Part shown: one piece after another, positions 1 to 64,000 of the stretch | Position numbering within the stretch: the first letter of the stretch is position 1 | How the letters are laid out: each line of letters starts with the position of its first letter | NCBI GenBank assembly: GCA_977017645.1 | Contig: OZ360221.1 | Span: forward strand, 157,604,001 to 157,668,000 | Length of the DNA stretch: 64,000 nt | Origin: Torpedo marmorata | Taxonomy: Eukaryota | Direction: 5' to 3' | Position numbers and translations under genes: made by a program | Notes under the pieces: generated by a model | Database searches by the model: none | Seen by the model: the letters and a program-made list of their open reading frames with translations, nothing else | Told to the model about the DNA's origin: nothing

Positions 1-310
1 ACTTTGCTTGCAAGAGTGCAGCCCCGACATTTAAGAATCCAGGACATAGCAACCTGCTTTATTGGCATCCCACCAACCAACCTAAAATTATTTCCTGGAC
101 TACCACTATGGCCACAGTGTGAGTGATCTACAATTTGCTCTGCACCTGCTCTCCTGGACCACTCAATGCCACTTCCCTAACCTGTGATCCCTCTCAACAA
201 GAAGGACAAGGGCAGTTGACACATGGGAACACTACCAACTACAGCTTTCACTCTGAGTCAAATACCATTCCAATGAAAAAATATATCACAATCCCTTCAT
301 CATTGCAGTG
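1..310 (+). mobile_element. Old CR1/L2-clade LINE 3' fragment (degenerate)
   Basis: Resembles the 3' region of a common chondrichthyan LINE (ccaggacatagcaacctgctttattggcatcc...agaaggacaagggcag...catgggaacactacca); no intact ORF; recognised from memory only. Confidence 0.5.
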
Positions 311-959
311 TTCAAGTCATAACACTACCTGTCTTTATGAAATGATGATCCAGAACATGCAATGCTGCCAAAATGTATCAATCATTGAGCTGAATGTAAA
401 ACTGAAATGACGATCTCAAACCTTTATGTAAATAGCTTCACAAATTCTCTCACAGCGTAATTGTACAAATTAAGAATAAAAAAAACTCTTTGCAAGTCTT
501 AATTACCACAGTAGGTGGAACAAACTGATTTGTATCTGAGTGGTTCCAATTCCAATTTAAACATTTCTGTTCTGATCAATTTTCTTGCAACATTAATGGA
601 AAAACATTGGAGGTGGTTCTATATAATGAAAGTTGAAATTAATATAAATAACTGCTTTATCCTTAATATGCTGTTTTGAGATATGTTTTTCAGAATTAAA
701 TGATTAATTACATGGGAAATTTAATTAGTCTTGATATTTTTATAGTTTAATGATTATGTAACAAAAGAAATATTAAAGAAGGTACCATCAGATGATTTCC
801 ATCATGCCTCCCATTTTTTTCAAAAATATTTATTTCTTTTTAAGTTGTGAGCAAACCAAGAGAAAAAAAGCCATCTAATAGTCTAGGGCATTTCCCCAAC
901 TGGTTGTTATTAAATAAAAAATAACAATTTATTTTATATGCAGCATCCTGTACACAGCA

Positions 960-1520
960 AAACATGATGCGGCATTAGGACAATATCAAAGAAATCTGAC
1001 ATCAGGTAAGATGCAGAGATATTAGCACACATGACCAGCAGCAAGGGAGGTTTTAAGAAAGGTTTTAAAGGAGAAAAGTGAGGTAAGATGGCAGAGGGAC
1101 TTAAGTAAGGAATTCCAGGGCCAAAACCCTCAGCATTTGGAGCTATGGTCAACACTAGTATAGCATTTAAGGATGCTCAAGAACCTGAAATTCGAGAACT
1201 ACAGAAAATTCTCAAAACCCTCAGAAGATAAGACAGTATCTGTGGAAAGAAGATTAGGATTAGATTGGGAGAATTCAGAAAGACAAAGTGGAGAGACTAT
1301 TGAGAAATTTGTAAGAATTCTTTGATAATTGAGTCTTTGCTTATCCAGAAGCCAATCGGAATCACAGGTACCGGGGTGCTGTGTAAGTTAGGGCATGGAC
1401 AATTGTGTGACTTCAACTTTATGAGGTAGAGGTAGAAGATGGGAGACAGACCAGGTGATGTAGGAAAGGAATAAACAAAAGTTGAGACTATAAGGACTAA
1501 GGAGCTAATATTAATTTTCA
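960..1520 (-). mobile_element. Old L2-like LINE fragment, heavily decayed
   Basis: Purine-rich plus strand typical of a reversed L2 3' end (ggttttaagaaaggttttaaaggagaaaagtgagg...aggaattccagggcc); boundaries approximate. Confidence 0.35.
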
Positions 1521-2634
1521 ACTTTTTTTCTGCGTGAACTTGTATCCCAAGTAGAAAATTTGGGGCAATCAGATTGATACCAATGCCATTGTGATCTTGG
1601 CTAACCAGAAATATTAATAACTCCACACCCCCATGAGATCAGCTATAGTAAAGAATATCACTGAAGGTCTCGTGAGATTTGATGTAACTTGTCAGGTGAT
1701 TCATATGATTCACATGATAAATTAATTAGTTTAGTGCAAAATGATGCCAAAGGCAAAAGTGGTAAAAAAAGATATACATTAAGAATAGGCTGAACTGAGC
1801 TGTTGCTATGGTAACAATGCATGGTCATACTATCAAAGAAACAAGAGGCAAATCAAATCTGCTGCACACACATTTAAGTCTTTTCAACAATTTAAACACT
1901 GTTCTCATATGTGAAAAGCATGGACACTCAAACTGAAATAATGGTTTTGAGGAAAGATTGTTTTTCAAAGTATTATCTTCTTGAAATTCTTGAAAAGCTT
2001 ATTTGCATCATAAAATAATTGGAACATATTAAATTTGTCATTGTTTTTTCTGGTCATCTAAAATTGAAAATGTTGTTGAAAATCATAAGTGGCTGAATTC
2101 AGTTTCAGGTATATTCATTCACTTAACATTTAGTAATGTCTTGATGCATCCTGCCTTTAAAAAATCAAGAGGCAGCTCAGTTCATGCAATGAAAAATTTA
2201 ATTCCATAATGATTACACAATATATATTTTGCTCTTGCTATAAATGCTATGCTACTTTCATCTGTGTTGGTGCTCCATTATAAGAATCACAGGCAAAGCC
2301 ATCTTTGTATTTTAGTCATTTTCACCGCAGTTATATGAGGTGCAACTTGTTATTCTGGGGATTGTAAAACAGGAAGCAATTGATCTGCTGGGTTGTTTGC
2401 TCACTTGATTTTTCTTTCCATCACTATTGCCCATTTTACACCCTTGTCAATGTTGACAATTTACCTTAATATTACAGCAATAAAAATGAACCCTTTTCTT
2501 TACATCTCCTAACATCTTTTTACTTATCTTTCTCTCCATCCCTTTTCTCTATTTGTCTTTCCTTTCCCCATTTCCTACCTATTGCAGCACTATTCAAACA
2601 ATGCAAACCATTTTTCCTACTCTTTACAATTTAA

Positions 2635-3384
2635 AGCTCCATGGTATCCATGGAGAGGTTGTAAACTGGATTCGAAATTGGCTGAATGGGAGAAGACAGA
2701 GAGTGGTAGTGGATGATTGCTTCTCAGACTGGAGGCTGTGATTAGTGGTGTGCCTCAGGGATCGGTGCTGGAACCATTGTTGTTTGCTGTCTATATCGAT
2801 GATCTGGATGATAATGTGGTAAACTGGATCAGCAAGTTTGCTGATGACACTAAGATTGAGGGCATTGTGGACAGCGAGGAAGGCTTTCATAGCTTTGCAG
2901 AGGGAAATGGATCAACTGGAAAAATGGGCCAGAAAATGGCAGATGGAATTTAATGCAGACAATTGTGAGGGGTTGCATTTTGGAAGGACAAACCAAGATA
3001 GGACAGACACAGTAAATGGTAGGGCACTGAAGAGTGCGGAGGAACAAAGGGATCTGGGAATACAGATACAAAATTTCCTGAAAGAGGTGTCACAGATAGA
3101 CAGGGTTGGAAAGAAAGCTTTTGGAATCTTGGCCTTCATAAATCAAAGTATTGAGTACAGAAGTTGAGATGTTATGGTGAGGTTGTATAAGACATTGGTG
3201 AGGCCAAATTTGGAATATTGTGTGCAGTTCTGGTCACCAAACAACAGGAAGGATTTCAGTAAGATTGAAAGAGTGCAGAGAAGATTTACTAGGATGTTGC
3301 CGGGACTTCAGGAGTTGAGTTACAGGGAAAGATTAGGACTTTATTCCTTGGAGCGTAGAAGAATGAGGGGAGATTTGATAGAGG
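2635..3384 (+). mobile_element. CR1 LINE, 5'-truncated, left part (RT C-terminal half), split by Gypsy insertion
   Basis: Frameshifted ORFs encode CR1 RT motifs [53 protein letters not shown]; the frame resumes at 9332 (YKIMR). Confidence 0.93.
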
Positions 3385-3723
3385 TGTAGCGGTACCCGCT
3401 CTGGGCAAGCGAACCGGTGCCCGCAATGGCGGCCGCGCAAGTACACGTGGCAACAGCAGGGGCCGGCGCAAAGATGGCACCGACCCCCCTTCTTCTTCAA
3501 CCAGGAGAAGAAGGACAGGAGACCCGGGAATGTTCCCATTGTAATGTACAGCTCCCATTGTCATGTAGACGACAGCGATTAAGCGGCAATGGTCATGTAA
3601 ACGACAGCAATTAAGCTCGCAGCCCTGCTTAAAAGCCAGGGCTGCGAGACCCGATTAAACAGTCTTGCTTGCAACCCACCGACTGTGTGTTGTTCTTCAG
3701 CATTCTGTGCAGCTCACGCTACA
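3385..3723 (+). repeat. 5' LTR of Gypsy copy 1 (339 bp)
   Basis: Starts TGTAGCG, ends CGCTACA (terminal inverted repeat); ATTAAA at 3654-3659; matches the three other LTRs in the window. Confidence 0.95.
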
Positions 3724-3724
3724 T

Positions 3725-3737
3725 TGGTGACCTCGAC
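3725..3737 (+). promoter_or_regulatory. Primer-binding site, tRNA-Trp-like
   Basis: TGGTGACCTCGAC immediately after the LTR, one mismatch to TGGTGACCCCGAC (complement of the tRNA-Trp 3' end, as in the ASLV PBS). Confidence 0.75.
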
Positions 3738-3762
3738 AAGTCCAAACGAATTTGGACCTACA

Positions 3763-6700
3763 ATGACCGATTCCACGGCCATCAGCGCAGTCGCCGTCAA
3801 GCTGCCGACCTTCTGGACCGACCGACCGCATGTTTGGTTCGATCAGGCAGAAGCACAGTTTGCACTCCGCAGCATCACCGGAGATGCCACCAAGTACTAC
3901 CATGTGGTCAGCTCACTGGGAGAGGACGCAGCCGCACGGGTGGAAGATTTCCTGCACCGACCACCGGAGGAGGGTAAATACCCCGTTTTCAAAGCCCTGT
4001 TGATGAACACTTTCGGGCTTTCGCGACAGGGGCGGGGTGCCCGCTTGCTGCGGCTGAACGGGCTGGGAGTCAGATCGCCCTCACAGCTCATGGACGAGAT
4101 GCTGGCCATCACAGGAGGCCATACATGCCTTTTCTTTGAGCAGGTTTTCTTAGAGGTGATGCCACTCATGGATAATATAAAGATTAATGAGGAGGTAGTA
4201 TTGGCTATTTTAAAGAGTATAAAGGTGGATAAATCTCCAGGTCCTGACAGGATATTCCCGAGGACCCTGAGGGAGGTTAGTGTACAAATAGTGGGGGCTC
4301 TGACAGAAATATTTAAAATGTCACTGGCCACGGGGGAGGTGCCGGAGGATTGGAGGGTAGCTCATGTTGTCCTGCTGTTTAAAAAGGCTCCAAAAGTAAA
4401 CCTGGAAATTATAGGCCTGTGAGTCTGACATCAATGGTGGGTAAATTAATGGAGAGTGTTGTTAGAGATGGGGTATACAGTTATTTGGAAAGACAAGCAT
4501 TGATTAGGACTAGTCAACACGGTTTTGTTCGTGGTAGATCATGTTTAACAAATCTCATAGAGCTTTTTGATGAGGTTACTAAGAGGGTTGACGAGGGGAA
4601 GGCTGTGGATGTTGTCTATATGGACTTTAGTAAGGCATTTGACAAGGTTCCGCATAAGAGGCTAGTTAGGAAGGTTCAAGCATTAGATATTAATGTCGAA
4701 GTAGTGAAATGGATTCAACAATGCTTGGATAAGAGATGCCAGAGAGTAGTGGTGGAAAATTGTTTGTCTAAATGGAGGCCGGTGACTAGTGGAGTGCCTC
4801 AGGGATCGGTACTGGGTCCATTGTTGTTTGTCATATATATTAATGATCTAGATGATAGGGTGGTAAATTGGATTAGTAAGTATGCAGATGATACGAAGAT
4901 TGGTGGTGTTGTGGACAGTGAAAGAGGGATATCAAAGCTTGCAGGGGGATATAGGACAGTTAGAAGAGTGGGCGGCAACATGGCAGATGGAGTTTAATAC
5001 TGATAAATGTGAGGTGCTACATTTTGGTAGGACTAATCAGCTCTTGTACATAATTCCCTGAAAGTTGAGTCACACGTAGATAGGGTGGTGAAGAAGGCAT
5101 TTGGTATGTTGGCCTTCATAAATCAGAGTATTGAATATAGGAGTTGGGATGTCATGTTAAAGTTGTATAAAGCATTGGTGAGGCCAAATTTGGAATATTG
5201 TGTGCAGTTTTGGTCGCCGAATTATAGGAAGGATATAAACAGAATAAAGAGAGTGCAGAGGAAATTTACAAGAATGTTGCCTGGGTTTCTGGGTTTGAGT
5301 TACAGGGAAAGGTTGAACAGGCTGGGACTTTATTCCCTGGAGCGTAAAAGGTTGAGGGGTGATTTGATAGAGGTATTTAAAATTATGAAGGGGACAGATA
5401 GAGTCAACGTGGACAGGCTTTTTCCATTGAGAGTGGGGAAGATTCAAACAAGAGGGCATGGATTGAGATTGAAGGGGGAAAAGTTTAGAGGAAACATGAG
5501 GGGGAATTTCTTCACTCAGAGGGTGGTGGGAGAGTGGAACGAGCTTCCGGCCGAAGTGGTAGATGCAGGTTCAATTTTAATGTTTAAGGAAAAGTTGGAT
5601 AGGTATATGGACGAGAGAGGTGTGGAGGGTTATGGGCCGGGTGTGGGTCAGTGGGACTAGGTGGGAGAAAGTGTTCGGCATGGACTCGAAGGGCCAAACT
5701 GGCCTGTTTCTGTGCTGTAAGTGTTATATGGTTATATGGTTATATGCGCCTGGCACTCGCAGATTTCTCCACGCCAGGACGGTGGCAACTCGAGCGGACA
5801 CTCTCTGGGAAGCAGGAAGGGTGAGTCAGACAATGGTCGACCAAGTGGTCAAACCAAAAACCCAACACCCCAACCCTGATCGTCCCACCGAACGCACATT
5901 CCACGGTAGCAGCAGCGACGACGCCAACCTCGATTGGTGTTTCTACCACCGTCGTTGGGGCCCAAAGGCCCGCCGGTGCAGGTCCCCCTGCAAGTCTGGG
6001 AAACGACAAGGCCAGACGTCGCTAGTGGCTATGACGGCTGGCCACAGAAACAGCCTACCGTACGTCAGGGACAAGAATTCCGGACGGCGGTTCCTCATGG
6101 ACACAGGTGCCGAAATCAGCATTATTCCCCCGACACTGTACAAAACTAGGACCCGGTCACACGGACACACGCTGCGGGCCGCCAATGGCAGCTCCATCCC
6201 CACATTCGGCCGGAGGACGGCATACCTCCGGTTCGGCGACAGCCATTTATCGTGGGAGTTCACGCTCGCAAGCGTCTGGATGCCCATCCTAGGGGCCGAA
6301 TTCCTCAGGGCACACAGCTTACTGGTAGACCTGCAGGGTAAGCGGCTGGTCCACGCTCGGACCTTCCAATCCTTTGCCTTGGAAAAATCCAATCACCACT
6401 CCACCCAGCTGAGCTCCGTAGCGCAGCCAGAGGACGATTTCACCCGCTTGCTCGCTGATTTCCCGTCGCTTTCCAACCCCAAGTTCACGGCAGAGATGCC
6501 AAAGCACGGCATCAGGCACCACATCACCACACAGGGCCCACCGCTCCACGCCTGCGCACGCCGCTTGCCTCCGGATAAACTCCGACTAGCCAAAGAGGAG
6601 TTTAGCAGGATGGAGGCCTTAGGGATAATCAGACGCTCCGATAGTCCCTGGGCAAGCCCACTGCACATGGTGCCCAAAGCATCCGGCGGGTGGAGGCCAT

Positions 6701-8995
6701 GCGGTGACTACCGCAGGCTTAATGAAGCCACCACTCCCGACCGCTACCCTGTACCCCACATTCAGGACTTCGCCGCCAACCTGCACGGGGCGACTATATT
6801 GTCAAGGGTCGACCTCATCCGAGGTTATCACCAAATCCCCGTGCTACCGAAGGATGTGCCCAAAACAGCCATCATAACCCCTTTTGGCCTGTTCGAATTC
6901 TTCCACATGCCATTCGGGCTAAAGAACGCGGCCCAAACCTTCCAAAGCTTAATGGATGTGGTAGGGTGGGATTTCGACTTCCTTTTCATTTACTTGGATG
7001 ATATACTTATCACCAGTAAAACACGCCAGGAGCACATAGCACACCTCCGCCAGCTGTTCAACCGCCTAAACCAATTTGGCCTTACAGTCAACCTGGCCAA
7101 ATGCCAGTTCGGCCTCTCCACAATTGACTTCCTGGGCTATAGGATCACACACCATGGCGCAACTCCCCTACCCGACAAAGTGGACGCGGTTCGCAAATTC
7201 CCCCGGCCGTCCACTGTCAAGGGCCTTCAGGAGTTCGTGGGGATGGTCAATTTTTATCACAGGTTCCTGCCAGCAGCAGCCCGCATCATGCGTCCGCTTT
7301 TCACCCTCATGGCTGGCAAAGCCAAAGCGCTGGTTTGGGACACGGAATCCACTGCGGCTTTTAACAAAGCAAAAGAGGCCCTGGCTGATTCCACGATGCT
7401 GGTTCACCCCAGAACCGATGTGCCAACCTCCCTCACGGTGGACGCTTCAAACACGGCAGTCGGCGGGGTACTGGAGCAGTTTAGTGAAGGCAGCTGGAAA
7501 CCCTTGGCCTTTTTCACACATTTACGGCCACCCGAACTTAAATACAGCGCCATCGACTGGGAGCTACTAGCACTGTACCTGGCCATACAGCACTTTCGAT
7601 ACTTTCTGGAAGGTAGAACTTTCACCGCCTTCATTGACCACAAGCCACTCACTTTCACGTTCTCGTAGGTCTCCGACCCCTGGTCGGCCCGCCAACAGCG
7701 ACAGTTGTCCTACATATCTGAGTTCACGACACAGATTCAGCATGTCTCAGGAAAGGACAACGCTGTAGCGGACGGACTATCCCGGCCAACTATCCAAGCC
7801 TTAGCCCAAGGATCTACTTAACCACCCTGGCAGAGGCGCAGCAGGCTGATGAAGAGACGCACAGTTTCAGAACCACGACCACTGGGCTGCAACTACAGGA
7901 CATCGCCATCGGGACAGGTGAGCAAACTCTCCTATGTGACGTCTTCACAGGCCACCCCCGACCCATTGTCCCAGCCGCGTGGCAGAGGCAGGTTTTCGAT
8001 TCCGTTCACAGCTTATCCCACCCATCCATCAGAACTACCGCTAAGCTGATTTCCAGTAAATTCGTCTGGCACGGTCTCCGCAAGAAAGTCACCGAATGGG
8101 CCAAGAACTGCGTGGAGTGCCAGACCTCAAAAGTCCAAAACCACACAAAGACCCAGCCACAAAAATTTGAGCCAACGAACCGGCGATTTGACCACATTCA
8201 CATAGAACTGGTAGGCCCCCTACCCGTCTCCAGAGGAGTGCGATACCTCCTCACCATGGTGGACCGTTTCACTCGCTGGCCCGAGGCAGTCCTTCTCACG
8301 GACATCACCACCGAAGCCCGTGCCAGAGCCTTTCTCACCACGTGTGTCGCACGCTTTGGGGTGTCAGGGGGACCCAATTTACATCAGCCCTGTGGACAGC
8401 CATGGCCAACTTGCTGGGCACACAGCTCCACAAAACGACAGCTTACCAGCCACAATCCAATGGTTTAGTGGAACGCTTCCACCGCCACCTAAAAGCTGCT
8501 CTAATGGCACGCCTACACGGTCCGAATTGGGTGGACGAGCTGCGTGGGTCCTCCTGGGGATCCTAAAGAAAACCTCAATACCTCGTCGGCAGAATTGGTC
8601 GACGGAACCCCCCTGGTGGTACCAGGGGAATTCCTACCCGCCCCAAGGGGGCAAGATGCCAGCACAGCAGAGATGCTCAATAGACTCTGCAAGCAACTCG
8701 GCAATCTAGCACCGATCCCCACGTCGCAACATGGACAGCGGCCCGAGCGCATCCCCAACAACCTGCGGAGCTGTGAGTATGTGTTCGTCAGAAGGGGACC
8801 ACACAGGGAACCACTACAATGGCCTTATGAAGGCCCTTTCCGGGTAGTGAAAAATAACGGCTTCACCTTCATATTGGACATTGGGGGTAAGAAGAATGTT
8901 TCACAACAGACCGTTTGAAACCAGCACACATGGACTTAACTCAACCTATTGAACTACAGGCACCCAGACGCAGGGGCTGGCCTCCCAAACAACCG
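3763..8995 (+). pseudogene. gag-pol of Gypsy copy 1 (disrupted by CR1 insertion, stops and frameshifts)
   Basis: Gag VAVKLPTFW...WFDQAEAQF; protease [10 protein letters not shown]; [13 protein letters not shown] and YLDDIL; RNase [13 protein letters not shown]; integrase HHCC region and YLLTMVDRFTRWPEA; GPY/F-like PYEGPFRV; stop at 7666-7668. Confidence 0.92.
4169..5744 (+). mobile_element. CR1 LINE (5'-truncated) inserted into gag of Gypsy copy 1
   Basis: [43 protein letters not shown] motifs; (GTTATATG)n tail ending ~5744; junctions defined by comparison with the uninterrupted gag of copy 2. Confidence 0.94.
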
Positions 8996-9004
8996 GGGGG
9001 GTTG

Positions 9005-9331
9005 TGTAGCGGTACCCGCTCTGGGCTAGCGAACCGGGGCCGCGCAAGTACACGTGGCAACAGCAGGGACCGGCGCAAAGACGGCACCAACCACCCTTTC
9101 TTCTTCAACCAGGAGAAGAAGGACAGGAGACTCGGGAAAGTTCCCATTGTAATGTACAGCTCCCATTGTCATGTAGACGACAGCGATTAAGCAGCAATGG
9201 TCATGTAAACGACAGCAATTAAGCTCGCAGCCCTGCTTAAGAGACAGGGCTGCGAGACCTGATTAAACTGTCTTGCTTGCAACCCACCGACTGTGTGTTG
9301 TTCTTCAGAAATCTGTGTAGCTCACACTACA
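9005..9331 (+). repeat. 3' LTR of Gypsy copy 1 (327 bp)
   Basis: TGTAGCG...CACTACA; 13-bp deletion and roughly 16 substitutions relative to the 5' LTR (hand count). Confidence 0.95.
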
Positions 9332-9703
9332 GAGGTTTACAAAATTATGAGGCGTTTAGACAGTGTAAATGCGAGTAGGCTCTTTCCACTTAGATTAGGA
9401 GAGATAAATACAAGAGGACATGGGTTTAGGGTGAAAGGGGAAAGGTTTAGGGTGAACATTATGGGGAACTTCTTCACTCAGAGAGTGGTGGGAGTGTAGA
9501 ACGAGCTGCCATCTGACGTGGTAAATGCAGTCTCACTCTTAAGTTTTAAGAATAAATTGGATAGATGTATGGATGGGAGAGGTCTGGAGGGTTATGGAAT
9601 GGGTGAAGGTCAGTGGGACTAATGGAATGATGTTTTGGCACAGACTAGAAGGGCCGAATGGCCTGTTTTCTGTGCTCTAGTGTTCTATTGTTCTATGGTT
9701 CTA
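9332..9703 (+). mobile_element. CR1 LINE 3' end (continuation of 2635-3384)
   Basis: EVYKIMRRLD...TRGHG...FFTQRVV, followed by the CR1 3' UTR gggccgaatggcctgtt and a (tgttcta)n-type tail. Confidence 0.92.
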
Positions 9704-9812
9704 AGCATGCAGTTGCCATTCCCAATAGCCATTTCAGTGGAAGAGGATTTAATTAAATGATTGATGCTACCTCACAAGTCAAGATTTGAAAATCAACAAC
9801 ATAAATTAACCA

Positions 9813-10620
9813 CGAGGCACAAGATGGCCACCAACCTCATTCTCCCCCACCCCCGCACTGCCCGTTGGCCACCAACCTCATTCTCCCCCACCCCCGCACT
9901 GCCCGTTTCTACCTTCTACCCAAGATACATAAACCCAACACAATCCCAACCTCACCATCAAACCCGCAGACAAGGGCGGTGCGGTTGTGGTCTGGCGCAC
10001 TGACCTCTACCTTGCCGAGGACAGTCGACAACTCTCAGACACCTCCTCCTACCTACCCCTCCCACAGGACCCCACCACAGCACATCAAGCCACTGTCTCC
10101 AACACCATCTCCGACCTCATCACCTACGGTCACCTCCCCTCCACGGCCACCAACCTCATTCTCCCCCACCCCCGCACTGCCCGTTTCTACCTTCTACCCA
10201 AGATACATAAACCCAACCATGGCCTCATGTACTATCCCACCCAGACTACCCGCAAATTGGAGGAACAACATCTCATATTCCGTCTCGGCACTCTCCAGCC
10301 AGATGGCATTAACATTGACTTTTCTGCTTTCCACTAACCTGTTTGTTGTTCCCTTCCCCTCCCCCCTCACGTGTTTTTTTCCACCCACCCAGCCATCCCT
10401 CCTCCCTCTCTTTGCTGCTGTCCCCTCCCTCCTTTCTCCACCTATCATCTCCTGCCTTTGCCACCTCCCTTCCCCCCTCACTCCTTTGTTCGGACGCCTG
10501 CCGGCATTTTCTCATACTTTGATGAAGGGCTCAAGCCCGAAACGTCGGTTATGTATTTCTACCTTTGCTACATAAAAGACACTGTTTGACCTGCTGAGTT
10601 CTCCAGCTTTTGTGTTTTTT
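9813..10620 (+). mobile_element. Penelope-like element (PLE), rearranged fragment with pLTR 3' end
   Basis: PLE RT motifs (ADKGGAVVVW..., PRTARFYLLPKIHKP) joined to the endonuclease C-terminus (RKLEEQHLIFRLGTLQPDGINIDF); flanked by a 17-bp direct repeat ACAACATAAATTAACCA (9796-9812, 10621-10637). Confidence 0.88.
10513..10553 (+). ncRNA. Minimal type I hammerhead-ribozyme-like motif in PLE pLTR
   Basis: catac-t-TTGATGA-a-GGGC-tcaa-GCCC-GAAA-cg-TC-ggttatg: hammerhead core (C3-to-U variant), stem II, palindromic 2-nt stem III. PLE pLTRs are known to carry minimal hammerheads. Confidence 0.65.
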
Positions 10621-11144
10621 ACAACATAAATTAACCAACCTGTGGGTTAAATGAAATATGCATTCTTTTAGCTTTAAATGTCACCAATCTGTGGTTAGCT
10701 AAATAATGGTGGATCTGAACTGTAATTCTTCATTGTTCAGGCTTAACAACCTGCATTACTCGTTTTCAGTAGATCCCAAAGTTGCCGTGGAGTTAATGAT
10801 TATATAATCAGTGACTTCAAATCTCAATAAATTTAGTGAGAGTCAACACGATAGAAATATAATATGACAAGACAAAAACATTAAATTGGCCAGACAGTCA
10901 ATAAGAAAAGGACATAGAAGCAGAAATAGGCTACTTAGCCCATCGAGTCGCAGTCATATTTCTTAGATATCCACCATGATAGTTGTAGACTCTGGGATGT
11001 GGAAACACTTTTATAGCTTTGATCATAATCAACTTGAACAGTGCAATGAGGTTGCACGTCATTTTTTCAGCAAATGGGGATAAATGTATATCCAACCAAA
11101 TTTACAAGGTTAAGTTTTCTGAATCAGATTCAGGAATCTGATGG

Positions 11145-11331
11145 CAGATTCATGAATAATCAATGAACCAAAGACAGTGCCTTACTTTTCGTGCACTATT
11201 ATTTATATATATTGTTTCATAGTAATGTTGTAAGATGGTTATAATATGAATGTTTGCACTATGATGCTGCCGCAAAACACCGAATTTCATGACTTGTTCA
11301 TGACAATAAATTCTGATTCTGATTCTGATTC
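11145..11331 (+). mobile_element. Rex1/Babar LINE 3' UTR fragment
   Basis: Near-identical to 54178-54351 (caatgaaccaaagaca...gacaataaa) and ends in (ttctga)n. Confidence 0.8.
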
Positions 11332-11667
11332 TTCCTTTTGTTAGTTTTAAGCACCCAATTAAAAACAATTTGCAAGTCTTAACTCAGCTTCTAGAGGTTT
11401 TGACATGCCGTCATTATAAATGCAAACAAATCAGTCTCTTTGCATATAACTATCCAAAATCCATTACTGATTGTCATTCTGTACATTTCTGTCTTCAAAA
11501 ACCTTAAAGCATGGGTAATGTGGGTTGTACAAAAAATAAAACTGGTAAATTAGTGGATCTTCTTTGAATGACGAATTCAACAAATCATGGGTAAGGTAGA
11601 TTACAGTTGAGATCAATGTCAAAAGTCAGAGGTGTTTATTCTCCACTAAGACATCTAAGTAAGGTTG

Positions 11668-11850
11668 AGCAAGAACTGCAGATGTTGGAAATACAAAATA
11701 AAAAAGGTCTGAAATACAAATAGTAAGGGCTAGAATTACTCAGCAGGTCAGGCAAAATGATGTGGAAAGAGAAAGAGTTAAAATTACAAGTCAATGCCCT
11801 TTCATCAGTTCTGACTCTAAGATATTTCCAGCACTTTTGTTTTTATTTAA
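11668..11850 (-). mobile_element. Old PLE-derived short element (pLTR remnants)
   Basis: actcagcaggtcaggca and ccctttcatcag (reverse: ctgatgaaaggg) match the PLE pLTR/hammerhead region. Confidence 0.5.
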
Positions 11851-12283
11851 GAAATAGCTCTGTTGCATTAAAATACACCTTATTTAATATTTGCTCACTA
11901 TAAATTCAAACGAGGAGGATTATAGATTTAGAAATTTACCAAATGTATCTGCATATTATTTTAAATCAAAATTTCATTTCAAGGGGCCAGTCATAACAGG
12001 CAAATAGGAAAACAGGTCATCATTGAATTAAATTATTTTTATATGCCATCTGTAAAACAAATTATTATAATTGCAGGGTGAGCTTGGTGTTATATTAGAT
12101 AACATCAGAAGTTATTTACTGTTATTTACAGATGTTTCGCAGTCGAGAAAAGGCCAGTAACAATTTGAAAATCTCTTCCCAATCAATATATCCAAGGTGT
12201 AAAGAGCTTAATTTCAGGATTAACATTTAATAATAACAGCAAATGAGCAATGTTTTCTGACAAATTTCTATAATGCAAGTTTA

Positions 12284-12596
12284 CACGCTATCCCTGGGTT
12301 ATGAATGCCTGACTTATGGACACCCATATAGACAAGCAAACCTCTGTAATATTATTTAGTTCAAAATTCTGATATATGTACAGTATTCTTACACATGGCA
12401 GAACTAGTTTCCTTCCTCTCTCCACGTTTAGTAATTGTTCTCTCTTATCAGTCTTTTGTGCTTTTGATAGCAGTTGTTACAATTCTGTGGAGGTATGGAT
12501 ACTATATTGAGTGATTTTGGTGCATTTTCTGACTTACAGACAAAATCTACTAATGGACATTGTAAAAACAAAACCCATTTATTTCAGGGGAATCTG
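12284..12596. mobile_element. Tigger/Tc1-mariner-like MITE, old
   Basis: TA-flanked, with degenerate terminal inverted repeats (cacgctatccctgggttatgaa ... atttcaggggaatctg) and internal ctgacttatggac/ctgacttacagac motifs. Confidence 0.45.
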
Positions 12597-13006
12597 TACT
12601 GTAATATGACTATAATGCAGAGAGTATTATTAGAGTAGATTATAAGTATGTTGTTATTATAGAGTATAAAGTGTATAAAAAAGCACGTGTTAAATACAGA
12701 ATACCAATGTAATTTAATTCTGCATGCTATAATCTTGTGAGTAAGCTTTAGGAAGATTTCAACCTGGCTATGTATATCAAGCTCAAGGCTGCAGGAATTA
12801 GGATATTGGAACTGAAATCCCTGTAGCCTCTACATTTTAAACAGAGATATAGTGGCAATGTCAGTCTGACTGCAAATCAGTTAATAATCCAAGCAGCAAA
12901 ACTTGGGAATATAGTTTCTAGTAAATATGTTATTTTTGTTATCTTTAGAACCACAAAACAATGTTTTATAGGGTAAATCAACTTTAATTCACACAACACC
13001 ACACCA

Positions 13007-14748
13007 CCTGGTGGATCCACACGACCCAGGACATGCTCTGTTCTCACTTCTGCCATCAGGAAAGAGGTATAGGTGCTACAAGACTCGTACCACCAGATTC
13101 AGAAACAGTTGCTACCCCTCCACCGTCAGACACCTAAACAACAAACTCAATCAGGGACTCCAGCAAGTCGAGGTACCCACCTGTTTCAAACAGGCGTCAA
13201 ACACACCAGTGCCTAAGAAGAGTGTAGTAACCTGCCTTAATGACTATCGACCAGTAGCACTTGCATCAACAGTGATGAAGTGTTTTGAAAGGCTGGTGTT
13301 GAAGCACATCAGCTCCTGTCTGAGCAGCAACATTGATACGTTCCAGTTCGCCTATCGTAGGAAGAGGTCTACAGCGGATGCCATCTCACTGGCTCTACAC
13401 CAAGCACTGGAACATCTGGACTGTAAAGATGAATTCATCAGGATGCTCTTTATCTCCTCCACAATCCCCATCAGTACAGGAGCACCAGAGGGCTGCGTTC
13501 TTAGCCCCCTGCTCTACTCACTTTTCACCTACGATTGTGTGGCTCGGTACGATAATAAAACCATCTACAAATTTGCCGATGATACCACAGTAGTGGGTTG
13601 TGTAAAGAAAGGTGATGAGTCAGCATACAGGAGGGAGATTGAAAACTTGGCTGAATGGTGCACCAACAACAACCTTGCACTCAATGTCACCAAAACTAAG
13701 GAGCTAATTGTTGACTTCTGGAAGGGAAAGCCAGAGGTATACAAACCAGTGATCATTAGGGGATCAGAGGTGGAGAGGGTGAGAAAATTTAAGTTCTTAG
13801 GAGTCACTATCTCAGAGGATCTTTCCTGGACCCAACACACTAATGGCATAGTGAAGAAAGCACGTCAGCGCCTCTACTTCCTCAGGAGTTTGCGGAGGTT
13901 TGGTATGACACCAGAAACCCTGCCAAATTTCTACAGCTATGTGGTGGAAAGTGTGCTGACTGGCTGCATCACAGTCTGGTATGGGGACACCAATACCCCT
14001 GAGTGTAAAGCCCTACAAAAGGTAACGGACACAGTCCAGGACATCACAGGCAAAACCCTCCCCACTATCCAGAACATTTACAGGGAATGCTAGCATTGGA
14101 GAGCAGCATCAATCATCAAGGATCCTCACCAACCTGCACACGCTCTGTTCTCGCTGCTGAAACATCAGGAAATAGGTATAGGTGCTAAATGGCTCGCACC
14201 ACCAGGTTCAGAAACAGCTGCTACCCCTCTACCATCAGACTCCTCAACAACAAACCCAATCAGGGACTCATTTAAGGACTGTTACTTGTGCACTTTATTG
14301 ATTTTTTTATTCTCTCTGTATTACACAGTCAGTTTGTTTACATTCATTATCTGTTTACACTTATTTGTTTGTTTACATGTATACGCTGAGTACAGTTTTT
14401 TTTGCACTGCTAATAAGTGGTAATTCTGCCTCGCCCACAGAAAAAGGAATCTCAGGGTTGTATGTGATGTCATGTATGCACTCTGACAATAAATCTGAAA
14501 TCTGAATCTGAAATTTAAGAACTCTTACTTTGCACATTATTTATTACTGATATTTTTCTGTATTGCAGTCAGTTTGTTCATATTTCTTTGTTTACATTTC
14601 TATTTTTTATATATGTATCTTTTTCTTGAGTACAGTTTACACTATCAAAAAGTAGAAATTCTGCCTGGCCTGCAGGAAAAAGAATCTCAGAGTTGTATGT
14701 GCAGTCATTTATGTATTCTGACAATAAATTTGAACTTGAACTTGAACT
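13007..14748 (+). mobile_element. Rex1/Babar LINE 3' fragment (13007-13160 plus 14513-14748) interrupted by a second Rex1-like copy
   Basis: DPHDPGHALFSLLPSGKRYR...RFRNSCYP C-terminus ends at cagggactc (13160) and continues as atttaag at 14513 to a gacaataaa(ttgaac)n tail. Confidence 0.8.
13161..14512 (+). mobile_element. Rex1/Babar LINE, 5'-truncated, internally deleted RT
   Basis: PVPKK..CLNDYRPVAL, QFAYR..RSTADAI, GAPEGCVLSPLLYSL, KFADDTTVVG, KARQRLYFLR motifs; gacaataaa(tctgaa)n tail. Confidence 0.9.
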
Positions 14749-15403
14749 TTAATTCATTACACATAGGCACTTTATAAGTCTTCAACCCTGTGCATCACTA
14801 CTGAGAGCAAAATATTTGGTTTGCCTATAGCAATGGTACATTGACAAATCTAAAGCAGTTTCCTTTCAGATTGTCCACAGTAAAATATTCTTCAAATAAA
14901 TGTTATTACGCAATGATGGAGGAGCTAGGTAAGACCATGAAGAATTTAAGAATGTGGATATTTGCAAAGAATTCAGCGAGGAAAGAAGAAATTCAGAAAA
15001 TATGTACAGGAGGATATTCTTGATTAGAATATTTTCAGTCCAATAAAATTGCCTTTTAACCTTTTTATGTTCCCAAACCACATTAAAATAACTTAAATAT
15101 TCCTTGTACTATCTTCCAGTTTTTCCACCTTTCTGTAGTTTGCCTGCAGCTTTAATCCTATACCACTATTTGGTAGCCAAGTATACATTCATCTGGACAA
15201 AGCCCTGTTATTGTTTCTTGGAGAATGAAGTGGGCAGGTGGAATATGTCTCAGAATATCTGAGAAATAATGACTACAATAAGTAATTTTAGAAAATATAA
15301 GACAGAACATATACAAAAATGCTCAAATGGAAAGATCACATAGAAGTTGAAATGGTTGAATGGAAGCAGAAGTAATCAACTAAAACAATGTAAGAAATGA
15401 GAA

Positions 15404-16335
15404 GTAAAACACAAAAATCTGTGGACACCGTGGTTGAAGTAAAAAACACAAATGCTGGAGAAACTCAGCAGGTCAAACAGTGTCTTTTATGTAGCAAAGG
15501 TAGAAATACATAACCGACGTTTCGGGCTTGAGCCCTTCATCAAAGTATGAGAAAATGCCGGCAGGCGTCCGAACAAAAGAGTGAGGGGGGAAGGGGGATG
15601 GCAAAGGCAGGAGATGATAGGTGGAGAAAGGAGGGAGGGGACAGCAGCAAAGAGGGGGAGGAGGGATGGCTAGGTAGCTGGAGAAAAACAGGAAGGACAG
15701 GTGAGGGGGGAGGGGAAGGGAACGACAAGCATGTTTAGTGGAAAGCAGAAAAGTCAATGTTGATGCCATCTGGCTGGAGAGTGCCGAGACGGAATATGAG
15801 ATGTTGTTCCTCCAATTTGCGGGTAGTCTGGGTGGGATAGTACATGAGGCCATGGACAGACATGTGAGTGTGGGAGTGTGACCCGGAATTGAAATGGTTG
15901 GCTACTGGGAGGTCGCTGTTGTTGCGGACGGAGAGGAGGTGCTCAGCAAAGCGGTCTCCCAATCTACGACCGGTCTCTCCAATGTAGAGAAAGCCACAAA
16001 GGGAGCACCGGATGCAGTAAATAAGTTCTCTGGATGTACAAGTGAAGTGTAGTTCCACTTGGAAGGCCTGTTTGGGGCCCTGGACCGTGGTGAGGGGGGA
16101 GGTGTGGGCGCAGGTGTTGCACCTCCTGCGGGCACAGGGGAAGGTGCCGGGTCTTCGTTGGGTGGGGAGGGATGAGTGCACGAGTGAATCGCGGAGGGAG
16201 CGGTCCCTACGGAAGGCCGAGAGGGGAGGAGAAGGAAAAATGTGTCTGGTGGTGGGATCCTGTAGTGTGCCGGAAATTCCGGAGGATAATGTGTTGGATG
16301 CGGAGGCTGGTGGGGTGGTAGGTGAGGATGAGGGG
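15404..16335 (-). mobile_element. Penelope-like element 3' part: Zn-finger linker, GIY-YIG endonuclease and pLTR
   Basis: CARRRCNTCAH linker (Neptune-type) and LIYCIRCSLCGFLYIGETGRRLGDRFAEH; same pLTR as 10220-10620; hammerhead-like motif at 15509-15550. Confidence 0.9.
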
Positions 16336-16359
16336 GATTCTATGAAATGGGAGGCTTTC

Positions 16360-16473
16360 AAGCAAGAGTGCAACACACAAATGTGGTGGAGAAACTCAGC
16401 AGGGCACACAGCATCGATAGGAAGTACTGTAAAAGGTAACCAGCGTTTTGAGCCTGAGCCCTTCATCAGGGAT
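16360..16473 (-). mobile_element. Older PLE pLTR end with canonical CTGATGA hammerhead core
   Basis: Reverse strand reads ccCTGATGAagggctcaggctcAAAAcgctgg...ctgctgagtttctcc. Confidence 0.65.
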
Positions 16474-17679
16474 TCTTGTTTAATTTCAAGGAAGACATTG
16501 TGCTGCACACAAGAGATACATTCTTATGAGTGGGAAAGGAAAGGATGGGTGTTCTAAATTGGAACTTGCTGAAGAAGGTGGGAATTAAAATGAAATAGTG
16601 CTACACTTAAGGTGTGCACTACCAGATAAGCAACTCTGGATGTTGTAAATCAGCAAACATAAATTCTTCAACCCCGCCAGATTTTAAATGTCATTCCCCA
16701 ATTTCACAATTTTCTGACAATTTTTCCCAGAATGTGTTTGGAAAATGGTAAATTTTAATACTGGATTCTTAATGTAATGTGCTTTCTAGTGCTTGTTTTA
16801 ACATAATGTTAGATAAGGAGTATTTAATATGCTAAACTGCAGTTGCTTATTCTAAACATTAAATAGCAAATGATTCATTAACTTCTTTTTGTGATCAGAA
16901 ACTAACTCCACTTGTTGCATCTTCTTTTTGTTTGTGAATAGAGGAACAGACAGCAGAAAGAGTCAGCCAGTGAATTGTGGCAAAGTGGATGAAGCTGCAG
17001 TTAGAGGTGGTTTAAATTAGCACAGTTGGTTACGTGCCAAAGTTATTCTGTTTTCATTAAGTACAATGACTCATGCAGGTGAAGTAGTATGTTGATTATT
17101 TTTTTATCTTTCCAGACAGTTAACTTTAAACCAGATGTTGCTGTTGTGAAGTAAAGCAGCTTAGCATTTCAAATCAATCCATCTTGTCTCATCCACGGAT
17201 AAATCTACCATTACACTGCAACAGTAGCTATAGTTCAAAAAAAAGTACCCGGTACTTAATTGGCTGTAACAGTTTTGGACTTCCTGAGGCTGTGAGAGGT
17301 GTTAAATAAAGGCAATTTTATTTTTCTTCTTACCTTTGGGGAATATGAAGCAAAAACACATGCAAAGGAAATTAACGTCTGGTTCAGGTCGCAATGATTG
17401 TTACAATCCCAGATGTAGCTTCGGAATAAGTCGGAAATCAGGGTGGGGCTAAGAGTGGAGGAAGGATGGGGTGGTCGGACAGTAGAGGGAAGCTAGGAAG
17501 CTGTGTGGGGAGGAGAGTGGGAGAATCCAGAGTGGAATGGGGTCAGGAGGACAAAGGTGGGGGAAAAGGGGGCGGGGGGTGGCTGGAGGCCGAGAGCGAT
17601 GTACAGGAACACCAGGGTGGGATAGTGGTGTTGGGGGAGGAATGGAGTGTGACATTTGAGACAGAGAGATCTGAGATGC

Positions 17680-18410
17680 AGTGGGTTCTGAGTGTCTTGG
17701 TGCATGATTCCCAAAAGGCCAGTATGTACATACAGCAAGTATTAGGAAAACTAACATGATGTTTTTTTTTGGAAGGAATATATGGGTCGGCACAACATCG
17801 AGGGCCGAAGGGCCTGTACTGTGCTGTATTGTTCTATGTTCTATGTTTTATGTTTTATTGTTGATTGCTAGGAGAATTGAATAGAATAGGAAAATTAAGC
17901 TTTAGTTATACAGGGCCAACCACATCTGGCACATTGTGTATAGATTTAGTCTCCTTATTGAAGGAATGGTGTTAATGCTTGGGAAGCAACTAGGAGAAGC
18001 TTTTCTGGACTAATTCCTGGAAAAGATGGGTTGTTTTACAACAAACATTTGGACAGGGTAGTCTTGTGTTTAGAATTTAGAGGAAACTTTTTTTGAAATA
18101 TATAAGATCCTGTCGGGTCTTGACGGGCTGGATGCAGAGAGGTTGTTTCTGCATCCAGAAGTAGAAGCCACTGTTTAAACATAAAAGACCTACTTTAGAC
18201 AGAGATGATTCATAAACTTGTCTCTCAGAGGTCCATTAGTTTTTGTAACTTTGTTCCTCAAAGGACAATGGAGGCAGTCTTTGAATTGGTTTTAAGCTAA
18301 CAAGAGGGGGAAAGATAACAGGATTGCACAATCACATCAAAGATGATCTTATTAAATAGCAGATAAGGCACAAGGGCAGAGTGCCTATTCCTGCTCCTAA
18401 TTTGACTCTT
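17680..18410 (+). mobile_element. Old CR1 fragments, including a younger CR1 3' tail at ~17784-17850
   Basis: gggccgaagggcctgtactgtgctgtattgttctatgttctatg tail embedded in degenerate CR1 3' sequence. Confidence 0.55.
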
Positions 18411-18789
18411 TATAACGTCTCAGGTTGCCTTGGACCCCCTTGCTCTGTCAACCCCATGTGGGAACTGGTGAGCAGTGGCTACCCCACCATAAAAGAATTT
18501 AGAAATAGGCATGATTCACTCCTCAGAGCTACAGTGGAAGCAAGTAATCCTGGACAATGACTGCTTAAAAATGAGACGGCTATATAGAGTCAACCTTCAC
18601 CTGTAAAAATGTAATGCTCAGGCGAATCTCAGAAGCGATTTAAACCACTGAGCCTTATAAGGTATAAAAGGCAGTTTTAAATTTGTCATAGAGGGTCAAA
18701 TTCAAACAACATGGAAACAGCCCACTGAACCTGCATGCATGACATCACACTACAGCAATGCAAACATTGTTAGAAACTGTACCTCAAAA

Positions 18790-20564
18790 CTTGCTGCTTT
18801 TGTCACTCCTTGTTTTGTGCCATATTGTGCCACATGGTTTCCAGCTCTGTTTCCAGGCCTCCCAGTTTGGCCCCCACAAGGACCTCAGGTATGTGCACTA
18901 CATTGACTGTTGCTATCTTTGCTTCTCTTGCCATATCCTACAGACCACTCTGCCTCCATGCGCAGATACCAGCGTAGCCTCGCTCTCTCGCTGCACAGCA
19001 CCGAACCTCACTCGCCACGACCTGCCACAAACCTCTCCTACACTTCATCCTCCGCTGGATCCACATGTTCAAACACCGGTTCTATACTCACCTGGTGTCC
19101 ATTAAGGATCACCTGCCTGGATTCTGCAGCCTCTGTGACTTCCGACGTGAGTCTCCACCTCAACCCTGGTGGCCAACAGAGCAGAGCCTCCGTCACGAAC
19201 TCTCACCCTAATCCCAATGCATACAGGACCGAGCCTCTTTCGGGCACTCTGACCCCGGCATTCCACGGGACCGAGCCTCCGTTGTGAACTCTCACCCTCC
19301 CCTCTTTGACTTCCCCAATCCTCCCCTTCCTCCCTTGGATCCCTCCGACCCTCCACCTGATCCACCCCATACTCTTCCCCCTGATACCCTGCACCTCATT
19401 GACCCCCACTCCAACGCCTGCCTGGTCTTTACCATTCCCTCCGACCTTCCCCTCTCGGATAGAGTATACACTGACCTCAGAAGAGGCCTCACCTTGGTCC
19501 CCCTTCACCCACACCTCAACGAGATCCGTGCATGCCATGATGCCGAACTCTTCTTCCCTCGGCTCCGTCTCTGTGCCTACTTCTACAACCACGATTCTCC
19601 AACCCTCACTACGGACCACTTCTCCTGCCTTAAACCTTCTTCCTCCTCCTGGATACCTCGTTCCAGTCTTCTGCCTGCTCTGGACCTTTATATTTCCAAC
19701 TGCCGCCGAGACATCAACCTTCTCGACTTCACCACTCTCCTCACATTCTAATCTCATCTCCTCAGAACGTCTTTCCTCCATCCAAGATGTCGTACTTCTT
19801 CAAAAAATGTAGCTTCCCCTCTACTATCATAAACTCGGCCCTCACCCACATATCCTCCATTACCCACATATCTGCCCTGGCCCCATCCGCCCCTGCGCGC
19901 AACAAGGATAGGATTCCCCTTGTCATCACCTACCACCCCTCTAGCCTACGCATCCAACATATCACCGACTGCCATTTCTGCCACCGACAACCTGATCCAA
20001 CCACTAGACACATCTTCCCCTTTCCTCCCCACTTCACCTTTCGCAGGGACTGCTCCCTCCGTAACTCCCTCGTCCATTCCTCCCTTCCCACCAATCGCCC
20101 CTTTGGCACCTACCCCTGTGACTGCAGGAAGTGCTACACGTGCAACCACACTTCGTCACTCACCACCATGCGGACCCCAAACAGTCCGCCCAAGAGAAGC
20201 AACACTTCACTTTTGAATCTGCAGGGATCATCCGATACCCCGTTGTGTTCTCCTCTCCATCGGAGAGACTGGACACAGACTAGGAGATTGCTTTGTTCAG
20301 CACCTTCACTCTGTCCGCTACAAGAGCGGGGATCTCCCAGTGGCCACGCATTTCAATTCCCCGGCCCATTCCCTTGCCGACATGTCTGTCCATGGTCTCA
20401 TGCACTGCCAGACTGAAACCACCTGCAAATTGGAGAAACAACACCTCACATTCCGTCTGGGCATTCTCCAACCTGATGGCATTAACATTGACTTCCCCAG
20501 TTTCCATTAACCCCCCATGCCCGACTCTCCCCTTCCCCTATCCCTATTTCTTTTCCTCTAGTGC

Positions 20565-20600
<36 letters not shown>

Positions 20601-20927
20601 TTTCCCTCTGTGTCCTTTCCTCCAGCTCTGCATTCACAGAGCCACCTTCTCCCCTGTTCAGTCCTCACCTTTCCTCTCCTGTTGTCCGATCCATGTCCAA
20701 TTATCACCTTTTGTCTGTTGGCATGTGCTCCTCCCCCTGCCCATTCTTCCCTCTCCCCAGCCTCTTTATTCAAGCCCTGCCTGCTTTTTGCTCATACCTT
20801 GAAGAGGGTTCAGGCCCGAAACCTCACATATATCTTTACCTCCCATGGACACTGCAAGACCTGCTGAGTTCCTCCAGCATTTTTATGTTTTTACTGCAAT
20901 CACAGCATCTGCAGACTTTCGTGCTTG
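18790..20927 (+). mobile_element. Older Penelope-like element, internally deleted (N-terminal ORF region, endonuclease, pLTR)
   Basis: DAELFFPRLRLCAYF, DLYISNCRRDI, RIPLVITYHP, GTYPCDCRKCYTC and endonuclease remnants; ends gacctgctgagttcctccagc...gcagactttcgtg; decayed hammerhead at ~20791-20830. Confidence 0.82.
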
Positions 20928-20963
20928 ACTCCTTATTTTTAACATGCCATTTTTACAAATGGA

Positions 20964-21302
20964 TGTAGCGGTACCCGCTCTTGGCATGCGAACCGGTGCC
21001 CGCAATGGCGGCCGCGCAAGTACACGTGGCAACAGCAGGGGCCAGCGCAAAGATGGCACCGACCCCCCTTCTTCTTCAACCAGGAGAAGAAGGACAGGAG
21101 ACCCGGGAAAGTTCCCAATGTAATGTACAGCTCCCATTGTCATGTAGACGACAGCGATTAAGCAGCACTGGTCATATAAACGACAGCAATTAAGCTCGAA
21201 GCCCTCCTTAAACGCCAGGGCTGCGAGACCCGATTAAATAGTCTTGCTTGCAACCCACCGACTGTGTGTTGTTCTTCAGCATTCTGTGCAGCTCACGCTA
21301 CA
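20964..21302 (+). repeat. 5' LTR of Gypsy copy 2 (339 bp)
   Basis: TGTAGCG...CGCTACA, colinear with the copy 1 LTRs. Confidence 0.95.
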
Positions 21303-21341
21303 TTGGTGACGCTGACAAGTACAAACGAATTTGGACCTACA

Positions 21342-24300
21342 ATGACCGATTCCACGGCCATCAGCGCAGTCGCCGTCAAGCTGCCGACCTTCTGGACCGA
21401 CCGACCCCATGTTTGGTTCGATCAGGCACAAGCACAGTTTGCACTCCGCAGCATCACCGGAGATGCCACCAAGTACTACCATGTGGTCAGCTCACTCGGA
21501 GAGGACGCAGCCACACGGGTGGAAGATTTCCTGCACCGACCACCGGAGGAGGGTAAATACCCCGCTTTCAAAGCCCTGTTGATGAACACTTTCGGGCTTT
21601 CGCGACGGGGGCGGGGTGCCCGCTTGCTGTGGCTGGACGGGCTGGGAGTCAGATCACCCTCACACCTCATGGACGAGATGCTGGCCCTCACAGGAGGCCA
21701 CACGTGCCTTTCCTTCGAGCAGGTTTTCTTAGAGGTGATGCCACTCAACGTGCGCCTGGCACTCGCAGAGGCGTATTTCTCCACGCCCAGGACGTTGGTA
21801 ACTCGAGCGGACACTATCTGGGAAGCAGGAAGGGTGAGTCAGACAATGGTCGACCAAGTGGTCAAACCAAAAACCCAACACCCCAACCTTGATCGTCCCA
21901 CCGAACGCGCAGCCCACTGTAGCAGCAGCGACCACGCCAACCTCGATTGGTGTTTCTACCACCGTCGTTGGGGCCCGAAGGCCCGCCGGTGCAGGTCCCC
22001 CTGCAAGTCCGGGAAACGACAAGCCAGACGTCGCTAGTGGCTACGGCGGCTGGCCACAGAGACAGCCTACTGTACGTCAGGCACAAGAATTCCAGACAGC
22101 GGTTTCTCGTGGACACAGGAGCTGAAATCAGCATTATTCCCCTGACACCGTACAAAACCAGGACCCGGTCACAGGGACACGCACTGCGGGCCGCCAATGG
22201 CAGCTCCATTCCGACATTCCGCCCGAGGACGGCAACCTCCGGTTCGGCGACAGCCATTTCTCATGGGAGTTCACGCTTGCAAGTTTCTGGATGCCCAGCC
22301 TAGGGGCCGACTTCCTCAGGGCACACAGCTTACTGGTAGACCTGCAGGGTAAGCGGCTGGTCCAAGCATGGACCTTCCAATCCTTTGCCCTGCAAAAATC
22401 CAATCATCACTCCACCCAGCTGAGCTCCGTAGCGCAGCCAGAGGAAAATTTCACCCGCTTTCTCGCTGATTTCCCGTCAATTTCCGACCCCATGCACACG
22501 GCAGAAATGCCCAAGCACGGCGTCAGGCACCACATCACCACCCAGGGCCCACCGCTCCACGCCCGCGCACGTCGCTTGCTCCCGGATAAACTCCGACTAG
22601 CCAAAGAGGAGTTTAACAGGTTGGAGGCCTTAGGGATAATCAGACGCTCCGATAGTCCCTGGGCAAGCCCACTGCACATGGTGCCCAAAGCATCCGGCGG
22701 GTGGAGGCCATGCGGTGACTACTGCAGGCTTAATGAAGCCACCACTCCCGACCGCTACCCTGTACCCCACATTCATGACTTCGCCGCCAACCTGCACGGG
22801 GCGACTATATTCTCAAAGGTCGACTTCATCCGAGGTTATCACCAAATCCCCGTGCTACCGAAGGATGTGCCCAAAACAGCCATCATAACCCCTTTTGGCC
22901 TGTTCGAATTCTTCTGCATGCCATTCGGGCTAAAGAACACAGCCCAAACCTTCCAACGCTTAATGGATGTGGTAGGGTGGTATTTCGACTTCCTTTTCAT
23001 TTACTTGGATGATATGCTTATCACCAGTAAAACACGCCAGGAGCACATAGCACACCTCTGCCAGCTGTTCAAACGCCTAAACCAATTCGGCCTTACAGTC
23101 AACCTGGCTAAATGCCAGTTCGGCCTCTCCACAATTGACTTCCTGGGCTATAGGATCACACACCATGGCGCAACTCCCCTACCCGACAAAGTTGACGCGG
23201 TTCGCAAATTCCCCCGGCCGTCCATTGTCAAGGGCCTCCAGGATGGTCAATTTTTATCACAGGTTCCTGCCAGCAGCAGCCCGCATCATGCGTCCGCTTT
23301 TCACCCTCATGGCTGGCAAAGCCAAAGCGCTGGTTTGGGACACGGAATCCACTGCGGCTTTTAACAAAGCAAAAGAGGCCCTGGCTGATTCCACGATGCT
23401 GGTTCACCCCAGAACCGACGTGCCAACCTCCCTCACGGTGGACGTTTCAAACACAGCAGTCGGCGGGGTACTGGAGCAGTTTAGTGAAGGCAGCTGGAAA
23501 CCCTTGGCCTTTTTCAGTAGACATTTACGGCCACCCGAACTTAAATACAGCGCCTTCGACCGGGAGCTACTAGCACTGTACCTGGCCATACGGCACTTTC
23601 GATACTTTCTGGAAGGTAGAACATTCACCACCTTCACTGACCACAAGCCACTCACTTTCACGTTCTCGAAAGTCTCCGACCCCTGGTCGGCCCGCCAACA
23701 GCGCCAGTTGTCCTACATATCTGAGTTCACGACACAGATTCAGCATGTCTCAGGAAAGGACAACGCTGTAGCGGACGCACTATCCCGGCCAACTATCCAA
23801 GCCTTAGCCCAAGGGATCGACTACACCGCCCTGGCAGAGGCGCAGCAGGCTGATGAAGAGACGCACAGTTTCAGAACCGCGACCACCGGGCTGCAACTAC
23901 AGGACATCGCCATCGGGACAGGTGAGCAAACTCTCCTGTGTGACGTCTCCATAGGCCACCCCCGACCCATTGTCCCAGCCGCGTGGCAGAGGCAGGTTTT
24001 CGATTCCATTCACGGCTTATCCCACCCGTCCATCAGAACTACCGTTAAGCTGATTTCCAGTAAATTCGTCTGGCACGGTCTCCGCAAGAAAGTCACCGAA
24101 TGGGCCAAGAATTGCGTGCAGTGCCAGACCTCAAAAGTCCAAAACCACACAAAGACCCAGCCACAAAAATTTGAGCCAACGACCAGACGATTTGACCACA
24201 TACACATAGACCTGGTAGGCCCCCTACCCGTCTCCCAGAGGAGTGCGATACCTCCTCACCATGGTGGACCGTTTCACTCGCTGGCCCGAGGCAGTCCCTC

Positions 24301-25021
24301 TCGCGGACATCACCACCGAAGCCTGTGCCAGAGCCCTTATCACCACTTGTGTCACATGCTTTGGGGTGCCAGCCCACATTACCTCGGACAGGGGGGCCCA
24401 ATTTACATCAGCCCTGTGGACAGCAATGGCCAACTTCCGGGCACACAGCTCCACAAAACGACGGCTTACCATCCACAATCCAATGGTTTAGTGGAACGCT
24501 TCCACCGCCACCTAAAAGCTGCTCTAATGGCGCGCCTAGACTGTCTGAATTGGGGGAACGAGCTGTGTGGGTCCTCCTTGGGATCCGCACAGCACCTAAA
24601 GAAGACCTCAATACCTCGTCATCAGAATTGGTCTACGGAACCCCCCTGGTGGTACCAGAGGAATTCCTACCCGCCCCAAGGGGGCAAGATGCCAGCACAG
24701 CAGAAATGCTCAACAGACTCCGCGAGCAACTCGGCAACCTAGCACTGATCGCCACGTCGCAACATGGACAGCGGCCTGAGCGCATCCCCAACAACCTGCG
24801 GAGCTGTGAGTATGTGTTCGTCAGAAGGGGACCACACAGGGCACCACTAAAACGGCCTTACGAAGGCCCTTTCCGGGTAGTTAAAAATAACGGCTTCACC
24901 TTCATATAGGACATTGGGGGTAAAGAAGAATGTTTCACAACAGACCGTTTAAAACCAGCACACATGGACTTAACTCAACCTATTGAACTACAGGCACCCA
25001 GACGCAAGGGGCTGGCCTCCC
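21342..25021 (+). pseudogene. gag-pol of Gypsy copy 2 (multiple frameshifts)
   Basis: ORFs 21264-22037 (gag), 21947-22303 (protease, LVDTGAEIS), 22291-23364 (RT, YLDD), 23135-24742 (RNase H and integrase HHCC), 24243-24491 (integrase core ITSDRGAQFTS). Confidence 0.92.
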
Positions 25022-25954
25022 TGTTACAAATTCAAACCAGCAACGACAGAAGACGCAATGCAAAAGGGGTAAAATTGAAATTTATATTTATTAAAGACAA
25101 TTAAACATATAATTTCACAACAATTAACCCCACTATAAACGTCTATAAACACTATTCTTATCTAAAAGGTATGTTTGTGTGTGTCTGTAAAGCCCAGACC
25201 ATTACAGTCTGTGCCCAACCCTTATGTAAAAATGGAAAAACTTTCCCCAAAAACCCCAGGTCAGTCATAAAAAACAAGTCAGTCAAAAAAAAGAATAATA
25301 CAGTCCACAAAATCCACTCTCTAAGTTCAGGCTTCAAATTCAGCTCTATGTCTGGTAGAAGTACTTCTGAATGAACGTTGGAGAGAGACAATGACTGTTT
25401 ATGCTTACAAATACTTGTTTTCTTCTCTGATGACGTCCCCTTCTTGTGTGTTCATAAGGATTGCGAGTTCAGATCAGTATACCACTGATTTAGGCGTGTG
25501 CTTGAATCTCACAGCTAGTCTCGCTGATCTCATGCCTGTTCTCCACAGAAGTTGCTTTTCCTCAGAATCTCTCTGAGACAGGAGGCCATGTGCTATCCTG
25601 CCAGTCTTTTCTCTGGCTGCACAAACCTGGATTTGGCTGTATTCTCTAGCCTCTGCAACTTACAACTGTCTGGTTTTTCTGCAGAGATCTGCACCTGCTT
25701 TTTGCAAAAGTGCAACAAATGTATCTGGTTCAAAGTCTCTCTCTCTCTCTGGTCTCTCTCTGTCTGGGTACACCAAAAGTGCAACAATGTATCTTTGTCC
25801 ACAGCTTGTCTCTCTCTCTCTCTCTCTCTCTCTGGGTACACCAAGTTCTGGGGAAGTTAACTCTTTCAGTACCTGGCCCCAGTGTATACTCCAAAAGACT
25901 TCATCCTTCCTGCTGACCGTCCGCAGTCCAAATGGTCAGTCATGGTCCATAACA
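25022..25954 (-). mobile_element. Solo LTR of an unrelated LTR element inserted into Gypsy copy 2
   Basis: TGTTA...TAACA termini; 4-bp TSD TCCC (25018-25021, 25955-25958); AATAAA on the minus strand at 25087-25092 suggests the orientation; internal ~70-bp tandem duplication at ~25704-25845. Confidence 0.85.
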
Positions 25955-26006
25955 TCCCAAACAACCGAGAGACTCTAACACCGGTTCTGGGGGGGTGGGG
26001 TGGTTG

Positions 26007-26349
26007 TGTAGCGGTACCCGCTCTGGGCAAGCGAACTGGTGCCTGTAATGGCGGCCGCGCAAGTACATGTGGCAACAGCAGGGGCCAGCGCAAAGATGGC
26101 ACCGACCCCCCCCTTCTTCTTCAACCAGGATAAGAGAAGGACAGGAGACCCGGGAAATTTCCCATTGTAATGTACAGCTCCCATTGTCATGTAGACGAAA
26201 GCAATTAAGCAGCAATGGTCATGTAAACGACAGCAATTAAGCTCGCAGCCCTGCTTAAAAGCCAGGGCTGCGAGACCCGATTAAATAGTCTTGCTTGCAA
26301 CCCACCGACTGTGTGTTGTTCTTCAGATTTCTGTGTAGCTCACGCCACA
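26007..26349 (+). repeat. 3' LTR of Gypsy copy 2 (343 bp)
   Basis: TGTAGCG...CGCCACA, followed by TSD TGGA. Confidence 0.95.
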
Positions 26350-26599
26350 TGGAGATGGAAAAAGAGTATTTTTGTTTTTGAGAAATTGTATTTATCTTAA
26401 ACTATTGCAGTTGATATGAAAAATGTCTATTGCTTCCTCTCACTGATTTATGAAGTAAGCTAAACCCTTTAATTAGACGGAGCAATTACTCCTTATTCAA
26501 CAAAGCTCCTTATACTTGTGATTGTTTCTGATTAATAGTTGGGGTGGAACTCTCAAAATCTTGTATCATTGATTGTTTCACTGTTTAAAATGAACAGTG

Positions 26600-27000
26600 A
26601 AAGAAAGATGCCTTTATAAAGTTCCCTTTATTTCTTTTAGAAATATGTCAGTACTTTATGTGCTATTAATTACTTTGAAGTGCAGTGACTGCTTCTATGT
26701 AAGCACATGTAACTACAAGGAAGTAGACTCCCACACAGCAAGATCTTACAAATATGAAACCAATGGTATTTTCAAGGGTTCTTTTTAAGAAAGGAACATT
26801 ATGAGGAGACATAGAGAATTGCTGCTCTTCAGATAATTCAGCTAAATCTTTCATGCCAGTTTGAACCTCCAGAGAAAGCAGTATATCTTTCCTTCAATGC
26901 ATAAGCTGTAGTGTCAATCTTGTCGAGTTCCTCCATTCTTTGGATAAGACTTGAATCCGTTGCTTGCGGACTCAGAGATTATCAGATGAAGTGAGCCAAC
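26600..27000 (-). mobile_element. Old DeuSINE/SacSINE-like remnant
   Basis: tactttgaagtgcagtgactgc...cacagcaagatcttacaaa...gctgctcttc resembles a reversed shark SINE body; similar remnants at ~17140-17290 and 28440-28690; recognition from memory. Confidence 0.35.
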
Positions 27001-27014
27001 CTTTACTGCTGAGT

Positions 27015-27678
27015 TAAAAAACACAAATGCTGGAGAAACTCAGCAGGTCAAACAGTGTCTTTTATGTAGCAAAGGTAGAAATACATAACCGACGTTTCGG
27101 GCTTGAGCCCTTCATCAAAGTATGAGAAAATGCCGGCAGGCATCCGAACAAAAGAGTGAGGGGGAAGGGGGGGGGGTGGCAAAGGCAGGAGATGATAGGT
27201 GGAGAAAGGAGGGAGGGGACAGCAGCAAAGAGGGGGAGGAGGGATGGTTGGGTGGGTGGAAATACCCGCAAATTGGAGGAACAACATCTCATTTTCCGTC
27301 TGGGCACTCTCCACCAGATGGCATTAACATTGACTTTTCTGCTTTCCACTAAACCTGCTTGTTGTTCCCTTCCCCTCCCCCCTCACCTGTCCTTCCTGTT
27401 TTTTTCCACACACCCAGCCATCCCTCCTCCCCCTCTTTGCTGCTGTCCCCTCCCTCCTTTCTCCACCTATCATCTCCTGCCTTTGCCACCCCCCTTCCCC
27501 CCTCACTCTTTTGTTCGGACGCCTGCCGGCATTTTCTCATACTTTGATGAAGGGCTCAAGCCCAAAACGTCGGTTATGTATTTCTACCTTTGCTACATAA
27601 AAGACACTGTTTGACCTGCTGAGTTTCTCCAGCATTTGTGTTTTTTACTTCAACCACGGTGTCTACAGATTTTCGTGT
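27015..27678. mobile_element. PLE insertion with inverted pLTR (head-to-head)
   Basis: 27015-27260 is the reverse complement of ~27410-27647; 13-bp TSD TTTACTGCTGAGT (27002-27014, 27679-27691); only the right arm carries the 3' extension ttcaaccacggtgtctacag. Confidence 0.9.
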
Positions 27679-28978
27679 TTTACTGCTGAGTGTTCTATGA
27701 TCCATTTTACATTGAGTCAAATTCTGTAAGGTCAGGTGACAGTCTGCTTTGGATACTTTTGCCGATTGCCGATTATAACTTAACTCTTTGAGCTGCTATA
27801 TTGGTTCCAGGAATACAGTACCCTATTATATTAACCATCTGGAACTGTTGTTCCTGTCCTCCGGGGTGATTTTTGTACATGTGTGATCATTCCAGAAATC
27901 CTTTCCCAGAGCTTAAAATTTAGAAATTTGAGAATTTTGGCGACAGCGTCCTTGTGTGATTGAAGTGATACATGTTTAAAAAATGCTTAAGAAAACTATT
28001 ATACATTTTAAGTATAATGTCTCATTGGAGTTCTCCTTCAAGCATCTTGAAACAGAAACAATGCAGATTTCCTTGGATAAATAGCTTTACCTTTGCATCT
28101 GTATTGTGCTTTTAATGCAGTAATGCCACTTTGAGATACTTTGAAGATGAATGAAAAGACACTTTATGAATTTAGCCAGGGAAAAATGTTAGAAATATCA
28201 CTTAAAACATGATCAAACTGGCACATTTTTGGATGGATCATAAAGGAAAGAGAAAAGATTTTGAATGTGAATTCCAGAAGTTAGAATGCAAGGTTTACAG
28301 TGATGGAACAAAGGAAATAAAGAACTCGGAATTCAAAGGGTTGAGCAGAGTTAGGGAAAAATTAGATAATTGAAAGATTTGAACACGATTGCATGCATTA
28401 CAGAATTGAAATGTAAAAATAATTTTTGTGTGCTAGCTTTCACAGACTCAATTCATTTCATCATTTCAAAGCAGTTTACAACCATCAAGGTGAATTTGGA
28501 AAATGTGGTCACTGAAATTACTTGAAAACATAATATCTGATTTGAATAGAGCAAACTTCCACAAACAGCACAACACTGTTATATTATACAACTAATCTGG
28601 TTCTATAATGTTACTTGTTATACATGTTTGATTGATCACAATGTCAAGGATACTTCCCTTGCTCTTCTTCAAAAGAGTGTCACAAAATTCTTTATTTATT
28701 CAGTTCTATCCAGTCGAAAACCATCAGTGGACAGAACTAAGTTATAACTAGTGTAACCATTACTCTGTTTTGCATTAAAACGCAAGCCTAGAGTTTGTGG
28801 TCCATGCTCTGAAGTGGATAAATCACCTACAATCCTCTGACTCAAAGGCATATTGTTTGCCTTTGTTGACAATGATCCAATGTTGCTTGACAAGCACGAG
28901 ATAACAAGCATTGGACAGCCAGTATCTTTTTCCTGGGGCAAAAGTGGCAAATACCATCTGTATAAGGTGAGGGGGAAC

Positions 28979-29770
28979 AAAATGGCGGCACAGCCGAAGC
29001 TGCTGTAATGGCTTCGCTGCCACCGTTGCAGACCTGGGAGAGTGGAGAGCGAAGACACAGCACAGCTCCAAAGGGTTCAACTGCCCGGTCCTAATGCTGA
29101 CGGCTCCGTACAGGCTTTAAACGGCCTGTTAAAGGAGCCGATGGTGTTGGTAAGTAAAATCCTGCAACCGCAGGATCTGTGCCCAAGATGGCGGCGCCTG
29201 TGCTCGGCATCAGCCATGAGGGGTTACACTCTCCGGTGGAGCAGCAGACTGGTGCAGGGCTCCAGAAACAGGGAGAACACACCCCGTTGAGAAAGAGAGC
29301 ATGGGAGAGAACCCAGGACGGTGACCACGGCAGCAGACCAGCAAGGGGTTCAGCGGCTGAGGGACCCACACAGGCTGCATTTGGGGGACCCGCACGGGCT
29401 GCAAGGCTGCTGGGGACTGGCTCATGGGAACCAGGTATCAGAGCCAGGATTCGAGAGGGTGCTGAGGGCAAGAAGGACCTCGGGCACCTAAGGCTTCCTG
29501 ATTGTGTTTTTCATCTGGAGATCGGGTTGCCGATGGTTTGAACAGGAGTCTGAGTGGCTGCAGAGATTGCAGGAGCACTGGAGGTGAATCCACGGACACC
29601 CTGTGACTGAAGAGACTCTCTTTTGCTTCTCTTTCTCCTATTTTTAGGAGCGTCAGGCAATGCTTATGGCAACTGTTTGTTTGCTTTATCGCAGGCTAAA
29701 TTTAAAGTATATCATGTATGTTACATTTTTAATGTATTTTTACGTGATAATATAAGGAACCTTGAACTTG
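28979..29770 (+). mobile_element. Non-autonomous non-LTR retroelement with GC-rich 5' region and Rex1-like tail
   Basis: Starts aaaatggcggc (internal caagatggcggcg); no coding motif; ends tacgtgataatataaggaaccttgaacttg; the last ~90 bp match the SINE tail at 29937-30040. Confidence 0.6.
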
Positions 29771-29936
29771 GGAGGAAAGTTTAGGGGAGACGTCAGAGGT
29801 AGGTTTTTCACACAGAGAGTAGTGGGTGCCTGGAATGCATTGCCAGAGGTGGTGGTGGAGGCTGGAACAATAGGGACAGTTAAAAGACTCTTAGACAGGC
29901 ACATAGATGCAAGAAAAATAAAGGGTTATGGGTGTG
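29767..29936 (+). mobile_element. CR1 3' fragment
   Basis: GGKFRGDVRGRFFTQRVVGAWNALPEVVVEAGTI..KRLLDRH, the CR1 ORF2 C-terminus. Confidence 0.85.
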
Positions 29937-30185
29937 AGGTAAAGGTAAAGGTTCCATTATTGTCACGTAATACTACATTTAGAATGTAACATACATGAAA
30001 TTCTTTAATTTTTGTCTACCGTAAGGCATACAGAGAGTCGCTACTTTGTCCAGCACCCCTCACAGAAACCTACAGCACCTGGTGTTCCAAGGTGGTCTCC
30101 CCTCCAAGTACTGACCAGTCCTGTGCCTGCTTAGCTTTCCGAGATCAGACAATCCCAGTCGTATTCAGGCTATTGGTGCTGTAGT
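29937..30185 (-). mobile_element. 5S rRNA-derived SINE (SINE3)
   Basis: Minus strand of 30066-30185 is a diverged 5S copy (gtctgatctcggaaagctaagcagg...tggtcagtacttggaggggagaccacc...ggtgctgtaggttt), followed by a ~130-bp body and a gacaataatggaa(ccttta)n tail. Confidence 0.85.
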
Positions 30186-30218
30186 ACCAATAGGGAAGGT
30201 TTAGGTTGTTGAGGAGAT

Positions 30219-30475
30219 TTTGAAAACCACTGTTTTAATCGTACTTAATTGACTCGTTATGTGCACGGTTTCAATACTCCAAAGAAAATGGGCCAATGAC
30301 AATTTTTATCAAGCAAAATATTTCAGTAACAATTGGGTCTAGAGCAGTGGTTCTCAACCTTCCCTTTCCACTCACATACCACCTTAAGCAATCCCTTACT
30401 AATCACAGAGCACTTATGACATAGGGATTGCTTAAGGTGGAATGTGAGTTTAGGGGGGCAGTTTGAAAACCACTG
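30219..30475 (-). mobile_element. Partial copy of the compound hAT MITE (same spacer and unit as 35328-35702)
   Basis: Reverse-complement match to the spacer and hairpin unit of 35328-35702; ends gaaaaccactg. Confidence 0.82.
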
Positions 30476-30839
30476 GCAGAGTGAAAGGGATAAAGCATGA
30501 GGATCTTTGATTGAGACACTTTAGATAGACTTGGATGGTAGACAATGAGGATTTAAAATGAAACATGAGAGGGGTGGAACAAGATGAGGTCCTTAAAAGA
30601 GAAGATCCCAGAGGAGGAGATGACAGGCTAACACAAACTACAATACCTCAGTGGTAGCTTAGATATGGAAATTGTAGTAAGGGTGGGGGGAGGGATCTGA
30701 ATTAGTAAAAAAGTGTCATTTATCATGTTAAGTTTATATCCAAACAAGCAATTAGGAAAGTAGGTGGTATGTTGATTTTCTCTGCGAAGGATTTGAAAGA
30801 CCTGAGTAAGGATCTTATTGCAATTATATAAGTCCCTGG

Positions 30840-31270
30840 TGAGACTGCATGTGGAAGACAGTATAAGGAAAGGTGTTTTGGGATAGAGGAAGTGCAACAA
30901 ACATTCACCAGTTTGATCCTGGGGTGAAAGGATTATTCTTTGTGGAGTGATTAGACAGATTATATTTATTAAATTTAGAAGAGTGATGTCATTGAGCCAT
31001 ACACAATTCTTACAGAGCTTGGCAAGATAAAAGCAGACTGATGTTTCCACTGCCTTAGAACCAAGGGGTCATAATCTCAAAATAAGGATTGATGAGAAGT
31101 TTATTTTGTCACCTTTAGGGCGGCACAGTTAGCGTAGCAGTTATCTTAACGCTGTTACAGCGCCAGCGACCGGTGGCATTGAAAAACAAGTCCAGCTATG
31201 ATCTTATTGAATGGTGGAGCAGGCACAAAGCACCAAATGGCCTACTCCTGTTTGTCTTATGTTCTTACAT
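30840..31270 (+). mobile_element. Old CR1 3' fragment with an embedded tRNA-SINE head (31118-31173, HE1-like)
   Basis: gggcggcacagttagcgtagcagtta...cagcgccagcgaccgg is a tRNA-like head; CR1 tail tggagcaggc...aaatggcctactcctg follows. Confidence 0.55.
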
Positions 31271-34200
31271 CCTTGCATAAAACCATACTCTCATTGCATT
31301 TAACTCTAGCAAGATGGCAAAGACCTTGTTAACCAGGAATCAAATGTGGTGACAATAATTGTTTGTTAATCTGCTGGTGGAGCCCACAGAGAAGGACAAG
31401 TAAAATGTAAAATGTCAGTAAGATTAGTATTCCGTGAGCACACAGAATGAGAAGGTGAGCATGGGAAGAGGATAGGGTCATTTGAATTGCTACTTGTATC
31501 AATTGAACCCTTGGAGAAACCCAGAGGGCGTGAATGCTGTGATATGAGCAAGAGACCAGGAAGATAGAGGTTAGGGAATTTGAAGGGTGGAAATGGAAGA
31601 GGGAGAGTGGTTAGTAAAATATGCAATAAGGATGAAAATATAAGAGATGTATCTGGTCAACAGGAAGCAGATGAGGAAAAAGAGAAGGATCCAGAGACTC
31701 AAAAAGCGTGACAGGCAAATCAAGATGCAACAGGTGAGTGTGGAAGCAAATATTCAAGTTACAAAGACATAATAAAGATTAGACATGTCGTATGGTAAAC
31801 AGAGAAGCAAGAATAGGAACTCCAGTTAAAGTTTGTTATATAATAAAATTGAGATAAAAGGACAAATCCTTCTCTTGTGAGTTATTTTTCAAGGTATATG
31901 TTTTGTAATAAAATGTTTGAGCTGCATGACCTTTTCTACAAAGACTAGTTAACAGCTTACATGTTTTCATTATTTCATCAAACACACTCCTGATCTCATC
32001 ATCTTTCAGTCTGAACAATCATTTTTTATTAGAAAATGGAATTATAAAATTGTAATTTATGTAATTTCAAAATTAATCTGTCCTTAGATATTTAATCAAG
32101 TAAGTTAGATTTATAATGGTAATCTGTAAACCTGGACTCCCTGGGGGTAGACGATTTCTAAACAATGTGTGGAATCTTGCGGCACTTCACCTTATATAGG
32201 CACTGTTAGGCACTGACTCAGTCCACTCTGAAGATAACCGTTTTCAATTAAGATGCAATGAATTATTAACATACCTGCAAAGCCATGATTGCAGTAACAT
32301 GACACTTGCCTAATCAAGCATGTTCAGTGTTGACATTCTAACCAGTTTCCTTATACTCCTTTCCCACCCAGATGTTTTTACCAGTACTTTCATTGGTTGT
32401 GGAAATACACTTTATTTTTTCCTGCAGTTATGAGAATGAGAATGACATTTATTAATTCCATTAAATCACTATGTACAATTGACTGGAATGGCTAAATTGT
32501 TTAAAAACTGATTGTGTTGATATTTCTGGAGTTTGTTGACTCTAGTCAGCATATGGATGAAAATTATTTTCTTTAAGCCAGATGTACCAAAGAAAATATA
32601 TGTATATATAGATATAGATAGATAGATATATTTTTTTATATATATTAAGAAATAACTAAATATAATTAGAAGCTTAAAGTGGAGAACAAGATTGTGAACT
32701 AAACCAACAACAATCCTTTCCTTGTATAAATAAAATACATGCTAATAGTGTTTTATTTAGTTAAATATCTATTATTCTGGCCAAATAAAAATGTTTAAAT
32801 GCAATAATTGAAAAATAACATGATTTTTCTTGTATTTTCCCTCCCAGCTGGCATCGAATGTATGAGATTCATGCAATTCAGTGTATGTATATATTCACAT
32901 TGCACCAACAGGTCACTTTAGTACTAATGTGAGAGTAGAAAGATTGACACCAATCAAGCACTGAACAATAGATTGCCTGTTCTCAATAAAGTGTGACATC
33001 CATAACCTGCTTAAAGAAACGTGACTGGCATGAAATCACAGGGCACCCAACACGTCGCACTGAATGGAATTAATTGTCATTACGTTTACCTGATCAGAAA
33101 TAAGAAACTATTGCTGATGAACATCCTTATTGATCTTCTTCAAAAGATATTTAATTCTGGGAGGTAATTACTTGGGGTAAATAAGAACTGGCTAAAGCAT
33201 AGTCCTTAACCCTAAACTGAATTTCCACAATTTTATGCTAAAGTAACATTGAATCTGTGTCATACATCACTCACATCGCACTCAATCTAGATTGTATTGC
33301 AAAAGTATAAAGGTTGTAGAACATTAAATATTAAATAATAAACCTTTGATAATGTGATCTATTAGTAGCACTCTTATTCTCATGTTAGAAAGTTATTCAT
33401 TCAAGTTCTCCCTGCAGAATTAGCTCATAATCACAGCTATCATCTTAGTAAAAACCAAGGAAATGTTTATTGTTCGAGGTGAGATAGTTAAGCCTAGACC
33501 CTCCATACCTATTTGGGTTGAGGTTAAAGAAAAACCAATGGCAGAACAGAAGAGTTTACGTAGGTTACTCGCCACGCGTTAATCCTCAACCAGTATGCAC
33601 CCAAGATGATATTGAATGATGCTTGCATTTATGTAAACATCTTTGATAACTTCACATTGCTCTTATGTGCTTTATAACACAGCAAATAAATTGTCCATTG
33701 ACCAGAAACCGTAGACAGGGATTTTGCCCTTGCCCCTATCCCACTCCTTGAGCCTATCCCATATTCTCTTAATGCATGACTGATTTGTGAACTTTCTCCT
33801 TTTACCCACTTTTCCCTCATTTCCCTTTTGTCATCAAAAATATATCAATCTCAGGGTTAAATATCAACAACTGACCTGCCATAAATTGTCACTTATAGAA
33901 GTGAGTTCAAAATATCTACCACCTTTTGTGGGTTATTAAATCTCCAATGCTTAAGACTTTGCCCCCTGGTCTGAGAATGATACAAGCATATCATTGTCTG
34001 TTAATCTTGTGAAATTACAATCAAAGCACCCTTAAATATCTGACAATGTATTACAATATTTTTAATTTCACTTTATAATTTAACCCTTGCCATTCAGCTA
34101 CATATATGATAAGTATAGCCTGTACTCCCCTCTTGGATTAATACATTCTTTCATAGGTTTAGTGTCCAGAAATGATCACAGCTCCCCTGGGGAGTTCTAC

Positions 34201-35214
34201 TGGAGCGTTGTCTAACTGTGGCACAACTTATCTTCTCTTTGTAGCCAGTCTTCTGGAAACAAAGAACAGAATCCATATATTTTCTTGATTGTTTTTGTAC
34301 CTGTCCAAAATAAATAAGATCTAGGTATGTGGTACCCCAGTACTTTAGATCATTCTAATCAGAACTGTGCAATAGCAGTAAATATGGACTTAAATCTGGA
34401 CTTGATTTGTTTCAGATTGTTTGGAATTGTTGTGGTGTATATGAAACTATTAAATAGAAGCATAAAATATTTCATAATTTCTGCTATTTTGTAAAGACTT
34501 TGTAATAATTTCACGAGATATTTTATCTGCATCTCTGGATTTCCTCTGCTTCTAGTTTTTCACCCTATTGAAAAGTTTAGGGAGAGTTTTATTTTTTCAG
34601 GTCCAAAATAGACATTCACACTGAAATCCATAATTGCATTTTCACCCACTCACCCAATTAACTTGTAAGTAAATCCTTCAATTCTTACAATGCTCCCTAT
34701 CTCTGTGTCATTAGAAAATTTAGATATTTTTTCTTTGGGGTGGGAGGTTTGGGGTAATTGCTTTTTAAAAATTATATATGTTACTTTTATTGTATTACTA
34801 TATAATGTGATACTGTTTTTGAAGTATTTTGTTTCATTGTTTGTTAAAAATGAAAATAAAATATTTTAAAAAAAAAGAAAATTTAGATAGATGGTGTTCT
34901 CTCTCTTCATCTGCCCCAATCAAGATCCATGCAGAACAACACCAATCATATTGTCCTGATTTGGGAACCTGGCCAATGCCATCACTCTCTGTCATCAGTG
35001 CTTCAATTGCAAGTCCTTAGACATTACATCCAGACATCCCCTGTTCACTACTTTAGTCACCTCTTCAAAATATAAACAGGCTTATCAGGTGTGACCTACA
35101 TTTACATGTGGCTCTCTCGGAACAACTGAATATTTTTTGCGAAGTTGTCACTCAAAAAAGAAATCATTTGCAAAAGAACGAATGTTATTCACACACATAC
35201 AGTATATAATTAAT

Positions 35215-35960
35215 AGAGTCATAGATTCATAGAGTTCTACAGCATGGAAATAGGCTCTTGGGCCCAACCTGTTCACATTGACCAGACTAATCTCATTTGC
35301 CTGAGCTTGGCCCATATCCCTCTAAACCGGTGGTTTTCAAACTGCCCCCCTAAACTCACATTCCACCTTAAGCAATCCCTATGCCATAAGTGCTCTGTGT
35401 TTAGTAAGGGATTGTTTAAGGTGGTATGTGAGTGGGAAGGGAAGGTTGAGAACCACTGCTCTAGACCCAATTGTTACTGAAATATTTGGCTTGAGAAAAA
35501 TTGTCATTGGCCCATTTCCTTTGGAGTTACGAAACCGTGCACATAACAAGTCATTTAGGTACAATTAAAACAGTAGTTTTCAATCTTTTTCTTTCCACTC
35601 ACATACCACCTTAAGCAATCCCTTACTAATCACAGACCACTTATGGCATAGGGATTACTTAAGGTGGAATGTGAGTTTAGGGGGGCAGTTTGAAAACCAC
35701 TGCTCTAAATCTTTCCTATCCATTTACCTGTCTAAATGTCTTTTGAACATTACAATTGTCTCAGCTACTACTACTTTGGCAGCTCATTCCATGTACCCAT
35801 CACCCTTATGTGAAGAAGATGGCCCTCAGGTCCTCATTATATTTTTTGCCTCTCAACCTCTAGTTTCAGATGCCCCTATCCACAGAAAAAGTCTATGACT
35901 ACTTACTTTATCAATGCCCCTCATATTTTTATGAACCTTGACAAGATTCCCCTTAGCTTC
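35215..35960 (-). mobile_element. Old CR1 3' end on the minus strand, interrupted by the MITE
   Basis: atagagtcatagattcatagagttctacagcatggaaataggc (reversed CR1 tail); continues after 35710. Confidence 0.65.
35328..35702. mobile_element. Compound hAT (Charlie-like) MITE: two inverted ~131-bp hairpin units around a 112-bp spacer
   Basis: TIRs C(A/G)GTGGTTTTCAA...TTGAAAACCACTG; 8-bp TSD CTCTAAAC/CTCTAAAT (35320-35327, 35703-35710); units at 35328-35458 and 35571-35702. Confidence 0.88.
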
Positions 35961-36097
35961 CTCCCTGGCTCCCTTCTCCATCTTTCTTTACTATCAATGA
36001 CAGGGAAGGATGCAAAGGGGGTATCCAAGTGTGGAAAATTATGGTTAAGTCCATCATTTCTCTACTTTATTTAAAAGCCAGGGATTCAAACCTTTTT

Positions 36098-36420
36098 CAT
36101 AAGATCATAAAATGTGGGATCAGGAGAAGGCCATTCAGCCCCATGTGCCTACTCCACCATTCACTAAGATCAGGCTGATCTTTTATCTCAATGCCCTTTC
36201 CTAAAGTGATCCAGTATCCCTCCATTCCCTGTATATCAATAACCTATTAATCTATTAATGCATTGAGTATGCTGTGCACCTGATCCACCTCAATTCCAAA
36301 GATTTACTATCCTCTGAGATCTCTTCTCATCTCTGTTCTGAATGGCCAATCCCTTATTTTGACATAGTGACCACCTACATTTAGCCATCTCAGCTGAGAG
36401 GAACATCACTTCTACATTTG
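36098..36420 (-). mobile_element. Old CR1 3' end
   Basis: cataagatcataa...caggagaaggccattcagccc...ctccaccattcactaagatc is a reversed CR1 tail. Confidence 0.6.
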
Positions 36421-36545
36421 AATCTCTCTTAGTTACTATGATTTTCTCTCTGTTATTTGGTCAGCATCACAATCCCTCAGCCTTGATTTTTTACAGCCGT
36501 CTCTAGATCAGAACTTGATCTAAGAACTTTCCCAAAAATCAGATT

Positions 36546-36597
36546 GGGGGGGGGGGGAGGGTTTGTGGGGGGGGGGTGGGGGGGGGTGGTTGGTGGT
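36546..36597 (+). repeat. Poly-G tracts (G-quadruplex potential)
   Basis: Three G-runs of about 9-13 nt with short spacers. Confidence 0.85.
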
Positions 36598-37859
36598 TGT
36601 TGCAACCTGAGCCTAGCTTGGCAGAGTTAACTCTCTTTGTCCTCTTTATGTGGCCTATAAAACGGGCTGAAACACACATGCACCTTGATTCAGTGGCCCC
36701 GAGCTTATTTTGTACCTTTAGATAGCTTTAACTCCGATTACATAAAGGTGATTTGTTAAGTAATAGCCCATGAAATTCAAGAAAAAAAGGGCAAATGAAT
36801 TCAAGATATTTTGAAATATAAGCTAATATTGCAATAACGCACCATATTTTTAGGCTGCGTTCAATTCGTGTGTTGTGGGCATCTAAAAAGACTCCATCAG
36901 AATCTTAAAAAAATCCTTATTCCTGACTTCAGATTTATGTGATCTTTAGGATTGTTGGTAAATATTGTCTTCCCTTCCGATCAACTACTTTAGGCGAGGG
37001 GACTTTTCGATCGGTTCATATTCCGTTATCACGTTAATGAACGATATCGTCGTTGTCGGAAGTTTCCAGTTTCGTTTACTGATACTGCAGAATTTCCTAT
37101 AACAATGGTTCTGTGCGATCACATCAACTGATATTATAAAATGAAGGGAATTGGATTTTATAACGAGAGAAATTTCAGTTCAATCAAACTTGCCTCCGAA
37201 GTAACAAAAAATATCACAGCTGTTTATTATTGAAAAGCTTTCAACGTGCACTTGCTAGTTGTGTGCTATTGGGAATTTCGTGTTCCTGACAATTTATTGG
37301 TCGGCTTCTCTGAATAGCATTTAACCATAAAAGGGCAGACTCAGAGATCACAATGTGTACTGAAACTTTTAATAAGATAGCTTAAAGGCGGCCGTTTTAC
37401 TTTGAATTTATAGAAATAGAACGAGTGAACAAAGACGAAAGAAAATGTACAATATAGAAAGGTAGCTGAAAGAACACATCCTTTTCTGTTTCTCTATTTA
37501 TCACTGGGTTTTCGTTTGACGAATTAATCTGAACAGCTTCAGGGTACAGATAGAAAAGTGGCGTTGTGCCCTCTATTTCAGCAGCGTCCTGGCAACAGGG
37601 CAATTTTCTATCATCAAGGATAAATGGCATCGAACAGTGCATTCTGACATAAAAAAGAAACCCCATGATTGCTGACATGGCTGTCACTCATGTCACACAC
37701 ACACACACGTGTGTGCACATGTCCCGTCAACTCCGAGCAGACTCACTGTGATTATGGCTTCTCATTTGGCATACCGCATTTCCACGCGTGTCGACTAAAA
37801 CGCTTTGCTTGTTCATGGCTATGAATACAATAGGGATAAAGACAAGCGTGCGAATGTCA

Positions 37860-38010
37860 GTGCTCGGAATATGTGTACTCGTTACATTTTGGAAGCTAGT
37901 TATTCTAAAAATAAAACCTTGGATAATTACACAGGAAAAAAAGGGGAAGCATCACCATAATTTGCTGCAATTACAGCGTCTCTAAAGTCACGTCAATTAA
38001 ACAGGATGAA
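37860..38010. promoter_or_regulatory. Candidate Dlx5/6 upstream enhancer (MEF2 plus homeodomain sites)
   Basis: MEF2 consensus CTAAAAATAA (37905-37914) next to ATAATTAC (37923-37930), CATAATTT, GCAATTAC and CAATTAA, ~6 kb upstream of Dlx6. Confidence 0.5.
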
Positions 38011-38327
38011 AACAGTTCAGGCTTCTTATATGCTGCGTCAATGCATTAAAAATGGACACGAATTGCTTGGGTGTGTAAAAAGAAAGGTAAATATTTTCCA
38101 AGTCAGATTACTCCTTTCTCTGAATTTTAACAATACTTTTAAAAACCTTAGAACATTTGGGCATATGCAGATCTCCTTGTTCGTGCTTACATTTTGTTTC
38201 AGTTACCTATTCGCTGACAGTTTTGTTTTAATTCCATTCTCAAGAGCAGTGCGATCGATGCCGGGCCGATTATCAATTGCTTCAACCTGTCTGATATTAA
38301 CAAAGCGAGGGTCGTCAAAGAAAATCA

Positions 38328-38329
38328 GT

Positions 38330-38373
<44 letters not shown>
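38328..38373. repeat. (TG)n(GA)n microsatellite
   Basis: Direct reading. Confidence 0.95.
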
Positions 38374-38376
<3 letters not shown>

Positions 38377-41300
38377 GTGGATTTTAAAGGACCAAATCTT
38401 GAAAAATGTATAAGATCATCCCTAAAATGCAATGATTTTGTTCGTTTTTTCTTAGCCGCACAGTAAGCAGTAAATAACCAGTTTGAATTGAAAATAACTC
38501 CCAACTGAGAATTAATGGATCCGGCAAGCGGCAGTAAAACCACTTATGAAGCACCGCTGTTCTGAGGGAACTGTAGATTGGAAACATTTCTAAAATCGTA
38601 AAATTATGTAGTGCCAAATCTATATCTACATATGATTGAGATTAAGAGCAGTGCTCAAGAAAATTGATTTGTTTAACGGTTTGGACATACTTAGATTAAT
38701 TTGAAGGCTTTTGCATCTTCTCCACCCGCATCTCCCGTTCTCTCCCATCCCTATATCCCCATCCACACACACGCCCGCGCACGCGCTCACACACACAGCG
38801 AGAAATCTATTTAATCACAATTCAATAAATCGACTTTTTAAAATTGCAATCTATAATAAGCGGATCTTCAAAGATGAATGTTTTCCACAATTATTCCGCT
38901 TCCGAAATTCATTGTAAACATTTGTCTAAAATGTCCTCTTAAACATGCCTTTTTTTTTGCTAACTCTGAAGTAGGAGCCCCGTGTGCGGGGATGGGGAAT
39001 TAGGGTACAGGTCGATGCATGCTATTTATAGCGTTGGATTTCTGAATACTTTAGCAAATAGTTAAATTCATTCCTCTGTGACATTAAATTAGATTATTTG
39101 AAGTGTGTGGCCGTCAAGTTCCCTTCCAGTCCTCAAAAATGCAAGAAATAACCCAAATCATCCATAGGAACCAGAGAGGTGCACGTTCTTATTCACGTTC
39201 TTCACCCGGATTTATTAGAATTTATGTACTCCACGTGAAATATTGAACAAGCTCACAGCAATCACTTTTTTTTTTCAAAATGGCCTATTTTGATGTGAAA
39301 TTTTACTTCCCAGAAATTATCCCATTATCGTTTACCTTTAATTAATACTACACATAACAGTTACTTATTTAGGCTTGTGGATCCTTGCTTAAGTATAAAG
39401 TGCTTTAAATCTTTGTTATTTGTTTATTTGTTCGGAACAGTTAAACATTCGTTACCCTTGTGCAATTTGTAACCAACTCTTGCCGTGCTGCAGAATATAG
39501 CTCCAGCACTAGACAAGCTCGACGAGAATGTCCAGGTTTACAATTGCTTCATTGTTAGCAGGTCTGTGTAGCCATGTTTTAAACGTGTCATTCCAGCTTC
39601 AGTGGGGGAACAACTATTTTATTTTCTATTGTTTCAATTTTGAAATATTCTGCTAAAATGTTTAAACCTCGGCTGTGTTTTGATTTCATTTTTCATGAAG
39701 GGATTCAAGATCTCCAGGTTTGTTTTCAATGGACGCGTTTAAAAATATACTGTATCAAGAATAAAGACAGTGATGACAAGAATAATAAATATGTCTTTCT
39801 GATAATAACGACACCGCTCGCAGTGTGGATTAACTTTCAAAGATTTGTGATTTGATAACAAGACAAAGTTGTTGGTGCACTGCAAGATAGATAATCTATA
39901 TCTCAAATAGACGTAAATTACTTTAAATTACAGTGAAGCTGGTTTCGAATTCGAAAATAATACTTTATTTACAATTTCCTTGACACTATTGGTGTGCAAA
40001 TCATTGGCGCTGTTCGTCTACTACAACAGTAATAATCATAGTGTTATTTTGCCAAGAAAAAAAAAGTACAGTACTTTGCTTTCGCTCCTGACGCCTAAAT
40101 TTCAACCAAAACACAATGGCACCTGGTATTGGCGTTGAATAATCTCTACAAGATGTTGGGCATCGTTAGACGATTAAGTGCCCCTCGAACTGGATTTAAA
40201 CAGGATCTTCCATAAATTTATGCACTGTCTATCAAATTTTGTTCCGCAATATATTTCAATTGCTCTGTTGTTTTTAAAGCTTTGGATGATATTTAGCATC
40301 CAGTGTGTTTATTTCTCGGAAGTACTGATAAAGCGAGTTGGTCCAAAATCGTTAAAATATTTAATCAATTAAATGTTCACATGGCTGCTATGAGAAACAA
40401 ATATGAGCTATACATATATCGTGCTCATATCTTATTTGCAATTAAAATGTTGCAGTTGTAAAGTACTGGCAAATTCTTTACAAGAGCTTCATCATATATA
40501 TATCAACAACTCTTAACACTCGCTTTTTTATGACAATTTGCTTACTTTACCCGTTCATTCCCGGGGTTTGTCTACAACAAAGATTGGAGTAATTCTCCAT
40601 GTAAGTTAGTAAATGGTCTGCCGATCTACCTAACCTTTGAAAGAGCAGGGTCAAATGAACGAAGAAGTATCTTTACACTGAAATGTTTTAAAATCCTTTT
40701 CGTGCTTTTTAAAGTAAACGTTTCACTTTTATTTGTGAGATTAGAAATCGTTTAGTATTGGGCACCATTAAGCTTATTATCATTTAGTTGCTTAACGCGC
40801 ATTCCAGTTAAAAATAAGTCTGATGATAACGGGAAATAACATTGGGTGTAGGCCTATTAAATTTTGAGATGCTATGTGCGCCAAAAGGTTCGTGTAAAAA
40901 TGACTAGGTTCCCAGAGAAATATCAATTAGAGAATCGTTTCCACATACTTAAAACTAATCGCTGAAAATGTTAAATCGCCGTGCAATTTGAAACGTTGTC
41001 CAAAATATGAACTTGTGCGCAGAGATACATTCATGCCGGTATAAATAAAAATGCTAACTTGTCATATGCTATAGATCCAAAGCGAGTTGAGATGTGCATT
41101 CACTGGTCTGCTTGTAACGGTTCCTCAAACAATAGAATAGATCTAGAAATAGAGAATGAGGATAATTGCGTTGTCTGCCTCACATATAATTGTTATTCTG
41201 CGTAGCAATTCTCGATATATTTTATCCATATTAGTGCTTCAACCGTATGTATGCCTGCATGTATTTTGGCATGCGTTTAGGTATATATTTGAACATTTGG

Positions 41301-43179
41301 TTTAGTAATAATGCGGGATGTCAATGTCCGGTTGCACCTGTCAGCGGAATATCGCTTGGGTTTTAGAATTTAGCCCCATTTTCTTCCACACTGCTGCCAT
41401 CCTTTTCCTCGATTCAAATTATCTTCTTAGTGGGAGAAATAACATCAGACAATGAACCTAGGTCAATGGCAACATTAATAAGGGCTAAAAGGGAGCAAAA
41501 CGCTTGCTGGCAATGCAACGGCGAAGCAATGATTTTAACACTTCGATGTTTATATTGTTCTATTACCGTACTATAACTGAAAGCAGTCAACAGAGCCATT
41601 TGGTAATTTAGTGGAATACTGCCGAATTACAGCAGTACAAAAAGAATAGGGTTTGATTTTTAAATCGATGGCTTTAAAATCATAATGTAATTGTATAGTC
41701 AAGGGAGTTCAGTATATTGTTTAAGGCGTTGCCTCTGTAATGTGATGAGAGATTATACTGGAATGTGTTGTGGAATTATTGTAATATTACGTTTTGTGTA
41801 CCTCGGTAAATTATTAAGTTTATGTACCTGGCGCTATCCATTAGCTGACAAAGGACTTGCACTATGTTTAAAACTTCAGTAACTCTCTTTCTTGGGTTAT
41901 TTGTAACGACAAATAAAGCAGTTGTGTTTTCACTTTCTCTTAGTTTCCCCCGTTAACTCTTTTTCCCCCTGTATTATTTCAGTCGTTGTTGTACTGATCT
42001 GAACATCTAACCAAAACCAAATAGACAAAAATCAATAGTTTGTTCACTTTGTGGAAATGATCCGAAATCGTCAGCTAACCTAATGGGTCGAAAAGAATAT
42101 CTCGTCGAAACAAATTAAACTGCCTGTATGTTGAATTTTGTTAATCGTGTAATACTATTCTCGTGCTGATATGAAATCGAAGCTAAAAGATACAGCAAGC
42201 AAAATGCATCTTATGACACACTCTGAATGTGCAAACGTAACAAATCATGAAATCTTACGCGAATCTAAGTAGACGGGCGCGCTATAATCGCCCGTTAAAG
42301 TAATGGTATGAACAGATTGTGGTGAGCTTGTATCCCCACCGTTCAACATGCCAACAGCGAAAGAGTTGTTGCCTAGTAGTTGACCTTCCAATTAACAGTG
42401 ATATTGCGAACGAATGTTGTTTTGAGGGGTTTGCATCTCATTTTAAAGAATACTTATACTGAACTCACCTCTTCCGTCAGATGAATCCAAAGTCCATCCG
42501 AAATGTATGTTGTCCGAATTTGTTTATTTTTCCGTGTATAATTGAAAATAGAGACCGGTGTTTTTGTCGCTGAGCAAGTCTTCTCAGAATGTTTACTCTC
42601 GATTGAACGTGGAGAAAGGGACAGTGCCATCCATGAGATGCGATTTAAAAGACCGTGTAAACAACCGTTATAAAGTTCTTTTTATAGTGAAATGAGCATT
42701 GATACCAAAGGCTGCAGTTAGACAACCACTTTGATAAGAGGATAATTGATGCGACAGTAGCGTATAATTAGAGGATAATTATGCTATATCCACTATTTTA
42801 TTCGAAATGCGGTCATAATCATTAAAAGACAATTGTGGGGAAATTCATTGTAGCAATTTTAGAATAATTAAGATACATTTTGTGCATTTCTAAGTTGGCC
42901 CATAATTAACTCTGCACATATCATCCCAAAAGCAAATATAACACTCTATTGCATATTTAATTATATTGATAATACAGTGAACCCATTCATAATTTAAACC
43001 TAATTAATTTTGTACAGCACGTCTACATACTTTAAATCATGCTCAAATTTGCCAAACCGCCAACCACATTCATAATTTGCATATCGTTCAAGCAGGAGAG
43101 CATTTTCTGACTCCCGTGGATAAGGAGGAGTTAACTTCGAGTGCCGGAGCTTCCTCATCAGAAAGAAACGGAGCGTTTA

Positions 43180-43868
43180 TGGCTACCGAGTTAACTGTCT
43201 TCCTTCTCCCGCTAATTACATTAAAATTGTAATTTGAATGCAAAATGTCGATTATTTTCATGTAAACATATATTTCTGCGTAATCATTGCACGGATAATG
43301 TTTAAGTTCCTTTTGCTGTGTAGCTTCATTAAAAATAAAATTACTTGAGAATAAAAATTCAACCTTCGAGACTATAAGTGTAATATTTCGTAATATGGTC
43401 CAGTGCTATCGAAATAACAGCGTGATTTGAGGGTTATAATTCATTTGGAGCTTTGCAAAGCGAAAGCAATTATTGGCGATGTTATGAAAGGTTGTTTGGC
43501 TGTGCTTTAAGTTACTCTGCTTAACCCACTGTTGACTGCATCCACTGAATCCAGTGAAAGTTGCAGGAAGATGACGAGGCAGAGAGATGACCAATCAGAA
43601 GCTGCTGCCCTTTGGAGACAAATCATTCGACTTGTGGCACATTACACCATCTGCATCAAATCTGAAAGCAGAGCCTTAACTTTAGCAGAATCTACTAAAA
43701 GACTGCCTCAACTCCGTCCGTCCTCCACTCAACTTGGAAGTCCAAAATAACCTTCTACTTAAAAACAATAGGAGTTAACACGCCCGCACTTTCTCCTCGG
43801 GAGATTTACTTTCTTCATGAAAAAGAGATATTTCGCTTTTAAGAGTTGTTTTCGATTGAATATTTATA
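43180..43868 (+). promoter_or_regulatory. Dlx6 proximal promoter/5' UTR region
   Basis: Immediately upstream of the ATG; CCAAT at 43591; TAATTA-rich unique block at 43190-43340; TSS not determinable from sequence. Confidence 0.5.
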
Positions 43869-44157
43869 ATGACCATGACTACGATGGCTGACGGTTTGGA
43901 AGCCCCGGACTCCAAATCTGCTTTCATGGAGTTTGGCCAGCAGTCCCAGCAAAGTTCTCCAGCCATGTCTCACAGTCACTACCCAGTGCATTGCCTGCAC
44001 TCAGGACACTCACACCAGCACGACAGCTCGTACCCGGCCGTCAACACTTACAACAGACCCCTGCCTTATCCCTACGTGAGTCACTCTCATCACAGCCCTT
44101 ACCTGCCGTCCTACCACAGCAACAGCACTGGCAGCCAGACACGTTTAGACGAGGCAG
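43869..44157 (+). CDS. dlx6: Distal-less homeobox 6, coding exon 1
   Basis: MTMTTMADGLEAPDSKSAFMEFGQQSQQSSPAMSHSHYPVHCLHS... matches the DLX6 N-terminus; donor G|GTGAGT at 44157/44158, phase 1. Confidence 0.97.
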
Positions 44158-44732
44158 GTGAGTCTTCGACCAGACAGGGTTATCCATTTTTCGGGCTTCC
44201 GTCTTCTTGATTAAATTGTAAACTTCCCGAGTCACAATATCATCTCCTCTTTCAGCAACCACATTTTTTCGTGTGTCGACTATTGATATTTCCCTTCTTT
44301 ATTTTACTTCATTGCTTCAATATCATTTGAAACGTTATTTTTCGTGTCGTATGCCTCTAACGCTCTTCTGCTTGGGGGATATTTTAATGGGGATGTTGTG
44401 TCAATGCATAGCTCAAATATCTGGCCATTATTTGATGGGAATATACATTTTGATCATCAAGTAACCCCATATCATTGCTACCTCCGTCATTAGGAAGTTA
44501 CCGTGTACGTTTATTTACAAATAATTGATCTTCTATTAATTCTTATTGTTAAATTACGATTTTTCAGGGCCGCCAGTGAAGATTGTTCATTGTAATTTGC
44601 CGGGGGCGGAGGGGAGAGGGCTACAAGGGTGGACTGGTGTTAAGGAACTAAAGATAGAATTTAACCCGGTGGAATTGTTAGCGAAGTTGTTCACGTCTTT
44701 GAACGTCTATAAAGGAATAAAGGCGTCGAGGG

Positions 44733-44735
44733 AGA

Positions 44736-44775
<40 letters not shown>
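44733..44775. repeat. (GA)n microsatellite in dlx6 intron 1
   Basis: Direct reading. Confidence 0.95.
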
Positions 44776-44777
<2 letters not shown>

Positions 44778-44861
44778 TACAAAGCAATTCACATTGAAAT
44801 AGATTAAGGAATAAGCTGTGAACAGGGCCGTGGAACATGTCGGCATATGCTTGTTTTCCAG

Positions 44862-45055
44862 AGCAACAAAAGACAACAGTGATTGAAAACGGTGAGATCC
44901 GCTTCAATGGGAAAGGGAAAAAAATCCGCAAGCCTCGAACTATTTATTCAAGCCTACAGCTGCAGGCGTTAAATCACCGTTTCCAACAGACTCAATATTT
45001 GGCATTACCCGAGAGAGCCGAGCTGGCTGCTTCGCTGGGACTCACGCAGACTCAG
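44862..45055 (+). CDS. dlx6: Distal-less homeobox 6, coding exon 2 (homeodomain N-part)
   Basis: Acceptor ttttccag|; (E)[64 protein letters not shown]; donor CAG|GTACAG. Confidence 0.98.
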
Positions 45056-48000
45056 GTACAGTACTCAGGAAAGAACATCTGAGCTCACTTTTAGCACTTC
45101 CTGCAACCCCTCTATTTTTCAAGTTATGTACAGATACTATGAAGGTTCAATTTCACAGAACACATTCACAAGTGTTCACTAAGAGTGCCGGCGGCTTGTT
45201 ACCAGCACGATGCATGAAATGGCTCGAAACATGTTGCACAGGAACGTTATCACTGGAACGTTTCGACCACATTATCCACGTTGCATTAAATGTCGTCCTT
45301 TCAGTTTAAGATAATTATCTTCCTGCATTGTTTCAGCTTACATCAAAACGGCTACTTGCCCCAAAGTACAAAATGGTAACTGCAGCTTTAAGAGCACCAC
45401 GTGGCTCTTGTTCAACAAATATCAGATTAATCAAATCTCAACATTGTATTTTTTTTAACCTTTTTATCTGGATATTTTTGAGGTAAAGCAATTGGATGTG
45501 ACTTAATTTAAGCGTTGATTCCAATTGCCCTTTTGCCTTTTATTTGATCCCACTTTATTTGATGTTTGTTTGGAAAGAATTTTTGGCTCAACTGTAAACG
45601 CGGAGATTTGCTGCTTATGTCTTTGTTTTTTTAAAGCGGCCCATGCAAAACCACAATAGAATAAATCTGTTCACCTCAAGTTGACCATATGCACAGTCCA
45701 CGTGCAAATAAATGACAGCAAATACAGTATTAAAATATTACCTTTCTTTCGTCCATAAAGCCCAAAGCATCCAGTGTATATTTAAACAGCTCTAAAGATA
45801 GCCTTGTTACAAAATTAGTTACCTCATTTCATTTGCGGGCGTCAAAGATGACACGACTAAAAAGAGAATACTGTACGTTTTGGCAGGATTCGAGCGTAGT
45901 TTCTTCAAATCTGAATTCGATTTAGTTATCTTTGAAACAGGGATTAAAGGAAGTGTCAACACTTGCTTAAAAACTCTACATATGCTTGGGATCATGCAAT
46001 ATAATTGATGGTTTTCCATTTGCTCAGAAATAAACATAGGCTCTTCGTTCAGCAAGATAAATTGGCAAATAGTCTGTAATGTTTTCAATACTTGGATAAA
46101 CAATCTTCGGATTTGTTTTTCTGATATAGACTTCTGAGTCAGAATTTTTAAAAAATATAGGCTTCATTGATTTAATTACAGCGACTACCGAGACGTCCTT
46201 GGAATGCTGCACTAATATAATGGGGGACAGTGGGAGGCGAAGAAAATGTGCAGAATTTCCAGTTTATTTAGTACTTAAGTGCCTCTTGACAGTTGAGAGT
46301 ATATGTCTTCCATTTTGGTGGTAGTTACAGGCATTGATTTACCATTACAAATTGCAAAATTGTTGTTCATTGGAAATCAATTAAAAAATTCGTATTTCAC
46401 GCAGTTTAAATGTCTCAATAAACAATTATCTCGCGCATTCATTTTTTGCTTAAAATATCTGTTTAAAATCAAACTAAAGAAACTAGAATGATTAATTGGG
46501 TGACATGAGCCTTACAGCATTATAAAGATGCTTGTGCACTCCATTGTTCCAACAGCTGATGTTATTTATTTTTCAAAAACACATTTTCTTGGACGTCAGT
46601 CTTTCTAAGAAATTTCACGTCGTATGAACTCTACAACACAACAATACTAACAGTATGGGATTTAAGTAAATACTTTTTTTCTGCCGTTGTCAAATTTCTT
46701 TCAATATATTTAGCAATGCTCATTGCAATAAACCCCAAATACGCCAGATTTGAAAGCACCAGAAAGCATCGTAGTTGGAATGATTTTCATTGATGGATGA
46801 TTAAACCCATTTTTTACTTAGACATAAAGCTTACCAGTCAAGTTCACAATGCACATTTTTGATTACGCTGTCTGTTTTGAACCGCTTGACAAGTACAGAC
46901 AATATCTACTTCGCCTTTGTTTCTTGAGGGGAACGTCGGTGGTGATGCTGAGGGATTGGGGGATGGAGATAGTGAGGTGGGGAGAGATGAGACACGATAC
47001 AATTATGACGTAAAAGAGTTTACGATTAATCGTTGAGGGATAAACTGGGAAGGAATGAAATCCGCGTATTAACTAGCATATATTTCATCAAAATGGCTGT
47101 AATTATGAAGCAGCCACAAATCGGAACCGTAGACATATAGTCAATCTTGGCAACATTGATGCAATTTTATAAAAGCCCGCCGTTGTTTAACTTTCTGGAG
47201 TGGAACCGCCAGTTTGTTCAAAGTCTGTTTGAAATATACTAATTCCACAGTAAAAATATTACTATTTAAACCGGTGATCGTGACCATTATGAATTTCTAC
47301 ATGCCGGAACCAGGTTCCATTGAGTTAACAGCATAAACACCAAGCTTTTCTTCTTAGGCCTCTTAAAACCCTACTCCTTGTGTTGAATTTGAACTTCATT
47401 GAAATACCGAACGGGCGGAGCTTATCTTTGTACTGATCAGTACGAAATAATATAACGCATACACGAGGTTAATATGTGCTCTTAACTTGTTTAAATAAGC
47501 TAACAAGCTTGAATGGTTTTGACGTAAATACACAAAATTTACTACAACCACAGCGTCTGCAGCCTTTCTTGTTTTATTAAATAGTTTTGACGAATGTATT
47601 GTATCTAATGTTGCCTGAGAAGCAGGATGTTATTTTCTGTATTAGGAGCCATAAAATAGATTTGCAAATGGATCCACTCTTGTGGAGATTATTCAGTCGA
47701 TTGCATAATGCTCACCCTTTGATTTATATCTTTATTGCTTGATCGCGATACCGAGCATATTTTCTCTTCCATATCGGTGAAACGTTTTATATATACTATT
47801 TAATTATCACACAGTAACGCAATGCTCCACTCTCTTGGACATTTAAACAAATGTGCAAAATAATTTATACAGAATTATTTGTAGAAATCGACCAATTACT
47901 TCTGTACAGATATTTATCTTTTTCAGTCTTTCTCGCAATATCGTTTCTGATTATATTTCGATACCATGTTACTTTTTCAATGTCAGTACCGTTGACAATT

Positions 48001-48079
48001 TTACTAACTGTAAACAAAGATACTGACTGCCGTTTAAAGGCCGTGCATTTACATTTTAAACACGTGTTATTTATTGTAG

Positions 48080-48328
48080 GTGAAAATCTGGTTCCAGAAT
48101 AAACGCTCAAAGTTTAAGAAACTGATGAAACAGGGCGGGAATCCCCTTGAGAATGATTCCATGTCCGGGTCGGCTGGTCTCTCCCCTCGTTCCCCAGCCA
48201 TCCCGCCAGTGTGGGACATCTCAGCTTCGGCCAAAGGCGTCAATATGACCTCTAACAGTTATATGGCTGGCTATTCCTCCTGGTACTCCACGAGCCACCA
48301 AGACACCATGCAAAGACAGATGATGTAA
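48080..48328 (+). CDS. dlx6: Distal-less homeobox 6, coding exon 3
   Basis: Acceptor ttgtag|; [19 protein letters not shown]...[13 protein letters not shown]...[10 protein letters not shown]; spliced CDS 732 nt = 243 aa. Confidence 0.98.
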
Positions 48329-48707
48329 CACCCTGAAGCCAAAAATCTATCCATGGAGTGAAATCAGTGGGGTTAAGATACCCACGCGCCATTTTCAATG
48401 GATGATCCAGCAGCGATTACAGTTGCTAATAGCCATGTTAAATTGGACAAGCAATGGGCTAAAAGGAGGATTGGTCGATGACTGTAGACATTGCATAAAA
48501 GGCCTCCACCGTCTCCAGAGAGTCCATGGGAACCAATGATTACAAAATGCGAATGCATTGTGGAAGATTTTATGCTGATTTTAAAACGGCGTAGGTTGGT
48601 AATGCTAAAACGCACTGGAAGCAGATGAAAAGACACATTGTATGTATATATTGATTAATTTGTAGGTGTACATAGTTTATATGTTTTATGTTTCTTTCAT
48701 ATTGAGT

Positions 48708-48713
48708 AATAAA
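48708..48713 (+). terminator. Probable dlx6 polyadenylation signal
   Basis: AATAAA 380 nt after the stop, with a GT-rich stretch (gtgtcttgtggtt) downstream. Confidence 0.65.
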
Positions 48714-49367
48714 TCAAAAAGATCAACGTGTCTTGTGGTTAACTTTGTTTAAAACGACATGGAAGGAGTTTCACTTCACTGATACATTCGTTACAGGGTA
48801 AAAGTCCCGCTTAGTAAAGTATAGCATATTTTGAAAGGGAAAGCCTGAAGATTAGTTTCAAATTGCATCCAGAAAATTAGGCTCAAGTGATATTTTTCGG
48901 GACAATGCACGGTAAAAATATCAGAACGCCACAGAAAGATGTGCTGCATTAACAGCAAAGGAGTTATCGATTACAAGCAAGCTTAACATTTCTGCCACAG
49001 GCCTTAAATCCACATATTCGAGTCTAAAGCAATATCATGGAATCCACTGTAAATATTTTGCTTCAGTGAAAACAATGATGGAAAATAAACTGCTATTCTA
49101 TTTCAAGTCACACTAACGCACCTCCTTGTCGTCATTTGAGTCCTCGTTAGAGTAAAATAGAACTCACAGGTGAATATTTTAACTAAGCAAGAAACAACCA
49201 AATGATGAAAAAGAGGGTCAGTTTGAACCTTTGTAACCATGGGCCTATAAACATCACATTGAAAGCCGTTGAAACTTGGCCATTGATCTCAATTGACGAA
49301 GAAAAGACATGCCCACGATTCCAAAATGATGATAACTCTCAGTATGTGGAAAACCATAATTACTTAC

Positions 49368-49755
49368 CGAGATATAGTTGTTTGGTTCTTGTGAGCAACC
49401 AAGGAAATAAATTACAGAGCTCTATTATCAGCCACGGTTCTGATCTCATCTAATGGACTCGCCACTCCACCGGTAATATTGACTGATTTTCACGAACTCA
49501 GAAAGTCTCATGTAAAATATCCAACATGATCAATACTAAACAAAAACCTCCAGCTGCAGCCCCCGTTCAATTTAAAGCTGATACTTGGTACAATTTATGG
49601 TATTATTCGCGAGAAAGGTTCAGACCATCATAAAAGCGACTATAATTAGGGTAATTTTTGATGTAGCCCGCTGATTACAGCGTTTTTACAGTCAAAGGTA
49701 ATTATATGTAATTTTCTCCCACTTTTAATACTAAAGAGCTTTCGTTATTTAAGTG
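49368..49755 (-). ncRNA. Predicted exon of an Evf2/Dlx6os1 (DLX6-AS1)-like antisense lncRNA
   Basis: Minus-strand acceptor with a long polypyrimidine tract (ttctattctttctattttgtttcattcttcttcttccag|) at 49756, and donor TCG|GTAAGT at 49368/49367; the exon covers the I56i core, as mammalian Evf2 exon 2 does. Confidence 0.6.
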
Positions 49756-49780
49756 CTGGAAGAAGAAGAATGAAACAAAA
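49520..49780. promoter_or_regulatory. Intergenic enhancer I56i (ei) orthologue
   Basis: About 1.2 kb past the dlx6 stop; contains cctccagctgcag and ATAATTAGGGTAATTTTTGATGTAGCCCGCTGATTACAGCGTTTTTAC..., which I recall as the ultraconserved I56i core; DLX-type TAATT sites at 49642-49649 and 49698-49705. Confidence 0.8.
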
Positions 49781-51899
49781 TAGAAAGAATAGAATGTTGT
49801 GTTATGCATAAATCGGTTAAAGGAGCTTTTTAATCCAATCCAGTAGGCATGGCAAAAAGAAAGATATCTGTAAAAGAAATTGAACTTCAAAGGTTGATTT
49901 TAGAAACGGTGTGTATCTCACTCCTAAAACAAAACCTGCACAATACTACATTTTGTATAATTTAAGCAAAACATATGCTTTAAAAAAAAAAAAAGATCTC
50001 AATGTACATTTTAATGTGCACAACCATTTAAATAGTAAATGAAATTTGTGGAATAAATCGGACAGAATTCAATTCCTTGGTAGATTTTTAAAAAAAATAA
50101 GCAAGATTAATCAGAAATTCAAATGGTATTAAACACAAACATATATTTTTAGTAATTTTGATCAAAATTTGTATTAAAGTCACAATTTAAAGCCACTTTA
50201 CCGTTTATAATGAACATGGTGTATTGGGTAAGTGCATTGAGTTTGGTTTTGCTCCTCAACAGCTTTTTACATGTAGACGCATCTGGGCAAGACGGATCTA
50301 ACTGTGCATTCACAGATCAAGCATAATTTTAACTTTCAATTTTACATCTAAGATTTCTGAACATAAAGAATAAATGGCCATCAATGTCCCATACATTTTA
50401 TATCTTGTCGCTGCGTTGACTACATAAATGCATTTTAAAGGGGGTCACCACCCCTTCTTTTCGTCATTGTCTCTTATCAAATATTAACCCATAGACAAAT
50501 ATTTTAACAGCGCCTTTCGGAGATTGCCCTTAGATTCGTCGGAGGAAATATCTCGAGCATCTTTATGTGACAGGCAACAGTGTGTGCAATCAAATTGAAA
50601 ACACTGATCTAATGAGGATTCCAACGACAAAATAAATGCGCCAGGGGTTATATTCTAATCCAATCACTCTTTTTCTGAGGCCAAGCTTTACATTGTAAAT
50701 AAATAATATAATGACTGCTTCTACATTAAATGTAAAATAACTGTGAAAATTTATACAACACATTTGTATCAACGATATTTGTAAACATTGTTGTGCCTTT
50801 GGCTATCATTATTTCCCCATGAAAATTCATTGTAGTGTTCTTTTTCTTTAAATAAGTAAAATGATTTGATATTTGATTTGTGAAATCTGCACGGCAATGT
50901 ATTGTAAGACCAGACACCTTCTGCCTTTCAAGACTGTGTCGATGACAGTCACATGAGAGTGAGTTTACGAGGCAGAGAAGAGGATACATGCGGAGGACAT
51001 TTTACTCTCTTCATTGGTGGAGATGTTTCGGTTCATCTGGCTCAGTGAAGGAAACAGTGTTTATGTAACATTTGTTTGTCCCACTCCAGTGTTCAATTCC
51101 CAAAGCGAATGTGCTCGATTAAGAATTAAAAGGCTACACGTGGAGAACTTGATCCGAGCGTTAAATAGTACTTCTTGTGAATGGTGAGAATCCACATTTT
51201 CCCCAACATATGTGTCTGCCATCTCTGGGAAGTATTGGTTTGGTTCTGAATGAAGTAATGCAAATAACAACGTACAAATATCCCAGTACCAGGAACCACC
51301 CTGCCTTTTATTAGTGAGGACCTGATATAACGTTTCATATAGAATATGGATGCCGATTCCAGATCACATCGCGCCCCGGTTGTGAGGAGCTGCTTGTTTT
51401 TGTTGTTGCTTTGGAGAATGTGAGGAGCAAGCCCATGAGCATTTATGTCCCATCTCCTCCAGCTTGCCTGCTTCTCGAGAAAGAAAAAAGCACCCGAGAA
51501 TTTCGAGTTAATTTACCATTTTTTCCCCGGGCTGATGTTGCATTTCCGCTTGACCCTCGAACCGCCCGCTGATGTTCAGCAGTAGAAATGGTGGGCGAAG
51601 TAAAAGCGCCTGATATCCCGCATGTGGACTGCGCAGAGATCAGAACTTTCACCTTTCGAGAGTCTCTCTTTCTCTCTTCGCTCTCTCTCTCTCTCACTCT
51701 CTCTCACTCGCACACACTCGCGCGCGCGTACACACACACACACACACTCCTATTAAAATTTCTCAGAACCTTAGCTGAAAGAGAACATACTACAACTACA
51801 TCATTTGAGCCGAAATGGCAACCGAGCTGCCTCTGGAGAACGTTAGTGGAAACGCAAGGAATGGTTTAATCCTTCAGCTCCGGCTCCTCTTAAGCAAGA

Positions 51900-52240
51900 T
51901 TTTACTTTCATCGTAAACATGGCCGATAGCTGTCTTGTCACCATAACATCGGCAGCACAACACAGCAACGTTTCATGCAAAACGACTTGGAAAAGTTAGG
52001 AAAGAATTAGCACGTCATACACTTAGTTGAAAATATTTCCTATAGTAATAGCCAATTGTATATTACAGCATAATAACTGTATTAAATGTATTTTTCTGGA
52101 CATCACAAGCAGTTTACAAGATCGCCAATCAGAGTTTTACAGAATACTCTGCTGACATACGTTGCCAAGTTATTACAATATCTCAGAATTGTTGTCAACT
52201 GCTAATGTAATTAGCGCATTGCTTGTAAAATTACATGCGT
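51900..52240. promoter_or_regulatory. Candidate intergenic enhancer I56ii (eii)
   Basis: Unique TAAT/CCAAT-rich block (gcagtttacaagatcgccaatc...gctaatgtaattagcgcattgcttgtaaaattac) ~2.3 kb Dlx5-ward of I56i, where I56ii is expected; identity not confirmed by alignment. Confidence 0.5.
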
Positions 52241-52301
52241 ATCACACAACTACAGACATCCAGACAGATCGATAGACACACTGATAGACGGACGGACAGG
52301 C

Positions 52302-52317
52302 AGAGAGAGAGAGTGGG

Positions 52318-52383
<66 letters not shown>

Positions 52384-52392
52384 GGGGGGGGG
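52302..52392. repeat. (GA)n-rich microsatellite ending in a G-run
   Basis: Direct reading. Confidence 0.95.
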
Positions 52393-52583
52393 AGGATTTG
52401 TGAAGCCTTGGGCATCTATTGATTATCCTTCCTAGGTTGTCCGTGGAGCCTGCGACATAACATCGCATGATTGAATATTCTTTTAAACATTCTGCATTGG
52501 GTTTATCATTTGAAAAATCACTTAACCCACTCCATCCGTCAAACAATCCACGCTTAAGTCCTTGGCCGACATTTTTCCATAAA

Positions 52584-52687
52584 TTGATGAAGGGCTCAAG
52601 CCCGAAATATCGGTTATGTATCTTAATCTTTGCTATATAAAGTACACTGTTTGACCTGCTGAGTTTCTCCAGCATTGTGTTTTTTAC
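52584..52687 (+). mobile_element. PLE pLTR 3' end with hammerhead-like core
   Basis: ttgatgaagggctcaagcccgaaatatcggttatg...gacctgctgagtttctccagcattgtgtttttac, closely matching 10519-10620. Confidence 0.85.
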
Positions 52688-52764
52688 ACGCCTAAGTCCT
52701 GTTGTGCGGAGGAAGTGAATATCCATAAATGATCGACTTCAAACAGGAAGTCTCGAATAATTCA

Positions 52765-54352
52765 CAAAACCTACAAAGCGAGGGCGAACACTATAGACGG
52801 CTGTGATGCTTCACTATCCAATTAGCTGAACATCTTCTATGCCTGCTTTGAGAAGAAGAACCAAACAGTGCCAACTAGAATCCTTGAAAAGGCTGAGGAC
52901 CCTGTGATGTCTGTCTCTGAGCCGGAAGTCAGAACATCATTCAAGAGGGTGAACCCTCGCAAGGCGTCAGGCCCTGACGGCGTACCTGGCAGGGTACTGA
53001 AAACCTGTGCCAACCACCTAGCCGGAGTGTTCACAGACATTTCCAACCTCTCATTGCGGCCAGTAGCACAAACTTCTACTGTGATGAAATGCTTTGAGAG
53101 GCTGGTCATGGCCAGAATTAACACGTACCTAAGCAAAGATCTGGACCCACTGCAATTCGCCTATTGTCACAATCGCTCCACAGCAGATGCAATATCACTG
53201 GTTCTCCACTCAGCTTTGGATCACCTCGAAAACAACACATATGGCTGCTCTTCATCGACTACAGCTCGGCCTTCAATACCATTATTCTCTCAGTGCTGGT
53301 CAAGAAGCTACAAACTCTAGGCCTCTGTACCCCGCTCTGCAACTGGATCCTTGACTTTCTCATCAGAAGACCACAGTCAGTATGAATTGGAAACAACATC
53401 TCCTCCTCACTGATTATCAACACAGGCGCACCCCAAGGATGCGTGCTTAGCCCACTGCTCTACTCGTTATACACCCATGACTGTGTGGCCAGGCACAATT
53501 CCAATGCCATCTACAAGTTTGCCGATGACACCACAGTTGTCGGCAGAATCACAAATGGCAATAAGGAAGCGTACAGGAGGGAGATAGATCAGCTTGTTGA
53601 ATGGTGTAATGACAACAACCTTGCGCTCAACGTCAGCAAAACCAAGGAGATGATTGTGGACTTTAGGAGGAAGTCAGGGGAACACGACCCAGTCCTCATC
53701 GAGGGCTCAGTCGTGGAGAGGGTCAAGAACTTCAAATTCCTGGGTGTCAACATCTCCGAGGATCTGTCCTGGAGCCTCCACGTTGATGCAATCACAAAGA
53801 AGGCTTGCCAGCGGCTATACTTTGTGAGGTGTCTGAGGAGATTTGGTATGTCACCGAAGACTCTCGTAAACTTCTACAGGTGTACCGTGGAGAGCATTCT
53901 GGCTGGTTGCATCACTGTCTGGTATGGAGGCGCCAACTCTCAGGACAAAAATAAACTCCAGAGGTTTGTTAACTCGGCCTGTGACATCACAGGCACCAGA
54001 CTTCACTCCATCGAGGACATCTACATGAGGCAGTGTCTTAAAAAACCAGCCTCTATCCTCAAAGACCCCCACCACCCAGGCCATGCCCTCTTCACTCTGC
54101 TACCATCGGGAAAAAGGTACAGGAGCCTAAAGACAAGCACTCAATTGCACAAGGACAGCTTCTTCCCCACTGCCATCAGATTCCTAAATATTCAATGAAC
54201 CAAAGACACTGCCTTACTTTTCGTGCACTATTATTTATATTTTTTTTATAGAAATGTCGTAACATGTTTATAATATGAATGTTTAAACTATGATGCTGCC
54301 GCAAAACACCGAATTTCATGACTTGTTCATGACAATAAATTTTGATTCTGAA
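52765..54352 (+). mobile_element. Rex1/Babar LINE, 5'-truncated, in the Dlx6-Dlx5 intergenic region
   Basis: [64 protein letters not shown]; gacaataaa(ttctga) tail; left boundary approximate. Confidence 0.92.
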
Positions 54353-54769
54353 CCGCAAACACTTCCCCGTGTCCTCAGCCATAAACTTGTTTACCTTCAT
54401 AAACAGAACATGTCATGAAATTCCTTCATATATAACTATACCAACAAAGCGAGCTTCACCCCTGCGAGGCATGTCTGTTCGAAGGACAATCCTTCCAATC
54501 TTGCATCAAAAGACACTGTGACGATTCAAATATTTGTACTGTATAACCAGGCAAAAGCTTTCGCTACACCGGTTGTGGAAGCATATCAGGTGTGAAAGTG
54601 TTTGCACACCCCTCCACTTCTTATATTGCCAGCAAAATTAGCTGTTACTGCTGTCAGTATTTTGGGAATAGTTAGGTTGATAAAGCCACTGTAATCAAGA
54701 GAGGTGCATCTTTGCAAATTATAGGCAATTGTAAATGTCCAGATTATGATAATAACATCTTAATGCAGA

Positions 54770-55280
54770 CTGGAGGATAACTACTAGGAACTGTCCAGTT
54801 CGACTACTTTCGCCACCATTTGTGCAGAACAGATGGCTATTGAGTGAAATAAAGGTGGATAAATCCTCAGGGCATGACATGATATTCCCTCCGACCTTGA
54901 GGGAGGCGAGTGCAGAAATTGAAGGAGCCTTGGCAGATATATTTAAAACATCCTTATTTACAGGTGAGGTGCCGGAGAATTAGAGGGTAGCTCATATTGT
55001 TCCGTTGTTTAAAAAAGGCTTCAAATATAACCCAGGAAATTATAGGCCGGTGAGCCTCACATCAGTGGTAGGTAAGATATTGGAAAGCTACTAAGAGATC
55101 GGATATACAAGTATTTGGGATGGTCAACATGTCTTTGTGCTGGTTGGTCGTGTTTAACAAATCTTCGTGGAGGTTACCTGGAAAGCTGATGCAGGAAGGG
55201 CTGTGGATGTTGTCTACATGGACTTTACTGAGGCCTTTGACAAGGTCTCACATGGAAGGTTAGTCAGGGAGGTTCAGACG
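54770..55280 (+). mobile_element. CR1 LINE internal fragment
   Basis: Colinear with 4190-4680 (aaaggtggataaatcc..., [20 protein letters not shown]). Confidence 0.85.
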
Positions 55281-58200
55281 CCTGGTAGATCGGTTATGAA
55301 AGCTGAAATTTATTCACGGAGTAATTCACGTGCACTGAGGAAAGATGCAGCGTAGTTTGTCACAGAATAATAATATCAACATCGAGACCTTGTTTAATTA
55401 ACATTGGACATAAATTGTTTAGGAACTGGCCTAGGGTGGTTTGAAAGTTTGAAATGGATTTTTGCTTTATCTCCCGTCGTTGATTCCGCACAGAATACAT
55501 CCCTTATTCTTAATTGCGACGATTTAGTCAAGTTTTATTTATCCAGGGTACCGCCGAGAGAAAAAATCCCAACATTTCCAACAAATTCCGCAGTATTTCA
55601 AACCCGTTTTCTCTTTTACAGAAACGCTATCACCAAAGTCATTCATACTTTCAAATATAAAATGCAGTCTCTCAAATTAAAGATTCACGGGCTTCAACAC
55701 ATTAAGTGGGGAATTGCCGCAGAATGCCAATAAAACACAAATGAAATGGGAACATGAAGAACATTCAAAGCAGCAAAAAAGACCAACAAGGGACATTTTC
55801 GTTCCGATGATTCCTTTACATCAGGTGTGACATTTTAATAAATTAACCCCGCCCATCCACAACCCAACACACTTTCCTGCCCAGCCCTTTACCCTGTTAC
55901 TCGCTATTAAGAACCATCTGAACGCGTGCAGTGAGTGTATTTGCTTCAAATGCTAACACGCGTTCAACTATTATTCAAATTAGAATACACGAATGATAAA
56001 GGGGCAAAATTTGAAGAGAAGCGTGGTTTCGCCTTGAATAAACCCATGAATGTTTGTCCATTATGCTTGAAAAACTCTCCACCCCATTCGCACTCCATTA
56101 ACAATTCAGATGCAAAACCTGACGTAGGGCAAATTGTTGCCGCATGATGCACGATGAAAGTAATTAGACGGAGCTGCATTTCCTGCTGTAAAACGTGCAA
56201 AATGCCATAATCCTTAGATACTTAAATTATACAGTCGCATTCAACGAGCTTCGAACATCACAGTTGCGTGTCATATCAAATTACAGCAAGGCAAGCTTGT
56301 CGTTGGACATGCGGCTTAACAATTAAAAAAGGTTGTGGTTGACAGGTTTTAATGCTTCGATTGCTAGACGGATAGAATAACATCAACAAATGTGTTACTC
56401 ATTTTTCCTCGACTACAATGTAGTAGTAAAACACGAGTTAATTCGATCTTAAATCCCAGTAATTGTAGAAGGACGCAAAAGCCAGGGTTTATATTTCGAG
56501 CTAAAGACGCCAACGTCTGCTTTCATGTTCCTATTTCACATCTTTCCATTTTAGATGGAAAGTGAAAGCTCTCTGCAGCCATACCGTGTTTACCCACATT
56601 AATGAAAATGAACAAAAACTGATTTTTTTTTTGGCGGCAAATCCTTGCAGGGAGATGTCATCTTATTTTTTTAATAGGACTTGAATAAACAATGAGCTCT
56701 AAACGGCTAATAAACGAGAAAACATTTTTAGTAGAATGTATGTTTATTTTGCGCAGCCTGTGCTGCCCAATGAGTTCTTGACGAAATGCACCAACCGTAG
56801 ATATTTATCCATGCCTTTGTCCAGCGTTTCTCTTATATGTACAGGTGCTTTGCCTCAGTGTCTATGGACGTGAACGTCTTGTCCGTGTGGTGAGAGTTAC
56901 TTGCATGTGCATAGTTAAAGTTTCGCGCCCGAAAATACTTCGATTTATTATGTTTAGATCTTTTTCCAAGAATCAAACGTGTGTTGGTTGAGTCGGGTGG
57001 TGACTGGAAGCAGCGCTGCACTGGAGCCGGCCCGCACCCACAGGAATGCAGCTTAACTGCCGCCCTCTCGGCTCCTCTCTGCCACTCAAAGCTGCTAATT
57101 GTGGGCAATACAAAGAGAAAGAAAGTCTGCGGGAAGTCTGCGAGTCAATCTCCAGGAGAGCTCAGCTACCAGAGAAACGAACACAACAAATTCCAGCGGC
57201 AAGATCCTGTCCCACCTATAACACTCCACTGCCTTAAGGCACGAAGGATGCTTTTCAAACCTGTGTTTCATCGCCACACAAAATAGCAGGCATCTACAGT
57301 TCTCAACCGAACTTGGCATCCCCCATTTAATAGTGTTCACCGAGAAACACATATGCGCGTGGGGACAATACAATGTCGGTTAGATTCTTACGATTGTGTT
57401 TAGCATTAATTTCTGTAATGGAACTGGTCTGTCATGAATGTAAGTTCAAGCGGGCCTAACGCCACTACACTAACACCATTACGTTATTTCCCGGTGAAAT
57501 TCATTTATATATCTACTAATGGGTGGCGATCTCATAGTAAGTACTGATATTTCCCATCTGCCGCCTCTGGATAGGGCTGTTAATTTTTTATGCTATGATA
57601 CACACCCATGTTTGCGCATTTAATGTCTATTCACTCCATGCTCGATTGAGGATACACATTCGCTAATAACTCAATATTATAAAGTTCGTCCAACCACTAA
57701 CCAATTTCCACCTCTCCGCCAAGACCCGGCAGTAATAAATCAATTATGAAACCAATGGAGTATCTACATTTTTACGGAATCTTAACGGTACGTCTTGTTT
57801 TATTTTGTTACCAACACCAAGAAGTCACCGCTTCTCTTCCGCCACATATCTGTTCGGATTTCGCGGTTAAGTTTAGGCCTGTTGAATAAATAGTCAGCGG
57901 CCATCAATTTTACGACATAAAATCCCGCCGCATTTGTGAGTTATCAGGGTTATCAATGTTCCCACGTCATCGTGATACGGATTTGATCTGCTAAACTGAC
58001 CGTCACATAAAGCAGAATTAACTCACACTGCACAACAACGAATACGGGTTCTTTAGACGATTACACGAATTAGGAACAAAAACTCCATCACTTAAATTCG
58101 CATTCAATTTTAATATGATTTATTTAAAGAACACCAGCACTGTAAAGGAAAGCTTGGCTATTTTAATGTAGATAATCATATCTCCCACAAACATACGAGC

Positions 58201-59265
58201 GGCCATTCTTATTTGTAGAAATAGTTAAAAAATCACACCAGCTCATTCTTTCGGGAGTTTAAGATTATCCTTTTTGTAAATTTTGGGTCTGGACATGTGT
58301 TATTAATTTCTCTCAAAATACGCCACGCTCGATCACGTGTGAATTCACTGGTCGGAATTCAGACCCCATATCATATTATTTGTGATTGTAGTAGGACCGC
58401 GAACTTAGCAACAACCAATTTTTTTGCTGATTTTGTCTTTGGCTATCAGATGATTGCAATGGAAATATTTGCCTATTTTTTAGGTACAGTTAGAAAGCGC
58501 CACACTAGCACGAAATATGTGTCATAGTTACTTACACCTTACCTTAGTTCTTGGAGAGCCTATGTCCAGGACGTTTGATTGCATGCCCGACCAAGCGATA
58601 AAAGTTTTTCCAAAATCCACATTTATCTTAAAAATAATCTTAATTTTAAACACGTGAATCAGCATGAACATTTAGCATTGGAAATTAGGATAACGCTGAT
58701 ACATTTTATTTCCATTTTCTTACTCTATTTGTACGCACGTGTTCCATTTGTTTACATTTTGGATTTCTGAGGCATCATTTATTCTATTCAATTGGGTTTA
58801 CTTCTCCTCCAACCTTTTGACATGACAGTGTAGCACAGACGAAGGAAGTTAACTCTGGGCCCAAATTGATGATGATTTCTTAATTTTTAGGCATAAAGCA
58901 GAGAAACATCAAATAAAAGTTTGAAGGCATCCCGCTTTAAAGAAAATAAGAATTGAAAACATTTAAATATTCCTTATGTTTAATTAATTCACTTGAATCT
59001 TATCTCTGTCTATATGCTTTGATACCTGTAATTCAATAGAGTATTTTACCAATCAGCATTATGGCTTGAGACTTAATTGCTTAATTGCAAAATAAGTGCA
59101 TAAAACATATAACTCTAACTTTCCTTTGCTGGTAAGCACCTTGGTCAGTCCTTCAAATAACAATACCAATGATCACTGAACATTTGTTAATGACACAATT
59201 CAGTCTGACCACACAATTGTATCAAATAAGCTTCCAACAATAATGTTGTCTGAAGGGTCAATAAT

Positions 59266-59271
59266 TTTATT
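59266..59271 (-). terminator. Probable dlx5 polyadenylation signal
   Basis: AATAAA on the minus strand ~340 nt after the stop. Confidence 0.55.
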
Positions 59272-59612
59272 TAAACAGAATATACAGTTTAATCCAACTA
59301 TCTACACGTATGTACAGAGATAGGTGTGACTGAAAAGTCCAGTCAGGTTGGGGGGGGGGGTGGTCATAGCCTACTAGTAAAAGGCACCGTTGACAGTGTC
59401 CAAGCTGGCCATGAAGTCCACTTGGAAAATAGCCAATTTTCCTCTTTGAAATGCAGAGAATCGAAATGCACCGAACAAGAGGACAGTGTCAGAAATTTCA
59501 CTGAACTGGAGAGTTTGGTTTCTCTGGATTCCAACTGAACAAAACGTGCATTTCTTTGCATAGCTCCACTGTTTGTCGGTCATAACCAATCCACTTTGTA
59601 ATATATTTCAAA

Positions 59613-59927
59613 TTAATAAATCGTCCCAGATCCCAAAGCTAGTGGATGATGTAGTGCGCTTGCAGACTGCAGGTGGGAATTAATGGCATTGGGACTTGAA
59701 TACCAGGAACCGGTGTTTTCTAGGTAGCCTGAGGGGGACGGGTTGTGGCTGGGGGTTTGATGAGTGTGGATAACTCTTGAGGAGCTGTGACTCTCCCAAA
59801 CAGCCGGGGACTGAGGAGAATTGCAGGCCATGGGGTCACTGGAACTGGGGCTGTGCTCTGGGGGGATCTCTCCATTTTTTATGAACTTCTTGATTTTTGA
59901 CCTTCGGTTCTGGAACCATATTTTAAC
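59613..59927 (-). CDS. dlx5: Distal-less homeobox 5, coding exon 3
   Basis: Acceptor tttgacag|; [45 protein letters not shown]...LALGSGTIY*; spliced CDS 834 nt = 277 aa. Confidence 0.98.
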
Positions 59928-60924
59928 CTGTCAAAGTAAATAAGACAATTAATTAAATAATCACAAACCAGCGATAAATATAACAAAGCGACGGGGCTAT
60001 GCTGCCCGCTGTATATTTCTCCCCTCCCCCTCCAGGGCTACATGAACAATCCAAGTGTAATGGTGCATTCTGCATTCACTCCTTTAGAAGTCAGTTCACA
60101 TTGTAAACAAATATCAAAGAAAATATCCGTTCATGGGGCTTCATAGCGAACAGAAAGCTACTTATTTTTTTATGCGATTATAACATTTTTTTCCTCTCTG
60201 CATCCTGCTCCTTTATTGCTCAAATGATTCTTTTGTTATAAATTAAACCAGCTTCGTCTGCTCTTCACCCCGTAGCCGCCGGATTTGAGGTCGTATTGTT
60301 CTGGGTCCCACTAATCCAGTGAGCTCCGCGCATTCGAGCCGAGTTTATCGCAAATAATAGATTTTCAAAAGATCGAAAAGTAAGTGTACTTTCCCGCACC
60401 TTCTCGATGTTTGTATTATTGAAGTCCTTCCTCTCTTAATCACATGATTTTCTAATTTTTGGAAATGTTTCGTAAGCAGCCTGAATATAATTTTAACTTT
60501 ACGTTCAACAATTTAAAAATGCAACATCGCACTAAAATATGCAATATAATTTTCAAACCACTTATGGTGGTGAAATTCCGAATATCGAACTGAAATGACA
60601 ATTGGATTAAATTTGCAAGTATTTTCAATCTTCGATCGAGTTGGAAATGAGGTACAGAATTACCACATCCTCGCCACGCGAACGGAGGCGGTGAGAGATG
60701 GCTGGTATTTTAAACTAACAAGAACACTGGCGTTCAAATAAGAGGGAAGCCGAGCCGCGTGAACTGGAGGTCTTATATATAAACATACATATTTACATTC
60801 TGTTTATATGTCTGCGGCATTAAGTCGGCGAGACGAGACAATCGCAGGGTCAGCTACAGAGTTTGGTTTTGTTTTGCACAGATTTATATTTGACATTGCG
60901 TAGACAGGATCAGTCCCGTGTTTA

Positions 60925-61320
<396 letters not shown>

Positions 61321-61960
61321 TCAAAATCCGAACAAAACGGCCCGATTGCAGAATAAACGCGCAGGGGGTGGGGGGGATAAGGCTCCAGAAAGTACAGAGC
61401 GCGCTTTGCCGCGGGACTCCGAGCGGGCTCAATGAAGGCGGTTCGAGGTTTCACTGTCAGTCCTACTGGGTTAAAACTTCACCAGGGAGACACCTCAAAG
61501 TCACAATTTACATCCCAGTCTCACGTAGTAATTTCGTTTTGTGTCCAAGTCCCGCTTTAAAAATAACGAGCCAATGATCCCCTGAAAGAATTTGCCGACA
61601 GCACTCTCCCCATTTAGTGGAAACACGGACACTTTCACTTCACCCGAGGACGAACAAGCCGAGAGTGGAGGTTGGAAAAGTGAGATTTATTTGTACTTGT
61701 GCCATAACTCGCCCACATTTCTCTGTCTTTGCAGCGGTCAGCGGTTGACGTTCGGTCCCAACATTCATGCAAAAACCCCACAGGGCAGCGTGTTTCCCAA
61801 GCTGGCGTTCGGTTGGAACCCCAGATCCCGTCGAGCTTGTTGGAGAGAGATGCTCGGGACAGGAATTGCTGAAAGTGGGTCCGGATGGGGGAGCATTTCT
61901 ATGGCCTTACGACAAACTGGAGGAACTGGTGGAGAAGTTGCGAAAAAAATGGCCCCTTAC

Positions 61961-62294
61961 CTGACTGGTTGCATGTCGGCGGAGCCCTGCCGTACGAAGC
62001 ATACTGATGGTAATGGCCGGGGTAGCTGTAGTCCTGGTAGGCTTTGGCTGGGTAACTGGCGGCCGAGCCGCTCCCTCCGTGGTACTGGTACTGGTAAGGG
62101 TTGAGAACTTTGCCGTAAGACGAAGGCGAACAGTAGCCGTGATGAGAGGCGCCGGAGCTGTAGTAACCCGTATCGGTGGCCGTGGACTCAGGTAGGGTCG
62201 GCGATTCCTGCGCCGGGTGGTGCATGCTGTGCTGGAAAGTGCCCTGCTGATCTGTCCGGATGCTGGGAACCTTGCGATCGAATATTGCTGTCAT
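61961..62294 (-). CDS. dlx5: Distal-less homeobox 5, coding exon 1
   Basis: [13 protein letters not shown]...[30 protein letters not shown]...YPAKAY matches DLX5; donor CAG|GTAAGG, phase 1. Confidence 0.97.
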
Positions 62295-62570
62295 AGCCTT
62301 GGGACCGGGGGTGGGTCGATGTGCTTGTGTGTATGTGTGTGTGTGTGTGTGCGCGCCCGCGCGCCCGCGCGTGTCCGTGTGTGGGGGGTGGGAGGGAGGA
62401 AGGGGACAATAGGAGTGATCTATGTAGACATGGCTGTGTGTGCTACAGGGAATCAGGCTTCAGGCAGACTGTGGCTGGGGCACAGCAAAGTCTTGGTTAA
62501 GTCCCTAATTGCGCTATTACGCACTAGATGGATGCGTTCCATTGGATAATATAATCATCCATCAGTAACA
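62295..62570 (-). promoter_or_regulatory. Dlx5 5' UTR/proximal promoter
   Basis: CCAAT on the minus strand at 62541-62545; homeodomain-type CAATTAG at ~62505-62511; (CA)n/(CG)n alternating tract at 62326-62372. Confidence 0.55.
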
Positions 62571-64000
62571 CCCTAACTCGCTCAACTCGTTTAACACCAT
62601 GCTCAAAGTTTCTGAAACACAAAACAGCGTATAACTTAAAATACAAAGCACGGAGCCATTGTACGGCGATTGTGGTAAATAACATTACAGTACGATGTCT
62701 AATAACAAAGGCAGCCTTCACCATGGGCCGTTGGCATTGGGCCTTTCCTGGAAACCAGATCTTAATACCCTGCCACGCTGGTTGTCTGTTAACATTTTAA
62801 AATATACATTGACAATAGCAGAATCTGGAGTAGATGTTTTTTTGGCGTCGGATCTTCGATTTTTCATTTTTCATTGGAATTGGTTGCTTTGAGTGACATA
62901 AAACAACAGTTTTAAGTCTCCAGAGTTTGCGTATCCATACAGAAAGCTATAATTCACAACTGGCTTCCTTGCAGGATGGTATTACAATTTACTTTTATGG
63001 TAATAAAAGTGCATTGAAAATTCCAGACCACCTATTACTCATTTAAACCGGTCATTTTAATTGAACGCGAACAAGCACACACAATAAACACGCGCGGTCT
63101 CCAGAAGCCACCGGATTACACGATTTTCATTTTCTGGACTTCATCATACTGAGATGCAAAAGATATGCCTACATTTTTTTTTTGTTGGACGGTAACAGTC
63201 AAAATGTTTACAAATGTATGTTTGTACAATTGCAGCCCAATCTTCCTTTAAAAGCTCACTCCTGGTTTATAGGCACGATAATATTAGTTTTAGTAATACC
63301 ATCTACGGCGCCTTTGGTACCTTGGGTTATCGATGAGTCGTAAAATATCAGATTTTTATTAAATTTCCGGCTTCGAGTTCTGAAATACATTTATTGTGCC
63401 AGTAAACGTTTATTTAACGTACGAACCTATCTGGTCTGATAGTTCTTGTTGCAGACTGGGTTTGAGGAGGAAATGTTTACATTTCGACCGCGTTCATTAT
63501 TCTGAGTCAAGAACAAGTAGCAGCCAAAGTTAAAGTTGGTTGGAACAGCGCATTCAAAATATATGCGCTTTCTGTTTAAAAGACAGCAACTTGATGTTGG
63601 CTTACTGTGTGTAGTTAAAACAACTCAAGAAAAATAAACTGGAGCAAATACATATATATATACACTTGATAACGAAAAATGACTCATGCTTTCTAACAAT
63701 GTAAAATAAAAATCGAGTTGGACACATGCTTGTTTAAAATCTTTTACTAAAACAAAATAAATGCTTCCTTGTATTTTAATGCAGAGTAGAGGCAGGATTG
63801 GCTGCATTTTATGAAGAACTGTGTGGATTAGACCGCCATCTAATGATCATCCCCAACATTACATGTTTTATGGTTAATTTAAACTACTGTAATACTTTTC
63901 CATATTAACAAAGAATGCTGGAAGCACACAGTAGGACAAGTAATATTAGATTGGGGAGAAACATGTTAGTTCCATTAAAAAATATAACCTATATTGTTAT

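Follow-up and report, generated by a model that had tools for sequence, protein, structure and literature searches.

A predicted Evf2/DLX6-AS1-like antisense exon across the I56i enhancer of the ray Dlx5/Dlx6 locus

The I56i enhancer between Dlx6 and Dlx5 of a ray bears splice signals which suggest that, on the strand antisense to Dlx6, it also forms an exon of a spliced long non-coding RNA. With a probability estimated at about 0.7, this stretch is orthologous to the exon of Evf2/DLX6-AS1 that contains I56i and uses a splice donor at position 49367; for the exact 388-nt exon, running from an acceptor at 49755 to that donor, the odds are put at even. The signals are real and well placed, and the exon is probably a member of the known Evf2/DLX6-AS1 gene. 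The I56i stretch would then have two jobs, one as a DNA enhancer and the other as a probable spliced RNA exon. Evf2 is the founding example for the long-standing question of whether constraint on ultraconserved enhancers extends to their RNA. All positions refer to the window, the whole stretch of 64,000 nucleotides that was analysed (Table 1).

The locus and the identity of the enhancer

Dlx6 (plus strand) and Dlx5 (minus strand) form a convergent pair with an intergenic gap of 11.3 kb. Dlx6 exon 1 is 99% identical to that of Mobula hypostoma, 91% to that of Chiloscyllium, and 88% to that of Callorhinchus. Therefore, the host animal is most likely a ray, which agrees with the probable cartilaginous fish proposed in the preliminary description, a reading made from the letters of the sequence.

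The conserved non-coding element between the two genes is the homologue of mouse and human I56i. A 21-nt motif of its core is identical in mouse mDLX and human hDLXI56i, the comparison covering the first 400 characters of each sequence as printed in supplement 3 of PMC12807873. The same motif has a sole match in metagenome contigs, in a sequence referred to here as L002, and none in viral contigs, prokaryote genomes, or plasmids (the last by blastn). L002 aligns to 49786-49550 with 76.5% identity over 243 nt, including 48 identical nt, and both TAATT sites of the core are found in L002, mouse, and human as well as in the ray. Two such homeodomain sites are a core feature of I56i. When the ray I56i was used as a query, a single match was obtained in the 6.2-Gb genome, and L002 has no match in that genome other than I56i. 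The element studied in catshark by Debiais-Thibaud et al. (2013, PMC3695995) is the same one, as judged from its forward primer, which matches at 17/20 from 49431, within the 3' portion of the exon predicted here and beyond the block shared with L002. The core motif, the L002 alignment, and the catshark primer thus bear out the earlier identification of the element as I56i, the enhancer that is bound by DLX proteins and serves Dlx5/Dlx6 in forebrain and arches. Enhancer activity is known in print from the catshark orthologue, described as a conserved, orientation-independent enhancer that is active in the zebrafish telencephalon and is 76% identical to mouse over 338 bp (PMC3695995).

Six of the seven published mouse primers and three of the four catshark primers compared with the intergenic region were uninformative; a mouse I56i primer falls at the right place in the ray, with a score of 14/20 that is tied with another site. 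I56ii was not located in 54300-59600, and neither catshark I56ii primer matched above chance. As for L002, at several positions it agrees with mouse rather than with the ray (by eye), it matches mouse primers at 15-16/20 only, and the catshark forward primer site is absent from it. Therefore, L002 is read as a non-mammalian bony vertebrate, probably a fish.

Two further features of the core were observed. The two TAATT sites are able to pair around a CGCTG-TAAT-CAGCG hairpin in both the ray (49641-49706) and L002 (1553-1620); inverted protein-binding sites would mimic this pattern, and covariation is beyond what two sequences can reveal. At the first TAATT site, L002 (1551-1559), mouse, and human have a donor-like CAG/GTAATT (8/9), the GT of which has been lost in the ray.

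Table 1. Positions of genes, enhancer, and predicted or candidate RNA features in the window
Feature	Position	Strand	Remarks
Dlx6 coding exons 1-3	43875..48328	+	inside the intron that donor 49367 would open
Predicted internal exon, 388 nt, of an Evf2/DLX6-AS1-like antisense lncRNA	49368..49755	-	from length and splice signals
Donor TCG/GTAAGT	49362..49370	-	7/9 of consensus: +1 to +6 perfect, -3 and -2 not
Catshark I56i forward primer match (PMC3695995)	49431..49450	+	17/20; runner-up 13 (11.3-kb intergenic region, both strands)
I56i enhancer, alignable block	49528..49825		73-77% to L002
Near-invariant I56i core	about 49735-49641		two TAATT homeodomain sites, 49704 and 49648
Candidate downstream acceptors AAG, TAG	49731..49741	-	exon starts 49738 (371 nt) and 49730 (363 nt)
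Polypyrimidine tract and CAG acceptor	49756..49795	-	best-scoring 3' splice site; holds the TTTTGTTYC motif
Candidate upstream acceptor CAG	49868..49870	-	exon start 49867, 500 nt; 22/35 pyrimidines, AG-free for 15 nt; near the upstream site of other species
Candidate promoter/first-exon region	51300..51950	-	patch richer in GC and CpG, with GA/GT repeats; donors at 51652 and 51516 (7/9)
Dlx5 coding exons 1-3	59613..62290	-	

Splice signals around I56i

The distance from 49755 to 49368 on the minus strand is exactly the 388 nt given in the preliminary description, and its account of the signals at either end was found to be accurate. The polypyrimidine tract of about 35 nt is represented by 30 pyrimidines among the 35 positions from -40 to -6, the CAG lies at 49758-49756, and the 68 nt upstream are free of AG; the perfect GTAAGT at the exon end holds for +1 to +6, with 7/9 for the consensus as a whole. 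Only the position of the acceptor relative to the enhancer has to be qualified. It had been placed at the edge of the I56i core, and it does precede the near-invariant core by about 20 nt, but it falls about 30 nt inside the block alignable with L002 and is not outside I56i. The donor lies about 160-180 nt beyond that block and faces Dlx6, 1039 nt from its stop codon.

Both signals are uncommon. Acceptors of such strength number one on the minus strand of the window and two on the plus strand, the latter both in repeat-rich DNA, and the pyrimidine tract at 49755 exceeds those of all four real Dlx5/Dlx6 acceptors (17-24/35). The donor is one of six GTAAGT sites and the sole G/GTAAGT on the minus strand, and it is the first donor of at least 7/9 downstream of the 49755 acceptor. 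Taken as guides, since the acceptor thresholds were fixed after the site had been seen and shuffling loses low-complexity runs, the counts from 3000 dinucleotide shuffles were 26 for a loose acceptor no more than 100 nt away from the site and zero for a strict one, four for a loose acceptor with GTAAGT 50-600 nt downstream, and 364 for GTAAGT alone. By the same thresholds, 300 kb of adjoining genomic DNA, read on both strands, contain 11 strict acceptors, none of them followed by GTAAGT 50-600 nt downstream, and 81 loose ones, five of which are so followed; the flanks hold 60 GTAAGT sites, about one per 5 kb. Since a strong acceptor and a donor that flank I56i on the strand predicted from mouse are rare in shuffles (4/3000), the pair is counted in favour of an Evf2-like exon.

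The exon is non-coding, with stops in all three sense frames and a longest open stretch of about 30 codons. No unusual RNA fold was found in it (z -0.31), and the consensus fold of ray and L002, based on two sequences, is too thin for covariation. No Rfam match was obtained for the exon, and the weak matches near it are due to chance; across the window only the 5S-like repeat described below reaches the gathering score. An asymmetry in poly(A) signals between 48.3 and 52.3 kb (five on the minus and 13 on the plus strand) was dropped from consideration because strand base skew could cause it. Plus-strand poly(A) signals lie at 48708, 49084, and 49406, and Dlx6 transcripts may extend to one of them.

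Conservation of the splice sites and alternative explanations

In L002 a donor, AGG/GTAAGT, lies 311 nt from the core start, versus 315 nt in the ray, and the DNA between core and donor aligns between the two no better than shuffled sequence does (164 of 300 shuffles reach the score). In 20000 shuffles of the L002 part, GTAAGT came as close as 5, 10, 25, and 50 nt to its expected position in fractions of 0.003, 0.006, 0.014, and 0.025, respectively, and the looser GTRAG was found within 25 nt in 12%, for a comparison that consists of one sequence and a motif picked post hoc. Since the site is outside the alignable enhancer, where enhancer constraint explains it poorly, the spacing of the donor is the best evidence for the exon. 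Its position looks old and conserved.

The acceptor differs in this respect. The motif TTTTGTTYC in the pyrimidine tract is common to the ray, L002, and the printed mouse and human sequences, but 16 bases after it the ray has CCAG, L002 has TCAA, and mouse and human have CCTG (the last two by eye). The first AG past the tract is 12 nt further on in L002 and 13 nt further on in mouse and human, where the ray has AACG; measured from the ray acceptor column, these three have AGs 12-13 nt downstream, and others upstream at a distance of about 95-105 nt. In L002 an AG-free zone of 68 nt extends over the same tract and ends in AAG, which would give an exon of 370 nt. Therefore, as far as the sequences compared can tell, it looks as if the acceptor has moved between lineages while the donor has been kept. 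The preliminary description had taken the splice signals to suggest a spliced RNA older than the split between sharks and bony fishes. Since the acceptor AG is absent from its column in mouse, human, and L002, the signals at these exact positions do not alone show a spliced RNA from before that split; of the conservation expected in other gnathostomes, the donor shows a counterpart in one sequence, L002, and the acceptor AG shows none at its column.

An Evf2-like exon with the same donor may have another 5' boundary in the ray, namely 49867 or one of 49738 and 49730. A pyrimidine-rich TTTYCAG/C stands upstream, 79 nt before the motif in mouse and human and 76 nt before it in L002; the ray lacks it at that column. 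In the printed mouse and human sequences this CAG is the stronger-looking site, and it is probably also present in catshark, the reverse primer of which opens with TCAGC and fits L002 best, if weakly (13/20, runner-up 12), at the upstream CAG. If it is a real site elsewhere, the pyrimidine tract would be exonic in those species. As regards the downstream candidates, the TAG of 49730 is present in the ray, L002, mouse, and human, and the AAG of 49738 would give 371 nt, close to the 370 nt of L002. However, in the ray the CAG of 49755 is far stronger (30/35 pyrimidines versus 22-25/35), no other AG stands between it and the tract, and the other boundaries, which are variants of the preferred Evf2-like exon and overlap with it in probability, are considered unlikely. 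A different explanation is that I56i is a DNA enhancer only: the tract would be a protein-binding sequence, the CAG a chance change in the ray lineage, and the GTAAGT incidental, with any RNA being an unspliced eRNA or read-through from Dlx5. The AG is missing from three bony vertebrates, catshark I56i is active in both orientations (PMC3695995), and GTAAGT occurs about once in 5 kb, all of which this explanation would accommodate. Moreover, the tract is partly kept without the AG in mouse, human, and L002; therefore, it may serve an enhancer function, and the argument from chance is weaker for the acceptor. The enhancer-only explanation does not readily account for the L002 donor at the same distance outside alignable sequence, nor for the location of both signals on the Evf2 strand when Evf transcripts are known in mouse and zebrafish, and it is regarded as fairly improbable.

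It may also be asked whether an ancestral Evf2 exon survives in rays as a relic, its signals persisting or rarely used and without a functional RNA, so that all that mattered would be the process of antisense transcription or splicing itself. The ordinary fold, the lack of a downstream exon match in Rfam (window and 150 kb upstream), and several positions at which the ray core departs from the bony-vertebrate state are consistent with this. Yet decay predicts a weakened acceptor, and that of the ray is stronger than the real Dlx acceptors, which makes a relic very unlikely. To return to the preferred reading of a used Evf2-like exon, a stronger version of it is put forward tentatively, at clearly less than even odds: selection may have acted on the splicing of I56i into an RNA, separately from its role as a DNA enhancer, ever since jawed vertebrates last shared an ancestor. 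The distance to the donor would have been fixed while the surrounding sequence was fully turned over, and the acceptor would have shifted as AGs were reciprocally gained and lost (ray CAG versus mammal CTG, and mammal AAG versus ray ACG, 13 nt apart). If this is true, it would be direct sequence evidence of an ultraconserved enhancer constrained as spliced RNA, and a natural experiment that separates the two functions. Because the donor is outside the alignable enhancer, the splice sites allow the function of the RNA to be tested with the enhancer core untouched.

Relation to Evf2 and genomic context

Mouse Evf2 antisense ChIRP probe 1 (10.1101/2024.02.20.581236) has the reverse-complement sequence of an I56i primer from mouse (PMC8520905), and this primer matches L002 at 15/20, in the orientation that corresponds to the window's minus strand; an overlapping primer does so at 16/20. 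The orientation of probe and primer gives the minus strand as the sense of Evf2, and the claim that the predicted ray exon is antisense to Dlx6, like Evf2, is upheld. Probes 2 and 3 lie 3' of probe 1, and probe 3 shares sequence with a primer at the flank of the I56i deletion (10.1101/2024.02.20.581236, PMC8520905); therefore, the mouse RNA continues past the core. The whole of Dlx6 is stated to sit within Evf2 intron 2 (PMC4047558), which fits a ray donor at 1039 nt from the Dlx6 stop. Evf2 is described as a 3.7-kb spliced, polyadenylated RNA, with no stable transcript from I56ii (10.1101/2020.09.22.307215), and four Evf exons have been described (PMC12297475); Evf exon coordinates do not appear in the available portions of PMC6439142, PMC8557472, PMC11311550, PMC8163032, and PMC3862641.

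The ray candidate therefore resembles mouse Evf2/Dlx6os1 and human DLX6-AS1 in its locus, its strand, the presence of the I56i (ei) core in RNA sense, and a donor placed so that Dlx6 would fall in the next intron. It is unlike them in that its acceptor AG is off the mammalian column and its exon is a prediction from genomic DNA. Another antisense lncRNA over a conserved enhancer is Dlx1as of the paralogous Dlx1/2 pair, but it belongs to the other cluster and its exon 2 overlaps the Dlx1 coding sequence (PMC4047558); the ray query has a single genome match. Outside mammals, zebrafish has a transcript labelled Evf1/2 (ENSDARG00000101648), which is expressed, Edn1-dependent, and co-regulated with dlx6a in arch neural crest (PMC4825933). 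Therefore, an Evf transcript is not limited to mammals.

In cartilaginous fishes, the catshark study treats I56i as DNA only, "Evf" occurring zero times in the text available (PMC3695995), and the elephant shark study covers URE2 and, in the portion available, leaves Evf unmentioned (PMC2891724). No chondrichthyan Evf2 was found among the literature matches listed, a scope that does not establish absence from print. Evf2 sequences from chick and zebrafish were reportedly presented by Feng et al. in 2006, and the work of Hezroni in 2015 is said to cover elephant shark lncRNAs. With the catshark activity and zebrafish Evf1/2 already in print, the exon would be no great surprise to specialists. 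If it is used in rays, the spliced RNA would be as old as the jawed vertebrates, more than 430 million years (dating from PMC3695995).

The proposed scheme for the transcript is as follows. A promoter between I56i and Dlx5, for which the patch at 51.3-51.9 kb is a candidate, would fire toward Dlx6; splicing would retain the enhancer as an internal exon, the CAG of 49755 and the donor of 49367 being its most likely boundaries; and the following intron would run antisense across all of Dlx6 to a terminal exon. Mouse Evf2 exon-1 primers match the ray at chance level (15/24), and for the terminal exon, sought as one shared with Evf1 and tens of kb upstream of Dlx6, Rfam gave no lncRNA match, either in the window or over the 150 kb upstream. 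Mouse Evf2 is known to be expressed in forebrain and arches and to regulate Dlx5/6 (PMC9198352, PMC4047558, 10.1101/2020.09.22.307215). In mouse, Evf2 represses Dlx6 in cis by antisense transcription (PMC9198352, PMC4047558) and recruits DLX, MECP2, SOX2, and SWI/SNF proteins in trans (PMC9198352, PMC4047558, 10.1101/2020.09.22.307215). By analogy, read-through transcription may dampen Dlx6 in cis in the ray, and the spliced RNA with the conserved core may bring DLX, SOX2, and SWI/SNF back to the enhancer.

A strong donor, GAG/GTGAGT (8/9), was also observed at 42468 on the minus strand, at about 1.4 kb ahead of where Dlx6 starts, in the Dlx6 promoter region, and is a candidate for an Evf1-like first exon.

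CpG is barely depleted in this part of the window, with observed/expected values mostly 0.6-1.3 across 40-64 kb outside repeats, and 36300-52300 together with 55200-64000 is likely an unmethylated developmental domain. The 16 kb around Dlx6 are nearly without interspersed repeats, versus the repeat-filled 1-36 kb. Between I56i and Dlx5, a LINE-like reverse transcriptase fragment (RVT_1 and ALKBH8_N) is inserted at 52826-54198, and other repeats lie at 52565-52688 and 54849-55276. At 3600-9000 and 21180-24900 there are two related, broken retrotransposon-like copies with gag/protease, reverse transcriptase, RNase H, and integrase-like open reading frames (by eye), the former interrupted by a LINE fragment. 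The 5S rRNA-like match on the minus strand at 30067-30186 (47.9 bits, above the Rfam gathering score) is probably a pseudogene or the head of a 5S-derived SINE, and the palindromic repeat beside it occurs a second time at 35327-35700.
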